A stretch of 64,000 nt of DNA from Dehalococcoidia bacterium. GTDB taxonomy: Bacteria > Chloroflexota > Dehalococcoidia > SpSt-223. Each line of letters starts with the position of its first letter. The first letter of the stretch is position 1. Positions 1 to 64,000 of the stretch are shown here, in pieces. Below the pieces are notes generated by a model. That model saw nothing but the letters and a program-made list of their open reading frames with translations, had not been told where the DNA came from and made no database searches. A program made the position numbers and the translations under genes. Location: assembly GCA_026003895.1 (NCBI GenBank), contig BPIC01000005.1, forward strand, positions 288,941-352,940. Reading direction: 5' to 3'.

Positions 1-187
1 CCGCTCCGACCCCAGACCTCAGGGAAATACATCAGGTTGGCGCGCGCAGGCTGAGCGACGAACTCGCCAGGCGTCGTCAACCGCACGAGGTAGGAGAATT
101 GATAGGTGCCGCGCGGCAGCGCACGGGCAAAGAGGGCGACCCGGTCATCTCGGACGTCAACGTGGGAAAAACCGCCAATCTGATCGG

Positions 188-1169
188 CTAGAGACTCGGT
201 CGAAGGATGCTGGTAGTCGCGAGGCTCGGGTCGACCGCCTCCGCTCCGGCAAACAGCGGGTCTTCCACGACCAAGTAGTCGAGATCGCTATTCGCGATGA
301 TTGTGAGTTGGACGCGCACCAGCTCGCCGACCCGCGCGGCGCCAATTGGCGTCGTGCTGCTTCGTTCCGCCGGAAGGTACTCTCGCGTGACAGCGATGCC
401 CTCTGTTTTTGGGGCCACCTGTTCCCCCGGGCGGAAGGTCCGAAGCGACGCGGTGTAATACAGTCGTCCCGATGCGCCCGCGAGGTCATGGGCGTCCCGC
501 TCGAACAGCAGCCGATTCGGGGAGTCAAGCATGAGGTCGCGCAGCTGGACGACCAGCGTTCTGGAATCCGGTGCGTCACGCCCGACCCGGCCATCGGCGA
601 CCAGCCGTCCGTTGAGCGAAACACGGTAGCGATAGTCGGCGGCTACGGCGCTCTCACGGACGGTGTAGGTGGCAAGCGCCCTGAGCGCAGCGGCGCTGTC
701 GAAGGTCGTGCCCCACCACCCGTTCCGGCGTTGCACCATTAGCCACCGCACCGCCGGATCAATGAGCGGGCTCTGGGGGTCCACCGCCAAGAGCGCCTCG
801 AGCACGGCAGCCGTCGCGCGGCTCGGCCCACCGATACGCCGGCTGTCGACCGGATCGTTCCAGTGGACCTCCAATTGCGCTCCACGTCGCGCTGTTCACG
901 ATCTCCGTGAGCAAGGCGCCAGTGCGCGAGTCGGGCCCGGTCGCCGTTCACCCGATAAAGAGCCAGTAGCAAGTACCCCTTTGCGGAGTCGGCGAGCGTG
1001 GCGCGGCGTTCGAACAACGCATTCGTTTGCCCGGTGGCCGGCTGACCGGCTTTGGCGAGCACGTAAGCCAGATAGGCGCGAACGTTCACGTCGTCGGGCT
1101 GTCCGAAGTCGGCTGGCCGCCGCAGGTAACTGAGTCACGGCGCCAAGGCCGCGATTTAGGCTTCCAGCG
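188..1169 (-). pseudogene. C-terminal remainder of the alpha-2-macroglobulin gene in two other reading frames (two apparent frameshifts)
   Basis: ORFs 739-1089 (NVRAYLAYVLAKAG...YLLLALYRVNGD) and 188-874 (RWLMVQRRNGWWGTTFDSAAALRALATY...LVVEDPLFAGAE) read as the expected A2M C-terminal and receptor-binding-like regions but lie in frames different from each other and from 1170-5783. This is either genuine pseudogenisation or indel sequencing errors. Confidence 0.6.
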
Positions 1170-4100
1170 TCAACGGCATAGCCGGTGGTCTTTGGCTGCG
1201 AGCAGGCCCGCAGTGGCGTAGGCGGTGAGGAACGGCTGGCTAGGGTCGGCGCTGAACCATCCCCAACCGCCATCGGGCCGTTGGGAACGATACAGCTTCT
1301 GGAGTGCGCCACTCGCCTGCGCGTCCAACTGGCTGGCGAGACCGGGCGTCAGCATTCCGGTCGCGCTGAGGACCCGCGCGTAGTCCAGTGAGGCAAGCAA
1401 TCGCGATACCGTAACTTCCGTTGGTTCCCAAGGGAACGCTGTGAGCTCACGCACGCCCTGTTCGAGTCCGGCGGTGAGCGTCGGAGCAAGCTCGACCTTG
1501 AGATCGCCAAGGTCGGGGCTGACCGGGGTCGGGACCCGGATTTCCTCCACGATTTGCGACGTCACTTGCCCTGCCGTTGCGACGACCTCGGCAGTCGCGA
1601 GGGGGCGGACAGGTAGGACGACTTCAACGGCGTCTCCCGGCAAACCTGTCGACCCCGTATCGGCTCGGAAGAGCAATCGCGCTTCGCCGGGTGAGCCGGC
1701 GGCTACCTCCCAGCGCGCCGTCGCCGTGCCGCGCGCCGGAGCTTGAAAGCGCTGTGGCGCGGGGCCGCCCGATGGCGTGCTCAGGTTGCGCGCTTCCAGC
1801 GTCACCGTCACTTCGGCGGGACGATCGGTGAGGTTTTGAACGATGGCGGCCACGGTCACGCGGTCGCCGCTTGTCAGGAATCGCGGCACGACCGGGCGAA
1901 CCAGAATCTCTTTGGCGCTGACGACATCATGGACCGCTTGCCCGAACTGGGAGTCTTGCGTAAGCGCTTTCACCGTGAGTCGCCACGTGGTGAGATTGTC
2001 CGGGAGGACGACGTCGAATGTTGCTTCGCCATTGGAGTCCGTGATCATTCCGGCGTTCCAAAAGGCGGTGTCTGCGAAGCGGGAGCGGATGTCCTGCACC
2101 TCGCCGCCGCCACCCTTTCCGGCGGCGCGCGAGGCAAGGTCGAGCCGGGTTTGTGAGGCAGCGAGCGTGGCGGCCGTCAGAACGCCCAAGCCCCGCTCGC
2201 GGTAGAACGCGTCGAACAACGCCGTCGGCGATTCTTGGTCGGCGAGCGACAGCACCGCTCGATCGACGAGAGCCGCGGAAAACTGTGCCCGGACCGGCCT
2301 CCCGGCCGCGTCGTTGACCCTGACGCGGTAGCGCACGGTCTCACCCGGGCGGGTGCGTTGCGTGTCGCTCGTGATGTCAATCTTCAACATTTTCGATGAG
2401 GCTTCGACTCGCAAGTTGACGTAGCCGACCTTGTAGCTCGCGGGGCCGCGGGCACTTTCGCCTGCGAAGGCGACGACCGACACGAACACGTTCGGCAGGA
2501 AGGTCGGCTCGACAGGGATGTCCAAGACCGTGCTGCTGCTCGGCAAGGTGACTACCCGGTGCGTGCGCACGCCTTGCCGCTCGATGGTGACGAGGGCGGT
2601 CGATGCCTCAAACGGGGTCGGAACGAACAGCTTGGCCGTATCGCCCGGGGCATACGCGGTCCGGTCGAGAACGAGGTCCATGCGGTCATTGCTTTCGAGA
2701 CCCCAATTCACAAACTCAGCGCCAGCTACCCAGAGGAATGAGACCGTGCGCACGTCATTGCCAAACTCGTCGCGTCCAACTGCTTGCAGGCGATAGAGCC
2801 CAGGCCGGGGAGGCGTATACGTCACCCGCGCGCGACCGCTCGCGTCGGTTGTCACTGTCCGCGTGCCATTCTCGACCGGAGTGTCCTCGAAGGTGGTGAC
2901 CCAAACCAAATCGCCTTCGGGAGTGCGTTCCTGAACCGAGTAGTACCGACGGACCGCGAGATCAAGCGTGAGCGGAACGGTTGTCCGAGGCTTCAAATCG
3001 ATGCCGACGGTCGCAAGGTCCCAAGTCGTCGACTCACCGGTGCGAACCAGCCGGGTCGGATTGCGGAGGCCGATGTAAAAGGCGCCCTTGTGGACAACCG
3101 TCTCGGCACGTACGCTGATTTGTTGGGCGGTCTCGTCGCTCACCGAGGCTTCGATCGTGAAGATCCGGCTGCCTTGGAACCGGTCAAGGTCGGCACGGAA
3201 GCTCAGATCGAATCGCCCCTGAGCATCGAGGGTGCCAGCGCCGGCAGCGACGGCGATAGGGCCGGCATCGACTACGGGAGGCCGAAGGTCGACCACGCCG
3301 TAGGTGAATCCGGTCCAGTCGGGACCGGATGGACCGCGGAAAACGTAGGGGTCGCTCGCCACGCGCCACGACAGGTTGCCGCGGGAGACAGGAGCGCCGA
3401 AAAAGTACTCCGCCGCAACGGAGGCCGTAATCGTCTCATTTGCGACAACGTCAGGCCGTTCGGGCCGAACCTCCACCTGAAATTCTGGTCGACGATATTC
3501 GGCGACCTGAAACCCCGCGCCGCCAAGGAATCGGGACCGAGCGTCAGCAATCGCAATCGACCAATAACCGGTCGCCGCGTTCGGCGAGAGTGTGAGCTGG
3601 CCGGCAAAGGCGCCGAAGTCATCGAGCGTAACCGTTTGCGAAAGCGCGGTGCGACCGGTGGCGTCGTTGATCGTCAACCGGACGTCGACCAATGCGGAGG
3701 GCAAACGATATGTGCCGTCGTCGTCGCGTCGAACGATGCCTTTGAAGAAGACCAGTTGGCCGGGCTGGTATATTGGCCGGTCGGTGTAGATCGCCGCTCG
3801 GTAGGGCGATGATTGGACCTCGCTGTTCAGACCGAACTGCCACGGCTCGATTCCATCCGACCAGCGGCCGGAGACGACCGACGGGCCCTCTGCTTCCTCG
3901 AGAAAGACCCAGAGGTTCGGCGAGTTCCCCCGCTCGGGAGCAGGCAGCACAAACCGCGCGACGCCGTCCGGTCCGGTCCGCACCGGCTGGGTCATCGTCA
4001 GCGGCTGGCCGGGCCCGAGGAATGCGCTCACTGGTGCGTCGGGAACGGGCTGACCGGTCGCAGGGTCCATTGCCCAGAGGAGGGCCTCCCCGGGGCTGAG

Positions 4101-5783
4101 CTTGAGAGTGAGGGCGCGACGGGAAACCGCCACCAGCTGGCGATCGCTTGTCCCCCCGCCTTCAGCGGCCAGTAGGTAAAAGCCGGGTCCGAGCGGCGTG
4201 CCGCTGATGCTGAGCGTCTGGGTCAGGAGGCGCCTCGCGTTGAGAGCGGCACGACTGTCGATTGTCCAGGTGCCGACCGGCTCCCCGGCTGGCGCGGGCG
4301 GTCCATTGCCGCCGCCGCGTTGGGCGAGCGCCTGCTCGAGATACGCATTGGGATCAAGTCGATACAGCCGAAGCGTGACCGAAGGGACGTTCACCACCTC
4401 GAATGCGCCGAGCACCGGCGTGCCAGCAAGGATGGTGGTGGTGTCCGCAGTCGTTATGAACGTCAGGCGGGGTGGCGTCGGCGCGGTCGTAAACGCTACG
4501 CGCTGCGCTACGCCGATCGGACGTCCGGCGCGGTCGCGGGCGTCCGGCCCAACGACGACACTATACGCCGTGGACGGCTGGAGGCTGAAAAAGAAGGTGA
4601 GCCGGGTGTTGCTCTCGGTCCAAGAGGAGAACACTTGGCTCGGCGCCGGCAGGATCGTCAGATTGTTGGCGACCGAGGCAGTATCCATTGGTTGGTTGAA
4701 GGTGAGGGAAAGCTGCGTCGTCGGCGGCGGCGTCGATCCGTTCGGCGGGGTTGACGAAACGAGTCGCGGCGGTCCAACGGTCTGAAAGGTCCAAGCAAAT
4801 GGCTCGGTGGACGGGAGCGGCCCCTGTGTGCCGCGCAGCCCGGCGGCGAGCCGCGCGGTGTACCTGACATCTGGTTCCAGCGGCTGAGCCGGCACGAAGA
4901 TCGCCCGCCGGTCGTTCTCCCAACGAAATGTGCCGGCTGCCTGCTGACCGGTTGGACCGATCAGGCTAAAGGCCGCTTCCACGCTTGCGCGGTCCATCGG
5001 CTGGTTGAAGATGAGCGTAATCTCTTGGTTCGTCGGGACAAAGCGGCTGTTGGCGGTCGGGGTGAACTCGGCGAGCGCCGGGAGTATCGTCGTAAAGCGG
5101 TAGCGTAGGTCCGCTTCGAGGCGGCCACCGGTCACATCTTGAAGATCACGCCGGAGGGTCACCGTGTAGACCGATGCCGGGCGCAGACCGTCCTGACTCT
5201 GGAATCGGTAAACGCTCGGACTGATCCATCGGCCCGTTCCAGCAACGGTTGGCGAGATGATAAGCGGGTTGACCGTGGCTCCCCCGCCGAGTGCCACGAC
5301 TGGTCGGTTGAAGGAAACCGTGATCACCTCGTCGAGCGGGACGTCGGAAGTGCCGTCCGCTGGGTAAAAGGCGACCGGAAGAAGATCACCGGCGGTTGTG
5401 AACGAAGCGGTGAACGGCTCATCGAGGGGCAGGTTGGCAGCGCTGCGGGCGGCGGTGTCGAGCCGGATTTCGTAGGTCGTGTTCCGCGCCAAAGGCTGGG
5501 ATGGGATGAATTGGACACGCGTTCCATCCCACTGAAACCGGCCGGCGACGGCTGGCTCCAAGCGAAAAGCCTGTTCGACCGAGTCGCGGCTCATCGCCGT
5601 GTTGAACGCGATCGCGATCGCCGTCTCGGGGGACACCTCGCGAAGCTGTTCGGGTTCGTAGGCGATGACCGCAGGCGGAATTGGCGCCGGCCGTTGTAGG
5701 AGCAGGTATCCGCCGATACCGGCGGCAACGAGCAGCACGGCGACGACTATCGCGCCAAGGACCACCCAGCGTCGCGTTGTCAC
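1170..5783 (-). CDS. alpha-2-macroglobulin family protein (bacterial A2M / YfhM-like), main N-terminal ORF
   Basis: 1577-aa ORF with an N-terminal TM/signal segment (RRWVVLGAIVVAVLLVAAGIGG), long run of Ig-like/MG-type repeats and the DGGWGWF motif typical of the A2M C-terminal third. Likely GTG start at 5783 overlaps the pbpC stop (GTGA). The ORF terminates at 1170 but the homology continues in other frames downstream. Confidence 0.85.
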   Translation of the reverse strand: MTTRRWVVLGAIVVAVLLVAAGIGGYLLLQRPAPIPPAVIAYEPEQLREVSPETAIAIAFNTAMSRDSVEQAFRLEPAVAGRFQWDGTRVQFIPSQPLARNTTYEIRLDTAARSAANLPLDEPFTASFTTAGDLLPVAFYPADGTSDVPLDEVITVSFNRPVVALGGGATVNPLIISPTVAGTGRWISPSVYRFQSQDGLRPASVYTVTLRRDLQDVTGGRLEADLRYRFTTILPALAEFTPTANSRFVPTNQEITLIFNQPMDRASVEAAFSLIGPTGQQAAGTFRWENDRRAIFVPAQPLEPDVRYTARLAAGLRGTQGPLPSTEPFAWTFQTVGPPRLVSSTPPNGSTPPPTTQLSLTFNQPMDTASVANNLTILPAPSQVFSSWTESNTRLTFFFSLQPSTAYSVVVGPDARDRAGRPIGVAQRVAFTTAPTPPRLTFITTADTTTILAGTPVLGAFEVVNVPSVTLRLYRLDPNAYLEQALAQRGGGNGPPAPAGEPVGTWTIDSRAALNARRLLTQTLSISGTPLGPGFYLLAAEGGGTSDRQLVAVSRRALTLKLSPGEALLWAMDPATGQPVPDAPVSAFLGPGQPLTMTQPVRTGPDGVARFVLPAPERGNSPNLWVFLEEAEGPSVVSGRWSDGIEPWQFGLNSEVQSSPYRAAIYTDRPIYQPGQLVFFKGIVRRDDDGTYRLPSALVDVRLTINDATGRTALSQTVTLDDFGAFAGQLTLSPNAATGYWSIAIADARSRFLGGAGFQVAEYRRPEFQVEVRPERPDVVANETITASVAAEYFFGAPVSRGNLSWRVASDPYVFRGPSGPDWTGFTYGVVDLRPPVVDAGPIAVAAGAGTLDAQGRFDLSFRADLDRFQGSRIFTIEASVSDETAQQISVRAETVVHKGAFYIGLRNPTRLVRTGESTTWDLATVGIDLKPRTTVPLTLDLAVRRYYSVQERTPEGDLVWVTTFEDTPVENGTRTVTTDASGRARVTYTPPRPGLYRLQAVGRDEFGNDVRTVSFLWVAGAEFVNWGLESNDRMDLVLDRTAYAPGDTAKLFVPTPFEASTALVTIERQGVRTHRVVTLPSSSTVLDIPVEPTFLPNVFVSVVAFAGESARGPASYKVGYVNLRVEASSKMLKIDITSDTQRTRPGETVRYRVRVNDAAGRPVRAQFSAALVDRAVLSLADQESPTALFDAFYRERGLGVLTAATLAASQTRLDLASRAAGKGGGGEVQDIRSRFADTAFWNAGMITDSNGEATFDVVLPDNLTTWRLTVKALTQDSQFGQAVHDVVSAKEILVRPVVPRFLTSGDRVTVAAIVQNLTDRPAEVTVTLEARNLSTPSGGPAPQRFQAPARGTATARWEVAAGSPGEARLLFRADTGSTGLPGDAVEVVLPVRPLATAEVVATAGQVTSQIVEEIRVPTPVSPDLGDLKVELAPTLTAGLEQGVRELTAFPWEPTEVTVSRLLASLDYARVLSATGMLTPGLASQLDAQASGALQKLYRSQRPDGGWGWFSADPSQPFLTAYATAGLLAAKDHRLCR

Positions 5784-8176
5784 GGCTCCTGCCCTCCACT
5801 CACTCCGGCGACGCGGACCACCCGCTCGTCGGCGGCAAACTCGCGTCCATCGCGAATGAGCGTCGCCCGGATTACATGCTGGCCCGGCTGGAGAGTCCAC
5901 CATCCTTCGGCGGCGCCGGGTGGGCCAATCGGTGACCCGTCGACCGAAAGCTGGACCGTCCCACCGCCGGCTACAGCGCGGATGTACAACCGCTGCATTA
6001 TGGTCGGCAAGCGCGGTGAGATGACGAACTCGGCGCGGTCGTCTGGCACGACAAGCCGGACGAAGCGCTCAGAGTCTGGAAGCACCCCGCTTGCGCATCC
6101 GTGGACGGGCGCTTGCGGTATCCCCTGATCGCGCGCCCAGCCGAGTGCCTCTGGCGGGATGATCCAATAGAGGCGCTCAATCGCCGGCCCGCGGCAGCCA
6201 AGCTCCCAGCGCCCTCCGGTCGCGGAGTCGATGACGATGCGCTGGTAACTGGTCGAGTGCTCGGTTGGTTCGCTCCCGGCGACGAACGGTTCGAGAACGA
6301 CACGCGGGCACTCTGGGGTCGCGAGTTTCCCATCGACCTCGCAAACGGATACCCAGCGAATGCCGTCCGGAACCGGAAACGGCAGTGCCGGCTCGTCGCG
6401 GAGCGCCTCGCTCAAAAATTCACGCCAAATGGGCGCTGCGCCGGTGATACCGGAGACGTCGCGCATCGGACGACCGTCGCTGTTCCCAACCCAGACGCCG
6501 ACCACTAGTTGCGGCGTGAAGCCAACTGTCCAGTTGTCGCGGAATCCGCTTGTGGTGCCGGTTTTGACGCCGGCCGGGCGTGCCATCGTCAACGGGTTGT
6601 CCATTCCAAAGGAGAGCTCGCGGGCGCGCGGGTCGCTGAGGATATGGGCGATGAAGAACGCGGTTTCCGGCGTAAGGACGCGGCGTGGGGGCTCGCGCCC
6701 AACCTCGAGGATGGTGCGTCCTTCGCGCGACTCAATGCGCAGGAGATCGCTGGGCTGATGGAACAGACCACCGTTCGCGAAGGCGCTGTAGGCGGCGGTC
6801 AGCTCGAGTAGCGTCACTTCTCCTCCGCCAAGAGTCAGGGCGAGGTCATAGCGATCGGCGTCGCCCCACGTGGTGATGCCGAGGCGCTGCCCCATCTCGA
6901 TAAGCGCCCCGACGCCGATACGGTCGAGCAGCTGAACGGCGACCACGTTGATTGAAGAACCAAGCGCGGTACGGAGGGACAGAGGCCCGTGATACTGATG
7001 GTCGTAGTTGACGGGAACAAACGTCTCCCCGCGCCGCGTGGTGAACGCGGACCGCACGTCATAGAAGACATCCGCTGGGGCGAACCCTCGCTCGAAGGCC
7101 GCGGCAAACGTCAGAGGCTTGATGGCGGAGCCCGGCTGCCGAGGGCTCGCCGCGACATTGACTTGTCCATGGATCTGGGGATTGAAGTAGTCAGCTGACC
7201 CGGCGAGCGCCAAGATGTCTCCACTCGTGGGGTCGATCGCGACGAGGGCCGCGTTCGTAACGTCATGGTCGGCTAAGCGAGCAAGGTGCCGTTCGATGAC
7301 ACGCTCGGCGAGCTGTTGCAGTCCGGCATCGAGGGTGGTGACAATGCGTGTCCCGCCGGTTTCTGACGCGAATTGGAGAGCCCGCTCCCGAGTGCCTACG
7401 ACAAAATGCGGCGCGGCGATCGGCGGCACAGGCGAGCGAAGCTGCACTGCTTCCGAAGCGATGCGCTCAGCCTCCTGCACGGTGATCAGCCCGCGGCGCG
7501 CCATCAAGGCGAGGACCGCGCGGCGTCGTTGCATCGCTTCTGACGGATCGTCGCGCGGGTCGTACCGCGCTGGGGCTTGTGGAAGTCCGACGAGCAGAGC
7601 CGCTTCGCCGGCGGAGAGATTGATGGCGGACGTGCCGAAATACGCTTGGCTCGCTGCCTCAATCCCGATTGCGCGAGCGCCATACGGCACGCGATTTAGG
7701 TAGAGCGTGAGGATCTCCTCTTTGCTAAACCGACGGGCGATCTGTAGCGCGAGGACGATTTCGCGCATCTTGCGGCGGACCGGCGGTGATCGGGCTGGGT
7801 CGTCCGCGAGCAACACGTGGCGAGCGAGCTGCATCTCAAGCGTGCTCCCGCCCGAGGGCTCGCCGCGAATCGACTGGATTGTGGCCCGCACGAGCGCCAC
7901 CGGATCGACGCCGGGATGGTGAAAGAAGTGGGCATCCTCGGTGGCGATGGTTGCGGCCACGGCGATCGGGGCGACATCGGCGAGGGTCACCGGCCGATTG
8001 CTGCCTTGATCGGTCTCGATCTCGTAGAGGAGCCGCCCTGCCCGGTCCAGAATAAGCACCGAACTCCGGGTCTCCGCCAACCGGTCAACAGACGGCAAAT
8101 CAGCGAAGGCCCAACCGGCAGCGGCCGCCAATCCGGCCGTCACGAGGATCAGAAGAACCGAGCGACGAACCAGCAT
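5780..8176 (-). CDS. pbpC: penicillin-binding protein 1C (class A PBP, transglycosylase + transpeptidase)
   Basis: GT51 transglycosylase motifs (IATEDAHFFHHPGVDP, RGEPSGGSTLEMQLAR), a transpeptidase domain and a PbpC-type C-terminal domain. Sits immediately upstream of and translationally coupled to the A2M gene, the classic pbpC-A2M pairing. Confidence 0.9.
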   Translation of the reverse strand: MLVRRSVLLILVTAGLAAAAGWAFADLPSVDRLAETRSSVLILDRAGRLLYEIETDQGSNRPVTLADVAPIAVAATIATEDAHFFHHPGVDPVALVRATIQSIRGEPSGGSTLEMQLARHVLLADDPARSPPVRRKMREIVLALQIARRFSKEEILTLYLNRVPYGARAIGIEAASQAYFGTSAINLSAGEAALLVGLPQAPARYDPRDDPSEAMQRRRAVLALMARRGLITVQEAERIASEAVQLRSPVPPIAAPHFVVGTRERALQFASETGGTRIVTTLDAGLQQLAERVIERHLARLADHDVTNAALVAIDPTSGDILALAGSADYFNPQIHGQVNVAASPRQPGSAIKPLTFAAAFERGFAPADVFYDVRSAFTTRRGETFVPVNYDHQYHGPLSLRTALGSSINVVAVQLLDRIGVGALIEMGQRLGITTWGDADRYDLALTLGGGEVTLLELTAAYSAFANGGLFHQPSDLLRIESREGRTILEVGREPPRRVLTPETAFFIAHILSDPRARELSFGMDNPLTMARPAGVKTGTTSGFRDNWTVGFTPQLVVGVWVGNSDGRPMRDVSGITGAAPIWREFLSEALRDEPALPFPVPDGIRWVSVCEVDGKLATPECPRVVLEPFVAGSEPTEHSTSYQRIVIDSATGGRWELGCRGPAIERLYWIIPPEALGWARDQGIPQAPVHGCASGVLPDSERFVRLVVPDDRAEFVISPRLPTIMQRLYIRAVAGGGTVQLSVDGSPIGPPGAAEGWWTLQPGQHVIRATLIRDGREFAADERVVRVAGVSGGQEP

Positions 8177-8304
8177 GTGCGCCCCTCAACCATAGTGCAA
8201 CGCTCGCACTGAAGGTGCGGTTCCGGGGGAGATCCCTCTATGGAATGGCTCCATGCGATTACGGCTGCTACTATGCAGTCAAGAGGACGGAGGCAAACAG
8301 CGCA

Positions 8305-8916
8305 ATGGTGCTGAGCGATAAGCGGATCCTTGAAGAGATGGCGAACGGCAACATTGTTATCGAGCCGTTCGACCGACGGCAGCTTGGGACGAACTCCTAC
8401 GACGTCCGGCTGGGCGATTGGTATTACGAGCCGAACCGTAATCTGGTCGTTGTCGACTTTTTCGACGAGGAATCGGTGCGCGCGTTCTGGGGCGAGCCGA
8501 AACAGGCCAAGGACGGTATGATCACCGTCCGCGCCGGCGATACCATTTTGGCCCATACGCAGGAGGTCGTCGGCGCTCGCAATGGGTTTACGACGTCGAT
8601 GCGCTGCCGCTCGAGTATCGGCCGATCGGCGCTTTCCGTTTGCAAGTGCGCGGGCTTAGGCGATGTCGGCTACATCGCCCGTTGGACCATGGAGATCACC
8701 AATCACAGTCAGTCGAACATTCGCATCCCGGTGGGGGCGCGAATCGCCCAGATCATGTTTTACGAGGTCGGCCCGACGCTCACCGAGTACCACGGGAAAT
8801 ACGGACAATCCGCTGAATGGTCGCCCGAAGATATGCTGCCCCGGCTCTATCGCGATTGGGATATCGAGCTGTTTCACCCTGCCTTGTCGGTGAACGGCTC
8901 GCAGTTTCGCCCATAG
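8305..8916 (+). CDS. dcd: dCTP deaminase (possibly bifunctional dCTP deaminase/dUTPase)
   Basis: MVLSDKRILEEM...LGTNSYDVRLG matches the Dcd N-terminus and substrate motif. ATG at 8305 is preceded by GGACGGAGG. The longer ORF from 8215 is probably an upstream extension. Confidence 0.85.
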   Translation: MVLSDKRILEEMANGNIVIEPFDRRQLGTNSYDVRLGDWYYEPNRNLVVVDFFDEESVRAFWGEPKQAKDGMITVRAGDTILAHTQEVVGARNGFTTSMRCRSSIGRSALSVCKCAGLGDVGYIARWTMEITNHSQSNIRIPVGARIAQIMFYEVGPTLTEYHGKYGQSAEWSPEDMLPRLYRDWDIELFHPALSVNGSQFRP

Positions 8917-9435
8917 CAGCTCATTGCCTAGTGGGCGCCCCGCGTCGGAGCCGGGGCGTGCGTCGGCCGTGAGGCGCCACGATCAACGGCGAAGCCCGGC
9001 GGGACGACAAGCGTCCACGTTCCCCTAACGCGCTAAACCGACCCGGCCGCTGGCCCCTCGCCGCTGAGGGCTTCTCGTCCGTCGACGTCCCCGTCCCGCA
9101 CGGGAAGGCGATTTCGACCCGCGGGAGAAGGGCGAGATGGGTAAACACCAACCCTGCGCTGCTGTTCGATCGAGTCCGGGGGACCGTGGGGCGACCGTCG
9201 GTGCCGTTCACGTCCCAGCGATTCCTCCCGGCGGGGCGCTGCCTTTGCCGTTGCTCACATGGCGGCGGATCGAGGGGCCAAGGGCCAGTGACTGCATGTC
9301 ACGCGGGGCGCTCGCGCCGATGCTCTGGAGGCCGGAGCGCGGCTCGGTGGGCACGGTAGGGGCGTTCGGTGCGCCGGACCGGGCTGGTGTTCGTTGGGGC
9401 GCCGTGTCGACGTCGTCAAACTCCGGCGCGGTCCT

Positions 9436-10752
9436 CTAAGACCGGCGTGTGGTTCGGAACTCTCGACTCTCCGGAGCAGTAGGCGCTCCGGCAGGCGCCT
9501 CTCCCCGGCTCACCGCGCCAGCGAATCGCTCTCCGCGAGTGACCAGCCCGACGGCAAGGGCGGAGAGTGTGCCGAGGCTCACCATCAAGAACCACGGAAG
9601 CGCCGTCAGACCGGCCGTACGTTGTGCGTCGAATGCCAGCCCGCTCACGGTGTTGCCGATCGTTGCGCCAATGCCTGACCACATCCAAAAGACGCCGGTA
9701 TACGTGCCAAGCAGGCGATCGCCGGCGAGGAGCGGAATCAACGCCATTTGGAAGGGTCGGACGATGAGAAGCCCGCCGGTCAGGAGAATTGTCGTAGCGA
9801 GTACCGGACTAACATTCACCACAGCCGCGACCGGGCCGGAGCCATCAACCGGCAGGAACAAGGAACCGAGAAGCGTCGGCAGAAACGCCAGTCCCATCAA
9901 CAGAACGCCCCAAGGAAGCGGGCGCGCCTCACCCCAGCGGCGTTGGATGTACCTCGTCACCCGAATCTGACCGAGGATCGTCATCGTTGACGAGATCAAG
10001 AAGATGGCTCCGACGAGGTGATCACTTCCGGTCAACCGGCGCACTTCGAGCGGCAGCCCGATGTAGATCTGGTTGAACAGCGTAAAGAAGCCGAGCATCG
10101 ACAGCGAGTAGAGGATGAACGTCCGATTGGCGAACACCTCGCGCCAACTCTCGAAGACTGAGGCGACGCCCTGTCCCCCACCCCCGCGTGGCGTAAGGTA
10201 GACCAGCTGGACGATGGCGAGGAGAAAAAAGACAGCGGCACTGGAAAGGCAGACGAGCTGGAAGCTAAAGCCGAGCAGCGCCACGCCCACAAGGGGGCCG
10301 ACGAGCGTTCCGGTTTGGGAGAAGACATTATCGAGAGCGAACACCTCTGCCCGCCGGCTGGGCGTTTCAGCTGCCAAATACGCGCGCAACGTCGGGCTGA
10401 ACAAGGCTCCAGCCAGACCACTTAGCATCGCGGCGAGCAGCACACCCGGCAGGCTCGACGTGATGCCAAAGAGCAAGAAACCGACGGTTCGAAGCAACAG
10501 CCCAGCGATGATCACGGGCTTATATCCCAGGTGATCCCCGAGGGTGCCACCGAGGATGGTCAACCCTTGTTGGCAGAAGACACGCAGTCCGAGGATGATG
10601 CCGACCAGCCATGCTGGAAATCCGAGGGTGTCGGTGAGGTAGGTTGCGAGGTAGGGGAAGAGCATGAAAAAGCTCAGGAAGATCGTCAGGTCATTGATCA
10701 AAAGGATCTGAACCGGACGATCTTGGGCGCGGAAGCTCCGAACAATCTCCAA
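9436..10752 (-). CDS. MFS transporter
   Basis: 438 aa with about 12 predicted hydrophobic helices and MFS-like loop motifs. Apparent TTG start at 10752. Confidence 0.8.
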   Translation of the reverse strand: MEIVRSFRAQDRPVQILLINDLTIFLSFFMLFPYLATYLTDTLGFPAWLVGIILGLRVFCQQGLTILGGTLGDHLGYKPVIIAGLLLRTVGFLLFGITSSLPGVLLAAMLSGLAGALFSPTLRAYLAAETPSRRAEVFALDNVFSQTGTLVGPLVGVALLGFSFQLVCLSSAAVFFLLAIVQLVYLTPRGGGGQGVASVFESWREVFANRTFILYSLSMLGFFTLFNQIYIGLPLEVRRLTGSDHLVGAIFLISSTMTILGQIRVTRYIQRRWGEARPLPWGVLLMGLAFLPTLLGSLFLPVDGSGPVAAVVNVSPVLATTILLTGGLLIVRPFQMALIPLLAGDRLLGTYTGVFWMWSGIGATIGNTVSGLAFDAQRTAGLTALPWFLMVSLGTLSALAVGLVTRGERFAGAVSRGEAPAGAPTAPESREFRTTRRS

Positions 10753-10800
10753 GGTGACCTACAACGGAGACGGTGGGTTGGTGGTGCCGGCTTCAGTATA

Positions 10801-10830
10801 CCGGTCCTCGACGAGACCGGAGGATTTTTC
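10801..10830 (+). terminator. plus-strand terminator-like hairpin + T5 inside the MFS leader region
   Basis: CCGGTC-CTCGACGA-GACCGG, then AGGA and TTTTT on the plus strand, with no annotated plus-strand gene upstream. Confidence 0.2.
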
Positions 10831-11471
10831 GTCGACGGCTCCCCGCGAAACGGCGGGGCAATGTTGGTGACGCGCCGGCTTCCTCCGCGGGATGCCATTG
10901 GGACGGTCTGTCGAAGAGCTGGCTGGCAGTCAGGGACGCGAGGCCGGTCTTGCCGCTCTCTCTACAGGAAGGCGACCGAGCGAGGTTGTGCCCTTTGGCG
11001 AAGCCTGTTTGTACACAACAGGCCCTCTTTGGTGCAGAAATTGGGGTAGGCACCCCCGGCGAATTGTGGACGTTGGAGACAGCGCTCACTCCGCTGGCGG
11101 GCAATTGCCTTGACCTGTTCCGTTCTCCTTCGTTACCCGGTTCGCACAGGAACGAGGCATCAGCGACCGCCTGTGATGACGCTCACGAGGTGCCCACCGT
11201 CCGTTTATCTTGACCGGAGCGCCATCATCCATGGCGACGTGGCCCCCTACCCGATCCTCGTCGTCCACGATGAGTAGCGTGCGGGCCTCGGCGCAGCGAC
11301 CGGCGATGACACACGGAACACGATCGCTCCTCGGGGTTATGCGACCGTCTGTACGGCTCGGGCGCGAGGCTGGGCCGATGCTCGCTGGGCTGGTCGGGCC
11401 TCTGGTGACGAGCTCGCACGGCCACGTTGGGTGAACGTGCTCCGCGCCCCACGTTGCGGAGGTGCCACTTC

Positions 11472-11493
11472 GCCCCCGGCACTCGCCGGGGGC
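11472..11493 (-). terminator. candidate terminator hairpin downstream of the family-5 SBP gene
   Basis: Perfect 9-bp stem GCCCCCGGC/GCCGGGGGC with loop ACTC, 17 nt after the stop at 11510. No U-tract. Confidence 0.25.
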
Positions 11494-11509
11494 CGAGACA
11501 GGATCGTCG

Positions 11510-13054
11510 CTAGGCTTTCTTCCGGATGATGTCGAAGCGCGGCTCTTGGTCGCCCCGAGGCAGGACGTTCTCTAGCTTGTTGCTCGCCGCCCAGAGACGG
11601 ACGCCATCGACGAGAAACAGGAACGGCGGGTTTTCGTACATCACCTCGATCGCCTTCTGCATGAGTTCGGCTCGCTTCTTCTCGTCCATCTCCGTCGTCG
11701 AGGCGAGGTAATAGCGATCGAACTCGGGATCGATATGGCGGCGCGCCGGCTCGGCCTCAGTGCTCTTGAACCACGTGAGTGCGAAATCGGCATCCATGGC
11801 CGGTGAGTTGAGCAGGCCTGCGGTCAGCACGTGGACGCGCTGCGTGCGGCCATACCAATGGTCGAGGAGGAATGCCGAGTCGGCGGACTGTTCGATCGCC
11901 GCGTCAATACCGACCTCGCGGAACTGGCTTTGGATGAGCAAGAAGGTCGGTTCGGCGGCTGTCGTGCCGAGCGTCACACCCATGCGAATTTTGAACCCGT
12001 TCGGATAGCCGGCTTGCGCGAGCAGTTGCCGCGCCTTCGCCGGATCGTAGGGATACGGCTTGACATTCGGGTTGTAGCCAACGGTGTTTGATTGGACGAC
12101 CTGACCAGTGGGGCGAGTGAGGCCCTTGAAGATATCTCGGGCGATGGCCTCTTTATCGACGGCATAGTTCATCGCTTGGCGGACAAGCTTGTTCTGGGTT
12201 GGCTCACCAGGCAAGTTGCTGAAGATGAAAGCCCCAATGGTCTGACCCTGGTTGAAGTTGATCACCTGCAGCCCAGCACGCGAGATCGTTTCGTACTGGT
12301 CAATTGGCAGGTTATCGATCAGATCGATCTCCCCGGTGCGCAGGCCGGCGATGCGAGCCGAAGCCTCGGGGACCGATCGGATGATGATCTCCTTCGCGCC
12401 GGGTTTGGTTGGATAGTGGGGATTGGCCACCAGCACCAGCCGATCGGTGCCGTTGAATTCCTTCTGCATATAGGGGCCTGTGCCCATCCCCTTCGTCGCG
12501 AAGTCGGCTGCGCCAACGCGCTCGACATGGGCCTTCGGCACGATGACGACAAGAGCCACGCGCTTCAACAGGATTGGATCGGGCCCCTTGGTGGTAATTC
12601 GGATGGTCGACGGGTCAACGATCGTTGTTTGGTCGATCGTCCCCGTGCGAGCGAGGATGCCCAGACGGAGTTCGGGATTGGTTGCCCGGTCGAAACTGTA
12701 TTTCACGTCCTCAGCGGTCACCGGACTTCCGTCGTGGAACTTCCGGTTCGGCGCGAGTTTGAACTCCCACGTCGTCTCGTTGACATTCCGCCACGAGGTG
12801 GCAAGCGCCGGCTCGAGCCGTCCAGCCGCATCCTGGCCCACGAGGCATTCGTAAAGGCCGTACCGCCGGGGGTTGGTGCCGATCGCGGCGTGCGGATCAA
12901 GGGTGTTGATGCCAGTCGAGATGGCAATGTTGAGCGTGTACTCCTGCGGCGCTGCCGGCGCTGGGGCGCTCCCTGCAGTCTGAGTCGGCGCGGCAGGTGC
13001 GCAGGCAGCTCCGACTACGGCAAGCGCGGCGAAAAGCCCCGAAAGCCTTGGCAT
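11510..13054 (-). CDS. ABC transporter substrate-binding protein, family 5 (peptide/nickel/opine type)
   Basis: Signal peptide (MPRLSGLFAALAVVGAACA) followed by DppA/OppA-like sequence. The ORF extends to 13138, but the start at the M of MPRLSG gives a normal signal peptide. Confidence 0.85.
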   Translation of the reverse strand: MPRLSGLFAALAVVGAACAPAAPTQTAGSAPAPAAPQEYTLNIAISTGINTLDPHAAIGTNPRRYGLYECLVGQDAAGRLEPALATSWRNVNETTWEFKLAPNRKFHDGSPVTAEDVKYSFDRATNPELRLGILARTGTIDQTTIVDPSTIRITTKGPDPILLKRVALVVIVPKAHVERVGAADFATKGMGTGPYMQKEFNGTDRLVLVANPHYPTKPGAKEIIIRSVPEASARIAGLRTGEIDLIDNLPIDQYETISRAGLQVINFNQGQTIGAFIFSNLPGEPTQNKLVRQAMNYAVDKEAIARDIFKGLTRPTGQVVQSNTVGYNPNVKPYPYDPAKARQLLAQAGYPNGFKIRMGVTLGTTAAEPTFLLIQSQFREVGIDAAIEQSADSAFLLDHWYGRTQRVHVLTAGLLNSPAMDADFALTWFKSTEAEPARRHIDPEFDRYYLASTTEMDEKKRAELMQKAIEVMYENPPFLFLVDGVRLWAASNKLENVLPRGDQEPRFDIIRKKA

Positions 13055-13273
13055 AGCTCGTCCGAACAAGGCGGTCCTCCCTCTGGCTGACTGGCGACGC
13101 CGTATGTGCCGCCTCATTTTACGCCCGCAATACTTCACGCGCGAGATATTTCATATCTGCCTTCTTCGGAGCCACGCTCAAGGTCTCGACCCCTGCCAAC
13201 CATGTCGGCAGTGCCGATGCCCGGGCTGCGTTACGATTGCGCATAGCGAAACGAACGTGTCGGGAGGGCTGCG

Positions 13274-14551
13274 GTGCCACGTATCCTCCGCCTCTTGCTG
13301 ATTGCACTCCTGATTGCTCCGGTCTGGCGGGCCGGCGAGCGGCCAGCGGTCGCGCAATCCGTGCTCGCCGCTCCCCCATATGTGGTCCTTGGACCGGACG
13401 GGACTCCCATAGCTCGGGCCATCACGACCGCCGACACCTGCCCAACCGTCAGTTTTGCCGGCCTTTCGGTTCCGATGCAGCCGCGCGCTGTGCCGTCGCC
13501 TGCGTTCCCGGTCCTTAGTTGCGAACTGCCTATACCGCCCTCGGTTTTCTCCGCGAGTATCGAAGGCCACCACCTGCCTCTCGTGCCGGTCACCCCGCGG
13601 CGGATCGCGGTGCTCGGCGACACAGGCTGCCGAATTGCAGGGAGTCGTGCACAGGGGTGTAATGACCCCGATCAGTGGCCGCTTGCCACCATCGCTCAGT
13701 CGATCGCCGCCTACCGGCCTGACCTCATCATCCACGTGGGCGACTTTCTCTATCGGGAGGATCCGTGCCCGGCGGCTGCCTCGAGCTGTGCCGGCAGCCC
13801 CTACGGCGACACGTGGGCGGCTTGGCGGGCGGACTGGTTCGCGCCGGCCGCACCGGCGTTCCTCGCAGCGCCGTGGGTGATGGTCCGTGGCAACCACGAG
13901 GTTTGTCAACGTGGCGCCGAAGGCTGGTTTCGCTTCCTCGATCCGTGGCCGTATCAGGAACGCTGCCAAAGTGTGACGGAGCCGTATCGCATAGCTTTTG
14001 ACGAGCTGAATCTCGTTGTCGTTGACTCCGGAGTTGCCAGTGACGTGAGTGCTCCAGAGGACCAAGTCGAGATCTACCGGGCGCAGCTCGAACGGGCGTT
14101 GACCATTGCCCGTGACCAAACGTGGCTTGTCACTCACCGACCGCCCTATGCCGTGAGCGGATTCTCCACCCCGCCCGATACGGCGGCTTCAAACCTCACC
14201 CTTGCCGCAGCAGCGCCCGCCGTCTGGCCCGAAGGTGTTCAGCTCATCCTATCGGGGCACGTTCACCTTTGGGAGGCCGTCGGGTTCGCGCTGTCAGCAA
14301 CCGGTCGCCCCTCGCAAATCGTGGTAGGGAACAGCGGCACAATGCTTGAATCGAGCTTCACGCTGAGTTTCGAAGGGCTGCGGATCGCCGGCGAGCTTGC
14401 CAGCCCCGAAAGCCGCTACGTGACGGACCAATTCGGATTCATGACCTTCGAGCCGGTGGCTAGCGGCGGCTGGGTCGCCCTCGCCCGTGACCGCAATGGA
14501 TACCCGATGGTGACGTGCACCGTGCGTGGCAAGCAGGTCGCCTGTCGCTAG
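13274..14551 (+). CDS. secreted metallophosphoesterase (calcineurin-like phosphoesterase)
   Basis: Signal peptide, then the motifs GDTG, HVGDFLYRED, GNHE and GHVH of the metallophosphatase superfamily. Confidence 0.8.
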   Translation: MPRILRLLLIALLIAPVWRAGERPAVAQSVLAAPPYVVLGPDGTPIARAITTADTCPTVSFAGLSVPMQPRAVPSPAFPVLSCELPIPPSVFSASIEGHHLPLVPVTPRRIAVLGDTGCRIAGSRAQGCNDPDQWPLATIAQSIAAYRPDLIIHVGDFLYREDPCPAAASSCAGSPYGDTWAAWRADWFAPAAPAFLAAPWVMVRGNHEVCQRGAEGWFRFLDPWPYQERCQSVTEPYRIAFDELNLVVVDSGVASDVSAPEDQVEIYRAQLERALTIARDQTWLVTHRPPYAVSGFSTPPDTAASNLTLAAAAPAVWPEGVQLILSGHVHLWEAVGFALSATGRPSQIVVGNSGTMLESSFTLSFEGLRIAGELASPESRYVTDQFGFMTFEPVASGGWVALARDRNGYPMVTCTVRGKQVACR

Positions 14552-14889
14552 CCCCGGAAGCGATCGAAATAGAGGCGCTCGGCGGCGATCCGGTTCTCGC
14601 GCAGTTCGAGGACGGTCACCCATTTGGAGATGCGAGTTTCTGTTTCGAAGGTCCCTTCGACGACGACATGGCGGCCGTCATCTCCGACGATGACCAGAGT
14701 AGCCCGGAGGCGCCCGCCCCCAGCGTTCCGTTGGTCCTGCTCCACGTGCGCCGCGCGTCCGGCCAGCGGCTCGCTACGGCCTGGCGTCAAGTAGGTGACA
14801 TCCTCCGTGAAGCATTCACCGTACGTCGCCCAATCGCGCCGGTTGAAGGCGTCGATCCAGCGGTCGACAAGAGCGCGGGGGTCAGTCAT
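14548..14889 (-). CDS. SnoaL-like / NTF2-fold protein
   Basis: 113 aa with an NTF2-like pattern (WIDAFNRRDWATYGECFTEDVTY). Its start overlaps the PBP1A stop (TAATG). Confidence 0.55.
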   Translation of the reverse strand: MTDPRALVDRWIDAFNRRDWATYGECFTEDVTYLTPGRSEPLAGRAAHVEQDQRNAGGGRLRATLVIVGDDGRHVVVEGTFETETRISKWVTVLELRENRIAAERLYFDRFRG

Positions 14890-17636
14890 TAGTTCGCGAC
14901 CACCACGGGAATCGTCGTCGTCTGCCGCCCGCCGCTGCGATCGAACACGTGCAGGTAGATGACATACGAACCGTTCCGAAACTGTGTTGTCGGGAAGGTG
15001 GCGAGGAAACCATCGCCGGGCAAGACCGATTCTCCGATGGCGGTGAACTGGGCCCCGTTCAAGCCGGGGCTGACTTCGACCTTGTAGGCGGCGAAGTTCG
15101 GCACGTTGGCCACGCCGGAGACTGGGACATTCCCCCGCAACACCGATCCGGCTGCCGGCGCGGCGATCGCGACACCGATCGGGCCACGGGTTTGTGGTCC
15201 GGGAGTCCCAACGGGTAGGGGCTCCAGCCCTGCTGGTCCGGGTGTGGGGGTCGGGGTGAACGCCGCGATGGCGCAGGGCGCCCAGCGAGTTGGGGGCTGG
15301 GGAAGGTCCCGCTCTTCAGGCGTCGGCGGTCCGGCGTTCGGGAGGAGTGTGTAGAACTCCTTCTCCTCGACGTCCTCAGGCTTGCACCCTTCATTGGCCC
15401 GCAGGCTGTTGTCACTCTTCAAGACGAGGATCTTTTCTGCCTTGAACCGTGGGGCCGGCGGCTCGAAACCGCGAATGTAGAGGTCGCGAGAGACGCGGGC
15501 GCACTCCGGTGGCAGGCCTTCCGAGACGCAGGTGCGCGGATTGACGACGCGCTCCGGCTTGTCGTACCAAAGTTTGCTCACCCAGTGCTTTTCGCCGGCG
15601 CCTTCGGCGGGCTGGAAGTGGACGCCGTCGAACTCGTCCTTCGGGAAGTAACCGAAGGCGCGTTCCATGAACTCGTTCCAGATCGGCGCTGGGGTGCGCG
15701 ACCCGTTGAGCCCGGCCATTGGCCGATTATTCGAGTTTCCGACCCAGACGCCAGTGACCAAGTACGGCGTGAACCCCATCGTCCAGCCGTCGCGATGGTC
15801 ATCGGTCGTACCGGTCTTGACGGCGGCTGGTCGCGTCAGGCGAAGCGGGGGTCCGGTACCAAAGGTAACTCGCCGTGCCTGAGGATCGCTGAGGATGTCG
15901 GCAATCATATAGGCGATCTCTTCGGTTAGGACTCGCTCCGGTTGACGAGCGGGGTCGGTCGCCGCGTCGTACACCACTTGGCCGTTCTCATCGAGGATCT
16001 TGAGAAAGGGGGTCAACGGCACCTTTTGCCCGAGTGTGGCGAATGTCGCATAGACCTGCATGTGGTCGATCAGTCGGACGTCGCCGCCACCGAGTGTAAT
16101 GGCAAGACCATACCGGTTGGCATCGCGAAAACTGGTGATTCCCATTTTGCGGGCCAACTCGATCATTTCCCGAACGCCGACGAACTGAAGCGCTTTCACG
16201 GCCGGAATGTTCCAAGAGTTGCCGAGCGCTTCGCGTACCGACATTGACCCGTGGAAGCGATTGTCGTAATTCATTGGCGTCCAATAGCGGTCGCCGTCTT
16301 TGATGGATAGCGGAGCATCGATTACGACTGTCCCGGGGGTCCAGCCCTTCATAAACGCGGCGGCATAGGTCACAGGTTTGATGGAGCTACCGGGCTGCCG
16401 TTCCATCAATGCCACGTTGACTTGACCATCGATGCTCTTGTCCCAATAGTCGTAGCTACCGACCATGGCGAGGATTTCGCCTTTTTTTGGGTCAACAGCG
16501 ACCAAGGAGGCGTTCGTCGCTTGGTAGCGTTTAGCAGCGTCGATGTGCTTCTTGACGATGAGCTCGGCTTCGGTTTGCAACCGGAGATCGAGGGTCGTGT
16601 AGACGTGGTAGCCGCCGCGGTAAAGGCGCGGTCCGCCGAACCGTTCTTCCAGCAAGTCACGCACATACATCACAAAATGGGGTGCTTTGATGTCGAACGT
16701 CGGCGGCTTATAGATCAAGGGTTCCTCATACGCCGCGTCGGCTTCGGCTTGAGAAATCACGCCGTGGGCGACCATCAGGCGCAAGACATCGCGTTGGCGT
16801 GCCTTAGCGCGTTCTGGATAGACCAACGGGTTATAGAGGCTCGGGGCCTGCGGTAACCCGGCAAGGAGCGCCGCCTCGGCGAGAGTCAGGTCTTTCGGCC
16901 GTTTCCCGAAATAACCTTCGGCTGCCGCCGCGATGCCATAGCTCAGATTCCCGTAATAGATCTCATTGAAATACATCCGGAGGATGTCATCTTTGCTATA
17001 ACGCTGGCTGATTTGAACGGCGAGGGCAATCTCACGCGCCTTGCGGGTATAGCTCCGTTCGGACGCTTCGTCGGGCGAAAGCAGCACCGCCCGGGCGAGT
17101 TGCTGGGTGATCGTGCTCCCACCCGATGCCCGCTCGCCGGTGTACTCCTGCCATGCCGCCCGTGCGATGCCGCGAAGGTCGAAGCCGAAGTTGTACTCTT
17201 CGTAGAAGGACGGGTCTTCGGTTGCCAGCGTGGCCTTGATGATGTGGCTCGAGAGATCGCTCAAGGCGACCGGTGTCCGGCGCCCGCCGTTTTCAGCGAT
17301 CAGCTCGTACATTAGCTCGCCGTGGCGATCATAGATTTTGGTGGACTTGAACGTCTCGCGGGTGGTCAGATTGCCGGGATCGGGGAGATCGCCAAGCACC
17401 CGGCTGAGCGCGACCGACGAAGCGGCCGCAGCCGCGGCCGTGAGTACGAAGGTTGAAACCAAAGCGAGGACGCTCGCGACGAGACCAATCCGGACCAGAC
17501 TGCCGAGGAACGGCGTTCGCCGTCGGGCGCGTAGTCGCTCGCGGGCTAAGCGGCGAGCGTGGCGCGAAGCCGCCTTTCCAGTGCTCCGGCCGTTCGTCTG
17601 CCCGAGGCCGGTCATTAACCCTCCAGGAGAGCGCAT
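14889..17636 (-). CDS. penicillin-binding protein 1A family (class A PBP)
   Basis: TM anchor, GT51 motifs (ATEDPSFYEE, SGGSTITQQLAR), transpeptidase domain and a long C-terminal Pro/Gly-rich extension. Confidence 0.9.
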   Translation of the reverse strand: MRSPGGLMTGLGQTNGRSTGKAASRHARRLARERLRARRRTPFLGSLVRIGLVASVLALVSTFVLTAAAAAASSVALSRVLGDLPDPGNLTTRETFKSTKIYDRHGELMYELIAENGGRRTPVALSDLSSHIIKATLATEDPSFYEEYNFGFDLRGIARAAWQEYTGERASGGSTITQQLARAVLLSPDEASERSYTRKAREIALAVQISQRYSKDDILRMYFNEIYYGNLSYGIAAAAEGYFGKRPKDLTLAEAALLAGLPQAPSLYNPLVYPERAKARQRDVLRLMVAHGVISQAEADAAYEEPLIYKPPTFDIKAPHFVMYVRDLLEERFGGPRLYRGGYHVYTTLDLRLQTEAELIVKKHIDAAKRYQATNASLVAVDPKKGEILAMVGSYDYWDKSIDGQVNVALMERQPGSSIKPVTYAAAFMKGWTPGTVVIDAPLSIKDGDRYWTPMNYDNRFHGSMSVREALGNSWNIPAVKALQFVGVREMIELARKMGITSFRDANRYGLAITLGGGDVRLIDHMQVYATFATLGQKVPLTPFLKILDENGQVVYDAATDPARQPERVLTEEIAYMIADILSDPQARRVTFGTGPPLRLTRPAAVKTGTTDDHRDGWTMGFTPYLVTGVWVGNSNNRPMAGLNGSRTPAPIWNEFMERAFGYFPKDEFDGVHFQPAEGAGEKHWVSKLWYDKPERVVNPRTCVSEGLPPECARVSRDLYIRGFEPPAPRFKAEKILVLKSDNSLRANEGCKPEDVEEKEFYTLLPNAGPPTPEERDLPQPPTRWAPCAIAAFTPTPTPGPAGLEPLPVGTPGPQTRGPIGVAIAAPAAGSVLRGNVPVSGVANVPNFAAYKVEVSPGLNGAQFTAIGESVLPGDGFLATFPTTQFRNGSYVIYLHVFDRSGGRQTTTIPVVVAN

Positions 17637-17700
17637 GGTGCGCTGGCACGCACCACGGTAGGTTCACCGAGTATAACGATGCAGCAAGCCGTTTGGCTTC

Positions 17701-18099
17701 ATGCTAGCGGCGAGAAATCCCCCGACCTTTGGTCGTGCGCAGGGTAGGACGATGGTCGCTGGCGTCGATACGTTGCTTATTCCGACACGCGCCTACGCTG
17801 ATGCCGTCCGATTTCATCGAGATGTGCTCGGCTTGCCGATCGCCTTCGAATTGCCCGGGGCCTCGGTGTTCGACGCCGGTGGCATCACGATCACGGTCGC
17901 GCGTGCCGCGCAGGACGCGCCGCCGCTCCTCAGCCTGTATGTCGACGATCTCGCCGCCGCTCTGAGGCGGCTCCGCGAACACGGGATCGAGCCGGAGACG
18001 GCTCCTGAGCTCCTCGGCAACGGCGCGATGGTTGCAACCCTCCGGGCACCGGGCGGTGCCCGCTACGGTCTGTATCAGCGTCCGGATGAGCCGGCGTAG
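17701..18099 (+). CDS. VOC family protein (glyoxalase/bleomycin-resistance fold)
   Basis: 132 aa with a glyoxalase-like beta-alpha-beta pattern (LIPTRAYADAVRFHRDVLGLPIAFE). The start may be an internal Met. Confidence 0.55.
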   Translation: MLAARNPPTFGRAQGRTMVAGVDTLLIPTRAYADAVRFHRDVLGLPIAFELPGASVFDAGGITITVARAAQDAPPLLSLYVDDLAAALRRLREHGIEPETAPELLGNGAMVATLRAPGGARYGLYQRPDEPA

Positions 18100-18104
18100 G
18101 GGGA

Positions 18105-19061
18105 ATGATGGTGACCGCTCCAAAGATCGGCGTCGCTCTGCCTTCCATGGTTGATGACCGAGAAGCTACGTGGGATGACATCCGGACCGTCGCAATTGCG
18201 GCTGAGCGGGTGGGCATCGATTCCGTCTGGTATCTCGACCACTTTTTCCTCGCTCGGCCAGGCGGTCGACTTGGGGTACGCGAGTGCTGGACGGTGCTGG
18301 CCGCGATCGCCGGTATCACCGAGCGAGTGCGGATCGGCAGCCTCGTGCTGTGCCAATCGTTCCGTCATCCGGCTCTCCTCGCCAAGGCGGCTGCGACCCT
18401 GCAGGAGGTTTCCGGGGGGCGGCTGGTCCTTGGTCTTGGCGCGGGGTGGTTCGAAGCCGAATATCGGGAGTACGGCTTTCCGTTTGACCGCCGGGTAGCC
18501 CGCTTTGAGGAATTTGTCACGATTGTTGCACGCCTCTTGGCGGGCGAGACGGTCTCCTATTCCGGGCGATACTTTTCGCTGCACGAAGCGCACTTGTCGC
18601 CGCCGCCGGCGCCAACTCCCGTATGGATCGCGTCGCTCCGACCGCGGATGAACGCCCTGCTCGGACGGTTAGGTGATGGCTGGAATGGCGCATGGTATGG
18701 TGGAAACGTTGAACCGTTCCGGATTCGGCTCGCCTCGCTTCGAGAAGAGATCGCCCGCGCCGGACGCGACCCCGCTTCCCTCGAGATGTCGGTAGGTGTG
18801 CTCGCAGTTCCAATTGAATCCTCATCCGATGCGCCGCGCGCGTTCGACGTTGTGAGGCGTTCGGCGGCACAGTTCGCGTCGCTTTCAGACAACGAGCTGC
18901 GCGGCCGGGTGTTCATCGGCCGACCAGAGGAACTCGCAGCCCTTGCGCAGGCCTATGGCGACGCGGGGGCCGACACGGTGATCGTGTCGCTTGGCGCGAC
19001 ACCCTTTGGGGTGGCCAGCTCCGCCCTCGTTGAACCGACGCTGCGGGCGCTGGCAGGCTGA
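18105..19061 (+). CDS. LLM class flavin-dependent oxidoreductase (luciferase-like, possibly F420-dependent)
   Basis: 318 aa with a luciferase-like TIM-barrel signature (WYLDHFF, LVLGLGAGWFEAEY). Confidence 0.8.
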   Translation: MMVTAPKIGVALPSMVDDREATWDDIRTVAIAAERVGIDSVWYLDHFFLARPGGRLGVRECWTVLAAIAGITERVRIGSLVLCQSFRHPALLAKAAATLQEVSGGRLVLGLGAGWFEAEYREYGFPFDRRVARFEEFVTIVARLLAGETVSYSGRYFSLHEAHLSPPPAPTPVWIASLRPRMNALLGRLGDGWNGAWYGGNVEPFRIRLASLREEIARAGRDPASLEMSVGVLAVPIESSSDAPRAFDVVRRSAAQFASLSDNELRGRVFIGRPEELAALAQAYGDAGADTVIVSLGATPFGVASSALVEPTLRALAG

Positions 19062-19151
19062 GACCGCCCAGAGGGCATGGTAGGGCATGGTATACTTTCG
19101 CCATTCCCGCCTGACGATCTCCTTTTTAGGAGACCCGCCACGAGAGGCAAG

Positions 19152-19796
19152 ATGCTCGTTCTCGGCCTGACCGGTGGCATTGCCAGCGGCAAGTCTACCG
19201 TCGCCGCAATGCTCCGTAAGCGCGGAGCCGCGCTGATCGACGCCGACAAGCTCGGCCATCGCGTTCTCGAACGCGGCAGCGACGGGTGGTCAGCCATCAT
19301 CGCCACGTTCGGCGAAGGAATCCTTACGGAGGATGGCGAGATTGATCGCAAGCGGCTCGGCGCGATTGTCTTCGCCGATCCTGAGAAGCTGAAGCAACTG
19401 AATGCGATTTCGCACCCGCGCATCCGGGCGATGGCGCTTGACGAAATTGCCGCGCTCCGCGCCCGTGGTGACGTTGAGATCGCCGTGGTCGACGCCGCGC
19501 TTCTCTTTGAAGGCCATTGGGACGACTTCTGCGACGAGGTGTGGGTGGTCTATGTGCCGGAGGAACTCGCCCTGGAGCGACTCGTGGCCCGGAACGGGCT
19601 GACCGAAGAGCAGGCTCGCGAGCGAATCCGCGCTCAGATGCCGATCGACGAGAAGAAAGCGCGCGGCGACGTCATCATTGACAACAGCGGCAGTCTTGCC
19701 GATCTCGAGGCCAAAGTGGAAGAAGCCTGGGCAGCCGCGCTGCGCCGGGCGCGTGGTGAGGCGATTCCGATCACTCGCGCAGGGACGGTGGCATGA
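19152..19796 (+). CDS. coaE: dephospho-CoA kinase
   Basis: [18 protein letters not shown]-loop and the [11 protein letters not shown] block. RBS TTAGGAGA upstream. Stop overlaps the next gene's ATG (ATGA). Confidence 0.9.
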
Positions 19797-20650
19797 CCTT
19801 GCGCCGGGCCCGGGAAGTTGCCGTTGAAGAGCACCTCATTCGCGAAGAGCCGTTCTACTTGCCGCAGGGCGACGAGGTGGAAATCTTCACCGCAGCCTAC
19901 GAACAGCGGCTCCCCGTATTGCTGAAAGGCCCCACCGGCTGCGGCAAGACCCGCTTTATTGAGTACATGGCCTACCGCCTCCAGTCGCACCGTGTCGACT
20001 CGAACGGTGAGATAGGCGTGCCCCTCATCACTGTCGCCTGCCACGAGGATCTGACCGCTTCCGACCTCGTTGGCCGGTACCTTTTGGAAGGCGAGGAGAC
20101 CCGTTGGATTGACGGACCTCTGACCAAGGCGGTGAAGACTGGGTCAATCTGCTATCTCGATGAAATCGTCGAAGCGCGGAAAGACACCACGGTCCTCATC
20201 CATCCGTTGACCGACCATCGCCGCATCCTGCCCGTCGAAAAACGGGGTCAGGTCATCGAGGCCGCCGACGGCTTTTTGCTGGTGATCTCGTATAACCCGG
20301 GTTATCAGAGCGCCCTGAAAGATCTCAAGCAGAGCACGCGCCAGCGGTTTGTGGCGATCGAGTTCGACTACCCGCCGCGCGAGCTGGAAGCTCCAATCAT
20401 CCAGCACGAAGCGGGGGTATCTCATCAGGTCGCGCTCGAACTAGCCAAGCTGGGTGAAAAGGTCCGCAATTTGCGGGAGCATGGGTTAGAGGAAGGCGTC
20501 AGCACACGGCTGCTCATCTACGCCGGCCGGCTGATCGCCAAGGGAATCCCGGCCCGTCGGGCCTGTCAAGTCGGTATCATTTGGGCCATCACGGATGACG
20601 AGCACGTGCAACGGAGTCTGGAAGAAGTCGTTTCCAGCATTTTCGAGTAG
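19793..20650 (+). CDS. MoxR-class AAA+ ATPase of the CbbQ/NorQ/NirQ/GvpN subfamily
   Basis: 285 aa collinear with NorQ/CbbQ: [72 protein letters not shown]. Confidence 0.9.
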
Positions 20651-20653
20651 CCG

Positions 20654-23600
20654 GTGAGCGACTCCCCGGGACTGAGCCGGATACGCGCCGACCTCGCCCC
20701 CTATTCGCGGACGCTCGTCCGCGAGTTTGACGATGCCGCGGCCGCCATCCTGCCGCGCATCTCGCCGTCCGCTTTCGACCACTGGTGCGAGGAAGTACTC
20801 CAGATTGCTCGCTCGTCGTTTCGTTCGTGGGAGACGGCTGCCGAGTTCTTGCGAGTTTCTCCGACCATGTCTGAGCGGCTGGATGAGCCGGGCTTGCTGG
20901 AATGGGCACGGATCGCTCGCGAATTGACTCTGGCCTCCTCGATTGTAGCGGCCGCCTACATCCAAGCCTCCCCGCGCATTGCAGGTCGGCTTGCCTCGGC
21001 AGATCTCGGCCGTTGGGCGGCGTTGGGCCGCCGGCTCCATGGCGATAGCTGGAAGTCCATCTCGCTGGCGACGAGGTACTTTGAAGAAAGCCCGGCGCTG
21101 CTCGATGCGCTCGGGATCGACTCGCTGGAGACCTTTGTGGACTTCCTCGCCGGGGTTGCCCAGCGTTCCTACGACGGTGCGGCGGACTGCCTGGAAAACG
21201 GCGCACGGATTGTGGCGCGGATCCCGCCAAAAGACCGGCCGGGGATGCTCGAGTTGGTGCGGCGTCTCGCGCCACGAAGTTGGAAAACCGCGCAGAGCAT
21301 CTTCAAAGAGGGGCCGACTCTGTTTCGGGGTATCGACGGGGAGCTCCGGACTTGGCTCATCACGCTCACGAGCCAACTCGCCGATCGCGAGCCCGACGAC
21401 GCGCTCGACTTTCTCAAAGAAATGGTAGCGGCGTTACTGGCAGCGCCTGAGGCCGACCGGCTCGACCTCACGCACCAAGCAGAGGCCCTCTTTGCGACAA
21501 GTTGGCGCGCGGCAACCGCGTTCATACGGAGCGCTCCGGCGGTTCGCGAGCGGGCCGGCAGTGCTGGCTTCCAAGCGTGGTACAACCACGGCGCAGAACT
21601 GTTGGCCGAGAGTCAAGAGGCCGGCAGTGCCTTCTTCCGCATGCAGTCCAGCCGCGCCAAACAGGTGTTGGAGCTGGTTTCACCCGGGGTTGCCTTCGAG
21701 TCGGTGCGCCCATTGCTTCAGATGTATTGCGAAGCGCTTTCCGGCCGGCGGCTGCGGGTGGTGAGCACCGCCGACCTGCAGGAACGCGCCGTCGGCTGGA
21801 CGAACGTCGAGCGGCCGGCGACTGACGGCGCGTCCGTGCACCTGCCAGCATACATCGAGGAATACGGCGACAAGCGGCAAAATTTTGCCGCGTATAAGGT
21901 CTTGTCGACCCACCAGGCGGGCCATCTTGAGTTTGGAACCTTCGGCTTCGACTTCAACCGCCCGGCAGCGGTCCATCGGCGGAATCTGCGGGCCGAGCTT
22001 GCCGTGCCGCCCACTGGAGCTGCCTTCGAACGGTTTTTCGACGCCTTCGACAATCGCGCCTTGGCGAAGGATCTTTTTGCGGTAGCCGAAGACTTTCGAA
22101 TCGACCAACGGTTGCGCAGCGAATACCCGGGGATCCGCCGACCACTCTCCGAGGTCCAGGCGTTTGCGCTCGCGTCCCGGCCAAGTCGCCCGCGCCCATT
22201 TCACGAGCAGATGGTCGAGCTTTTGATTCGCCTCTCACTTGGCATGGAGCCGACCGACGACTTCGAAACGGCGCTCCACCGCTTGATCGCGCCGCTGGCG
22301 CAGCGCGAGGCGACGGTGGAGGACGCTGCCGAAGCGACCATTCGGCTCTATCGATTCGTCGCCCAGCTCCCGAATATTCCCTTGATGGGCGATACTCTTG
22401 AGCATCTCCGGCTGGATCCTGACGACCTGTCGATTCAGCTTGCCGACGGCGGGACGCCGGATTTCGGTTCCGCCCAGCCGTATCACTCACCCGACCCGGT
22501 GGGCTATCGCGATGAGCTGAAGCCGGAATTGGTCGAAGCGATGGCCCGTGCCCGCGAGTCGAATCAGCAGGCGGGCGAGGCGAGCGGTCTCTCCGCCGAG
22601 CAGCTCGGCCAGTTGCTAGAGAAGAGTGGCGAGCTTGACCTCGGTGACCTCAGTCAAGGCGAGGCGCGCAACAGCCTCGGGACCTTCGTCACCAACATCC
22701 TCCGGGAAGCGGGACAAGGAGCACAGTCCGGACAAGCCCAGACCGCTGGGGAGCCGGGTCGCCACGCGACCGCGGTGCGCCATGCGCTCGGCGCCAGTGA
22801 CCCGAAGGTCTTTCTTTATGATGAATGGGACTTCCGGGCGAACGATTATCGTCCGGCATGGTGCCGCCTCAAGGAGCAGGTGCTCCAAGAAGGCAGCATC
22901 GAGTTCTTCGAACGGACGCTTGTCAGCCACCAAGCGCTGGTGAGTGAGATCCGCCGCCAGTTCGAAATGCTTCGGCCCGAGGCGTTCAAGCGGATCAAGA
23001 ACCTTCAGCACGGCGAGGAATTCGACCTCGACGCCACGATTGACGCGATTGCTCAGCGCCGCGCCGGTCAAACACCGTCCGACAAGCTGTATTGGCGGAA
23101 GAACAAGAGCGACCGCGACGTCGCCGTAGCCTTTCTCCTCGACATGAGCGCTTCCACCGACGAGGAGATTGAGGAGCGGCCCCGCTCAACGATGTACGTC
23201 GATCCACCGCCAGCAATTCGCTGGGACCGGCCGAACGGATGGCGGTGGCAGTGGGACGAGCCGCTCGAGGAACCACGCAAGCGCATCATTGATGTCGAGA
23301 AGGAAAGTCTTGTTCTCCTGATCAAGGCACTTGAGACGATCGGTGACACCTATGGCATCTACGGCTTTTCGGGGTACGGCCGCGAGAATGTCGAATTCTT
23401 TACCATCAAGGATCTTGACGAGCGGTTAAGCGACCGCGTGAAGCGCCGCGTTGATAAGATCAGCCCTGTCCAAGGCACGCGAATGGGCCCCGCGATACGC
23501 CACTGCGTGACGAAACTCCGCCAAGTTGAAGCGAAACTCAAACTGTTGATCCTTCTTTCCGATGGTCGGCCGCAAGATCACGAGTATGGTCGCGATCGAA

Positions 23601-23806
23601 CGGAGAAGGATTACGCTATCCATGACACTCGAATGGCGCTGCTCGAGGCCAAGCGAGCCGCTATTGTGCCGTTCTGCCTCACCGTGGACCGATTCGGCCA
23701 CGATTACTTGAAGGCGATGTGTGGTGACATCGGGTATGAAGTCGTCTATGAGATCGGAATGTTGCCAAAGCGACTACCCGCTCTCTATCGGCGGCTGACG
23801 ACGTGA
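20654..23806 (+). CDS. CbbO/NorD-like von Willebrand factor A domain protein (partner of the CbbQ/NorQ ATPase)
   Basis: 1050 aa. C-terminal VWA domain with MIDAS (VAFLLDMSASTDE ... LILLSDGRP). Sits 4 nt after the CbbQ/NorQ-like gene, as in norQD/cbbQO pairs. The N-terminal ~750 aa has no domain I can name. Confidence 0.8.
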   Translation: MSDSPGLSRIRADLAPYSRTLVREFDDAAAAILPRISPSAFDHWCEEVLQIARSSFRSWETAAEFLRVSPTMSERLDEPGLLEWARIARELTLASSIVAAAYIQASPRIAGRLASADLGRWAALGRRLHGDSWKSISLATRYFEESPALLDALGIDSLETFVDFLAGVAQRSYDGAADCLENGARIVARIPPKDRPGMLELVRRLAPRSWKTAQSIFKEGPTLFRGIDGELRTWLITLTSQLADREPDDALDFLKEMVAALLAAPEADRLDLTHQAEALFATSWRAATAFIRSAPAVRERAGSAGFQAWYNHGAELLAESQEAGSAFFRMQSSRAKQVLELVSPGVAFESVRPLLQMYCEALSGRRLRVVSTADLQERAVGWTNVERPATDGASVHLPAYIEEYGDKRQNFAAYKVLSTHQAGHLEFGTFGFDFNRPAAVHRRNLRAELAVPPTGAAFERFFDAFDNRALAKDLFAVAEDFRIDQRLRSEYPGIRRPLSEVQAFALASRPSRPRPFHEQMVELLIRLSLGMEPTDDFETALHRLIAPLAQREATVEDAAEATIRLYRFVAQLPNIPLMGDTLEHLRLDPDDLSIQLADGGTPDFGSAQPYHSPDPVGYRDELKPELVEAMARARESNQQAGEASGLSAEQLGQLLEKSGELDLGDLSQGEARNSLGTFVTNILREAGQGAQSGQAQTAGEPGRHATAVRHALGASDPKVFLYDEWDFRANDYRPAWCRLKEQVLQEGSIEFFERTLVSHQALVSEIRRQFEMLRPEAFKRIKNLQHGEEFDLDATIDAIAQRRAGQTPSDKLYWRKNKSDRDVAVAFLLDMSASTDEEIEERPRSTMYVDPPPAIRWDRPNGWRWQWDEPLEEPRKRIIDVEKESLVLLIKALETIGDTYGIYGFSGYGRENVEFFTIKDLDERLSDRVKRRVDKISPVQGTRMGPAIRHCVTKLRQVEAKLKLLILLSDGRPQDHEYGRDRTEKDYAIHDTRMALLEAKRAAIVPFCLTVDRFGHDYLKAMCGDIGYEVVYEIGMLPKRLPALYRRLTT

Positions 23807-25041
23807 TGGAGGCCGTGATGGCAAAGGCCACCGAGTCAGCGCCCCTGCGCCGCCGGCGGATTCTCCTCGCCGACGATCAAGACAGCATTCGCCACCTTGT
23901 CGCTGCAACCTTGGGCGGGGATCAGTTCGAGTTGGCGTACGCAACGAACGGCCGCGAGGCACTTGACTTCGCGATCCGCGAACACCCCGATCTCATCTTG
24001 CTTGACGTCAGCATGCCGATATTGGATGGGTTCGAAGTTTGCCGGGCGTTGAAGCAGCGCTCGTCCACGGGTGACATCAAAGTCGTGTTTCTCTCGGCTC
24101 TGGACAGCGACGCCGACCGCAAGCAAGGGATGGCGTCCGGTGCTGATGAGTACATCGTCAAACCCTTCAGCCCGTTGTTCCTGCTCCAAACGATCCAGCA
24201 TCTCCTCGACGACGACGTCTCCAAAGACACGCGGCCGGGCACCGTCGATCAGCGCCGATTTGAGCCCGTCGAGTTTGTCACGTCGACTCTTGCTCGCTAT
24301 CCCTCATCCTTCTTGGAATCGGACCGCGCGATGCCGGCTGGTGGCGCCGAGTTGCAACGCTCGGAAAGCCAGTTGTTGATCTATGCCGAGGAGCTGAACC
24401 AAGCCTATCGCGAGCTCCAAGCGACCTACTTTTCGACGTTGCAAGCACTGGCTGCGGCAATCGACGCTCGTGATCCGTATACCTTTGGACACTCGCAGCG
24501 CGTTTCTTATTACACCGTTGAAATCGCAAAGCTCATGGGCCTCGAGAGCGGAGCGATCGAGGTTCTGCGCCGTGCTGCTCTCTTGCATGACATTGGGAAA
24601 ATCGGCGTGCCCGATTCAACGCTGCTGAAACCTGGTCCGCTCAACGCTGCCGAGTGGGCAGTGATGAAACGCCATCCGGAGATCGGCGAGCAAATGATTG
24701 CTGGGCTGAAGTTTCTCGCGGAAGCCGCGCCGTTTATTCGGTGTCATCACGAGCGTTGGGACGGCCGCGGCTACCCTGACCGGCTGCGCCACGATCAGAT
24801 TCCGTTGGGAGCACGCATCCTTAGCGTCGCCGATGCGTTTGATGCCATGACCTCGACTCGGCCCTACCGGCCAGCCCTTAGCGTCGAAGAGGCACGCGCC
24901 GAGGCGGAGCGCGGCCGTCATCGGCAGTTCGATGCCCGAGTCGTCGACGCGTTTCAAGACGGTATTCGGGCGATCGAAGCGATTCTGCGCCGAGAAAGCG
25001 CGCGTTCGTCCGCCATGCGCTCTGGAAGAGCCGTCGAGTGA
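23803..25041 (+). CDS. response regulator with REC receiver domain and HD-GYP phosphohydrolase domain
   Basis: REC motifs (ILLADDQDS, LILLDVSMP, phospho-acceptor Asp context) followed by an HD-GYP domain (HSQRVSYYTVEIAKLMG, LLHDIGKIGVPD, HHERWDGRGYP). Start overlaps the VWA gene stop (GTGATG/TGA). Confidence 0.85.
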   Translation: MMEAVMAKATESAPLRRRRILLADDQDSIRHLVAATLGGDQFELAYATNGREALDFAIREHPDLILLDVSMPILDGFEVCRALKQRSSTGDIKVVFLSALDSDADRKQGMASGADEYIVKPFSPLFLLQTIQHLLDDDVSKDTRPGTVDQRRFEPVEFVTSTLARYPSSFLESDRAMPAGGAELQRSESQLLIYAEELNQAYRELQATYFSTLQALAAAIDARDPYTFGHSQRVSYYTVEIAKLMGLESGAIEVLRRAALLHDIGKIGVPDSTLLKPGPLNAAEWAVMKRHPEIGEQMIAGLKFLAEAAPFIRCHHERWDGRGYPDRLRHDQIPLGARILSVADAFDAMTSTRPYRPALSVEEARAEAERGRHRQFDARVVDAFQDGIRAIEAILRRESARSSAMRSGRAVE

Positions 25042-25129
25042 CCGTGGACCGGGGCTTGTTCGCGCCGCGGCGGCGGGGAATTGGGCGGACGGGGCAGCCG
25101 GGCCCGGCAGAGTTGCCAGTTCTGATTGG

Positions 25130-26497
25130 TTGATTGTGATCACCGGGCCCAACGAACTCCGAAGACTGCCGAGTGTCGATGCGCTGCTTCGCCACTCAGA
25201 GCTGACGGACCTGCAGCACGCGCTCGGCCACCGAGCCGTCGCCAATCTGGCGCGTCGAGTGCTTGACAGCGCCCGGGCTGCCATTGCGGCGGGATCGGGT
25301 GCCCCCAGCCTCGACTCATTGATCCACGAAGTTGCGGCGTTGGCGGCGCCGCTCGTGGCGGGTCCGCTCGTCCCGGTGATCAACGCAACGGGCGTGGTGA
25401 TCCACACCAACCTTGGCCGCGCTCCCCTTGCGCCAGACGCAGCGGCAGCGGCGCTCGATCTCGCTCAAGGCTACAGCAATCTTGAATATGACCTTGACGC
25501 CGGTAGCCGAGGCTCTCGCGATCGACATCTGGAGTGGCTGCTCACCCAAGTGACTGGCGCCGAGGCAGGGCTTGCCGTGAACAACAATGCGGCGGCGCTG
25601 TTGCTCGCGCTCTCGGCGTTGGCCGCAGGTCGAGAAGCCATTGTGTCGCGCGGACAAGCGGTCGAGATCGGCGGTGGCTTCCGCATTCCCGATGTGATGC
25701 GCCAGAGCGGGACGCGCCTCGTTGAGGTTGGAACTACGAACCGGACCTATCTCCGCGATTACGAAGAAGCGATCACGCCCGAAACGGCGGTGCTGCTCAA
25801 AGTGCATAGCAGCAATTTCGCCATCGTCGGCTTCACCCATGAAGTGGGAATTGAGGAACTCGCGCGGCTCGCTGAGGAACGAGGTCTTTGCGCTCTCGAC
25901 GACCTCGGCAGTGGCTGTCTCCTCGACACAAAGCAGTTTGGACTCGCCCACGAACCAATGGTACAAACCAGCGTTGCCGCCGGCGCCGGTATCGTCTGCT
26001 TTTCCGGCGACAAGCTCCTCGGTGGGCCGCAGGCGGGGGTGATTGTCGGCCGACGGCACTACATCGACCGGTTACGACGACACCCGCTCGCCCGCGCTGT
26101 CCGTATCGACAAGGTGACTCTCGCCGCGCTTGTCGCTACCCTGCGGCACTATCTGCGGGGCGACGCCGAACGCACGATTCCTGTCTGGCGCATGATCGCT
26201 ACGCCGCTTGCCAACTTGGGCGAACGCGCCGGTCGGCTGGCGGCGGCGCTTGCAGGCGAGGTGATCCCCGGTCGGTCGACGGTGGGCGGTGGCAGTCTTC
26301 CCGGTCAGACGATGGAGACGCGCCTCGTGGCCCTGCGGGACTCTGCGCCGGACGCCTTGGCGGCGCGGCTCCGGCGCGGGCGGCCGGCGGTCGTTGCCAG
26401 AGTGGACGAGGGACGGTTGGTATTGGACCCGCGGACCGTGCTTCCGGAGCAGGACGACGCGCTCATCGCCGCTGTGCGCGCGGCCCGTCAGTCGTAA
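25130..26497 (+). CDS. selA: L-seryl-tRNA(Sec) selenium transferase (selenocysteine synthase)
   Basis: Collinear with E. coli SelA: RLPSVDALL, INATGVVIHTNLGRA, LEYDLD, VNNNAAALLL, GGGFRIPDVMRQSGTRLVEVGTTNRT, SSNF, FSGDKLLGGPQAG. Start is approximate (TTG 25130 or GTG 25136). The longer ORF from 24932 overlaps the HD-GYP gene. Confidence 0.85.
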   Translation: MIVITGPNELRRLPSVDALLRHSELTDLQHALGHRAVANLARRVLDSARAAIAAGSGAPSLDSLIHEVAALAAPLVAGPLVPVINATGVVIHTNLGRAPLAPDAAAAALDLAQGYSNLEYDLDAGSRGSRDRHLEWLLTQVTGAEAGLAVNNNAAALLLALSALAAGREAIVSRGQAVEIGGGFRIPDVMRQSGTRLVEVGTTNRTYLRDYEEAITPETAVLLKVHSSNFAIVGFTHEVGIEELARLAEERGLCALDDLGSGCLLDTKQFGLAHEPMVQTSVAAGAGIVCFSGDKLLGGPQAGVIVGRRHYIDRLRRHPLARAVRIDKVTLAALVATLRHYLRGDAERTIPVWRMIATPLANLGERAGRLAAALAGEVIPGRSTVGGGSLPGQTMETRLVALRDSAPDALAARLRRGRPAVVARVDEGRLVLDPRTVLPEQDDALIAAVRAARQS

Positions 26498-28629
26498 AGG
26501 CCCGCCGACACCGCGCGACGGCTGTCCGGTGGCTCCACCGACCCTTCGACCTCGAGCGCATCCATGATTCGAGCCGCCCGGTTATAGCCGACCCGAAGCT
26601 TTCGCTGCAGGAAGGAAACGGAAACGCGACCGTGCTCTTCGACGAGTCGGCGCGCCTCCTCAAGCATGGGGTCCCCGTCCTGATCGTCGAGGAGATCGTC
26701 CGGCAAGTTCACGAGCTCGTCCACATACTGGGGTGGCCGGGCGGCCTTCCACCAAGCGACAAGGCGATCCACTTCGGCGTCGGAGACGAACACGCCCTGC
26801 AGCCGCACCGGCTTCAGCGCGTCCGGTGGGGCATACAGCATGTCGCCGCGGCCGAGCAGTTTTTCCGCGCCGACTTGGTCAAGTATCGTTCGCGAGTCGA
26901 TCGACGAGCTCACGGCGAAGGCGATCCGTGTCGGCACATTTGCTTTGATGAGCCCGGTGACGACGTCGACGGAGGGCCGTTGCGTGGCGATGATGAGGTG
27001 GATGCCGGTGGCACGGGCGAGCTGGGCGAGGCGCACGACGATCCGCTCGACCTCCTCCGAAGCGACCATCATCAGGTCCGCTAGCTCGTCGATGATGACG
27101 ACGAGGAACGGCAGAGGTTGGACCCCGTCACGAATGCGCCGCTGATTGTAGCTCTCGATGTTCCGCGCCCCGGCGTCGGCGAACGCCTTGTAGCGTTCCT
27201 CCATTTCCTTCAACACCCAGCGGAGCGCCCCCACGACCTTCGGCGCGTCCACGATCACCGGCGCAAGAAGGTGAGGGATGTCGTTGTAGCCAACCATCTC
27301 AACCCGCTTCGGGTCGACCATCAATATCCGAACTTCCTCTGGCGAGGTGTGCATCAGGAGAGAGGCAATCATCGCGTTGACACAGACCGATTTGCCGCTT
27401 CCGGTTGCGCCGGCGATCAGGCAGTGCGGCATCCGTGCGAGGTCGGCGACCACGGGGTTTCCGGCGACGTCTTGACCAAGCGCGAGCGCCAGCTTGGTCT
27501 TCGTTCGCAGCCGTTGGAATTGTGGGGACTCGATGACCCGGCGGAGCGACACCATTGTCGACGAGACGTTCGGCACCTCGAGGCCGACAAAGGGCTTGCC
27601 TGGCACGGGCGCTTCGATGCGAACGCTGGGTACCGCGAGCGCCAGCGCCAGATCGTTCGCCAATCCAAGGATGCGGCTCACTTTGACACGGACGCGAGAC
27701 ACTTCCTCGATCCGCACCTTTGGATTGCCGTTTTTGTCGTAGAGGATGCGCCCCTCGGCGTCCCGCTCGCGGATCTCACGCGTGCGCACCTCCCAGCCTG
27801 GCTCCACCGCAAACTGCGTGACGCTGGGACCTTGATTCACCTCGACGACCTTAGCGTCGACGCCGTATTCGGCGAGGGTGCTCTCGATCTTTTTCACCCG
27901 GCCCTCGATGTCGACGGGCGCGAACTCGGTTTGAACCGGAGGATCAAGCAGGTCTACCGGCGGCAAGGGACCTGCTGGAACGAAGACGGGCTCCGCTTTG
28001 GGCTTTTCTCCTTTCGAGGTTGAAGCGGCTGGCTGGGGCGGAGCGACTACCGCCTCAGGCGCCGGCGTGGTGACTGGAGATTCGGCAGCAGGACGCCGCC
28101 GCTTGGGCAGCGAAGGCAAGGCTGGCAGCGAAACTCGGGGACGCGCCGAGACGGCACGTTTGGCGAGCCGCGGTGTCCGGGCGACAAGCAAGCGCAGCCA
28201 GCTCGCCGTCGATTTGGCCAGATCCCACGCGCGGCTCGGCCAGCAGGCCGCCCAAGCCACGCTCAGCAGAATCAGCAGGCGCAGAGCGACCCAACCGTCG
28301 AACTGGCCGCCGGACAGCCAGCGGCCTACCTCGCCGCCACCTCCGACCCGATCGAGGCGGACGTCGCCGAGTTGCATTGCCGGGGCGGTGAGTCCAAGCA
28401 CGGTGTATGCCGCGATCCAGAGCGCCACCGCGGCGAGGCCGTAGCGAGGAGCAAAGGCAAAGGGCCAGACTCGCCCGGTCCAGAGCGCAAACGCCGCTAG
28501 GAGCAGCACTGCCACGACAAGCGGAAGCCCGAGTCCGAACCCGGCGAAGAGCGCATTTTGGACACGCGACCCAAGATCAGGAAGGTACCGGCCGAAGAAA
28601 AAAAGCGCCGCCGCCGCGGCAAGCACCAA
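26488..28629 (-). CDS. ftsK: DNA translocase FtsK/SpoIIIE family
   Basis: N-terminal TM helices, a Pro/Ala-rich linker, the motor domain with Walker A (LIAGATGSGKSVCVNAMI) and a C-terminal winged-helix gamma domain. Confidence 0.9.
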   Translation of the reverse strand: MVLAAAAALFFFGRYLPDLGSRVQNALFAGFGLGLPLVVAVLLLAAFALWTGRVWPFAFAPRYGLAAVALWIAAYTVLGLTAPAMQLGDVRLDRVGGGGEVGRWLSGGQFDGWVALRLLILLSVAWAACWPSRAWDLAKSTASWLRLLVARTPRLAKRAVSARPRVSLPALPSLPKRRRPAAESPVTTPAPEAVVAPPQPAASTSKGEKPKAEPVFVPAGPLPPVDLLDPPVQTEFAPVDIEGRVKKIESTLAEYGVDAKVVEVNQGPSVTQFAVEPGWEVRTREIRERDAEGRILYDKNGNPKVRIEEVSRVRVKVSRILGLANDLALALAVPSVRIEAPVPGKPFVGLEVPNVSSTMVSLRRVIESPQFQRLRTKTKLALALGQDVAGNPVVADLARMPHCLIAGATGSGKSVCVNAMIASLLMHTSPEEVRILMVDPKRVEMVGYNDIPHLLAPVIVDAPKVVGALRWVLKEMEERYKAFADAGARNIESYNQRRIRDGVQPLPFLVVIIDELADLMMVASEEVERIVVRLAQLARATGIHLIIATQRPSVDVVTGLIKANVPTRIAFAVSSSIDSRTILDQVGAEKLLGRGDMLYAPPDALKPVRLQGVFVSDAEVDRLVAWWKAARPPQYVDELVNLPDDLLDDQDGDPMLEEARRLVEEHGRVSVSFLQRKLRVGYNRAARIMDALEVEGSVEPPDSRRAVSAGLYD

Positions 28630-28746
28630 CGACCCGCCGAGCCAGCGCCGCAGCGGCCCGAGCCGTATGCGGAATCGCGGACGGGACGAACGAGGCTGCG
28701 ACCGCCGCGCCTTACGCCTCGGGATGGCCGCCTCCCCGCACGCCGC

Positions 28747-30405
28747 TCAGACCTCGACCACGATCGGCAAAATCATGGGACGTTGCCGAGTCTGATCCCA
28801 AATAAATCGGCCCAAAACCTCGCGGACTCGGTTGGTCACGGTTTTCCACTCTGAGCGATGCGGCTCGAATTCGTGGCGCAACTCGCCCGCGACCGCGTCG
28901 CGCGCCTTTGCGATGAGCGTCGGCAGGTTGCCCGGGTACACGAATCCGCGGCAGAGAATATCGGGCTCGTTGACGAGACGCGAGGACTGACGATCGACTT
29001 CGAAGACGACAACGAGGATGCCGTCGGATGCGAGCTGTCGGCGGTCGCGGAGGATGACGTTGGTCACGTCGCCAACCGCGAGGCCATCGACATACACCTC
29101 ATTGATTGGGAGTTGGTCGATCACCGTTGCGCCTCGCTCGTCGATTTCGAGCACCTCCCCGTCCTCGAGGACGAAAATCTGTTCGTCCTGCATTCCGACG
29201 GCCTGCGCGAGCTTGGCATGCTGAACAAGCATCCGGTATTCGCCGTGGATCGGCACGAAGTACTTCGGCCGGACCAGGTTCAGCATCATCTTGAGCTCTT
29301 CCTGACTGGCGTGGCCCTGCACGTGGACATCACTGACCCGACTATAAAGAACCTCGGCCCCCTGCTTGAAGAGGTTATCGATAGTCCGGTTGATCAGTGT
29401 CTCGTTGCCGGGGATCGGAGTCGCCGAGATCACCACAGTGTCGCCGGGGACGATCTTGATCAGCCGATGCTCCCGCGTCGCCATCCGGGCGAGCGACGAC
29501 ATGGGCTCGCCTTGGCTCCCCGTCGTGATGATCGCGATCTCGCGACCGTGGTAGCGCGTGACGTCTTCCGGCCGGACGAGCGTACCGGGCGGCGCCGAGA
29601 GATAGCCAAGCTCGGAGGCGATTTGGACATTCTGTTCCATACTGCGGCCAATGATTGCGACCTTGCGATTCGTCCGGACCGCGGCGTCGATGACCTGCTG
29701 GATGCGGGCAATCAGCGAGGCAAAGGTGGCGACGATGATTCGCCCGGGCGCTTCGTAGAAGACATTGAGGAGGGCCCGCGAGACGGCTTGTTCCGAGGGT
29801 GTATACCCGGGCCGCTCGGCGTACGTAGAGTCTGAACAGAGCGCCAGCACCCCCTCGTCGCCGAGCCGCGCGAGGCGTGCGAAGTCAGCCGGCATGCCAT
29901 CCACTGGCGTGTGATCGAACTTGAAATCGCCAGTGTGCACGATCGTCCCGAGCCGTGTGCGGATGGCCAGTCCGACCGAATCGGGGATACTGTGATTCAC
30001 GCGGAATGGCTCGACACGGAATCCACCGAGAGCGATGCTGTCGCCGGGTCCGTACTCGAACAACGGCACGTCGTCGATCAGGCGATGCTCGCGCAGCTTG
30101 ACGCGGATCAGCCCAGCCGCAAGGCGCGTCGCCCAGATTGGAGTTCCTTTCAGCCGCGGGATGACGTAGGGGATCGCGCCGATGTGGTCTTCGTGCCCGT
30201 GGGTGATGACGATGCCGCGCAAACGGTCGCGGTTTTCTTGCAGATAGGTGATGTCTGGGATGACGAGGTCGATCCCCAGCATCTCCTCTTCCGGGAATTG
30301 CAATCCGCAATCGACGACCAGCAGATCATCGCCGGTATCGATGGCCAGCATGTTCTTGCCGATTTCGCCCAACCCACCGAGCGGGATCAAACGTACTGCG
30401 CTCAC
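28747..30405 (-). CDS. rnj: ribonuclease J (metallo-beta-lactamase / beta-CASP)
   Basis: IPLGGLGEIGKNM, HGHEDHIGAIPY and a beta-CASP region. GTG start at 30405 is chosen by N-terminal alignment to RNase J. The ORF extends to 30516 but would overlap the divergent PHP gene. Confidence 0.85.
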   Translation of the reverse strand: MSAVRLIPLGGLGEIGKNMLAIDTGDDLLVVDCGLQFPEEEMLGIDLVIPDITYLQENRDRLRGIVITHGHEDHIGAIPYVIPRLKGTPIWATRLAAGLIRVKLREHRLIDDVPLFEYGPGDSIALGGFRVEPFRVNHSIPDSVGLAIRTRLGTIVHTGDFKFDHTPVDGMPADFARLARLGDEGVLALCSDSTYAERPGYTPSEQAVSRALLNVFYEAPGRIIVATFASLIARIQQVIDAAVRTNRKVAIIGRSMEQNVQIASELGYLSAPPGTLVRPEDVTRYHGREIAIITTGSQGEPMSSLARMATREHRLIKIVPGDTVVISATPIPGNETLINRTIDNLFKQGAEVLYSRVSDVHVQGHASQEELKMMLNLVRPKYFVPIHGEYRMLVQHAKLAQAVGMQDEQIFVLEDGEVLEIDERGATVIDQLPINEVYVDGLAVGDVTNVILRDRRQLASDGILVVVFEVDRQSSRLVNEPDILCRGFVYPGNLPTLIAKARDAVAGELRHEFEPHRSEWKTVTNRVREVLGRFIWDQTRQRPMILPIVVEV

Positions 30406-30508
30406 GGTCTCACGTGCCTCCAGCCGGATACCGCGGAGTATAGCCCGGCTTGCCCTTTCCTCTGCCGGGTCGTATCGTTCCATTTGTATCCAATCGAGGG
30501 AGAACCGC

Positions 30509-31168
30509 GTGCGCATCGACTTGCACGTTCACACCGTTCGTGGCAGCTCGGACAGTGCGCTCGGGCTCGACGAGCTGATCGAGCAGGCCCGCCGCGCTGG
30601 CCTCGACGGGGTGGGCATCACCGAGCACAACAACTATTGGCACGACCCCGTCTGGGACGAGCAAGCACGCCGCGCCGGGCTCACCATTTTCCACGGGATC
30701 GAAGTTTCAACCGACTGCGGTCACATTCTCGCGTTTGGGATCGAGGGCTATGTCTCCGGCATCCACAAGGCAGCAGTGCTCCGCGAGGTGGCGGATCATT
30801 CGGGGGCGATCCTGATCGCCGCGCACCCCTTCCGGAGAATCTTTGAGCGAGGGCCGCACATCCACAACCTTCTCAAGCTCCAGAACCCGACAGTCGCTGA
30901 GGCGGCAGCGCACCCCGTCTTTCGACTCGTGGATGCCATCGAAGTCGCAAATGGCGGCACGCTCGAAGAAGAGAACGAGTTTGCGGTCGACGTCGCGCGC
31001 TATCTCGGGTTGCCCGTCACTGGCGGCAGTGACTCTCACTCCGCCAATAGCCTTGGCCACAAGGCCACCGTGTTCGACGAACCGATCCGCAGCATGCGCG
31101 ATCTGATCGCCGCGATCAAAGACGGCCGAGGGCGCGCCGTCGATCGGCTCCTCCTCGTCGGCGCATAG
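30509..31168 (+). CDS. PHP domain metal-dependent phosphoesterase
   Basis: VRIDLHVHTVRGSSD...GVGITEHNN...HGIEVS...AAHP...GGSDSHS are the histidine-rich motifs of the PHP fold. GTG start with GAGGGAGAA RBS. Confidence 0.75.
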   Translation: MRIDLHVHTVRGSSDSALGLDELIEQARRAGLDGVGITEHNNYWHDPVWDEQARRAGLTIFHGIEVSTDCGHILAFGIEGYVSGIHKAAVLREVADHSGAILIAAHPFRRIFERGPHIHNLLKLQNPTVAEAAAHPVFRLVDAIEVANGGTLEEENEFAVDVARYLGLPVTGGSDSHSANSLGHKATVFDEPIRSMRDLIAAIKDGRGRAVDRLLLVGA

Positions 31169-31176
31169 GGGGCGGG

Positions 31177-31641
31177 ATGGGCGTCCTCGAGAGTCTCCTT
31201 TCCCTTTTCAGTCCGCGGGTGCCGGGTCCAGACGAGACAGCAATCCGCTACACCCAAGCCATGTTGAGCGGTGACGCCGACACGGTGCTCCGGATGAGCG
31301 AGGGCGCCGGGATCCAACTGACTCGCGAGACGGTTGCGAGGTTTGCCGAGGCAAATCTGGCGCGATGGTTCGGTCGCCTTCGCGCTCTCGATGCTCCGGC
31401 CTCGGCAGTCCCGCCGCCTCCTCCGCCGGTCCGTCGCTACGTGGTTGGGCGAGTCGCCTTGCCGGACCAAGCCACTCAGGATTTTCCGATCCTCGCCGTA
31501 GGCCTCGTGCGCACCAAGCGCCGTTGGGCCGTCGTTTCGGTCCGCGCGAATGCCGCCCTTTTCGATGACGGTAGCACTGAGCCGCCGCCTGTTTCCGACA
31601 TTATTGAGCTGGATGACGAGCTCCTCGCCGAGCGAGGCTAA
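31177..31641 (+). CDS. hypothetical protein
   Basis: 154-aa ORF, 9 nt after the PHP gene, with a coding-like codon bias. No recognisable domain. Confidence 0.45.
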   Translation: MGVLESLLSLFSPRVPGPDETAIRYTQAMLSGDADTVLRMSEGAGIQLTRETVARFAEANLARWFGRLRALDAPASAVPPPPPPVRRYVVGRVALPDQATQDFPILAVGLVRTKRRWAVVSVRANAALFDDGSTEPPPVSDIIELDDELLAERG

Positions 31642-31650
31642 CCGTCCGAG

Positions 31651-33093
31651 CTAGGGCTGGGACCGGATGGCAACCGACCAAAGAAAGTCGGTCCGGACAA
31701 TCCGTGCGAAAATCGGGTCATTTGGCGGCACGTACCCCTCGTTTCGCACCGGTCCAAAGTTCGCGGCGGTTGGATCGTTGCGGTCGAAGCTCGGATACCC
31801 GGCTCGGACGTGACAGGCCATGCAGTTCGTCTTGATGCCGTTCATCAGGTCGCGGGGCATCGGCTCGCCCGTCGGTGTCACCGGAACGATGACGCCGAGG
31901 TCTGCCTCCAAGTGCGGATTGAAACAGATTGCTGGTCCGCCATCGGGCTCGCGCGGCAGCACCATGTCGTAGGCGGTGCACATCTCGAAGTTACGGAACG
32001 GTCCGCGGACCTTTGCCGTCCGGTTGTCGCCGAACGGACTGGAGTCCGGGTTCGGCGACCACCAAAACGTCTGCCACGTCCAATCATCGATCTCCTTCGT
32101 CGTGACGTGCATTGCGAGAAGAACGACGAAGTCCCCAATCTCCGGAACCTGACCAGCGTTGGTGACGAAACGCTCCTCTGGCTGGCCGACCGATGGCTCT
32201 CGCATGAACTTCCGCGCCTGTTGGACCTGATCGGGAGTGGTCAGTTGGAAGCTGTAGAAGTCGTTCAGGCGAACTACGGGCGAGGGGCGGACGCGTGGCG
32301 CTTCGGCCGTGCCGTTGCAGTTCACGGGTTGGAGCGAGCCAGCGGGGTAGCGGCCGGCAGGGTCGACGGCCACGCAGTCGAGCCACGTCAGGTAAATGGG
32401 TGGCGAGTCCGCCGGCGGCGGATAGGTCGGCCGCCAGATTGGGAGCGCGGTCAAGCCATTGTCGCTTTGCGGGCTGTCCGGCCGCTTGATCAGTCCGTAG
32501 ACCACCTTGATTGCGACCGCGTCGTTCGGAAACGGAGGGATGGTGCGGGCCTCGATCGGTTGGTTCGTGGCATTGAAGCGATTGTTCAAATCGACCAGCG
32601 TTGCACGGCGGAAGAGCCCGTTTTCCCAAAGGTGGCGAGCGCCAGCTTGGTTGTACGAGACGAACGACATGAAGTTGGCCGCGAGCATCGTATCTGGAGG
32701 GCGTCCGATGAGATGCTGGCTCGGCAGCTCGAAGAAACGCGCGAAGTCGCGCGGGCCGCGCAACGGATCCTTGCCGGCGGCGGCGTCTTCAAACAGCTCA
32801 TCCGCCGAGTACCACGTCTCGAAGATTGGCAAGCGTTGGCCGTTGACCACCGACAATGACGGCGCGGTCAGGCCCGCCCAAAGGTTCCACGCGTGTTCGC
32901 GAATCGCCTGCCGATCATTCGCGTAGATTGCAGCGAGGAGGCGATGACTCGGCGCAGGGAAATCGTACCCGTCTGGAATGTCTTGGTAGACGTAGAGCGG
33001 CTCAGGGATCAGTTGGCTCTCCACTGCCGGTACTGCCGGGGCGAGGGCGCCGATGCTAAGAAGAAGCATCACGGTCATCAGCGAACGTCGCAT
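31651..33093 (-). CDS. secreted hypothetical protein with a single C-terminal CXXCH haem-c binding motif
   Basis: Signal peptide (MRRSLMTVMLLLSIGALAPAVPA), Trp-rich and about 480 aa, with one CMACH motif near the C-terminus. Start chosen at the Met before the signal peptide. Confidence 0.55.
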   Translation of the reverse strand: MRRSLMTVMLLLSIGALAPAVPAVESQLIPEPLYVYQDIPDGYDFPAPSHRLLAAIYANDRQAIREHAWNLWAGLTAPSLSVVNGQRLPIFETWYSADELFEDAAAGKDPLRGPRDFARFFELPSQHLIGRPPDTMLAANFMSFVSYNQAGARHLWENGLFRRATLVDLNNRFNATNQPIEARTIPPFPNDAVAIKVVYGLIKRPDSPQSDNGLTALPIWRPTYPPPADSPPIYLTWLDCVAVDPAGRYPAGSLQPVNCNGTAEAPRVRPSPVVRLNDFYSFQLTTPDQVQQARKFMREPSVGQPEERFVTNAGQVPEIGDFVVLLAMHVTTKEIDDWTWQTFWWSPNPDSSPFGDNRTAKVRGPFRNFEMCTAYDMVLPREPDGGPAICFNPHLEADLGVIVPVTPTGEPMPRDLMNGIKTNCMACHVRAGYPSFDRNDPTAANFGPVRNEGYVPPNDPIFARIVRTDFLWSVAIRSQP

Positions 33094-33168
33094 CGGAGAC
33101 CCCTTTTCCCGCCGCCTTCGTGCGGTCACCTTGAATCGTGGGTGACGTGGCTCGCGAGCCAACGTCGA

Positions 33169-33939
33169 CTAGTTTACGAGTCGGCGGCGCATCAACGTGA
33201 TCGCGATCCATCCGAAGGCAATCGTGGCGGCGAGTAGGTAGAGCAGGTCGACGAGCGCATCGAGACCGAGGGCGCCGCGATTTAGCGAACGGGACAGGTT
33301 CGACGCATGTGTCATGGGAATCCACCACGCGAGCGTGCGAACCCAGTCCGGTAGCCGGTCGAGCGGGAAGAAGACGCCACCAAAGAAGAGACTCGGCGTG
33401 AAATACAAGCTGAAAAAGTAGTTGAAGGCGTTGATTGACGGCGCGAGCGCCGTGAAGCAAAGCCCGATCGCGGCGAAGACCATACCGGCAAGAAAGGCAA
33501 CCGGAATCATCCCTACAGCGAAGGGGGATTCCGTCAGGCCGAAGATCCAAACCGCAACGAGCAACGCCGTCGCCGAGATGACGCCGCGGGTCGCTCCCCA
33601 CAGAATTTCACCCACAACGATGTCTTCAACCGAGAGCGGCGTCGCGAGGATGGCATCGAAGGTCCCTTGCGAGTCCATGCGAAAGAAGGAGCCGAACGTT
33701 GTCTCGAAGGTCGCCCCGAAGAAGGCAGACTGAGCGATCAACCCCGGGGCGAGAAAGACGATGTAATCTTCGCCGCCGAGCGCGACATAGGCGCCCATCC
33801 CGAAGCCAAACGCAACGAGCGTGATGAACGCCTCGAGGAATGGCGGCCAGCTTTCCGTTTTCCAAAGTCGAAGAAACACGTCACGGTTCCGCTGCCAGAC
33901 GCGCACCGCGCTACGCGAGAGATCGAGCCCAAGGATCAT
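33169..33939 (-). CDS. ABC-2 type transporter permease
   Basis: 256 aa with 6 TM helices in an ABC-2 family pattern. 4-nt overlap with the upstream ATPase gene. Confidence 0.75.
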   Translation of the reverse strand: MILGLDLSRSAVRVWQRNRDVFLRLWKTESWPPFLEAFITLVAFGFGMGAYVALGGEDYIVFLAPGLIAQSAFFGATFETTFGSFFRMDSQGTFDAILATPLSVEDIVVGEILWGATRGVISATALLVAVWIFGLTESPFAVGMIPVAFLAGMVFAAIGLCFTALAPSINAFNYFFSLYFTPSLFFGGVFFPLDRLPDWVRTLAWWIPMTHASNLSRSLNRGALGLDALVDLLYLLAATIAFGWIAITLMRRRLVN

Positions 33940-34862
33940 TCTTGCAAGCTCCGGCCGGCGAGACGGAGGAAGACGTCTTCGAGCGTCGCCGGGCGGCGAA
34001 GCGCCTCGCGGACGGCGCTTTTCGGCGCGGGAGCATTGCCGTTGCGCTCGAAGACATAGACCGCGTCGTCGGTCGCCTCAAAGTCGATGCCCCAACCGGC
34101 AAGCTCTTCGACGAGCGGCCCGTTCTCTTCGCGATCGATACGGAGCTCGAGGACGCTATGGCCGACGTACGTCTCCACGAGTGCCGCCGGCGTGCCTTCC
34201 GCCAAGATCGTGCCACGGTCCATGATGATGACTCGATCAGCGAGTCGCGCTGCCTCTTCCATGTAGTGGGTCGTCAGGAGCATTGTCGCGCCGGCATCCT
34301 TCAACTGGCGCAGCTTTGTCCAGACGAGATGACGGGCTTGTGGGTCAAGTCCTGTCGTTGGCTCGTCCAGCACAATCAGTCGCGGCCGGTTGATGAGTGC
34401 ACGGGCAATCGTCAAGCGACGCTGCATGCCGCCGGAGAGCGTGTCAACCGACGCCTTCGCCTTCTCAGTGAGTTGAAAGAGGGCTAATGCCTCGTCGGCG
34501 CGCTGTTCGGCCACCTTCTTCGGAATGTCGAAGTAGCGGGCATAGGTCAAGAGGTTGTTACGGACAGTCAAGTCGGGGTCGAGGTTGCTTTCCTGTGGCA
34601 CGACCCCGATCAAGGATTTCACTTGGCGCGCCTCGCGCTTCACGTCGAGACCGTCGACGTACAATTCGCCCTCGGTGACGGGCGAGGCGCAGTAGATCAT
34701 TCGCATCGTGCTCGACTTTCCGGCGCCATTTGGGCCGAGAAACGCGACGCACTCGCCGGCGTTCACGCGAAAGTCGATGGCATCAACGGCAGTAAAGGTC
34801 CCGAAGCGCTTGGTGAGCCGGTGCGCGGTGACGATCGGTTTGCCAACCTGAACAGAGAACAC
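33936..34862 (-). CDS. ABC transporter ATP-binding protein (ABC-2/DrrA-like)
   Basis: Walker A GPNGAGKSST, signature LSGGMQRRL and Walker B LIVLDEPTTGLD. Start is approximate (a GTG near 34862). The ORF extends to 34991. Confidence 0.85.
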   Translation of the reverse strand: MFSVQVGKPIVTAHRLTKRFGTFTAVDAIDFRVNAGECVAFLGPNGAGKSSTMRMIYCASPVTEGELYVDGLDVKREARQVKSLIGVVPQESNLDPDLTVRNNLLTYARYFDIPKKVAEQRADEALALFQLTEKAKASVDTLSGGMQRRLTIARALINRPRLIVLDEPTTGLDPQARHLVWTKLRQLKDAGATMLLTTHYMEEAARLADRVIIMDRGTILAEGTPAALVETYVGHSVLELRIDREENGPLVEELAGWGIDFEATDDAVYVFERNGNAPAPKSAVREALRRPATLEDVFLRLAGRSLQE

Positions 34863-35310
34863 CTCTTGACTATACCCGACGACGTGCCGGTCGAGCCCGG
34901 CATGGGTCGCGGTGCGTGGTTGCAGATCGTCCGGCTCGGCACCATGGTGGCTAGGGTCTCTCGAGTCTCGGGGGCGCGATTCGTCCCTCACACGGGTTGG
35001 TCGACTGGATCACCGCTGGTGAGCTCGATCGTAAGGTTCGAACCGACCATGCCGACGGTGATCGACTGATCAAGCGCTCCAATCCGAGTTGGGAGCGGTC
35101 TCGTCCTTATTTCGCCACGCAGGCGCTGTGGACTCGTCGTTGCCGCGGCGTAGGCCAGCGATTTGGATCGGCGCAGCCTCGTCAACCGCCTCTCATTGGG
35201 TGCGGAAGGGCGCCGGTTGGCCACCTCATCGGCCGGTAATCGTCAACACGGCTCGGTGAAGGAGCAACCGGAGCGCGCCCCGCTGGCGATATACTTGCAG
35301 CAGACAGCTC

Positions 35311-36045
35311 TTGGAGCCATTGATGATTCCTGAACGCGATCAGGCGATCATCCGGGACCGGTTTCAGGCCGAGCTGGTGAACCCGGTGACGATCGACCTG
35401 TTCATTCGTCCCGAGACCGGTTTGTTCATCCCCGGCCGTCAGCCTACCACCTCCCGTGAAACGCGCCAACTTCTCGAAGAGGTCGCAGCCCTCTCGGACA
35501 AGATCGCGCTCAATGTGGTAGACGTCACCTCCGATCCGGCGGCAGCGGCCGCGGCCAACGTCACGGAGGTGCCGACGATCATCATTCGGGGGCCAGAAGA
35601 CGGCCGAGTGCGAATGCTTGGTATTCCCTCTGGGTATGAGTTCGCGACCTTCATCGAAACGATCGTAAGCGTCTCGTCCGGCAACTTTGGCATCGATGAT
35701 GAGGTCGTCAAGATTCTGGACACGATCGCCGATCCGGTCGACGTCCAAGTATTCGTCACCCCCACCTGACCTCACTGCCCACGAACAGCGTCGTTGGCGC
35801 TGAAACTTGCTGCAAGCTCGTCAAGCATCCGTGCCAGTGTGATCGAGGCGAACGAGTTTCCCGACCTCTCGCGCCGATATCGCGTCTCGGCCGTGCCGCA
35901 GACCGTGTTCACCTCGGCGGCGTCACCTGAGCCGCGAGTCCTCGTCGGGGGCGGTCCGCCCGAGCGGTTCCTTGGAGAGTTGTTCACGGTTGCCCGTGTC
36001 CGTCTTGAGGATCACCTTGGGGACGAAGGCTCGGCCGAACGGTAA
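35311..36045 (+). CDS. thioredoxin-fold protein disulfide oxidoreductase (Pyrococcus PDO / glutaredoxin-like protein family) with an in-frame UGA (Sec) in the redox motif: candidate selenoprotein
   Basis: ORFs 35311-35769 and 35794-36045 are in the same frame, separated only by TGA at 35767-35769. The read-through product aligns block-for-block with the two-Trx-unit PDO of Pyrococcus: IIRDRFQAELVNPVTIDLFI / VFVTPT-U-PHCP / EANEFPDLSRRYRVSAVPQTVF. The TGA sits exactly at the first Cys of the CPxC motif. selA is in the same window. Confidence 0.7.
35780..35816 (+). promoter_or_regulatory. candidate bacterial SECIS-like stem-loop downstream of the in-frame UGA
   Basis: Hairpin CAGCG-UCGUUGG-CGCUG (35786-35802) places a G/U-containing apical loop about 22-28 nt 3' of the UGA. 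A second small hairpin CUUG-CUG-CAAG lies at 35806-35816. Not folded computationally. Confidence 0.3.
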
Positions 36046-36117
36046 CCGCCTTCTTTCCCGCTCCCGCGGACCGTAGAACCGCGACGGGGGAGACACCTTC
36101 GCGCCTTGCTCGACCGA

Positions 36118-36138
36118 GGTGAACCGCCCACGTTCACC
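36118..36138. terminator. palindromic hairpin between convergent selenoprotein gene and acyP
   Basis: GGTGAAC-CGCCCAC-GTTCACC, a perfect 7-bp inverted repeat in the 112-bp convergent intergenic region. Possible bidirectional terminator. Confidence 0.25.
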
Positions 36139-36157
36139 TGCCCCAGTTTCGGTCTGG

Positions 36158-36436
36158 TCAAGCGATGATGCGGAAGTTCGGAAAGTCGCCCCGATAGGGC
36201 TCCCAGAGGACCTGGACGTCTTCGACTCGCGCCGCGGGTGGGCCGTGCTTGCACCACTCGATCATTCGGAGCACGGCGGCGCGGTCACCCTCGAAGATGG
36301 CTTCAACTCGACCGTCAGGAATGTTCCGGACCATGCCAGTGACGCCGGCCTTTTGCGCTTCTTGTCGGGTCGATTCGCGGAACATGACCCCTTGAACTCG
36401 GCCGCTTATCAAGACATACGCGCGGGAGGGTGTCAT
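36158..36436 (-). CDS. acyP: acylphosphatase
   Basis: 92 aa with VQGVMFRESTRQEA and GMVRNIPDGRVE, the acylphosphatase signatures. Confidence 0.85.
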   Translation of the reverse strand: MTPSRAYVLISGRVQGVMFRESTRQEAQKAGVTGMVRNIPDGRVEAIFEGDRAAVLRMIEWCKHGPPAARVEDVQVLWEPYRGDFPNFRIIA

Positions 36437-36804
36437 CAGTCCAGCCCGAGACGATGCAAGTCGTCGTCAGAGAGGCCGAAGTGATGGGCAAACTCGTGGA
36501 TGACCGTCGTTTGGACTTCGGCACGGATTGCCCAGTCCGAGGCGCATGCCTGCTCGAGGGGGCCTTGGTAGATAGTGATTTTGTCCGGCAAGGCGAGCCC
36601 GTAGTCCGTCGTGCGTCCGGTGAGCGGCGTTCCCTGATACAGTCCGAACAGCGTTTCCCCGGGTCCAAGTCCGGCCGCGCGGAGGTCCTCCTCGGAAGGC
36701 CAGTCCTCGACCGTGATCGCAACATTATCGAGGCGATTGCGAATCTCCGGCGGCAACTCACGCACCGCCCGTGACACCAACCGCTCGAAGCGGCGGCGCG
36801 ACAT
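36436..36804 (-). CDS. metallopeptidase family protein (minimal MMP-like Zn-dependent protease domain)
   Basis: HEFAHHFGLSDDDL zinc-binding motif. Start is approximate (MSRRRFERL). Its stop overlaps the acyP start. Confidence 0.7.
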   Translation of the reverse strand: MSRRRFERLVSRAVRELPPEIRNRLDNVAITVEDWPSEEDLRAAGLGPGETLFGLYQGTPLTGRTTDYGLALPDKITIYQGPLEQACASDWAIRAEVQTTVIHEFAHHFGLSDDDLHRLGLD

Positions 36805-36841
36805 TTTCAAGCCCGTCGGCATGGCCGGAGTATAGCCGGCC

Positions 36842-38194
36842 CTATCCACGCTTGCGGAAGATGACCTCGTAGCTAAAGTGATTCGCCGAGTTTCGAAGCT
36901 CGCCGTTGCAGTATAAGGACTGGCGTTCCGCCTCGGTCTGGGCAAACAGCACGGTCTCCATATTGACGGCATAGTCCGATGTCGTGTCCTGGCCTTTTTC
37001 GTCCTTGATCACCCAGGCGGTCCAGTTGCCACGATAGAAGTACGCCTCGACCTTGCCTGGCCCTTTCTCACCGGTCCGGTAGGTAAAGCTGGTAGGACCG
37101 GAGTCCGTGCGAATGGTGACTCCGTTAATCGGCGCACCGCTTGCGTCAAGTGTGGTGAAGAACCCGATGCCATTGCCCGAATTCTCGCAGGCGGTGAGCT
37201 GATGCAGCTTGACGAGAATCCATTGGGCGCCCGGTGTCTCGCGCAGGTAGGCCGGTGTCATGCGGGTCACTGCGTCGAGCTGGCGTGGATAGGGCGACCC
37301 TGCGCCTGCAACAGCCGGAGTCGCCGTCGGCGGAAGGCTCGTTGGGGCCGCGGACGGTGGCGCTGCTGGTGAGGCGACGGGTGATGCAGCAGCGGCGGCC
37401 GGAGTGCTGGTCGGGGCTGGACTTCCGCTTGCCGGCGCAGCTGGAACGGGAGTTCCTCCTGTGGAGCCCGGCGGCTCGGGGATGATCGCGGCCTCCGGAA
37501 ACAGGCCAGCATCCTTGGCGACATCCCCACCATTGGCCACTTGGACGTCGCCACGACGTGCCCACGGCACGTCCTCCTTCCATTGCTGAATCACGATGCG
37601 CTGGGCTCGCAAGACATAGGCGTTGCCGACGTCTTCAATCTTTGACGTCGGCAGCCCGTTCATAATGATTGGGTCTCCCATGGCGGCGAAGTAGCGCGCC
37701 CGAATTGCTGGGTTGTCATCGAGCAAGGCGAGCCGGCCGCGGACGATCTCCTCCCATGACTTGCCCGTTTCCTCGAGCTTGATGGGGGCTGGTACCGTCT
37801 TGACCGTGCGGAGCCATGGGTCTTTGCCGGCGTCGGACATCTTGTCGAAGACGTTGACGAAGAGGACGGCATCCAGCTCCGGCCGCCACTGAAAGACGAC
37901 TTTCTGCATGGCTTGGCTGACAAACCCGTCCCACATGAAGCGACGCGAGATCGGGTAGCCGAGCACTTGTGGCCCGCCAAGTCGTCGGTATTCCGACCAA
38001 AACGGAATGTTGTCGTTATCGGTGATCGCAAAGCCGGTGCCGCCCTCTCCTGCCTTACCATTGGCCTGGGTGTAGAAATGCCCATTCGGAATGGCATAGT
38101 CCAAGGCGCTCTGCCCGGACGCCGGAAGGACGGTGATCGCACCCGCCAAGGGCGCCAGCGCCACCGCGACGAAGACCGGCCACCAACGGTTCAT
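36842..38194 (-). CDS. secreted hypothetical protein with two domains joined by a Pro/Ala/Ser/Thr-rich linker
   Basis: Signal peptide (MNRWWPVFVAVALAPLAGA). A low-complexity PAST linker lies at about nt 37290-37500. No recognised catalytic motif. Confidence 0.6.
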   Translation of the reverse strand: MNRWWPVFVAVALAPLAGAITVLPASGQSALDYAIPNGHFYTQANGKAGEGGTGFAITDNDNIPFWSEYRRLGGPQVLGYPISRRFMWDGFVSQAMQKVVFQWRPELDAVLFVNVFDKMSDAGKDPWLRTVKTVPAPIKLEETGKSWEEIVRGRLALLDDNPAIRARYFAAMGDPIIMNGLPTSKIEDVGNAYVLRAQRIVIQQWKEDVPWARRGDVQVANGGDVAKDAGLFPEAAIIPEPPGSTGGTPVPAAPASGSPAPTSTPAAAAASPVASPAAPPSAAPTSLPPTATPAVAGAGSPYPRQLDAVTRMTPAYLRETPGAQWILVKLHQLTACENSGNGIGFFTTLDASGAPINGVTIRTDSGPTSFTYRTGEKGPGKVEAYFYRGNWTAWVIKDEKGQDTTSDYAVNMETVLFAQTEAERQSLYCNGELRNSANHFSYEVIFRKRG

Positions 38195-38278
38195 GACCCC
38201 TCACCTCCGGCAGCGCCGAGGTGATCGAGGGCGCGAGCCGGCAAGCTGACCGGATGGTAGGGAAGTCGCTCGCTGGTT

Positions 38279-39097
38279 TCAAGCGGCTTGGCGTGCCTCG
38301 GCACGCCGAGCGCGATGCTCGGTCCAGCGTCCGAAGGTGACGCCAACAACGCCATACAGAACATAGACAAGGCCGCTGAGCGTTCCGTCACGAAAATACC
38401 AAGCGCACGCGATCGAAAGCATCGCGATCCCCATATGGGCCGACGCTTCCCACAAATGGCCTTGGGTCTCGATTCGCTCACGAGCCGACAACTTGAGCGT
38501 GTCTGCCAGACGAAGGGCATGCCAATTGAAGAGCACAAAACAAAAGCCCACAGCCATCAGTCCAGCGCCGTAGAATGTCATGAGCAAGGGCACGTCGCCA
38601 GACTTCAGGATCGGGACGAAGCTTCCATCAGCGGCTGGTACTTCGGTGGGCAGCCCAAGCCATTCGTCGATCAGCCACGTGAACAGAAATTTCAGTGGAT
38701 AGACATAGAAGAGCACGACGAACAAGAACAAGCTATTGACGACAATCGTAAAGAGATCTTCGAGTCCGTAGCGCCGAAAGTAGCTGTAATGGGCGTGCCA
38801 AAGCAACAACAACAAGGCAAAGCTGATCACGAATGCGGGGAAGCGCAACATTTCGCGTTGTAGCTCGTCGAACGTGTTGGGCACCTCGAGAGAGACAACG
38901 AGCAGCGTAATCGCAAATCCGAACACAGCGTCGGTGAGGCCTTCAAGGCGCGAGACGTCTCTACCGCGCCACGTGATCCCTCGCCTCCGGTTGACCGCTC
39001 GCTCGGTGAGCACCCGACGGATCACGTCATACCTGCTTGCGCCGGTGTGCTTTCTCGCGTGCTTCCCGTTCGGTGCAGAGGCGCCCGCGTGGTTCAT
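38279..39097 (-). CDS. DUF1211 / TMEM175-like membrane protein (putative K+ channel family)
   Basis: RLEGLTDAVFGFAITLLVVSLEVP signature helix, followed by 5 more TM segments. Confidence 0.7.
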   Translation of the reverse strand: MNHAGASAPNGKHARKHTGASRYDVIRRVLTERAVNRRRGITWRGRDVSRLEGLTDAVFGFAITLLVVSLEVPNTFDELQREMLRFPAFVISFALLLLLWHAHYSYFRRYGLEDLFTIVVNSLFLFVVLFYVYPLKFLFTWLIDEWLGLPTEVPAADGSFVPILKSGDVPLLMTFYGAGLMAVGFCFVLFNWHALRLADTLKLSARERIETQGHLWEASAHMGIAMLSIACAWYFRDGTLSGLVYVLYGVVGVTFGRWTEHRARRAEARQAA

Positions 39098-39277
39098 CCA
39101 CCCGCGCCTGACAGGGCGCCCGATCGAGCAACCAGAGGACGGGCTGAACTGTCGTCTTCAGCCCGATCGGTCTGATGGGAAAGGCATGGCTGGCAGACGA
39201 GGTCGTGACGGTGCCGTCGACCAACACAACCCGAGCCGCGTGCTGGCGCATTGGCGCTGAGCGGAGCGCAAACTGGA

Positions 39278-39301
39278 GGACCGGCAGCGTCACGCCGGTC
39301 C
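39278..39301 (-). terminator. candidate intrinsic terminator downstream of icd
   Basis: 8-bp GC stem GGACCGGC/GCCGGTCC with an 8-nt loop, 23 nt after the icd stop, followed on the minus strand by ...CCAGUUUG. Weak U-tract. Confidence 0.3.
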
Positions 39302-39323
39302 CCGGCGCCCCGTGCACTGGCGG

Positions 39324-40784
39324 CTAATCCTCGCCTTGCGCCTTGGTCCAGCCCGGCTCGCCATCGATCTCTTCCAGCTTCTCGATGTGCATCCAGCGGT
39401 GCTTCGCGCCGACCTTGGTGATGAGATCCAGCACGTCGCTATCGCCGATCGACGCTCCCTCATTCGCGAGAAAGCGGCAACGCCAGTGATCAACCGAATC
39501 GGTGATCGCGCCCATCGCCGGATAGACCTTGGTGCCGCGGTTCGAGATCATCTTGAGGTGGAGTTTGGTCCCCCGAGCAAGATCCTCGATGCTTCGGCCG
39601 AGTTCCTCGGTCGGTAGTGGGCTCTCGACGAAAATGTCGACACCAGCCAGCCTGCGCTGCTGCGGTCGGACCATTACCGGGTCCTTTGTCACCTCGGGCA
39701 GCTTAATCGGCTTGTAATCGCGCACCTTCCAGTTCGCCGGCTTGCGCCCAAGGTTGCGGATGATCTCGTCGGTGTATTCGGTGGTGGTTGCCATCCGCTC
39801 GTCGCCAACCACGTCGCGGGGCATCTTTTTTCCTTCTTCCAGCGTTACGAGCACAGCATTCTCAATGAGCGCTGCGGCCTCAAACTCGCCGAGATGGCGT
39901 AGCATCATCACCGCTGAAAGGATGACCGCCGTCGGGTTGATGACGTTCTTCCCGGCATACTTGGGCGCAGATCCGTGAACGGCCTCGAAGATTGCGACGT
40001 CATTGCCGATATTGGCCGATGGCGCGAAACCAAGGCCACCAATGAGCGCAGACGAAAGATCGCTGATGATGTCGCCATTCATGTTCGTCGTCACGATAAC
40101 GTCGAACTGCTCAGGCTTTTTTACTAGTTGATGCGCGGTGTTATCGATGATCAGGTGCCAAGCCTCAATGTCGGGATACTCTTTCGCCACCTCCTCGTGG
40201 ACCCGCTTGAGCATCCCTTCGGTCATTTTCATGATGTTCGACTTGGTAGCGGCGACCACTGAGGATCGGCCCTCGGCGCGGGCGAATTCGAAGGCAAAGC
40301 GAACGATCTTTTCGCATCCCTTCCGCGAGATCAGTTTGAGGCATTGGGCGACACCTGGCGTCTGCATGTGCTCAATGCCGGCGTAAAGATCTTCGATGTT
40401 CTCACGGATAACGACGAGGTCGATCCCACGCCCCGAGTAGGGCGTTGGAACGCCCGGGAGCTCGCGGGCGGGGCGGATATTGGCGTAGGTCTCATACAGC
40501 TTGCGAAGCGTCACGTTGGCGCTTTTCTCGCCGTACCCGACCGGAGTTCCAAGGGGGCCCTTCAAGACGACGCGCGTCTTCGCGATGGACTCCATTGTGT
40601 CGGGGCGCACACCGGAGGCCAGCCCTTCTTTGAACACGCGCTCACCCGCGTGGCGTTCCTCCCATTCGATTGGTGCGCCGGTCGCCTCGATGATTCGGAC
40701 GGCCGCATTGACGCACTCTGGGCCGATTCCGTCGCCCGGAATCACCGTCACCAGCTTCTTTCCCGACGCTGTCGTGAATACCAC
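39324..40784 (-). CDS. icd: isocitrate dehydrogenase (NADP-dependent, homodimeric type with Thermus-like C-terminal extension)
   Basis: VIPGDGIGPEC, IRENIEDLYAGIE, NGDIISD and a ~70-aa C-terminal extension. Confidence 0.9.
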   Translation of the reverse strand: MVFTTASGKKLVTVIPGDGIGPECVNAAVRIIEATGAPIEWEERHAGERVFKEGLASGVRPDTMESIAKTRVVLKGPLGTPVGYGEKSANVTLRKLYETYANIRPARELPGVPTPYSGRGIDLVVIRENIEDLYAGIEHMQTPGVAQCLKLISRKGCEKIVRFAFEFARAEGRSSVVAATKSNIMKMTEGMLKRVHEEVAKEYPDIEAWHLIIDNTAHQLVKKPEQFDVIVTTNMNGDIISDLSSALIGGLGFAPSANIGNDVAIFEAVHGSAPKYAGKNVINPTAVILSAVMMLRHLGEFEAAALIENAVLVTLEEGKKMPRDVVGDERMATTTEYTDEIIRNLGRKPANWKVRDYKPIKLPEVTKDPVMVRPQQRRLAGVDIFVESPLPTEELGRSIEDLARGTKLHLKMISNRGTKVYPAMGAITDSVDHWRCRFLANEGASIGDSDVLDLITKVGAKHRWMHIEKLEEIDGEPGWTKAQGED

Positions 40785-40817
40785 CGTTCGTTCTCCTCTG
40801 TGAGATTGTGACGCCCA

Positions 40818-41876
40818 TCATACGGCGGGAGGGCGTCCCCGTGGCGCGATCGCCAATTTCAGTTCGCCCTCGTCGAAGCGCCGCATCGCCTCCGCCGTCT
40901 CCTCGAGCGGCAGTCGGTCGCTGACCAACGACGCGACGTCAATTGCGCCGCTTGCCAACAGCTCAAGCGCACGGCGAACCGTGCGCGGTGTGTGGTGAAA
41001 GACCCCACGCACCGTCAAGGCATCATAATGAACGCGGGCGAGATCTAGCGCGGCCGTCGCGCCGGCAGGTGAACCACCGAAGAGCAGCACGCGACCGCCC
41101 GGCTTAGCCATCGCCACCGCTTGCTCAATGAGCGAGGGGATGCCGGTGATCTCCACGACCACATCGACGCCACCCGTTTCTGCGAGCACCGACGTTGCCA
41201 GATCGCCGCTGTTGGCCTGAATGACGCTGGTTGCGCCAAGACGCCGGGCAAGCTCCAGTCGGTGGGGCTTTCTTCCAATCGCAATTAGCGGCGATGCGCC
41301 CCTGAGCCGAAAGAGCTGGACGAACAGCAGGCCAATCGGCCCAGTTCCCCCGACGACGACCACCGACTCGCCAGGCCGGATGTCCGCTTCCTGTTCGCCG
41401 AGCACCACACACGCGAATGGCTCGAGAAAAGCGAGGGTTTGGTCCGGCACCCCAGCGGGGGCGCGAAAGAGATTGTGGGCGACGATCGGCGCCGAAAGCA
41501 GCACGTAGTCGGCGAAGGCGCCACGCAGCAAGAGCGCGGGGAGCTCGCGGCACAAGTTGGTTCGGCCGATTCGGCAAAAATCGCACGAATCGCAGGGAGC
41601 GGAATTGGCCGCCACCACTCGCTCCCCGACCGTCACCGAGTTGACACCTTCGCCGAGCGCTGCGACATATCCGACGAACTCGTGTCCAAGGGGCCACGGG
41701 GGCGTGAACAGGCGATGGCCTTGGCGATAGGACTTCAGTTCCGTGCCGCAGGTGAGCGCCGTCGTCACTTCGACCAGCACCTCGCCGGGGCCCGGCCGCG
41801 GCACCGGGACCGTCTCGACCACCACCTCGCGGGGGGCGAGGAGCATGGCGGCACGCATGGTCGTGGGGAGCGCCAT
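40818..41876 (-). CDS. zinc-binding alcohol dehydrogenase family (MDR) oxidoreductase
   Basis: MRAAMLL...GPGEVLVEV and GxGxxG (VVGGTGPIGLL). Start is approximate (Met near 41858-41876). The ORF extends to 42119, overlapping the next gene. Confidence 0.8.
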   Translation of the reverse strand: MALPTTMRAAMLLAPREVVVETVPVPRPGPGEVLVEVTTALTCGTELKSYRQGHRLFTPPWPLGHEFVGYVAALGEGVNSVTVGERVVAANSAPCDSCDFCRIGRTNLCRELPALLLRGAFADYVLLSAPIVAHNLFRAPAGVPDQTLAFLEPFACVVLGEQEADIRPGESVVVVGGTGPIGLLFVQLFRLRGASPLIAIGRKPHRLELARRLGATSVIQANSGDLATSVLAETGGVDVVVEITGIPSLIEQAVAMAKPGGRVLLFGGSPAGATAALDLARVHYDALTVRGVFHHTPRTVRRALELLASGAIDVASLVSDRLPLEETAEAMRRFDEGELKLAIAPRGRPPAV

Positions 41877-42901
41877 CAGCGCATCTCGATGACGGCCTTG
41901 AGCCCGTCGCCCGGATGTGCCGTCATCTGGAAGGCATCCAACGCTCGTTCCATGGGAAAACGGTGTGTGATCACCTCGGGGCCGCGCACCAGTCCGCTCC
42001 GCAGATACTCGAAGGCAATCCGTGTTTCGTGCGGCCCGGCGGAGTAGCTCGCGCCGATGGTGTGTTCCTGAAACCAGAGCCGGTGGGGCTCGATCGGCAA
42101 TTGGACGCCCGGGGCGCACGGCGCAAAGAGCATGAGATACCCACCCGGCTCAAGCAGTTCGAGGCCCGCTTGCGCTGGGCCAAGGCCAGAGGGGCCGACG
42201 AAGACAATGTCGGCAAGGCGGCCGTCGTTCGCAGCTGCCAATTGCTCGGCCGCCGGGCCGATCGAGGGATCAATAACCGCGTCTGCCCCATAGGATGGCA
42301 TTCGATTCCGACGGACCGCGATCGGGTCCGAGACGATGATTCGGCTCGCTCCAGCAAGCCGACTTAACTGGGTGAGGAAGATCCCGTTGACCCCAGCGCC
42401 CACGATCGCCACCCGGTCCCCCGGCCGGACGTTGGCGCGCGCGACCGCGCGAATTGCGCAGGCGACAGGTTCAATAAGGACCGCGGCCTCGGACGTCATG
42501 TCGTCCGGAAGCGGCAACACGTCAAGTTCCACGTTGGGCGCTGGAACCCGCACATATTCGGCCAGACCGCCGGGGTCCAGGCGGGTTTGTTTGAATCGCG
42601 GACAGGTTGACCAGTTCCCGCGGCGGCAGCGAGGGCATACCATGCATGGCACATGGTGATGCACAAAAACCCGCTGACCGACTTTCAGGCGTTCGACTCC
42701 CGGCCCGACCTCGACGATCTCACCGACAGGCTCGTGACCCGGCGTCAGTGGGGCGCGCGGCGTGAGATACCATTCCATCACGTCCGACCCGCAGACGCCG
42801 CACAGCTCCATTCTGACGATGATCTCACCCGGTCCCGGGGTCGGCTCTGGGACTTCGATCACGCTGATGTCGCTATTGCTTCGATACTGGACCGCTCGCA
42901 C
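41876..42901 (-). CDS. zinc-dependent alcohol/threonine/sorbitol dehydrogenase family (MDR)
   Basis: MRAVQY...GEIIVRMELCGVCGSDV, a second Zn site CxxCxxC and a GxGxxG motif. Confidence 0.85.
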   Translation of the reverse strand: MRAVQYRSNSDISVIEVPEPTPGPGEIIVRMELCGVCGSDVMEWYLTPRAPLTPGHEPVGEIVEVGPGVERLKVGQRVFVHHHVPCMVCPRCRRGNWSTCPRFKQTRLDPGGLAEYVRVPAPNVELDVLPLPDDMTSEAAVLIEPVACAIRAVARANVRPGDRVAIVGAGVNGIFLTQLSRLAGASRIIVSDPIAVRRNRMPSYGADAVIDPSIGPAAEQLAAANDGRLADIVFVGPSGLGPAQAGLELLEPGGYLMLFAPCAPGVQLPIEPHRLWFQEHTIGASYSAGPHETRIAFEYLRSGLVRGPEVITHRFPMERALDAFQMTAHPGDGLKAVIEMR

Positions 42902-42984
42902 AGCGTCCCCGGACGTGAAATCGGGGCGCTGGCTGCGCCCCGAGCGAGATTATACCGCCGACCGCCTCGGCATGCTGTCGGGCG

Positions 42985-44619
42985 TTATTGGATCCGGTAG
43001 GCGCTGTCCAGATTAATCTGGTTCTGCTGGTCCGTCGGGATGCCCTTGATTTTGGGCGAATGAACATGATAGGAGGCGCCGTTATACGTGAAGAGCAGCC
43101 ACAAGTCCTCTCGCTCAATCTGGGCAGCGCGGCGGTAGAGTTCCGCTCGACGGGCTGGGTCACGCTCGACAAGCGCCGCATCGAAGGTCTGATCCCAGAG
43201 CGGATTGCAATAGAAATACTGGTCCCGCGCGATGTTCGGCGGCCGGTTGCAACCCGTCGTCCCACGATAGGCGCTGAACCACCCATTACGGTCACCAGCG
43301 CCGGCTGAGACGATATCCCCTTTGGGTTGCCGGCCGCTCACCTTGTCACTGAAGACCGCGAGCTCAAGGCTATTGATCTCGATTTCGACACCGATCTCGC
43401 GCAGGTATCCCTGCACGGCGAGCGGTACTTCGGCTGGTTGCGCCGCCGGGGTAAAGTCCAGCCCACCTGTGAGCTTGAAACCATTTGGATACCCCGCTTC
43501 AGCGAGCAACTGGCGCGCTTTTGCGACGTCGTAGGGCCACGGCTGAAGTGCAGGATTCCAATATTGGCTGTCCGGGGTGCCACCTTGGCCAGTGGGTTTA
43601 TTGAACCCCTTGAAGAGTTGTTGGGTCATCGCCTCACGGTTGATGGCGTAGTTCAGTGCCTCTCGGACCCGCTTGTCGGCCAGTGGGCTGCCCTTCGCCT
43701 CCGCCACACCTTGTGGGATTTTCATTGACGCGTTCGTGTTGAGATAGGCGATCACAGTCATGCCGGCGGACCGGAGCTGGTCGGCCTGTTCGCCCGTAAA
43801 ATTGCGAAGCAGCGCAGCATCCAACTCACCCGTCCGGAGCCCGTTAATCACCTGGGCATTTTCGACGATGTTCCGGAAGATCAGCTCTCGGTTCTCAACT
43901 TTGCGGAACGCGTGCCGCTCAGACCGAACTCGGAAATGGGCGATTGATCCCGGCTGGAATTGCACGACCTCGTACGGTCCGGATCCCATTGGCTGCGATG
44001 CGTAGCCCGCATCACCTATCTCTTGATGCACCTTTTTTGACATCGCATAGACGAGAGGGCCGGCCGACGGAATGCTCAGGTCGACGGTTCGCGTGGTGAT
44101 CTGCAGTGTCGTTGGGTTGAGTGCTTGAACTCCGGAGACAGCCGTGATGAGCGAGCGAAGAATCCACCCTTGTTGTTTAAGCGCGAGATCAATGGTGTAG
44201 GCGAGATCTTCAGCCGTGACTGGGTCGCCGTTCCAGAAGCGAACGTCGTTGCGAAGGGTGAAGGTCCATACCGTCCCGTCGGGATTCAGCTCCCACGAAG
44301 TGGCGAGCCATGGCCGCACTTCGAAATTTGGTCCAAATGCCGTCAGTGAGTCATACAGCGGCGCATAAAACCACGGGTTCGAGGTAAAGCCAGCAGGAGA
44401 AAGCGTGTCGCTGAATCGGTTGATTCCGAAAGTGAGAACTTGGTTTTCGGCTCGCCGTTCGGTCGGGGTAGAAGCACCCGAGCTTGGCGCTGCGCTTGGT
44501 GCAGAAGGGGAACAGGCGCTCAGCGTGAGGAAGACGAAGCACAATGAAGCAAGGCGACGGATCATCCTCAGTGGCCTCCGTGACGACCGAACCGAACTTG
44601 ATAGCGGTACCCTAAACAA
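42985..44619 (-). CDS. ABC transporter substrate-binding protein, family 5 (SBP-A)
   Basis: Signal peptide plus a DppA/OppA-like fold. Paralogous to the SBP at 54204-55826. Confidence 0.85.
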   Translation of the reverse strand: MFRVPLSSSVRSSRRPLRMIRRLASLCFVFLTLSACSPSAPSAAPSSGASTPTERRAENQVLTFGINRFSDTLSPAGFTSNPWFYAPLYDSLTAFGPNFEVRPWLATSWELNPDGTVWTFTLRNDVRFWNGDPVTAEDLAYTIDLALKQQGWILRSLITAVSGVQALNPTTLQITTRTVDLSIPSAGPLVYAMSKKVHQEIGDAGYASQPMGSGPYEVVQFQPGSIAHFRVRSERHAFRKVENRELIFRNIVENAQVINGLRTGELDAALLRNFTGEQADQLRSAGMTVIAYLNTNASMKIPQGVAEAKGSPLADKRVREALNYAINREAMTQQLFKGFNKPTGQGGTPDSQYWNPALQPWPYDVAKARQLLAEAGYPNGFKLTGGLDFTPAAQPAEVPLAVQGYLREIGVEIEINSLELAVFSDKVSGRQPKGDIVSAGAGDRNGWFSAYRGTTGCNRPPNIARDQYFYCNPLWDQTFDAALVERDPARRAELYRRAAQIEREDLWLLFTYNGASYHVHSPKIKGIPTDQQNQINLDSAYRIQ

Positions 44620-44680
44620 ATGCTGCGGAGGAGTCCATATTTCCTCCGCAGCACGCTACACCTGACGTGGAGCGTCAGAA

Positions 44681-45620
44681 CTAGGTCGCGGTCTGAGGAG
44701 CCCGGCGTGGCTTCCGAGCCGTGACGAGCATGTTGGCGCCCGCCCGAACCGGCCGGGTGACGTCTTCGAGCCCGATGTCTTTGAGATATTGCTCGAAGTT
44801 TAGGTCGAGATAGCTGAGCATAAACGGCTCGCTGTTGCGCTTGACGGCGTTCTGCCGGCGAATCAAGTCGCCCTCGCTCTCCGCTGGTGGCCAGTCGAAC
44901 CACGTGATGACGTGGCCGGGCTTCGATAGGCGGACCATCTCGCCAATGAACGCCTTGGCGTGATAGTTCGGCATTTCGTGCAGACAGTAGCTTTCGTTGA
45001 CGGCGTCGAAGCTTTCGTCCGCGAAGTACCGCATGTCGCCGCCGTCCATGTGGTAGAAGAAAATGTTCTTGATGCCCAGCTGCTCGGCCTTGCGGCGCGC
45101 CCAGCGCAGCATCGAGGGGGAAAGGTCGACCCCGATCACCTCGGCATCTGGCCACAGTTCGGCCATGACGAACGTCGTCGTCCCGGTGCCGCATCCAACA
45201 TCGAGCGCCCGCTTGGGCTTCAGATCGCCGTAGGCTTTCTTCAGCCAAAACTTCACCGTTTCCGGCTCGGTAAAGTAGAACTTTGTCTTGGAACCCCAGT
45301 GGGTGATCCACGACGCGAACGCCGGATGCAGCGTGGCCGGCTGCGGGTAGGTATGGACCGGCTTCATGAAGTAATACGCAGGGTATTTTGCCGGCTCGGT
45401 CGCCCCCGGCGGCATGAGATCCGTCGCATCGAACGGGCCATCGAGCTTCTCGTAGGTTTCGAGCTCGATTCGCTTTTTCCATGCCGAAATCGTCGGGAAA
45501 TACTTCGACAACCAAAGACTGAAGTTCATCGGCGGGCCGGCGTACCCTGGGGCTCCCTCCGGCGGCCGGCCGATGACTTCAAGCGAACTGGGTCGGGTTG
45601 GCCTAGCTTTCGTCTGGGTC
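44681..45620 (-). CDS. class I SAM-dependent methyltransferase with ~100-aa N-terminal extension (MT-A)
   Basis: Motif I LDVGCGTGTTT, and FDAVNESYCLHEM. About 65-70% identical to MT-C (53142-54098). Start placed at a GTG near 45620. The ORF extends to 45856. Confidence 0.8.
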
Positions 45621-45632
45621 ACGGTGCTCCTC

Positions 45633-46709
45633 CTACTCCTTCCAACCCCACGTGATCCACGGTGTTGGGCTCCCACCGTTCTTCTTTCGCTCGCGGCTTG
45701 GCTCCTCCACCCGTGCAAATCCCGCCTCACGGCACATCGCGGCGAGATCGCGGAGCGCAGCCTGCCGCCAATACGGCTCACCGTTATGTTCAGTTTGCCA
45801 ATCCGACGTGAAGGCTCGGTACAATTCGTGCTCACGGTACGGCGGGGTGTCGGCAATCTGGAACAGCCCGCCCGGCTTCACGATCCGGTAGCCCTCGCGG
45901 ATGATCGCCATCGCTGCGTCGTCGGGGACCTCATGGAACAAAATGGTCGACGTGACGACATCGAAATAGTTATCCGGGAAGTCGGTCTGCTCGGCGGCCT
46001 GTTGGCTGAGGTGCAGCGCGATCCCTTGAGCCTCGGCTTGCTTATGGGCATATTTCAAAAGCGGGGCGGAGATGTCGATGCCATACACGTCGGCGTCCGG
46101 GAATCGTTCTTTGATCGGGTAGGTCGAATGGCCGACCCCGCAGCCGAGGTCGAGAATGCGCTCGTACCGGCCTTCGGGAATGGCAAGCGCGGCGCCGACC
46201 TTCAATTCGGATCGGGCGTTCCGCTCGCCGTGATAGACAACCTGACCGATTTCAAGGACGAACGGGATCAGTGGCTGGCGGTGTTGGCCGCCCGGCTGAA
46301 TGTGGTAGTCAATCTCGTAATAGGCCGGCGGTACGAGGTTCGGGTTCAAACGTAGCGAACCACGCGGATTCGGCACCGGCTCGTCGAGCCACGCGAGCAA
46401 CTCCTTTTCATGCGGGGTCACCGCCTCGAAAAGGCGGCTCCACATCAGCTCTTGAGTTTGCCGAGAGAGAAACTTCTCGGCTTTGTACTCGAACAAAGGC
46501 GAGACGATTTCAGCGACGTCAGCAAACGTCTGGGGCTCAGGTGCCCCGCTCGCCTTTCGCTCCTCAACGGTCTGCCGGTAATGCTTGGCGACCTTTCCGG
46601 CAAGCGCCTGCTGAGTAAACCCCTTGGCATTGCGGATGAAATCGAGGGTTGCTCGGTCGGGCTGGCCGAGCAAGACGCCGTCCTTTGCGATCGTCAACAT
46701 AGGCACCAC
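45633..46709 (-). CDS. class I SAM-dependent methyltransferase (MT-B)
   Basis: LDLGCGVGHSTY motif I, and FDVVTSTILFHEV. 358 aa. Confidence 0.8.
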   Translation of the reverse strand: MVPMLTIAKDGVLLGQPDRATLDFIRNAKGFTQQALAGKVAKHYRQTVEERKASGAPEPQTFADVAEIVSPLFEYKAEKFLSRQTQELMWSRLFEAVTPHEKELLAWLDEPVPNPRGSLRLNPNLVPPAYYEIDYHIQPGGQHRQPLIPFVLEIGQVVYHGERNARSELKVGAALAIPEGRYERILDLGCGVGHSTYPIKERFPDADVYGIDISAPLLKYAHKQAEAQGIALHLSQQAAEQTDFPDNYFDVVTSTILFHEVPDDAAMAIIREGYRIVKPGGLFQIADTPPYREHELYRAFTSDWQTEHNGEPYWRQAALRDLAAMCREAGFARVEEPSRERKKNGGSPTPWITWGWKE

Positions 46710-46786
46710 TTCTCCGATTGGCCCAGATCCATGGATCCGGTGTATTGTACGATACCTTCCCGCCAGTTCTGACAGCCTCGATCCAA

Positions 46787-48244
46787 TCAGACCACGACGC
46801 CTGGCCCACCTGCAGCGGCGAGCGCCGCCGCCGCCTTCGCGGCTTCGGTGCCCGAACGGATCGCATCAACCACCCCCCTTCCGTTGTAGGACGTGCCCGC
46901 TAGCACCAATCCCGGAATTGCGGCGGCGCGGCGCTCTGCCGCGGCAACCCGCTCGAGGTGCCCGAGGGTATAGCGGGGCAGCGCGGGTGACCAGCGGCGA
47001 CCGGCCACGAAGATCGGATCGGCCGAGATCCGGAGCACGTTCCGGATCTCCTCGAGGCCGAAGGCGATCAATTCGTCGTCACTCGAGTGTTCCACCACTT
47101 GGTCGTCGCTGAGAAAAGCGCGAAGCAGGGCATATCCCTCGGGAGCATGGCCCTCCCACCGAATGGAATCCCAGGTCATCGAGTTCACGGCGCCGCGCTC
47201 GCGACTGTGCTTGACGTACCCGGTCCCGGCGAGGATTTTCGGAGCATCTTCGGCACGGAAGGCAAAGGAAAAGGTGGCCATCGATCGGAACCGAACCCCA
47301 GCGAGCGCCTCCGCCAGCGGTGCATCCAGTTGACGGAGGCGCTCGGCTGCTTCGAAGGCCGGCGCGGTCACCACGACAACATCCGCAGAGAGGCGCTCGA
47401 ACCCGGCCGGCCCGCGTGTGACGACATCGAAGCCGCGGGGCGTTCGCGCAATCTCCTCGACAGCGACACCCGTCCGTAGCGTGACATGTGGAGCGTCGCT
47501 CAGCCGCGCGACCAAGCGTGTGATGATGACGTCCATCCCTTCGCGTGGTGCGACGAGGGTTGCATCGGCTTTGCCGAGTTCCTCCAACCGAGCCTTCTGC
47601 TTACGGGCGCCCACACTGACACTGCCGAACTGACGTTCGAAGGCCACGAGACCCGGGGCTGCTGCTGGCGCCGAGAGCGTGTCTCCTTCGCCCCCAGCAA
47701 TCCCCCCGAGCAGCGGCTCAAGGACGTTCCACCACGCCTCGTCGCCGAAGCGACGACGCAGAAATGCTCCGAGGGACTCTTCAGAACCGTCCTTGCGCGG
47801 CGGAAGAAACGGCTCAAGCATGGCCCGCAGGGCGCCAGACGGTGACAAGATGCCTTCCGCCACCAATGCGCCTGGCCGCAAGGGCAAGATGTCGGTGACC
47901 CCTTGGGTAATCGGACGGAGCTTCCCTTTGAAGAGGATGGAGCTGCCGCCGTGGACACGCTTTGGAGACTGCAGTTGGTCTGCGAGCCCGAGGTCGGCAC
48001 ACAGCTCGTAGCCTTCGGGCGCAGCGGCGACGAACCCCTCAGGCCCGGCCTCGATAATGAACCCCTCTCGCCGGATGGTGAAGAACTTGCCGCCGAGACG
48101 GTCGTCGCGCTCGATGACGGTGATCGTCGCTGCAACGCCGGTTTCGGAAAGCGAATCGATCAGCCGGAAGGCGGCCGTCAGGCCCGTGATACCTCCGCCG
48201 ACGATCACAATCTGGCGCGGGTCGGAGGCGAGAGGATCGGTCAC
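46787..48244 (-). CDS. FAD-dependent oxidoreductase of the protoporphyrinogen/coproporphyrinogen oxidase (HemY/CgoX) family
   Basis: N-terminal dinucleotide-binding motif IVIVGGGITGLTAAFRL and overall HemY-like layout. GTG start at 48244 preceded by AAGGAGA. Confidence 0.65.
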   Translation of the reverse strand: MTDPLASDPRQIVIVGGGITGLTAAFRLIDSLSETGVAATITVIERDDRLGGKFFTIRREGFIIEAGPEGFVAAAPEGYELCADLGLADQLQSPKRVHGGSSILFKGKLRPITQGVTDILPLRPGALVAEGILSPSGALRAMLEPFLPPRKDGSEESLGAFLRRRFGDEAWWNVLEPLLGGIAGGEGDTLSAPAAAPGLVAFERQFGSVSVGARKQKARLEELGKADATLVAPREGMDVIITRLVARLSDAPHVTLRTGVAVEEIARTPRGFDVVTRGPAGFERLSADVVVVTAPAFEAAERLRQLDAPLAEALAGVRFRSMATFSFAFRAEDAPKILAGTGYVKHSRERGAVNSMTWDSIRWEGHAPEGYALLRAFLSDDQVVEHSSDDELIAFGLEEIRNVLRISADPIFVAGRRWSPALPRYTLGHLERVAAAERRAAAIPGLVLAGTSYNGRGVVDAIRSGTEAAKAAAALAAAGGPGVVV

Positions 48245-48407
48245 GCGTGGTCTCCTTCGAGGGTGTCGCCGATTTCTACGGATTGATCGCGCCAATTCGC
48301 CGCGACTTCAAGGGCAGAATGGCCATGCTATTCGGACCATTTCCTTGCGCTTTGAGAGCACCGCTTGCGCCGGGAGCGGATCGAGGCATCCCGACGTGGC
48401 ACGGTGC

Positions 48408-49328
48408 CTAGAGCGGCAAGCGGGAGTCGAGCGCCTCTTGCAGTCCCTCGCCGAGCAAGTTGAACGACACCACCGTCAGGAAGATGAGCAGCCCGGGCAG
48501 CAAGGCAACATGCGGGGCGACAAAGAAAAACTGCCGTCCGGTGGCTAACATCGCTCCCCAGTCCGGCTGTGGCGCTTGAGTGCCGAGCCCGAGAAACGAA
48601 AGGCTGGCGGTGGCGATCAGCTTTGCGCCGACATCAAGTGTGCCCGCAACAATGATCAGTGGCAGGCAATTTGGCAGGAGGTGGCGGAACAGAATTCGGG
48701 GTGTGCTACTGCCGAGCGCTTCGGCGGCTTGGATGAATTCGCGCTCCCGCAGCGACAGCACGTGTCCCCGCACGAGCCGAGCGTAGAGCGGTATCCCGAC
48801 GATCGCGACGGCGACCATCGCATTGGTCAAGCCGGGACCAGCGGCGGCCACGATGGCAATGGCCAACAAGACCCCGGGAAATGCCATGACAATGTCGATC
48901 AGGTGGGTAGCCGCCGAGTCGACCCAACCTCGAAAGTACCCAGCGGTCAGTCCAAGCGCCACTCCCGGCACGAGCGACAACAGCGCCGCGCCGATGCCGG
49001 CGAGCAGCGACGTGCGACCGCCCCAGACCAGCCGGCTCAGCAAATCGCGGCCGAGCTCATCACTTCCAAGCAGGTAGCCGGGCCAGCCGACGGGACGCAG
49101 CCGATTGACAGTTTGCAACTCCATTGGGGTGGGGTTCGCCAGAGGCAGCACGGGCGCCGCGAGGGCGAGCGCTACGATGGTCAGCAGAACCACCGTGCCG
49201 GCGACTGCCAGCGGGTGCCGGCGGAATCGCCGCCAGGCTTGGGCACGGGGCGAGACCGAAGCGGACGACGCTTGGGTGCCCCGCGTGCTGAGCGCGAGCG
49301 GTGCGACAGTCGGCTTAGCGTCCGCCAT
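48408..49328 (-). CDS. ABC transporter permease (DppC/OppC-like)
   Basis: 6 TM helices and an EAA-like loop. Overlaps the upstream permease gene. Confidence 0.85.
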   Translation of the reverse strand: MADAKPTVAPLALSTRGTQASSASVSPRAQAWRRFRRHPLAVAGTVVLLTIVALALAAPVLPLANPTPMELQTVNRLRPVGWPGYLLGSDELGRDLLSRLVWGGRTSLLAGIGAALLSLVPGVALGLTAGYFRGWVDSAATHLIDIVMAFPGVLLAIAIVAAAGPGLTNAMVAVAIVGIPLYARLVRGHVLSLREREFIQAAEALGSSTPRILFRHLLPNCLPLIIVAGTLDVGAKLIATASLSFLGLGTQAPQPDWGAMLATGRQFFFVAPHVALLPGLLIFLTVVSFNLLGEGLQEALDSRLPL

Positions 49329-50271
49329 AGCGTATCCGCGGATCGATTCGCGTATAAAGCACGTCGACGAACAGATTGATGATCACAAAGACAAAGGCAG
49401 TAAAGACGATACCCCCTTGGACGAGAGGATAGTCGCGACTGTTGATGCCATTGACGATCAAGAGCCCAAGGCCGGGCCAGCCGAACACATATTCAACGAG
49501 GACGGCCCCGCCGAGCAGGTAACCTGCCTGAGCACCAACGATCGTGACGACGGGAATCAACGCATTCTTCAGGGCGTGGCCCCACAACACCGCGTGTCCC
49601 GCCAGCCCTTTAGCGCGTGCCGCACGGATATAGTCCTGCTGCAAGACCTCAACCATACTCATCCTCGTGACCCGTGCGATAAACGCGAGAGACGGTAGGG
49701 CGAGGGTGACCGCCGGCAGGATGAGGAAGGGCACGATGTCGAATGGCCCTTGCCGAACTGGTGGTGACATGCCTTGCGGCGGCAACCAGCGCAATTGAAC
49801 CGCAAAGATGACGATCAGGACCATCCCGGTCCAAAACACCGGAAGCCCGACACCACACAACGCGAGGAACATGACCAACCGATCGACGAGCGATCGGGCC
49901 CGCGTGGCCGCGAGAATTCCGGCGACAATCCCCCCAGCCGCGGCGAGGGCGAGGCTCGCGGCGCCTAGGATGGCCGTGTTGCCAAAGCGGTCGAGCACCT
50001 CGGCGAGCACCGGACGCCGCAGAAAGATCGACTCGCCAAAGTCCCCGCGGACGAGCCGGCCAAGCCAGCGGACGTATTGGACGACGAGCGGATCGTCCAG
50101 CCCGTATTCTGCCCGGATCGCTCGGATCACGTCGTCTGATGCGTTCGGTCCGGCGAGCAGAGCTGCTGGATCCCCGGGGACGAACCGCATCACCGCGAAG
50201 ACGATGGTGGCAACACCGACGGCGATGGGGACGGTTGCGAGGAGCCGCCGGAGCAGAAACGCGCTGAGCAT
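49315..50271 (-). CDS. ABC transporter permease (DppB/OppB-like)
   Basis: 318 aa with an OppB/DppB-like topology and conserved loop. Confidence 0.85.
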   Translation of the reverse strand: MLSAFLLRRLLATVPIAVGVATIVFAVMRFVPGDPAALLAGPNASDDVIRAIRAEYGLDDPLVVQYVRWLGRLVRGDFGESIFLRRPVLAEVLDRFGNTAILGAASLALAAAGGIVAGILAATRARSLVDRLVMFLALCGVGLPVFWTGMVLIVIFAVQLRWLPPQGMSPPVRQGPFDIVPFLILPAVTLALPSLAFIARVTRMSMVEVLQQDYIRAARAKGLAGHAVLWGHALKNALIPVVTIVGAQAGYLLGGAVLVEYVFGWPGLGLLIVNGINSRDYPLVQGGIVFTAFVFVIINLFVDVLYTRIDPRIRYGGR

Positions 50272-50280
50272 GTTACGCCG

Positions 50281-51897
50281 CTACGCGAGGTAGAGGAGGT
50301 TCCAATCGACCTCGACGTTGTCTCGCATCACGAAGCCATTGACCTCCGCAGCGTGATACCACATCGCGATTTCATGATCGACGAAGACCCACGGCATGTC
50401 GTTCATGAGAATGCGTTGTGCTTCGTGGCACGCATTTCGCCGCACGGTCGGCGTACTCTCCCGCCGAACGGTGCTGGCAAGCTCATCGAACTTCTCATTC
50501 CGGTAAAACGCTGCGTTTAACCCCTGCGGCGGGAAGTTGATGGAGTTGAACAAGCTGTTCAAGTAATTGTCTGGATCGAAGGTAACGGACGAGATCCCGC
50601 GTGCACTCATCTGGAAGTCGCCAGCGTTCCAGCGCTGCACATACGCCGCAAACTCTTGGACGTCGAGCGTGACTCGTATACCGACGGCAGCAAGCTTGCC
50701 TTGAATGAATTCGGCCATCGGCACAGGCTGTTGCATCCCGGTTCCACCTGACGGAATGAGGAAGCGCACGTCGAGCGTGTCAACTCCGGCTTCTCGCAGG
50801 AGCTGGCGAGCGCGGTCGGGCTGGTTATCGTTTGCGGGAAGGTCCCGCGCCACCCACTCCCCAAATGCCGGGGAGAACGGACCTCGCGCGGGCTGGCCGG
50901 TTCCCCGCAGCACGTCCCGGGTGAGCGCCGTCCGGTCAAGCGCGAGGCTGATCGCTTGCCGAACGCGCTGGTCAGTAAAGGGTTGGAAGCGCTGGCTCAG
51001 TTGGATCGCCCAATGCTGCCGACTGACGCGCTGTTGGACACGAAGCCGGCTGTCACCACGAACGATGTCGACCGAGTCTGGGGGCAAATCGACCGTGAAA
51101 TTGATCTGGCCCGTTTGCAACGCAAGCAGGCGCGATTGGGCATCGGGGATGGGGCGAACGATCAACTGATCGGCGTATGCCGTCTGCCCCCAATATTCAG
51201 GGTTCCGTTCAAGCGTCAGTTGCTGTCCTTTTTGCCACGAACTGAATCGGAACGGACCGGTGCCGACGGGCCGGTCGGCAACGCCCTTTCCCAACTCGCG
51301 CAGCGCTTTCGGGCTGATCATGTAACTGGGGTTGGTCGTGAGATAGTTCATCAACGGCGCATAGCGCTGCTTGAGATTGAGGCGAATGGTGTACTCGTCG
51401 ACCACATCCACGCTGGCGATCGGCGTGAGGAACAACCGGTAGAACAGCCAGTTGCCATCCTTGTTGTTTGGATGGTCGGGGTTGATCTGACGGTCGAGGT
51501 TGAACTTGGCAGCCTCGGCGTTGAACGGCGTGCCGTCGTGGAACTTGACGCCACGCCGGAGCGACAACGTCCAGCTCATGCCGTCACTTGCCTGCTCCCA
51601 GCGTTCGGCAAGCGCTGGCAAGATCTCGGTCTTATCCGGCGATTCGCGAACCAGTGGGTCATAGATCGCATATGCGACGCGACGGGTGTAGTTGTCCGAG
51701 ACGGCGTGAGCGTCGAGGGTCAGTGGATCGATCGGGCTCCCGTAGACGATCGCACCACCTCTGCGGGGACCCGCCGTCGTCTGCCCAGTGGAACCGGCTG
51801 GCTGAGCCGCTGGCGCACCACCACATGCCGCGAGAAGGCCGGAACTCGCCGCTGCCGCTGAAGCCGCGAGGAAGGTACGACGCGAAATCGTTTCCAT
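50281..51897 (-). CDS. ABC transporter substrate-binding protein, family 5
   Basis: Signal/Tat-like N-terminus (RRTFLAASAAAASSGLLAACGG) and a DppA-like fold. Confidence 0.85.
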   Translation of the reverse strand: METISRRTFLAASAAAASSGLLAACGGAPAAQPAGSTGQTTAGPRRGGAIVYGSPIDPLTLDAHAVSDNYTRRVAYAIYDPLVRESPDKTEILPALAERWEQASDGMSWTLSLRRGVKFHDGTPFNAEAAKFNLDRQINPDHPNNKDGNWLFYRLFLTPIASVDVVDEYTIRLNLKQRYAPLMNYLTTNPSYMISPKALRELGKGVADRPVGTGPFRFSSWQKGQQLTLERNPEYWGQTAYADQLIVRPIPDAQSRLLALQTGQINFTVDLPPDSVDIVRGDSRLRVQQRVSRQHWAIQLSQRFQPFTDQRVRQAISLALDRTALTRDVLRGTGQPARGPFSPAFGEWVARDLPANDNQPDRARQLLREAGVDTLDVRFLIPSGGTGMQQPVPMAEFIQGKLAAVGIRVTLDVQEFAAYVQRWNAGDFQMSARGISSVTFDPDNYLNSLFNSINFPPQGLNAAFYRNEKFDELASTVRRESTPTVRRNACHEAQRILMNDMPWVFVDHEIAMWYHAAEVNGFVMRDNVEVDWNLLYLA

Positions 51898-51995
51898 CCC
51901 TCACTCCCGATCAACGTTGAGTGTGGCAGATGGTGCACCACTCCCGGTGGTTTGTCAAATATGCGGAATTTCCGAGCCGACGATCTGCCGAGGGG

Positions 51996-53073
51996 TTAGG
52001 GTGCCCTCAAGGGGGCTCGGATGGGAGCGAGCCCCGTCGACTGCCCGCGGTGCACGGCGTCAATCACCTCTTGGCAGCGGAGCGCGTCGAGGAGATTGGG
52101 GTGCTCTGGGGTGCCCGTCTCGATGGCGTTGATTAACTTGTGTACAAGCAGCCCGAAGCGTGGGACGGCCGAACGGGCCGCCATTTCCGGGAACACCGGG
52201 TCCGGGATGTCAATTGGCTGGAGGTCCCGGTCGTGTGGCCCGGCGACACGTATCTTGAGGTCATTATCCACAACGATCGAACCAGCGCTCCCGTAAATTT
52301 CGAGTTGGAACCCGGTCCCGGCGCGGTTCCCAAACCCGAGCTGTATGGTGACGATTGCACCGTTCTCAAGCGTGCCGAGCACCGCAAACCCGTCGTCGGC
52401 CGTTGCCTTGGTGAGTTGACCCTGCTCGTCAAGAACATCTGGGTTCCACGTGCGCAATTGGCCGGTGGCCGTCGCCCACTCACCGAACCAATATCGGACG
52501 AGGTCGATGTAGTGACTCCCCATCGCGCCGAGATACCCTCCACCGAGCTCGGCGTCGTTCAGCCACGTTCGGGGACGCGGCGGCATTCCCGCCGGCCAGC
52601 CCGCCCACTGCTCGATCGAGATGTGCCGCACCTCGCCGACAAATCCCTCGTCAACAAGGCGCTTGATGTGCATCGTGTGGGGAAAGAAGCGCATCGTGAA
52701 GGCCGAGATGTGGGCGACCCGGTTTCGTTCCGCAGCGTCAAGCATTTCCTGGGCTTGGCTCGCGTTCACCCGCCGCCGGCTTTTCGCAGAGGACGTGTTT
52801 GCCGGCCTCGGCGGCCGCCACGGTCATCGGATGGTGCAAATAGACTGGCGCCCCAATGTACACAATGTCGAGCTCGGGCAGCGCGATCATCTCACGGTAG
52901 TCGTCGAACGCAAGCGGTGCACCAAACTGCTCGGCTGTAGACTTCGCGCGCTCAAGCCTGGCGCTGCACACGGCGTACAGCTCGACATCAGGATAGCTGG
53001 CGAACGTGGGGAGCGGACTCTTCGCCGCCCAAGCGGTGCCGATCGCCCCAACCTTGTAGCGCTTGCTGGCCAT
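51996..53073 (-). pseudogene. Gfo/Idh/MocA family oxidoreductase interrupted by a frameshift
   Basis: The N-terminal Rossmann part (52738-53073: KVGAIGTAWAAK...HVLCEKP) and the C-terminal part (51996-52769: NASQAQEMLDAAERNRVAH...) overlap in different frames around 52740-52770. Either a real frameshift or a sequencing indel. Confidence 0.6.
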
Positions 53074-53141
53074 CGCTCCTCCTCATGAAACAACGCCGGG
53101 AGAAGACTCCTCCCGGCGTCGAAGATAGGTCCTTGGGGTCG

Positions 53142-54098
53142 TCAGGACGATGCCGCGGCAGCCGGAACCGATGCGTCCTTGCGAGCGGGCTTTCGAGCGA
53201 CAACGAGCATATTCGCCCCGGCGCGCACGGGTCGGTGCACGTCTTCGAGACCCAGCTCAACGAGGTACTGTTCCAGTCTCAGGTCGAGATACTGCAGCAT
53301 GAATGGCTCAGAGCCCCGTTTCGCGATCTCCTCGCGGCGGGCGAGATCTCCCGGGGTCTCGGCTGGTGGCCAGTCAAACCACGTAATCAGGTGACCCGGC
53401 TTTGAGAGACGAATCATCTCCTTGACAACGGCCCGGCTGTGATACGTCGGCATCTCATGCAGACAGTAGCTCTCGTTGACGACGTCAAAGGACTCATCGG
53501 GATAGAACGAGCAGTCTCCTGCATCCATGTGATAGAAGCGGATGTTCTTGACGCCGCGCTCCTCGGCCAACTTCCGGGCGTAGCGAAGGTTCGAGGGAGA
53601 GAGGTCAATTCCGATAACTTCGCACTCGGGCCAGAGTTCGGCCATGACGAAAGTGGTCGCGCCGATGCCACAGGCGAGGTCGATCGCTCGTTCCGGCTTG
53701 ATGTCGCCGTAGACCTTCTGCAGCCAGAATTTGATCGTCTCTGGCTTCGTGAAGTAGAACGTCGTCCGCTTCTGGAACTCACCGTGATACGGCCCAAACG
53801 CCGGATCCAAGCCACCCGGTTTCGGGAACGTGTGAACCGGCTTCATGAAAAAGTACGCCGGGTATTTCGCCGGTTGGGTGGCGCCGGGCGGCATCAGGTC
53901 CGTTGCGTCGAACGGCCCATCCATTTGTTCGAGCATACGGAACTTGATCTTCTGCTTCACCTTGTGGAGGGCAGGCAGATACTTCGAGATCCACAGCTCG
54001 AGGGTCATCGGCGGACCGGCGTACTGCGGGGTCCCGGGTGGCGCCGACCCTATGACCGCGGTCTTTTCTTGCAGAGTTGGCTTGGCCGTTGTCGTCAT
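53142..54098 (-). CDS. class I SAM-dependent methyltransferase with N-terminal extension (MT-C, paralogue of MT-A)
   Basis: LACGIGATTFVMAELWPECEVIGIDLSP, and FDVVNESYCLHEM. Start placed at MTTTAKPT. Confidence 0.8.
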   Translation of the reverse strand: MTTTAKPTLQEKTAVIGSAPPGTPQYAGPPMTLELWISKYLPALHKVKQKIKFRMLEQMDGPFDATDLMPPGATQPAKYPAYFFMKPVHTFPKPGGLDPAFGPYHGEFQKRTTFYFTKPETIKFWLQKVYGDIKPERAIDLACGIGATTFVMAELWPECEVIGIDLSPSNLRYARKLAEERGVKNIRFYHMDAGDCSFYPDESFDVVNESYCLHEMPTYHSRAVVKEMIRLSKPGHLITWFDWPPAETPGDLARREEIAKRGSEPFMLQYLDLRLEQYLVELGLEDVHRPVRAGANMLVVARKPARKDASVPAAAASS

Positions 54099-54203
54099 GG
54101 TGCTGACCTCCCACGAGTTCGTGAACATTGTACGACTTGTTGAAATGAAAGGGAAGGCCCACGCCAGAATCGGCGCGGGCCATCAGACCGGGACGACCGT
54201 CCG

Positions 54204-55826
54204 CTACTTGATCTTGTAGGCGCTATCGAAGTTGTAGATGACGAAGTTGACCGGCTTCCAGCCCTTCACCTTCGGGGACGTCACGTGGAAGGTCGGTTGG
54301 ATGAGCAGATAGAGCATCGGCACATCCTCCTTCCAAATGCGGTTCGCTTGGAGGAAGAGCTGGCGGCGCTTCGCCGGGTCGGGTTCTGTCACCGCCTGCG
54401 CCATCACCCTGTCCCATTCTGGGTTGCAGTACCACTGCCCGGTGGGAATCGGCTTGCCGCACCCCCAGAAGGACCGAATGCCGCTCGCGAACCCGGTGCT
54501 GTCGGTGTTGCCCTGCGCCCACATGTCAGGGATGAGGCCGCCCTGACCCCGGACCTTTGCAAGAATGACGGACCATTCCTGCGAATGGATGTCAAACTCG
54601 ACGCCGACTTCCTTCAGGTAACCCTGAATTGCGAGCAATGGCTCGACCGGTGACTGGGCTGGTGCGTTGTCGATCCCATACGGCAGCTTGAATCCGTTGG
54701 GATAGCCCGCCTCCGCCAAGAGGCGCTTCGCGGTGGCTGGGTCGTATGGGATGACCGTGTTCGAAGGATCCCAATATGGACTGGACGGGATGGAATACTG
54801 CTGGGGCGATGGCTTTGCGTAACCCTTGAACAGGTTATCGGCCATCGCCTGCTTGTTCACGGCGTAGTTGAGCGCGAGTCGGACGCGCTTATCCTTCAAT
54901 GGGGTATCGCGCTGTTCGTAGGCGACTTGCGGGAACGTAATCGACCAGTTCGTCGACTCGTCCGCGATGATCGTCATATCCATGCGCTTGAGCTGATCGA
55001 TCTGCTCTGCGGTGAAACTCGTAAAGGTCACAATGTCGAAGTCGCCGCTTCGCAGGCCGTTGATCTTCTGAGAGTTTTCGATCAGCGCCTTGTAGTACAA
55101 CTCGTCCGCGACTGGCGTCCGAAACGCGTGCTTCACCGGCCGCTTCTTATAGCGGATCATGTCGCTCGGCACGAATTCAACGAGTTCGTAGGGACCGCTT
55201 CCCATTGGCTTTTGGACAAACCCGTCGAATCCCACGCGCTCGTAGTAGTGCTTTGGCAGGACGTAGGCATAGGAGGTTCCGGCAGCGACACTGGCGTCTG
55301 GCACCGAGAGTTCGACCTCGACCGTCGTCGGGTTGATCGCGGTTGCCTTGACGACCGAGTTGAACAACGAGACCTTGGCTGGCCACCGTTGCTCGACGTA
55401 CAGGTTGAGGGTGAACGCGACATCGTCGGCGGTCAGCTTTGCGCCATCGGGCCAGTTCATGTCGTCGCGGACCGTGAACGTCCACTTCTTGCCGTCAGGT
55501 GATAGGTCCCATTTGGTGACCACCGCCGGCTTGACTTCGAAATTGTCGCCGAACATGACCAGCGAGTCATACATCGGCGAGTAGTACCAATAGCCGGAAC
55601 TGCCAGCGGCGGGCGTCAGGTTCGCGACGAGGCTGCCAAGGACGATGTTCAGCTTTTGTTCTTCTGCTCGCTGCTCACCGGCGGGTGTTGTGCCAGTAGT
55701 CGAGCCGGTCGTCGCTGGCGCCGGAGTGCACGCCGAAAGCACAAGAACCGCGAGGATGCTGAGGCGCGTGAAGAACGATCGCAACGGACCCCCCAATGTG
55801 ACGCATGGTCTGCCGTGCAGTCTCAT
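54204..55826 (-). CDS. ABC transporter substrate-binding lipoprotein, family 5 (SBP-C, paralogue of SBP-A)
   Basis: Lipobox LSAC after the signal peptide. Blocks shared with SBP-A: KPMGSGPYELVEF, AINPTT, WTFT. Confidence 0.85.
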   Translation of the reverse strand: MRLHGRPCVTLGGPLRSFFTRLSILAVLVLSACTPAPATTGSTTGTTPAGEQRAEEQKLNIVLGSLVANLTPAAGSSGYWYYSPMYDSLVMFGDNFEVKPAVVTKWDLSPDGKKWTFTVRDDMNWPDGAKLTADDVAFTLNLYVEQRWPAKVSLFNSVVKATAINPTTVEVELSVPDASVAAGTSYAYVLPKHYYERVGFDGFVQKPMGSGPYELVEFVPSDMIRYKKRPVKHAFRTPVADELYYKALIENSQKINGLRSGDFDIVTFTSFTAEQIDQLKRMDMTIIADESTNWSITFPQVAYEQRDTPLKDKRVRLALNYAVNKQAMADNLFKGYAKPSPQQYSIPSSPYWDPSNTVIPYDPATAKRLLAEAGYPNGFKLPYGIDNAPAQSPVEPLLAIQGYLKEVGVEFDIHSQEWSVILAKVRGQGGLIPDMWAQGNTDSTGFASGIRSFWGCGKPIPTGQWYCNPEWDRVMAQAVTEPDPAKRRQLFLQANRIWKEDVPMLYLLIQPTFHVTSPKVKGWKPVNFVIYNFDSAYKIK

Positions 55827-55932
55827 CGACCCCTTCGATGAATCGGCAGTCTATCTATCCGGGATGGGGACGTCAAGATTTAACGCGGCGCACTGTATAC
55901 TCATACGCAGGACAAGCATCCGGAGGTGTCCG

Positions 55933-56301
55933 ATGGCCGTTGCCGTCCCTGCCGTCCGTGTCCATGATCAGCCGTCCACGCTCCGCGAGGGCGAGCGCGT
56001 TCGCCTCTTGATGGTGGTCTTCCCCGAGGCAGCCGAAGAGGATGTGCGGGCGCTGCTCGACCAAGCCGGCGCACCCGGCTGGACCGAGGTTCGCAAGCTC
56101 GTTGGCCGCGGCGAGTCCGGTCTGCGGCTCGGCGACCGGATCTGGCCGGGCTACAATTCCGCCTTCCTGTGCGCAGTCCCGGCCGATGTCGCTGACCAAA
56201 TTGTCGCCGCACTGCGCGACTACCTCGCGGCTCATAGCTCGCCGCGTGGTTCGGCGTTCGCAATGCGACTCTTCTCGCTTCCCTGCGAAGTGCTGATTTG
56301 A
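55933..56301 (+). CDS. hypothetical protein (small alpha/beta protein, possibly PII/CutA-like fold)
   Basis: ATG with GGAGGTG RBS. 122 aa. No confident family assignment. Confidence 0.4.
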   Translation: MAVAVPAVRVHDQPSTLREGERVRLLMVVFPEAAEEDVRALLDQAGAPGWTEVRKLVGRGESGLRLGDRIWPGYNSAFLCAVPADVADQIVAALRDYLAAHSSPRGSAFAMRLFSLPCEVLI

Positions 56302-56358
56302 AGCACCATACAGAAATTGCGAAATCCCGCCGCTAGACGGTGATCGGCTCCCGCGGGC

Positions 56359-57306
56359 TCATTCGGCGAACTCTTGGACGACGACCAGCCCGCCAGCGGC
56401 AGTCGCAACGCCGATACCAGCGCGTTTGTAAATCGGCGAAAGCAGATTGGCCCGGTGTGACGGGCTCGCCATCAGCACGTCGTGGGCGCTGCGAGCGGTG
56501 GGCGCAAAGGCGAGGTTCTCGCCGGTCGCCACAAAGCGGATGCCGGCCCGCTGCAGGCGCTCCGCGGGGGTCGAGCCATCGGGGCCAGTGTGCGACAGGG
56601 CGCCGGTCGCATAGAGAGTCTGGGCGTAGGCGCGGGCCACGTCGCGAAGTCGAGAGTCGATGCTGACCGGAGCGAGTCCGTTTTTCTGCCGCTCGGTGTT
56701 CAGCAGCGCGAGAAGTTCATCCTCAGCCCGCGTGTCGATGGTGCTGCGGGCCGCGGTCGGGATCGGGAGCCTGCTGTCGGTTGAGCCCACCGGCACGGGA
56801 AGGCCCATCCGGCCAACCAGCCCGGCCGCGTAGGGCTCGATCTGCTTGATCCACGGGAGCACGAGCTTGCCAGACTGCGACGCTTCGATCGCCGCCCGCG
56901 CCGGCGGAAAGATCGGCCAAATGCCGAGCGCAATCAGCACCAGCGAAACGAGCAGCAACCCTTTCAGCGCGCCGGGGACGATACCCGCTGCGATGTCGAT
57001 CCCCCGCAAGAAAAACGTTGGGGTTACGATCCGGCGGGCGATGTATACCCAACGGATGATGATGAGCCCGTAAACGAGCTGAAAGAAGATAACGAGCCCA
57101 AGGAAGGTGAACGCATTGACCGCCCACGACGCCATGCCGAGCGGGTCACCCACCCAGCCGGCGAGGGGCTCGAACAGGACTGCCGCAAGCCAGATGGAGA
57201 TGGCGAGGCCGACAAGGTCGCACAGCCCGAGAATGAAGCCCCGCCGCAGACCGGTCAGCGCTCCAAGCGAGAGGGGCACCAGCAACTGGAGGTCGACAGG
57301 GGTCAC
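56359..57306 (-). CDS. CvpA-family membrane protein fused to a C-terminal CAP (SCP/PR-1-like) domain
   Basis: N-terminal 4-TM CvpA-like segment. C-terminal ELLALLNTERQKNGL...HTGPDGSTPAERL...GENLAF, typical of CAP/YkwD domains. Confidence 0.65.
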   Translation of the reverse strand: MTPVDLQLLVPLSLGALTGLRRGFILGLCDLVGLAISIWLAAVLFEPLAGWVGDPLGMASWAVNAFTFLGLVIFFQLVYGLIIIRWVYIARRIVTPTFFLRGIDIAAGIVPGALKGLLLVSLVLIALGIWPIFPPARAAIEASQSGKLVLPWIKQIEPYAAGLVGRMGLPVPVGSTDSRLPIPTAARSTIDTRAEDELLALLNTERQKNGLAPVSIDSRLRDVARAYAQTLYATGALSHTGPDGSTPAERLQRAGIRFVATGENLAFAPTARSAHDVLMASPSHRANLLSPIYKRAGIGVATAAGGLVVVQEFAE

Positions 57307-59525
57307 AGGTCGAGGATCTTCTCGAGGCGGGCCATGCTCTGCAAGAGCTTTTTGACGCCTGACTTCGGGTTCTTGAAGGCGACGGTCACCTCGAAATCAC
57401 CGCGCGTGGGCGACACCTGCACCACGGTTCCCTCGCCGAGCAGCGCTTGGCGAACGCGGTCGCCAGGTCCAAACGGCAGTCGGGCCGAGCCGCTCGCCGC
57501 CGAAGCTGGCGCCGGCCGAGGAAAAGTCCGCACCGTCGGCAAGCTAAAGCTTGACTGCCGGACGACAATCTCCTCCCGTTCACGGACCTCGGGCGGGATA
57601 TCGTCCAAGAACCGCGACGGCCGGAGTGGCTCGTTCCGGCCCCACTGCGTTCGCCGGTAGGCTCGGAACAGGTACAGGCGCTCTTGGGCGCGAGTCACCC
57701 CGACGTAAAGCAAGCGGCGTTCCTCTTCAAGTTCGTCGATGCTCTCATCTTCCGCCGCGATCGCCCGGGCATGCGGCAGGATGCCCTCCTCCAGTCCGAC
57801 GATGAACACCACGGGAAATTCCAATCCCTTGGCGGCGTGGAGCGTGATCAGCGTGACCGCGTCAGCGGACGTGTCGGCTTGGTCGATGTCGGTGAAGAGA
57901 GCGACTTCTTCAAGGAACCGGGTCAATGCTTCGCGGGGCGAATAATGGGCGAACTCCACCGAAGCGGTAATCAACTGTTGAATGTTCTCCAGCCGCTCCG
58001 CACCCTCAATGGTTTCAGGCTGTAGGTAATCGCGATAGCCGGTGCGCTGGACGATGTCGTCGATGAGTTCCGGCAAGGGACGCACGTCACTCCGAGCTCG
58101 CAGCTCGTTGATCAGGTCGACGAAGGAGCCGAGCGCTCCGCGTGCCCGGCCAGCGAGATCATGCTGGCCACGGGCGATCTCCCCGAGCGTCGTCCAGAGA
58201 GGCTGTCCGGTGGCGCGCGAGAGTCGGACGAGCTCGTCGATCGTTTTTTGACCGATACTGCGCGGAGGCACGTTGATGACGCGCGTCAGCGAAACCGCAT
58301 CGAGCGGGCTTTGGACGAGACGCAGGTAGGCGAGGATGTCCTTCACCTCTTTTCGCTCGTAGAACCGAGTTCCACCAACCAGCCGATACGGGATGCCGTA
58401 GGTGATGAAGCGCTGCTCAATCGGCCGCGACTGGCCATTGGTCCGATACATCACCGCAAAATCGCGATACTGTCGCTTTTCGGCGCGAATGAGCCGATCG
58501 ATCTCTTTTGCGACTTCGGTCGCTTCGTCGTGTTCGTTCGCAAGCTCGCGGACGACGATCTTTGTTCCTGCGCCTCTGTCGGTAACCAATTCTCTGTGCT
58601 TCCGGCGCGTGTTCGCCGCGATGATTCCAGAAGCGGCGTCAAGGATATGCTGCGTCGAACGATAGTTTTTCGTCAGAAAGACGAGCTTGGCATCGGCAAA
58701 GTCGCGCTCAAAGTTCAGGATGTTGCGAATGTCTGCCGATCGAAATCGATAGATGGATTGATCAGGATCCCCAACAACAGCGAGGTTCCGATGCTTCGCC
58801 GAAAGGAGTTTCACAAGCTCGTATTGGGCAACGTTGGTATCCTGGAACTCATCAACCAGCACATGGAGGTAGCGGTCCTGATATTTTTCAGCGACCGGAG
58901 GGATCTGCGCCATCAACCGGACCGTCTGTGCGATCAAGTCATCAAAGTCGAGGCCATTACTCTCGCGCAGCCGTTCCTGATACAAACCGTACGCCCGCTG
59001 GACGATCTCCTCGAAGTAGCTGCTCGCTCCCCGTATTTCCTCGCTATCGGGGAAGATCAACTCTGCCTTCAGTTTGCCGATGGCGCTTAGCACCGCACGT
59101 GGGTTGACCCGCCCTTCATCGAGCCGAAGGTCACCGAGGACGCCTTTCATTACCCGGATCTGGTCATCGTCGTCGAAGATGTGAAAGTGCGGATCGATTC
59201 CGATAGCTCCGCCGTCGATGCGGAGAATGCGGGCGCAAATGGCGTGGAACGTCCCCGCCGTTAGCTGGTCGACGCTCGACCCAACCAATCGCTCAATCCG
59301 GTCGCGCAGTTCGCGGGCCGCCTTGTTCGTGAACGTGACCGCCATGATGCGGCGGGGGGAGACACCGACCGTCCTCACCAAATAGGCGACTCGGTGGCTG
59401 ATGACCCTCGTCTTTCCGCTGCCCGGCCCGGCCAAAATCAACAGCGGGCCGTTGATCGCCGTTACGGCATCGCGCTGGGCATCATTGAGGCCGCGGAGGA
59501 TGGGGTCGTCACTGATGGCGGTCAT
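57303..59525 (-). CDS. pcrA: ATP-dependent DNA helicase PcrA/UvrD
   Basis: ILAGPGSGKTRV Walker A, VDEFQDTN, the helicase motifs and a C-terminal Tudor-like tail. ATG at 59525 has a GGGGAG RBS. The ORF extends to 59672. Confidence 0.9.
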   Translation of the reverse strand: MTAISDDPILRGLNDAQRDAVTAINGPLLILAGPGSGKTRVISHRVAYLVRTVGVSPRRIMAVTFTNKAARELRDRIERLVGSSVDQLTAGTFHAICARILRIDGGAIGIDPHFHIFDDDDQIRVMKGVLGDLRLDEGRVNPRAVLSAIGKLKAELIFPDSEEIRGASSYFEEIVQRAYGLYQERLRESNGLDFDDLIAQTVRLMAQIPPVAEKYQDRYLHVLVDEFQDTNVAQYELVKLLSAKHRNLAVVGDPDQSIYRFRSADIRNILNFERDFADAKLVFLTKNYRSTQHILDAASGIIAANTRRKHRELVTDRGAGTKIVVRELANEHDEATEVAKEIDRLIRAEKRQYRDFAVMYRTNGQSRPIEQRFITYGIPYRLVGGTRFYERKEVKDILAYLRLVQSPLDAVSLTRVINVPPRSIGQKTIDELVRLSRATGQPLWTTLGEIARGQHDLAGRARGALGSFVDLINELRARSDVRPLPELIDDIVQRTGYRDYLQPETIEGAERLENIQQLITASVEFAHYSPREALTRFLEEVALFTDIDQADTSADAVTLITLHAAKGLEFPVVFIVGLEEGILPHARAIAAEDESIDELEEERRLLYVGVTRAQERLYLFRAYRRTQWGRNEPLRPSRFLDDIPPEVREREEIVVRQSSFSLPTVRTFPRPAPASAASGSARLPFGPGDRVRQALLGEGTVVQVSPTRGDFEVTVAFKNPKSGVKKLLQSMARLEKILDL

Positions 59526-59592
59526 GGGGCGCTCCCCGGAGATCTGTCCGGTGTCGGTCATGCCTGAACTGTAGTTCTTCTCGTCGTCTCGG

Positions 59593-61014
59593 TCACGCCC
59601 GGGATCGCGGCAGGTCGAGCAGCGTGAAATAGTTGGTTCGGCCGCGCGGTCCAGACGGAGTACCGCCAACAACGATCACCGAATCGCCGGCGGTCGCGAG
59701 CCCGTCGATCAGCAATCGTTCCTGAAGCGCCGCGAGCGTCTCGTCCATCGTCGGCTTGAACGGCTGGTAGACGGCGGTGACGCCCCACCACAGCGCGAGG
59801 GAACGCCGCACCTCCTCACTCTCGGTGACGGCAATAATCGGGGTGTCCGGTCGGAAGCTGGAGAGCAGCCGTGCCGTGAAGCCGCTTCGAGTAAGCGCGA
59901 CAAGAGCCCGTGCGTGGATGCCGCTCGCCAACACGCAAGCCGCTTGAGCGATCGCTTCCGACCGCCCACCGTGCGGTTCAAGCCGGGTAGGGCGCGTGAG
60001 CTCAGCGGCTTCGGCGCTTGCCGCAATGCGGCTCATGGTCTCGACGGCGAGGACGGGGTATCGGCCAGTCGCAGTCTCAGCGGAAAGCATCACCGCGTCT
60101 GCCGAATCGAAGATCGCGTTCGCGACGTCCGAAACTTCGGCGCGGGTGGGCCGCTCGTGTTCAGTCATCGATTCGAGCATCTGGGTGGCGACAATGACCG
60201 GCCGGCGATGCTCTCGGGCTTGACGCGTGATGCGCTTCTGTATCGCGGGCACTTGCTCGAGCGGCACTTCGACTCCGAGGTCCCCGCGGGCGACCATGAC
60301 CCCGTCCGAGACGGACAAAATGCGATCGAGGTGATCCACCGCCTGCGGCTTTTCGATCTTCGCGATCACCGGTGTCTTGGCGCTGAGCGAGTTGATGAAC
60401 TGCTTCGCCTCACGCACGTCGTCGGGCCGCCGGACGAACGAAAGCGCCACGAAGTCGACCCCAATCGAGATGCCGTGCCGCAAGTCGTCTCGATCTTTCT
60501 GCGTCAGTGCCGGTGCGGAAACGGCCACACCGGGCAAATTGATACCCTGACGCTCGCGTAGCACGCCGCCGCTGACCACTTGGGCCCGCACCGAATCATG
60601 GTCGACGTCAAGTGCCACCAGGCGGATGGCGCCGTCGGAGAGCAAAATTCGATCGCCCGGGCGAACGTCGGCCGGCAAATTCAAATAATTCGTCGAGATG
60701 ATGTCTGGCGTGCCAAGCACCGGCCGGGTCGTGATGATGACTTCTTTTCCGGCAGGGAGCTCAATGGGTTTGCCGTCGACGTTTCTCCCGGTTCGGATCT
60801 TCGGGCCTTGCAAGTCAAGCAGGACCGCCACGTTTCGCCGCGCTCGCGCCGCCGCGTCTCGGACCGTTTTGGTCAGTCGTTCTCGTTCCGCCGGGGTGCT
60901 ATGGGAACAGTTCAACCGGACGACGTCGGTCCCGGCTTGTACGAGCTGTTCGATCGTCGTCGGATCGCTCGTCGCTGGTCCGAGCGTCGCGACGATCTTG
61001 GTGCGCCGCGCCAA
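59593..61014 (-). CDS. pyk: pyruvate kinase
   Basis: MARRTKIVATLGPAT, and MVARGDLGVE. Confidence 0.9.
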   Translation of the reverse strand: MARRTKIVATLGPATSDPTTIEQLVQAGTDVVRLNCSHSTPAERERLTKTVRDAAARARRNVAVLLDLQGPKIRTGRNVDGKPIELPAGKEVIITTRPVLGTPDIISTNYLNLPADVRPGDRILLSDGAIRLVALDVDHDSVRAQVVSGGVLRERQGINLPGVAVSAPALTQKDRDDLRHGISIGVDFVALSFVRRPDDVREAKQFINSLSAKTPVIAKIEKPQAVDHLDRILSVSDGVMVARGDLGVEVPLEQVPAIQKRITRQAREHRRPVIVATQMLESMTEHERPTRAEVSDVANAIFDSADAVMLSAETATGRYPVLAVETMSRIAASAEAAELTRPTRLEPHGGRSEAIAQAACVLASGIHARALVALTRSGFTARLLSSFRPDTPIIAVTESEEVRRSLALWWGVTAVYQPFKPTMDETLAALQERLLIDGLATAGDSVIVVGGTPSGPRGRTNYFTLLDLPRSRA

Positions 61015-61020
61015 GCGAGC

Positions 61021-62067
61021 CTACGAGGCCGCGCCGGCCGGGGCGCGGATTGCGCCGAGGTCGAGGTTCGCCGCGACTAGGTCAGCGAGAAGCGGCACGT
61101 TGGCCGGCACTGCGAACCGCGCGGTCGGGAACAGCTCTTCAATCTGTTCGAGAACCGCCAGCGTATCTTGCTTCACCATAATGATGGGCACGTCTTCTTC
61201 TTCAGCTCGCGCGAGCACGATCGGATTTGGAACGATGTTGCCCGCCAACACAAGGCAGCGCGTGTCAGTCTCGAGCGCGGCAAGGTGCATGTCCGGTCGG
61301 CTTCCGTGAGCGATCACGGCCTTTCGGCTCATGCGCCGAAAATAGTCGGACGCCTTTCCCAGCACGACCGTGCCGACCATGAAATTCTCGACAATCTCGC
61401 TAGCCCGGTCCGCGCTATTCATGATTTGGCCGCCCAAATGGTCGGCAAGCTGCTGGACCGTCACCGCCGCCAGCGTTTCCTCGAACGGCAGTGCGCCGAG
61501 GAAGGGCACTTCGCGCGCTTGGAAGAAGCTGCGCAACCGACGCACTGTAGCATCCCAGCGTCCGCGGGGCACCCCATTCACGACGACGCCGAGCAAGCGA
61601 TCTCCCACGACATTCCTCGCCGCCAACGCCTCGTCGACAATGGCTTCGCCCTCGTAGCGGGCGATCGCAATCACCTTGGCATCGAGTGCCTCGGCAAGCT
61701 CGGGTGCCGACAGTCCGCAAGCCAACCCCTCGCTCAGCGTGGAGCCGCCCTCGACGAACACAACATCCTTGGTCGCGCCGGCTCGGCGTGCCGCCTCGAT
61801 AACGGCAGTACGGTCGAATGGCTGGCCATCAAGAACACCGAGCAGCGCCGTACCGCCCAGCGAGGCCCCGGCCGCTGCGTCAGCTACCCCGAGCATGGTC
61901 CCCATAAAGCGGGCATCCGGCGAGGCCGCCGGCGGAATGTCGTTGGCCTCAAAGGCCTTGAAGTAGCCGGCGGTCCGGCCATCGCGCCTGACGAGTTCGA
62001 CAAGCGCTGCCGCAAGCGCGGTCTTGCCGGCGCCGGGGCGCGTTGAAACGATCACAATCGACTGCAA
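61021..62067 (-). CDS. DRTGG-domain protein with BioD/Pta-N-like nucleotide-binding N-terminal domain
   Basis: N-terminal P-loop-like VSTRPGAGKT, then a central CBS-less linker and a C-terminal DRTGG-like region. Annotated in databases as phosphotransacetylase family protein. Low specificity. Confidence 0.55.
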   Translation of the reverse strand: MQSIVIVSTRPGAGKTALAAALVELVRRDGRTAGYFKAFEANDIPPAASPDARFMGTMLGVADAAAGASLGGTALLGVLDGQPFDRTAVIEAARRAGATKDVVFVEGGSTLSEGLACGLSAPELAEALDAKVIAIARYEGEAIVDEALAARNVVGDRLLGVVVNGVPRGRWDATVRRLRSFFQAREVPFLGALPFEETLAAVTVQQLADHLGGQIMNSADRASEIVENFMVGTVVLGKASDYFRRMSRKAVIAHGSRPDMHLAALETDTRCLVLAGNIVPNPIVLARAEEEDVPIIMVKQDTLAVLEQIEELFPTARFAVPANVPLLADLVAANLDLGAIRAPAGAAS

Positions 62068-62180
62068 ATCCTGCCTCCGCGTCGGCCCTTCCCGCCCGGA
62101 CCGCCGCCTGCCGCGCCGAAACGCGGGTGTCCGCGTCGTTATCGATTATAGGCTGTATGGCGGGTTGCAAACCGCGCCGA

Positions 62181-63308
62181 TCAGCGGAGGCCTTGGCGGC
62201 GGAGGAACGGCGGGATATCGATGTCTTGTCCGCCGGCGTCGATTGTCGGCAGGCTCGGCAGCGTGCGCGGGCGATCCCCGGCTGGCTGTGGTTGCACGAT
62301 GGGACGCGCTTGCGGCTGAAACGCGGTCTGCTGTTGCTCGGCTTGGCGGGCCTGCAGCCGGGCGTCGAACCCAGTCGCAACCACGGTGATCCGCACGGTT
62401 TGATCGAGCGTCGGATCGAAAGTCATGCCGAAAATAATATTGGCGTCTGGATCGGCCGCCTTCCCGATGATCTCTGCCGCTTCGTCGACTTCGTACAGCG
62501 TCAGGTCCTCGCCGCCGGACACAACGAACAGGACTCCCTTCGCTCCATCGATGGACTGGTCGAGCAGAGGGCTGTTGATCGCCATACGGGCCGCGTCGGC
62601 GGCGCGGGTGTCGCCGTGCCCCTCGCCAATGCCCATCAACGCCGAGCCGGCGTCCTTCATGACCGAGCGAACGTCCGCGAAGTCGACGTTGATTTCGCCG
62701 GGGACCGTAATCAGCTCGGAGATGCCTTGAATGCCCTGACGCAGCACGTCGTCGGCAAACTTGAACGCATCGCGGGCGCGCGCCTTCTTGTCGAGTACCG
62801 CCTTCAACCGGTCGTTCGGGATGACGATGATGGTATCGACCTTCTCCTTGAGACGGAGGATGCCTTCCTCGGCGAACATTCGGCGCTTGTTGCCTTCCCA
62901 GCTAAACGGCCGGGTAACCACCGCCACGGTGAGCGCTCCGGCTTCGCGGGCGAGCTCCGCGACGACGGGAGCCGCGCCCGTGCCAGTGCCACCACCCATA
63001 CCGGCGGTGATGAACACCATATCGGCGCCATTCACCACCGAGAGGATCTCCTCGCGGCTCTCTTCAGCTGCTTTGCTGCCCTGTTCGGGGTTGCCGCCGC
63101 AGCCGAGGCCTTTCGTCAACCGATCACCAATGCGAACGCGGGTGGGCGCTTCCGAGCGGATGAGGGCTTGGGCATCGGTGTTGATCGCAATGAACTCAAC
63201 ACCCCGAATGCCTTCTTGAATCATGTGATCGACCGCGTTGCTTCCCGCGCCGCCAACGCCAATCACTTTTATGATGGCGACGTTCTCATTCTCGGCCGAG
63301 TCGTACAT
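62181..63308 (-). CDS. ftsZ: cell division protein FtsZ
   Basis: [10 protein letters not shown] and [16 protein letters not shown] tubulin signatures. ATG at 63308 has a GGAAGGAA RBS. The ORF extends to 63350. Confidence 0.95.
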
Positions 63309-63445
63309 GGACCCGTTCCTTCCTTTCCGTTCCCACCCGCGCCCGGGCAATTGCTCCGTTCAGGGCGGCTCGGATTGTGACACAGCCTCTAGGACCGTGC
63401 AAGCAAGAAAGCTGGCAAGCCTCCGCTCGTCTGCCTGCTTTTGGT

Positions 63446-64000
63446 TTACGACGGCAGCATCTCTCGCGCCCAGCCGAACAAGCGACGGGCAAGATCGCTT
63501 CCGCTCGACTTTCGCTTCGTCGACTGTGTCGCCTTCGCGTCCAATTCGCTGGCGCGCAGGCCCCAGAGGAGGAGCCCGACGCTGGTCGCATAGGCCGGGT
63601 CCGACACGGTGTCGGTAAGCCCGCGCAGGCCGCGGGGCCGACCAACCCGCACCGGCATCCGATACGCTTCGCGGGCAAACGCGTCGATGCCGATCAGATT
63701 CGAGGTGCCGCCAGTCAAGACAATCCCAGCGGGTAGAAGCCCATCGTAGCCGGAGCGTTTCACGTCAGCGATGATCCTCTGCATGATGTCGTCCACGCGG
63801 GCTTCAACAATCTCACAGAGCTGACGGCGCGATTCTTGCCGTTTTCCCTCGTCGCCAAACGCCGGAATGTCGATCACGTCGCTCGCAGGCACGAGCCTCG
63901 GTTGCGCTTGGGCGTAACGCGCTTTGAGCTCTTCAGCAACCTGAAACGACGTCCGCAACGTGACCGCGATGTCGTTGGTAAGGTGCCAGCCGCCGACTGG
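63446..64000 (-). CDS. ftsA: cell division protein FtsA (3' part; gene continues beyond window end)
   Basis: The C-terminal actin-fold segment VLTGGTSNLIGIDAFAREAYRMPVRVGRP. Reading frame open to the window edge. Confidence 0.85.
   Translation of the reverse strand, partial: PVGGWHLTNDIAVTLRTSFQVAEELKARYAQAQPRLVPASDVIDIPAFGDEGKRQESRRQLCEIVEARVDDIMQRIIADVKRSGYDGLLPAGIVLTGGTSNLIGIDAFAREAYRMPVRVGRPRGLRGLTDTVSDPAYATSVGLLLWGLRASELDAKATQSTKRKSSGSDLARRLFGWAREMLPS

Follow-up and report, generated by a model that had tools for sequence, protein, structure and literature searches.

The window, by which we mean the whole 64,000-nt stretch of DNA that was analyzed, comes from “Dehalococcoidia bacterium” KatS3mg060 and contains two called open reading frames, 35311 to 35769 and 35794 to 36045, that lie in one frame [(35794 − 35311)/3 = 161]. 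A single TGA codon separates them, and it is the sole stop in that frame from 35311 up to the TAA at 36043 to 36045. The translation runs ...VDVQVFVTPT up to the TGA and PHCPRTASLALKLAA... after it. Orthologues are collinear with the product across its full length. This is a single gene, not two, as an earlier preliminary description of this DNA had proposed (Table 1). That description had also put the read-through product at ~244 residues; the idea of one read-through protein stands, but its size would be 240 residues, with a start at ATG 35323 and not at TTG 35311. From the sequence comparison, the ATG is most likely the true start, which makes the TGA codon 149, because the orthologues all begin with M-I/L-x-[ED]-R-D and a GGAG lies 7 nt upstream.

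Its immediate neighbors are, on one side, a divergent ABC-2 exporter and, on the other, a convergent acylphosphatase. This synteny is kept in relatives and includes a Zincin_1 gene on the acylphosphatase side. A scan for promoter and terminator consensus sequences between 34900 and 36250 found none, and a scan of the window for other TGA-split genes with a redox-motif context found none either.

Table 1. Coordinates of the predicted selenoprotein gene, its elements, and selA in the window
Feature	Position	Strand	Basis or remark
Predicted Sec-containing PDO-type CDS	35323..36045	+	240 codons + TAA stop; Sec149 = UGA
UGA codon, predicted to be read as selenocysteine (U149)	35767..35769	+	Aligns with invariant first Cys of CPxC
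Shine-Dalgarno-like GGAG	35312..35315	+	7 nt 5' of ATG 35323, read from sequence
SECIS-like hairpin CAGCGUC-GUU-GGCGCUG, inside CDS	35786..35802	+	7-bp stem; folding + comparison
U-P-H-C redox motif (predicted)	35767..35778	+	Alignment; C-unit [C/U]-P-x-C after FVTPT
Degenerate N-unit redox motif P41-T-T-S44	35443..35454	+	Most homologues have C-x-x-C there
selA, L-seryl-tRNA(Sec) selenium transferase	24932..26497	+	Pfam SelA, E = 1.5e-139

GenBank holds the exact N-terminal fragment of this protein as a 148-aa hypothetical protein, and standard annotation has thus yielded the hypothetical fragment that had been foreseen (P0002 and P0004; locus tags KatS3mg060_3022 and RMM58_04625). Six further database proteins end at the same residue, five of them at 72 to 80% identity and one at 57%. 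The contigs from which these proteins derive, in which we read through the stop, comprise 14 loci from different samples and assemblers and represent 7 distinct sequences. The TGA at codon 149 is kept in six further distinct orthologues, in which it is followed by ~90 conserved in-frame residues. A search among relatives for a Cys-containing orthologue, which the preliminary description had recommended, was successful: one orthologue (L012) has TGT (Cys) at the position of the TGA. Some JGI calls name the 35323 to 35769 fragment an AhpF subunit, and the predicted selenoprotein is missed in all records.

For profile searches, Cys was put in place of the TGA. The protein then matches the NCBIfam equivalog TIGR02187 (“PDO_seleno_TRX”) at 205.7 bits against a cutoff of 185, with residues 4 to 220 spanning profile positions 2 to 206 of 209, and the Pfam matches are DUF7088 for the N-terminal half and Thioredoxin_3 for the C-terminal half. 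Using phmmer, query residues 2 to 220 align with the Pyrococcus furiosus protein disulfide oxidoreductase (PDO) 1A8L (E = 2.7e-29), and this alignment contains all three of the sequence blocks that had been quoted in favor of collinearity with the two-unit PDO of Pyrococcus. Over the full length, the PDB matches are 1A8L, 1J08, 2YWM, and 2AYT (E = 1e-25 to 1e-29); the solved PDOs that were aligned come from P. furiosus, P. horikoshii, Aquifex aeolicus, and Aeropyrum pernix. The AhpF models score far below their cutoffs (TIGR03140, 54 bits versus 503; TIGR03143, 89 bits versus 688), and the 240-aa protein stands alone, without the fused TrxR-like FAD/NAD(P)H module of AhpF.

The structure that we modeled with AF2 is that of a natural Cys orthologue (P0001), which is 69% identical to the window protein. 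The model (pLDDT, 89.7; pTM, 0.86) has TM scores of 0.82 to 0.88 against PDO structures, and AhpF N-terminal domains rank next. In the model, the counterpart of U149 follows strand 138-144 and precedes helix 151-164, which is the classic active-site position of the thioredoxin fold. Overall, the profile matches and the model indicate that two tandem thioredoxin-fold units are present in one chain.

The motif of the C-terminal unit reads VFVTPT-U-PHC-P. The Cys column is invariant among homologues, and the alignment puts the TGA on it, in agreement with the earlier placement of the TGA at the first Cys of the CPxC motif. The N-terminal unit differs from that of most homologues: RQPTTSRE is aligned with RECELCKE or RECETCED. 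This loss of the N-unit CxxC, which had also been noticed beforehand, extends to 8 of the 8 members of the clade to which the window protein belongs. Because PTTS replaces C-x-x-C there, U-P-H-C would be the sole redox center of the protein.

A short hairpin with SECIS-compatible spacing, as anticipated in the preliminary description, does exist inside the coding sequence downstream of the TGA. Its apical loop, GUU (35793 to 35795), begins 23 nt after the UGA, and its folding energy is −8.6 kcal/mol. The published criteria for bSECIS elements are a loop of 3 to 9 nt, a stem of 4 to 16 bp, a G in the first two loop positions, a distance of 16 to 37 nt from the UGA, and an MFE of −7.5 kcal/mol or lower (PMC13188914). 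With a loop of 3 nt and a stem of 7 bp, the hairpin fits all of these. RNA folding of 35767 to 35830 gives no stability above that of shuffled sequence (z = 0.09; for 35750 to 35850, z = −0.25), nor is there any excess over synonymous resampling of the window sequence by itself (fraction, 0.65). Since thermodynamics by itself cannot support a SECIS element, comparative tests were used.

Among six orthologues, 131 degenerate codons are invariant in amino acid, and 12% of these have the same codon in all six. The sole run of six codon-identical columns in the gene, T155 to L160 (35785 to 35802), coincides with the hairpin, and a run of 6 was reached by 3 of 10,000 permutations. The hairpin is nucleotide-identical in 6 orthologues. 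In the divergent orthologue L010, T-A-S-L-A is encoded by other codons (GCC and AGT), which produce a GGCCA-GUU-UGGCC hairpin 1 nt upstream. These comparisons indicate that, downstream of the TGA, purifying selection acts on the protein as well as on the RNA hairpin. No Rfam family matched the whole window at gathering thresholds; a permissive local Rfam scan returned miRNA and lncRNA matches, which were judged to be due to chance.

The locus that encodes the Cys orthologue P0001 (L012, positions 767 to 1489), which is the sole Cys form of the window clade, has a near-intact hairpin, CCGCGUC-GUU-GGCGCUG, in which one A-to-C change breaks one pair. This suggests that L012 represents a recent Sec-to-Cys switch that left a fossil SECIS element behind.

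Beyond this clade, metagenome contigs were scanned for the pattern F-V-T-P-T-TGA-P-x-C-P, and Sec forms were found on at least 120 of them; in each, the TGA is followed in frame by a conserved thioredoxin unit. Cys forms in reference genomes number at least 598; the pattern used for that scan ended in Cys, and hence it retrieves Cys forms only and is silent on the species distribution of Sec forms. Among the matches listed, a hairpin with a contiguous stem of at least 5 bp and a loop start between +19 and +30 is present in 118 of 122 distinct Sec forms, compared with 34 of 75 Cys homologues, and the difference between Sec and Cys hairpins in the same coding region is significant (Mann-Whitney P = 6.5e-20). 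Furthermore, the loops of the listed Sec forms contain G in 99% of cases and GU in 82%, and the mean MFE of these forms lies 6.4 standard deviations below that obtained by synonymous-codon resampling. Selection for a SECIS-type hairpin was seen in TGA forms only.

The hairpins of the Sec forms (L095 to L214; nt +13 to +48 after the TGA) occupy several registers and have differing stem sequences. Of the listed sequences, 68 have a loop start at +21 (CGUGCU, CGUGGU, or CGUGC) and 25 have one at +26 or +27 (GGU, GGC, or GUU). This pattern suggests that the SECIS element has been repeatedly remodeled within one coding segment of the Sec-PDO genes. Clustering by similarity does not separate Sec from Cys forms; the two are interleaved.

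Covariation was considered at individual base pairs as well. In the register-47 class, pair 17-30 is CG in 21 sequences, GC in 21, and AU in 5, a result that 0 of 500 shuffles reach, but the covariation is partly circular because the class was chosen for having a hairpin; register 54 has almost no variation. Over all listed Sec forms, pair 17-30 is paired in 50%, compared with 46% of the Cys forms (P = 0.66). Given the several registers, a test of one pair in a fixed register over all sequences is uninformative, and since the fixed pair does no better in Sec forms than in Cys forms, we relied upon the register-free hairpin statistic.

Regarding the machinery for selenocysteine, the SelA gene said to lie about 9 kb upstream was found: selA ends 8.8 kb upstream of the Sec-PDO gene on the same contig. 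It is full length, with 556.8 bits against a cutoff of 267.9 for the NCBIfam equivalog TIGR00474 (profile positions 1 to 454 of 455), and its translation probably begins near codon 70 of the open reading frame. We know of no role for selA outside Sec synthesis. Genes for selB, selD, and tRNA-Sec were not found within the 64-kb window, and an ARAGORN search of the window and 31 related loci did not find tRNA-Sec. Independently, Dehalococcoidia have been reported to be rich in selenoproteins, the genes numbering 46 in one genome and 49 in another (BSepDB; PMC13326102).

The lack of selB, selC, and selD in the window would be in keeping with a UGA that is read through as an amino acid other than Sec, whether by a near-cognate tRNA (Trp, Cys, or Arg) or under a reassigned code. 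However, 19 of the 36 Pfam-supported genes in the window end with TGA as an ordinary stop, and therefore the code is not reassigned. Nor does a non-Sec read-through sit well with the position of the codon, which is that of the nucleophilic Cys of CxxC and thus the canonical site of Sec/Cys exchange, or with an intact selA and a hairpin that is under selection in TGA forms only. In addition, the family is already curated as one of UxxC selenoproteins. We consider decoding as another amino acid to be quite improbable.

If the TGA were instead a real stop, the locus would encode a truncated 148-aa fragment, with or without a separately initiated C-terminal fragment, or it would be a pseudogene. 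The public records of 148-aa hypothetical proteins (P0002 and P0004) are what such a stop would give, the gene callers add a small downstream open reading frame, and no other stop is as common in the window as TGA. However, termination here would cut the protein inside the catalytic motif of the thioredoxin fold. Furthermore, PHCPRTAS, the stretch after the TGA that precedes the first candidate start, has 100% protein conservation among the orthologues, and codons P150 to R154 keep their amino acids while varying synonymously (3, 2, 1, 4, and 3 codon types). This segment would be noncoding under a two-gene model, and its conservation with the synonymous variation typical of translated sequence therefore indicates that it is translated. 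The starts of the supposed second gene are called inconsistently across contigs, from 24 to ~73 nt past the TGA, and none of the relatives has a separate downstream gene. The TGA is retained and the frame is intact in seven orthologues and in at least 120 environmental homologues, which would not be the case for a pseudogene. Taken together, these observations make a real stop very improbable. The probability that the TGA arose from TGC or TGT of an ordinary Cys-PDO through faulty sequencing or assembly is negligible, for while a single-base change would restore Cys and L012 is a natural TGT example, such an error is excluded because the TGA recurs in independent assemblies (the 14 loci as well as at least 120 metagenome contigs), and the downstream hairpin is constrained at the RNA level.

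The locus is thus very probably one PDO-type gene in which UGA149 is decoded as Sec by means of the in-frame hairpin, giving a disulfide-reducing protein with a single redox center. The product would be a cytoplasmic, stand-alone oxidoreductase of the PDO type, similar to the N-terminal domain of AhpF and composed of two thioredoxin-fold units. We infer Se incorporation at U149, SelB binding, and the redox partners as follows. The hairpin would recruit SelB and Sec-tRNA(Sec), so that Sec is inserted in place of termination. The redox center, Sec149-Pro-His-Cys152, would lie at the N terminus of the first helix of the C-terminal unit, and the N-terminal unit, lacking CxxC, may serve as a structural or docking module only. 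By analogy with characterized PDOs and AhpF, the Sec149 selenolate may attack the substrate disulfide, with Cys152 resolving the intermediate to leave a selenenylsulfide that a flavoprotein of the thioredoxin reductase type would re-reduce. Electrons could then pass from NAD(P)H through the Sec-PDO to peroxiredoxins or other disulfide targets.

Such a path resembles that in which electrons go from NADPH to TrxR, PDO, and then the Bcp peroxiredoxins (PMC7465337). Mutagenesis of the Sulfolobus PDO showed that the C-terminal site acts as a thiol-transferase and that isomerase activity requires both sites (PMC7465337). From these site assignments we predict a single-center selenium-based reductase, like a free-standing N-terminal domain of AhpF; having the C-site only, the protein is expected to be a reductase or thiol-transferase and not an isomerase. 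Neither an adjoining redox partner gene nor ahpC or ahpF-like genes were found in the neighborhood of the Sec-PDO gene, and the proposed partners and substrates thus rest on analogy.

The PDO_seleno_TRX selenoprotein family has been known since 2004. To our knowledge, it has been predicted with high confidence but never biochemically characterized. In 2006, it was recorded in Carboxydothermus and in Symbiobacterium (PMC1794560), and TIGR02187 is curated as a selenoprotein family (PMC13188914, PMC9312934, and PMC1794560). The earlier suggestion that the protein would belong to a new or rare selenoprotein family therefore fails, because the family is curated already and at least 120 environmental Sec forms exist. 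The window gene is an unrecorded, misannotated member of a known selenoprotein family that is common in the environment.

With the known PDO_seleno_TRX selenoproteins, the window protein has in common the UxxC motif, the predicted Sec in the first position of the C-unit center, one Sec per protein, a family HMM score above the cutoff, and an in-frame bacterial SECIS-like element directly downstream. It differs from them in its host, the Dehalococcoidia metagenome-assembled genome KatS3mg060, and the window clade differs in the loss of the N-unit CxxC, in a 5-residue insertion that precedes the last strand, and in an acidic C-terminal tail. The hairpin in the window is also in the less common register, with its loop at +27 and not +21.

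Similarities to the archaeal and bacterial PDOs (P. furiosus 1A8L, P. horikoshii 1J08, A. aeolicus 2AYT/2YWM, and that of S. solfataricus) include the two-thioredoxin-unit fold, ~220 collinear residues, the FVTPTCP(Y/H)CP C-site, and a stand-alone protein of ~26 kDa. These PDOs have Cys at that site plus a second CxxC in the N-unit, which is required for isomerase activity (PMC7465337), whereas the window protein has U-P-H-C as its C-site and no N-unit site, and thus it lacks the classical two-site feature of the archaeal type. The N-terminal domain of AhpF (1HYU, 1ZYN, and 5H29) likewise consists of two fused thioredoxin folds with a single center in the second unit, and the predicted role as a shuttle between a TrxR-like flavoprotein and a peroxiredoxin is the same. 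However, the window protein is not fused to an FAD/NADH TrxR-like module, and its similarity to AhpF is much weaker.

The N-unit CxxC is absent from 55 of 110 Sec forms (L095 to L214) but from only 2 of 74 Cys forms (L015 to L094) among the matches listed. By sequence, this difference has a Fisher P of 2e-13, and by 60%-identity clade, the loss is found in 10 of 28 Sec clades and 1 of 13 Cys clades; for both counts, the two sets were sampled differently. A link between Sec use and single-center forms in the PDO family is, from these sequence comparisons, suggestive only. It is conceivable, but in our estimation rather doubtful, that the window clade represents a distinct single-center Sec-PDO subfamily, marked by its N-unit CxxC loss, 5-residue insertion, acidic tail, and own SECIS register, and that, more generally, Sec use in the PDO family preferentially accompanies the loss of the N-unit site. 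If so, there would have been a repeated shift from a two-site isomerase/oxidoreductase to a dedicated selenium-based reductase like the N-terminal domain of AhpF.

These results do not open a new question, as the family, the UxxC motif, and the use of Sec in Dehalococcoidia have all been described before. Their main value is corrective: they provide one well-supported family member and a comparative SECIS data set. With a 148-aa record standing where a 240-aa selenoprotein is predicted, inventories of redox proteins and selenium use in thermophilic Dehalococcoidia would be undercounts.

Several other features of the window were noted. Long open reading frames with no Pfam or NCBIfam match are found at 31651 to 33162 and 36842 to 38194 on the minus strand and at 13274 to 14551 and 62043 to 63380 on the plus strand. 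The second of these, which encodes 450 aa including a Pro/Ala/Ser-rich linker, is syntenic beside the Zincin_1 and acylphosphatase genes in all relatives. A GFO/IDH/MocA oxidoreductase open reading frame (51996 to 52769, minus strand) has the C-terminal domains only, and stops occur in frame where its N-terminal NAD-binding domain would be expected (52770 to 53141); this may reflect a frameshift in the gene, its truncation, or faulty assembly.

Three paralogous SAM-dependent methyltransferases (44681 to 45856, 45633 to 46709, and 53142 to 54128) are encoded in the region from 42985 to 55826 on the minus strand, where they are interleaved with three of the four SBP_bac_5 genes of the window, Opp-type permeases, and a flavin amine oxidase. 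The remaining SBP_bac_5 solute-binding protein gene is at 11510 to 13138. Near the beginning of the window, a gene for a large alpha-2-macroglobulin-like protein (Big_5, MG2, and A2M; 1170 to 5903, minus strand) adjoins one for a bifunctional transglycosylase/transpeptidase (5780 to 8176, minus strand), a pair that resembles the known bacterial pairing of A2M with PBP1C.

Follow-up and report, generated by a model that had tools for sequence, protein, structure and literature searches.

A same-strand array of putative separate transcription units carrying related SAM methyltransferases in a hot-spring Chloroflexota genome

A 64-kb stretch of DNA (the window) was analyzed from the metagenome-assembled genome "Dehalococcoidia bacterium KatS3mg060," a hot-spring Chloroflexota. 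The reading that we prefer, with confidence about evenly balanced, is that it holds a same-strand array of separate transcription units and not a single pathway cluster, in which hemY is ordinary and the methyltransferases possibly act on an imported solute.

Results

Layout of the locus

All the genes named in a preliminary description were found, every one of them on the minus strand as it had placed them (Table 1). Between the paralogous methyltransferase genes MT_A and MT_C lie MT_B, the HemY-type oxidase, DppB/DppC, a third family-5 binding protein (SBP5), SBP_B, and the Gfo/Idh/MocA gene (GFO). Two gene starts were revised. MT_A begins at 45622 (GTG) and not at 45620, which had given a range that is not a multiple of three, and the 5′ end of SBP_A is more likely at 44565 (MIRRLASL...) than at 44619 because of the terminator-like hairpin at ∼44620-44654. 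The divergent P-II-like gene, missing from one of the compared contigs (L026), is treated as a mere neighbour of the array.

Table 1. Features of the array and its borders, in window positions
Feature	Position	Strand	Basis or remark
P-II-like gene, small, 122 aa, divergent from SBP_C	55933..56301	+	weak PF00543 match in same-organism contig L025 and L008/L009
Sigma-70-like promoter candidate 5′ of SBP_C, TTGACG-17-TAGACT	55848..55876	-	consensus match only
SBP_C, family-5 solute-binding lipoprotein, LSAC lipobox	54204-55826	-	PF00496, E 6.5e-65; product identical to GIW08237.1
Terminator-like hairpin after SBP_C	54156..54181	-	11 pairs, 9 G-C; -25 kcal/mol, z -5.5
TCGTACAAT, -10-like element upstream of MT_C	54127..54135	-	sequence pattern
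MT_C, class I SAM methyltransferase, MT_A/C type, N-extended	53142-54098	-	318 aa, identical to GIW08236.1
Terminator-like hairpin after MT_C	53091..53121	-	-25.1 kcal/mol, z -5.4
GFO, Gfo/Idh/MocA oxidoreductase	51996-53073	-	two ORFs, 52738-53073 and 51996-52769; Pfam
SBP_B, Dpp/Gsi/HbpA/Nik-like family-5 binding lipoprotein, Tat-like signal	50281-51897	-	PF00496, E 5e-94
DppB-type permease	49315-50271	-	PF00528 and PF19300
DppC-type permease	48408-49328	-	PF00528 and PF12911
hemY, coproporphyrinogen/protoporphyrinogen oxidase, HemY (CgoX-type) family	46787-48244	-	485 aa, identical to GIW08230.1
TCGTACAAT, -10-like element upstream of MT_B	46744..46752	-	followed by small conserved hairpin
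MT_B, class I SAM methyltransferase, widespread MT_B type	45633-46709	-	Pfam methyltransferase domain at residues 183-297 only
MT_A, MT_C paralogue	44681-45622	-	313 aa, same length as GIW08228.1
Terminator-like hairpin after MT_A	44620..44654	-	13 pairs, -24.6 kcal/mol, z -5.2; then UUUGUUU
SBP_A, family-5 binding lipoprotein, SBP_C paralogue	42985-44565	-	identity to SBP_C; NCBIfam binding-protein models, far sub-cutoff
ADH1 and ADH2, Zn-dependent alcohol dehydrogenases	41876-42901 and 40818-41879	-	NCBIfam threonine-dehydrogenase and IolM-like models, sub-cutoff

Predicted transcription units

The genes had been described as closely spaced. That wording passes over five intergenic gaps of ∼75-165 nt (SBP_C-MT_C, GFO-SBP_B, DppC-hemY, MT_A-SBP_A and SBP_A-ADH1) and two more of 68 and 77 nt; four of the array's gaps are occupied by strong hairpins. 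DppC and DppB overlap by 14 nt, the two Zn-ADH genes by 4 nt, and MT_A begins 10 nt past the MT_B stop (spacer GAGGAGCACC). Hairpins with U-rich tails follow SBP_C, MT_C, MT_A and SBP_A (-20 to -25 kcal/mol, z -4.4 to -5.5). Those after SBP_C and MT_A are kept in L001 and L026, with a different strong hairpin at the latter place in L008, and the one after MT_C is kept, with sequence changes, in all three. Distinct promoter-like elements were noted upstream of SBP_C, SBP_B, MT_C, MT_B and ADH1, that of SBP_C being the sole match within 39000-56500 in a sigma-70-like consensus scan, and an element 5′ of hemY is conserved regardless of the preceding gene. Because conserved terminator-like hairpins and several promoter-like elements break the array, it is predicted to comprise at least six separately transcribed units and not one operon, the promoter and terminator calls being sequence patterns only. 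No terminator was found between hemY and MT_B, so read-through cotranscription of hemY-MT_B-MT_A is possible.

The element TCGTACAAT occurs just twice in the 64-kb window, once before MT_C and once before MT_B, where 0.06 copies would be expected. GTACAAT stands at the equivalent place upstream of MT_C in L001 and L026, and the MT_B element is kept in L001, L026 and L014 and also found upstream of MT_B2 in L010. Since the element lies only 5′ of both units and is conserved 5′ of methyltransferase genes elsewhere, MT_C and the MT_B-MT_A bicistron may be coregulated through this common promoter-like sequence.

Conservation of the locus in relatives

Examination of related genomes showed that part of the layout is conserved. 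The complete arrangement is present in L001 and L026, and HOT.Cluster.3 and KatS3mg061 have only the core of this small clade, SBP_C / MT_C / GFO / hemY / MT_B-MT_A. In STL-CHL33, where the downstream end alone is visible at a contig end, hemY-MT_B-MT_A is followed by TerC. The MT_B-MT_A adjacency is retained in L001, L008, L014 and L026. Synteny thus extends to the core in a few close relatives, but sister genomes have no SBP_B-DppB-DppC, SBP_A or ADHs at this place (SBP_B being absent there in L008, L009 and L013). In the window's lineage SBP_B-DppB-DppC has been inserted between GFO and the promoter region of hemY, and the importer, previously taken as dedicated, is missing from HOT.Cluster.3 and KatS3mg061. 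SBP_A and the ADH-ADH-IDH unit likewise adjoin the core solely in the window's lineage; in L008 and L009 the unit is inverted and ∼6 kb off, and the Zn-ADH pair accompanies the isocitrate dehydrogenase gene, not the methyltransferases. The proposed duplicated cassette also dissolves, as SBP_C lies upstream of MT_C and SBP_A downstream of MT_A, and the SBP_A orthologue of sister genomes sits at another locus (in KatS3mg061, with 83% identity, adjoining hemE). All core-bearing genomes are close relatives, with 61-95% protein identity over shared genes, and the conserved order could therefore be plain inheritance.

The GFO reading frame is broken by one extra G (+1) near 52768, visible as a one-base insertion against L001 and L008, with the Pfam N- and C-terminal domains one on each ORF. 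The gene is intact in L001, L008 and L026 (357-358 aa), and among NCBIfam models it comes nearest to those for levoglucosan and inositol dehydrogenases, both sub-cutoff.

The HemY-type oxidase

The oxidase scored 217.5 bits against TIGR00562 (cutoff 97.85), and its full-length match in the PDB was Bacillus subtilis HemY (3i6d, E 2e-66), followed by Myxococcus xanthus PPOX (1e-45). No amine oxidase was among its PDB matches. The choice between PPOX/CgoX and amine oxidase, posed in the preliminary description, is thereby settled for HemY/CgoX, and an amine oxidase identity is ruled out by the TIGR00562 score and the PDB matches. The protein is by all sequence indications an ordinary, bona fide HemY, nearest to B. 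subtilis CgoX, and would do its usual job in heme synthesis.

This assignment bears on a coherent uptake-and-tailoring pathway, in which SBP5/DppBC import and three methyltransferases would be followed by redox steps of the HemY-like enzyme, GFO and the Zn-ADHs. Close packing on one strand, clade-wide conservation of the core, the recurrent adjacency of binding-protein and methyltransferase genes, and a Dactylosporangium MT_B homologue lying on the same strand as SDRs, an SBP5 and an FAD oxidoreductase are consistent with such a pathway. We nevertheless consider it distinctly unlikely: a curated cutoff and a full-length match both identify the FAD enzyme as a bona fide HemY, GFO is frameshifted in KatS3mg060, several terminator-like hairpins interrupt the array, sister genomes do without DppBC, SBP_B, SBP_A and the ADHs at the locus, no Dpp-type ATPase is found in the window, and the SBP5 at the Dactylosporangium locus falls outside the A/C type.

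An ordinary CgoX would still make coproporphyrin III, whose propionates MT_A/B/C could esterify to methylated, membrane-soluble porphyrins, with the SBP5 proteins handling porphyrin or heme uptake. Coproporphyrin tetramethyl ester is a mycobacterial natural product whose responsible methyltransferase is unknown (PMC10774309). The hemY-MT_B-MT_A order, with no terminator behind hemY, is found in all clade genomes; in KatS3mg061 a true hemE (TIGR01464 382 bits, cutoff 303) is flanked by the SBP_A orthologue and an SBP5-MT_B2 pair; several contigs from two species carry a corrinoid adenosyltransferase gene three or four genes away from an MT_A/C paralogue; and SBP_B resembles HbpA and DppA, deposited as heme-binding proteins. 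However, the likeness to BchM/ChlM is limited to the generic domain (35.6 bits; cutoff 158.9), only one genome shows the hemE adjacency, MT_B homologues of other genomes are not beside heme genes, and MT_B has a promoter-like element of its own, leaving porphyrin esterification very improbable.

The methyltransferases

MT_A and MT_C share 66% identity across 304 residues, in line with the 65-70% noted earlier, and GIW08228.1 shares one 90% cluster with the L001 orthologue of MT_A. Pfam matches of MT_C (Methyltransf_31/25/11) are restricted to residues ∼146-248. The unusual N-terminal extension pointed out earlier is well founded, with motifs GPFDATDLMPPGA and YPAYYFMKPVHT invariant or near-invariant in 11 family members (MT_A/C alignment, A1). 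It comprises ∼76 additional residues with the motif GPxDxxDxxPPG, and it had no Pfam match and no PDB match by sequence or fold (MT_C AlphaFold model, pLDDT 83.7). The N-terminal region of MT_B, ∼170 aa with a long helical hairpin in its AlphaFold model (pLDDT 87.1), likewise gave no match in a PDB comparison. Comparison of A1 with the MT_B family alignment (A3) by hhalign gave a probability of 99.95 and E 6e-38, aligning from residue 77, which places MT_A, MT_B and MT_C in one uncharacterised class I SAM-dependent family. Within it, MT_B is the widespread form (451 homologues at E ≤ 1e-5) and MT_A/C a very rare, paralogously expanded offshoot, with 15 matches in 5.8 billion clusters, presence in 2 of 185,579 species genomes and up to five or six paralogues per genome; its extension was covered by ∼30 of the best 150 representatives when 1.84 billion were searched. 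The window's methyltransferases keep 85-90% identity to their HOT.Cluster.3 counterparts, as against 67% for hemY and 85% for isocitrate dehydrogenase, which argues for purifying selection.

The difficulty in placing this family was borne out, since all named NCBIfam models, UbiE/MenG included, fell far below cutoff. A housekeeping role as UbiE/MenG-type quinone C-methyltransferases, the name given by JGI annotation, would fit the PF01209 (Ubie_methyltran) matches above the Pfam threshold in all three proteins (48-55 bits). We rate this role as highly unlikely, because that match is confined to the SAM-binding half (profile positions 38-160 of 233), the NCBIfam MenG/UbiE scores are 42-58 bits against cutoffs of 158-420, and the rarity and paralogue number of the MT_A/C type are unlike a core quinone enzyme.

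Binding proteins and importer

SBP_A and SBP_C are paralogous as described, with 43% identity over 493 residues. SBP_C is an orphan with no adjoining permease gene; every NCBIfam equivalog was far below cutoff for it, and its best PDB relatives (E ∼1e-34) are a mixture of peptide, GsiB, AccA and AapF binders. SBP_B matched 5u4o (E 9e-67), YliB/GsiB (3.5e-58) and HbpA (1.7e-56). The nearest NCBIfam models, all sub-cutoff, were Opp2B, GsiC and NikB for DppB and GsiD, Opp4C and NikC for DppC. No ATPase of the DppD/F type occurs anywhere in the 64-kb window, whose only ABC ATPase lies at ∼33936-34991, with 28% identity to DppF, beside an ORF that was read by eye as a probable ABC-2-type permease.

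This genome is rich in SBP5 genes (four in the 64-kb window), so that some adjacency with methyltransferase genes is expected by chance, which counts against coupling.

The claim that each methyltransferase adjoins a paralogous binding protein survives as a recurrent association, without a conserved cassette. SBP_A/C-type genes adjoin methyltransferase-family paralogues, or sit within 6 kb of them, in L010, L017 and L022. The whole neighbourhood might instead reflect descent, with functionally unrelated methyltransferases, hemY, GFO and binding proteins and with chance adjacency in an SBP5-rich genome. Many family paralogues indeed have no SBP5 neighbour (none inside 10 kb in L004-L007, L011, L015, L016 and L019), distant MT_B homologues sit in varied contexts, the order is common only to close relatives, and terminator-like hairpins part the units. 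We consider descent alone unlikely, though the least so of the alternatives. Binding proteins next to paralogues are mostly of the SBP_A/C subtype, with 42-45% mutual identity versus 22-24% to SBP_B (the direct neighbour in L017, at 31%, is an exception); three or four direct adjacencies among ∼eight methyltransferase loci compare with a rough expectation of <1 from SBP5 density; and the core order outlasted rearrangement of the flanking genes.

Discussion

The preferred reading of separate units leaves a possible role for the methyltransferases in the metabolism of an imported compound. MT_A/B/C would transfer a methyl group to an N or O atom of a small, soluble metabolite, plausibly the solute brought in by SBP_A/C-type lipoproteins through a Dpp-type permease, with ATPases encoded elsewhere.

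The likeness to small-molecule clusters drawn in the preliminary description was not borne out, as the gene content of the array (Pfam/NCBIfam) held no signature genes for opine metallophores, peptide precursors or tetrapyrrole tailoring. The SBP5 proteins and DppBC-type permeases of the window do resemble CntABC of the staphylopine/Cnt system, an opine-type metallophore system with a dedicated importer, and sub-threshold NCBIfam matches to CntA and CntC were found. However, these reach 78-163 bits for CntA (cutoff 800) and 200 for CntC (cutoff 440), the array is without nicotianamine-synthase-like (CntL), opine dehydrogenase (CntM) and racemase genes, and the importer module is not kept in sister genomes. 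Such a system has a negligible chance of being present, and the opine-metallophore reading is effectively refuted by gene content.

The closest comparison for the methyltransferases is with phosphoethanolamine N-methyltransferases (PMT), their nearest solved relatives by sequence (E ∼1e-20). The His of the LHE(M/V)P motif aligns with that of the PMT ILH segment, which we take to be the catalytic His, and together with an upstream P-x-Y...H...P segment and an EP(F/Y) segment this conserved His may form the active site. These methyltransferases are best regarded as a variant of a familiar enzyme type, not a new system.

Gene content of the array and its conservation across the clade

The gene order that the preliminary description had proposed for the minus strand was borne out by an ORF list and a Pfam scan (see table), as was the paralogy of the methyltransferases MT_A and MT_C (66% identical) and of the binding proteins SBP_A and SBP_C (43% identical). 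Most of its coordinates also held, but MT_A starts at 45622 rather than 45620. The isocitrate dehydrogenase at the end of the array scored 605 bits against the NF006673 cutoff of 509, and G+C content stays at 60–66% along the whole window with no compositional break at the array. The products of SBP_C, MT_C, SBP_B and hemY are identical to proteins of the metagenome-assembled genome 'Dehalococcoidia bacterium KatS3mg060'. A 122-residue P-II-like gene with a weak PF00543 match (55933–56301, plus strand) is divergent from SBP_C. The sister genomes HOT.Cluster.3 (GCA_023512725.1) and KatS3mg061 (GCA_026003915.1) have this gene, and GCA_025054935.1 lacks it.

Features of the array and of the spacers carrying the shared nonamer
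Feature	Position	Strand	Basis or remark
SBP_C, family-5 binding protein	54204–55826	minus	PF00496; identical to GIW08237.1
MT_C, methyltransferase	53142–54098	minus	ORF list and Pfam; identical to GIW08236.1 (KatS3mg060_3041)
GFO, Gfo/Idh/MocA gene	51996–53073	minus	ORF list and Pfam; two frames
SBP_B, family-5 binding protein	50281–51897	minus	PF00496; identical to GIW08233.1
DppB	49315–50271	minus	ORF list and Pfam
DppC	48408–49328	minus	ORF list and Pfam
hemY, HemY-type flavoprotein	46787–48244	minus	identical to GIW08230.1
MT_B, methyltransferase	45633–46709	minus	corresponds to GIW08229.1 (KatS3mg060_3034)
MT_A, methyltransferase	44681–45622	minus	corresponds to GIW08228.1 (KatS3mg060_3033)
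SBP_A, family-5 binding protein	42985–44565	minus	likeliest start 44565
Two Zn-dependent alcohol dehydrogenases, then NADP-isocitrate dehydrogenase		minus	array end beyond SBP_A
TCGTACAAT spacer regions	46710–46752 (MT_B) and 54099–54135 (MT_C)	minus	sequence motif

The full layout of the window recurs in GCA_025054935.1 and, at about 78% nucleotide identity, in L001, a contig from a JGI metagenome. In HOT.Cluster.3 and KatS3mg061, the locus comprises SBP_C, MT_C, GFO, hemY, MT_B and MT_A, followed by TerC and purine genes; SBP_B-DppB-DppC and SBP_A are absent from it, and the ADH-ADH-IDH unit is inverted and about 6 kb away. Just hemY-MT_B-MT_A-TerC is visible in STL-CHL33, at a contig end. 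KatS3mg061 carries its SBP_A orthologue (83% identical) at a different locus, beside a true hemE (TIGR01464, 382 bits against 303) and together with a succinate-semialdehyde-dehydrogenase-like gene, another SBP_A/C-type gene and an MT_B paralogue. Because SBP_B-DppB-DppC and SBP_A are missing at the HOT.Cluster.3 and KatS3mg061 locus, the conserved core is SBP_C, MT_C, GFO, hemY and MT_B-MT_A, and the Dpp-type module is a lineage-specific insertion. Between the window and HOT.Cluster.3, identity is 85–90% for the methyltransferases, 85% for isocitrate dehydrogenase, 67% for hemY and 61% for the C-terminal domain of GFO, and the best-supported reading is that the three methyltransferases are under strong purifying selection.

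Relative to L001 and to L008, a locus that has the core layout, the GFO gene of the window contains one extra G near 52768 (window 52760–52775, minus strand), which splits it into ORFs of 111 and 257 residues. The N-terminal NAD(P) Rossmann and C-terminal alpha/beta domains were both found by Pfam, in different frames. The same split is present in the NCBI protein set and in the Logan assembly of run DRR290133, an independent assembly of the same organism. Split genes are many in the KatS3mg-series assemblies, and in KatS3mg061 pyruvate kinase, UvrD and isocitrate dehydrogenase are split, all of which are intact in HOT.Cluster.3. Given these split genes in the sister assembly, an assembly indel would be as likely as a true pseudogene. 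The literature on the KatS3mg assemblies yielded nothing relevant.

A methyltransferase family with a rare N-terminal module

Three features served for assignment to class I, namely motif I (xLDxGCGxG), an acidic residue following strand 2 and a Rossmann-like core of seven strands. MT_A, MT_B and MT_C matched Pfam Methyltransf_25/11/31 at E values of 1e-15 to 1e-23, neither motif I nor Asp175 varies across an alignment of 11 family members, and the alpha/beta core is predicted at pLDDT above 90 in AlphaFold models of both types, whose PDB fold matches were all class I methyltransferases. Sequence and models thus agree in identifying the three proteins as class I (Rossmann-fold) SAM-dependent methyltransferases. 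The N-terminal extensions that had been noticed are real, since the Pfam methyltransferase domains begin only at residues ~137–146 in MT_A/C and ~183 in MT_B. Likewise, the remark that the family could not be placed still stands, with MT_A/C falling far below the cutoff of every NCBIfam model, including MenG/UbiE, BioC, ArsM, BchM and CpaM.

A PDB profile search with 11 family members matched the SAM-binding core only, with a plant phosphoethanolamine N-methyltransferase as the best hit (E 1e-20), and no profile match covered the N-terminal regions of either type. The AlphaFold model of the MT_A/C type (pLDDT 83.7) matched PDB folds over the Rossmann core only, and for both models the fold search against the PDB gave no match beyond that core (query-normalised TM-score ≤0.5). 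In MT_B, the N-terminal region is predicted to form a long helical hairpin (AlphaFold, pLDDT 87.1), for which profile and fold searches found no PDB counterpart.

The MT_A/C type is rare, with 15 matches in a 5.8-billion-cluster index and an extension covered by about 30 of the best 150 representatives (1.84 billion searched). It is present in 2 of 185,579 species genomes, namely HOT.Cluster.3 (five or six loci) and STL-CHL33 (two), and a JGI metagenome scan for further loci returned two short contigs only. MT_B has 451 homologues at E ≤1e-5, from Chloroflexota, Alphaproteobacteria, Actinobacteria, Acidobacteria and others. Profile–profile comparison showed homology between the two types from MT_C residue 77 onward (probability 99.95, E 6e-38), with the common segments P-x-Y(Y/F)...H..P(G), (C/F)LHE.P and EP(F/Y); only the first ~76 residues, with the motif GPxDxxDxxPPG, are specific to the MT_A/C branch. 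On this evidence the MT_A/C and MT_B types form one family.

Longer homologues (430–725 residues) showed no informative extra Pfam domain or fusion, and one of them has a weak, sub-threshold alpha/beta-hydrolase (chlorophyllase-like) tail. Three homologues of 468–629 residues (P0143, P0147 and P0150) have signal-like low-complexity N-termini and a eukaryotic-looking composition. Since both the GPxDxxD..PG and the H.PGGY motif are retained in them, algae or protists may also have members of the family. The methyltransferases of DMSP synthesis, DsyG and DSYE, were considered and rejected, as the DsyG methyltransferase domain lies at residues 76–175 in a different architecture.

Distant MT_B homologues, in an alphaproteobacterium, in Dactylosporangium and in other Chloroflexota, have variable gene neighbourhoods with no conserved partner. 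In Dactylosporangium sp. (GCA_040654515.1, 8001–14549 of locus L029), the homologue shares one strand with two SDRs, an SBP5 that is SBP_B-like (28%) and an FAD oxidoreductase. The alphaproteobacterial homologue (locus L020, 1–16601) adjoins a TauD-family dioxygenase and two DgcA-like flavoproteins, and an Amdase-family gene is present at both loci. The TauD, DgcA-like and Amdase neighbours may point to amine or betaine metabolism, hints that are too thin to use.

The flavoprotein and a porphyrin alternative

The FAD protein was evaluated by three features: a full-length match that exceeds the curated cutoff, an N-terminus of the FAD-binding kind and greater closeness to characterised HemY than to amine oxidases. 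It scored 217.5 bits against the TIGR00562 cutoff of 97.85 (NCBIfam), and its best PDB match was B. subtilis HemY (3i6d, E 2e-66), followed by Myxococcus PPOX (1e-45) and then the plant and human enzymes. All seven PDB matches were PPOX/HemY proteins and none was an amine oxidase, which places the protein in the HemY (proto-/coproporphyrinogen oxidase) family and rules against the amine-oxidase option left open in the preliminary description. Because it exceeds the TIGR00562 cutoff and has only HemY/PPOX relatives in the PDB, with no amine oxidase, we read the gene as an ordinary, probably CgoX-type, hemY. HemY proteins outside the clade are ~30–40% identical to that of the window, and such a drop to ≤40% is unremarkable for the family. 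No second hemY paralogue was found in the sister genomes among the hemY homologues listed.

A conserved sequence, GGATGGCC...GGCCATTC.GCCCTTGA, precedes hemY in the window (48245–48407), in GCA_025054935.1 (locus L026, 9844–10000) and in L008 (8389–8481). It is kept whether the preceding gene is DppC or GFO, in line with a Dpp module that was inserted ahead of a hemY promoter region already in place, and the element itself would fit a promoter or operator older than the SBP_B-DppBC insertion.

Alternatively, hemY-MT_B-MT_A together with MT_C could be a porphyrin-tailoring module, in which the propionates of CgoX-derived coproporphyrin III would be esterified by the N-extended methyltransferases, and SBP_A/C-type lipoproteins would handle porphyrin traffic. 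The clade keeps the order hemY-MT_B-MT_A without exception. In one genome, hemE has the SBP_A orthologue on one side and an SBP5-MT_B2 pair on the other (MT_B2 being an MT_B paralogue), and two species have an MT_A/C paralogue in the vicinity of a corrinoid adenosyltransferase gene. Coproporphyrin tetramethyl ester is, moreover, a mycobacterial product that still has no assigned enzyme (PMC10774309), and the product of such a module would be hydrophobic methylated coproporphyrins, as accumulated in dormant mycobacteria. However, MT_B homologues elsewhere are unlinked to heme genes and the hemE adjacency is not conserved, and we consider this explanation very improbable.

Binding proteins and the importer module

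SBP_B and SBP_C matched PF00496 at E values of 5e-94 and 6.5e-65, and SBP_A is placed in family 5 by its identity to SBP_C and by NCBIfam matches to binding-protein models only. Translations contain a lipobox-like LSAC in SBP_A and SBP_C and LAAC in SBP_B, and the combination of an SBP_bac_5 domain with a secretion/lipoprotein signal identifies family-5 (cluster C) ABC solute-binding proteins. Matches to solved members at E 1e-56 to 1e-67 mark SBP_B as typical of the Dpp/Gsi/HbpA/Nik-like proteins. SBP_A and SBP_C diverge further, and their best PDB matches (E ~1e-34) are a mix of peptide, glutathione, agrocinopine and other binders. All NCBIfam equivalogs for the binding proteins stayed under cutoff, and in a crude alignment the dipeptide anchors of DppA, Arg355 and Asp408, are conserved in none of the three. 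The absence of an importer ATPase was confirmed, with no DppD/F type in the window or any related locus, so that a complete Dpp/Opp importer, with binding protein, two permeases and two ATPases together, is not present. A fourth orphan SBP5 gene (11510–13138, minus strand) is 33% identical to SBP_A and has no adjoining permease; SBP5 genes are therefore dense in this genome.

Genes of the SBP_A/C type (42–45% identical to SBP_C) recur near paralogues of the methyltransferase family. In KatS3mg061 (L010), one lies directly 5' of MT_B2. In HOT.Cluster.3 (L017), another is convergent with an SBP5 gene that starts 4 nt past a further methyltransferase gene, and this SBP5 pair is 4 kb from an MT_A/C-like gene. 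In the window's own genome (L022), an SBP_A/C-type gene is 5 kb from the MT_B-like KatS3mg060_1599. No SBP5 was found near the paralogues at L004–L007, L011, L015, L016 and L019. The pairing of this subtype with the methyltransferase family is suggestive, not proven. A terminase RNaseH-like ORF (PF17289; L017 13121–14713) adjoins the SBP5 pair of HOT.Cluster.3 and may be a prophage remnant.

Transcription units

Strong hairpins with U-rich tails lie directly 3' of SBP_C, MT_C, MT_A and SBP_A (−20 to −25 kcal/mol; z −4.4 to −5.5 against shuffles). They are retained with sequence changes in L001 and GCA_025054935.1, and those after MT_C and MT_A also in L008. Promoter-like sequences are found 5' of SBP_C (TTGACG-17-TAGACT), SBP_B (TTGACA...) and the first alcohol dehydrogenase gene (TATAAT). 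Additionally, the nonamer TCGTACAAT has exactly two copies in the 64-kb window, where 0.06 are expected, ~30–35 nt 5' of MT_C and MT_B, and in four other genomes (L001, L026, L014 and L010) GTACAAT stands at the matching position 5' of MT_C, MT_B and MT_B2. MT_A starts 10 nt past the MT_B stop, preceded by GAGGAG. We conclude that MT_C and MT_B-MT_A probably constitute separate, similarly controlled units.

With four conserved terminator-like hairpins and a gene content that differs between sister genomes, the array does not appear to be a single operon or biosynthetic gene cluster. The genes of the cluster originally described are real and were carefully observed, but its coherence was overstated. 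Read-through from hemY into MT_B is possible, as the spacer between them contains no terminator. In the spacer upstream of MT_B, TCGTACAAT is followed by a short palindrome or hairpin whose pairing is kept despite sequence differences between genomes (GGATCC..GGATCC and GGGCC..GGCCC), which may be a 5'-UTR element or operator. Riboswitch or other RNA control was rejected, as an Rfam scan of 36000–60000 (E ≤0.1) gave only a sub-threshold ALIL pseudoknot match inside the hemY coding region (47020–47122, minus strand; 23.5 bits against 50, E 0.021) that is most likely due to chance.

Overall interpretation

We interpret the array as a mosaic that would combine a hemY of ordinary type, a Dpp-type importer module that is specific to the lineage and lacks ATPases of its own, orphan binding lipoproteins, a sugar-type oxidoreductase, frameshifted here, and three paralogous small-molecule methyltransferases under shared regulation; taken as a whole, this reading is held with belief and doubt in equal measure. 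The methyltransferases would act on a soluble metabolite, and N- or O-methylation is the most likely chemistry, judging by the solved structures closest to them and by the conserved His that follows strand 4. Their substrate is perhaps a solute delivered by SBP_A/C-type proteins, although we regard this coupling of binding protein and methyltransferase as tentative and on balance rather unlikely. If it is real, these Chloroflexota would have paralogous pairs of binding protein and methyltransferase that capture and methylate solutes, an arrangement not described before to our knowledge. It would also provide a first functional handle on the MT_B-type family, whose hundreds of members are spread over Chloroflexota, Proteobacteria, Actinobacteria and apparently algae.

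On present evidence the practical gain is more limited. Public annotation, in which the methyltransferases are named 'UbiE' or 'hypothetical protein', is corrected, and hemY is assigned to the CgoX type. A rare N-terminal module is delimited for which neither Pfam nor the PDB has a counterpart, and a tempting 'gene cluster' is presented as a mosaic of separate units. Of interest are this rare module on a class I methyltransferase, the large uncharacterised parent family and the recurrent, as yet unproven, pairing with one SBP5 subtype.

Comparison with known systems

The methyltransferases resemble UbiE/MenG/COQ5 in a generic PF01209 match, which spans only profile positions ~38–160 of 233, and in their public annotation; however, architecture and phylogenetic distribution differ. 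TIGR01934 gave 49–58 bits against a cutoff of 158, and NF001243, NF001244 and TIGR02752 were far below cutoff. The failed equivalogs and the distribution effectively exclude quinone methyltransferases of the UbiE/MenG type.

By sequence, the closest solved relatives of both types are the phosphoethanolamine N-methyltransferases of plants and Plasmodium (PMT; 5wp5 and 3uj6, E ~1e-19 to 1e-20), which have in common with them the Rossmann core of class I and, beyond strand 4, the His of the (I/C)LH(E) segment. In contrast, only ~115 core residues match, and the N-terminal 140–180 residues and the C-terminal EP(F/Y) segment of the family have no PMT counterpart.

B. subtilis HemY is the coproporphyrinogen oxidase (CgoX) of the coproporphyrin-dependent heme pathway. 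The window protein aligns with it over its full length (residues 26–487 against 5–462) and has an FAD/NAD_binding_8 N-terminus. Its setting differs: two methyltransferase genes lie on one side of hemY and a permease or GFO gene on the other, and no hemE, hemH or hemQ was seen next to it in the ORF list or by Pfam.

The array resembles the loci of staphylopine (Cnt) and other opine metallophores in having a family-5 binding protein and DppBC-like permeases next to tailoring-type enzymes. Here, however, the importer is not conserved at the locus and the defining biosynthetic genes are missing, with neither a CntL-like nicotianamine synthase nor a CntM opine dehydrogenase among the window ORFs (ORF list and Pfam). 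The CntA model NF047575 gave 78–163 bits against 800 and CntC 200 against 440, and a Cnt-type system is effectively excluded by gene content.

Finally, SBP_B, DppB and DppC match the families of E. coli DppABCDF, GsiABCD and NikABCDE over their full length, with SBP_B 9 nt ahead of DppB and DppB and DppC overlapping. In contrast to these systems, the window and related loci are without DppD/F ATPase genes, equivalog scores are below cutoff, and two additional orphan binding proteins flank the window array.
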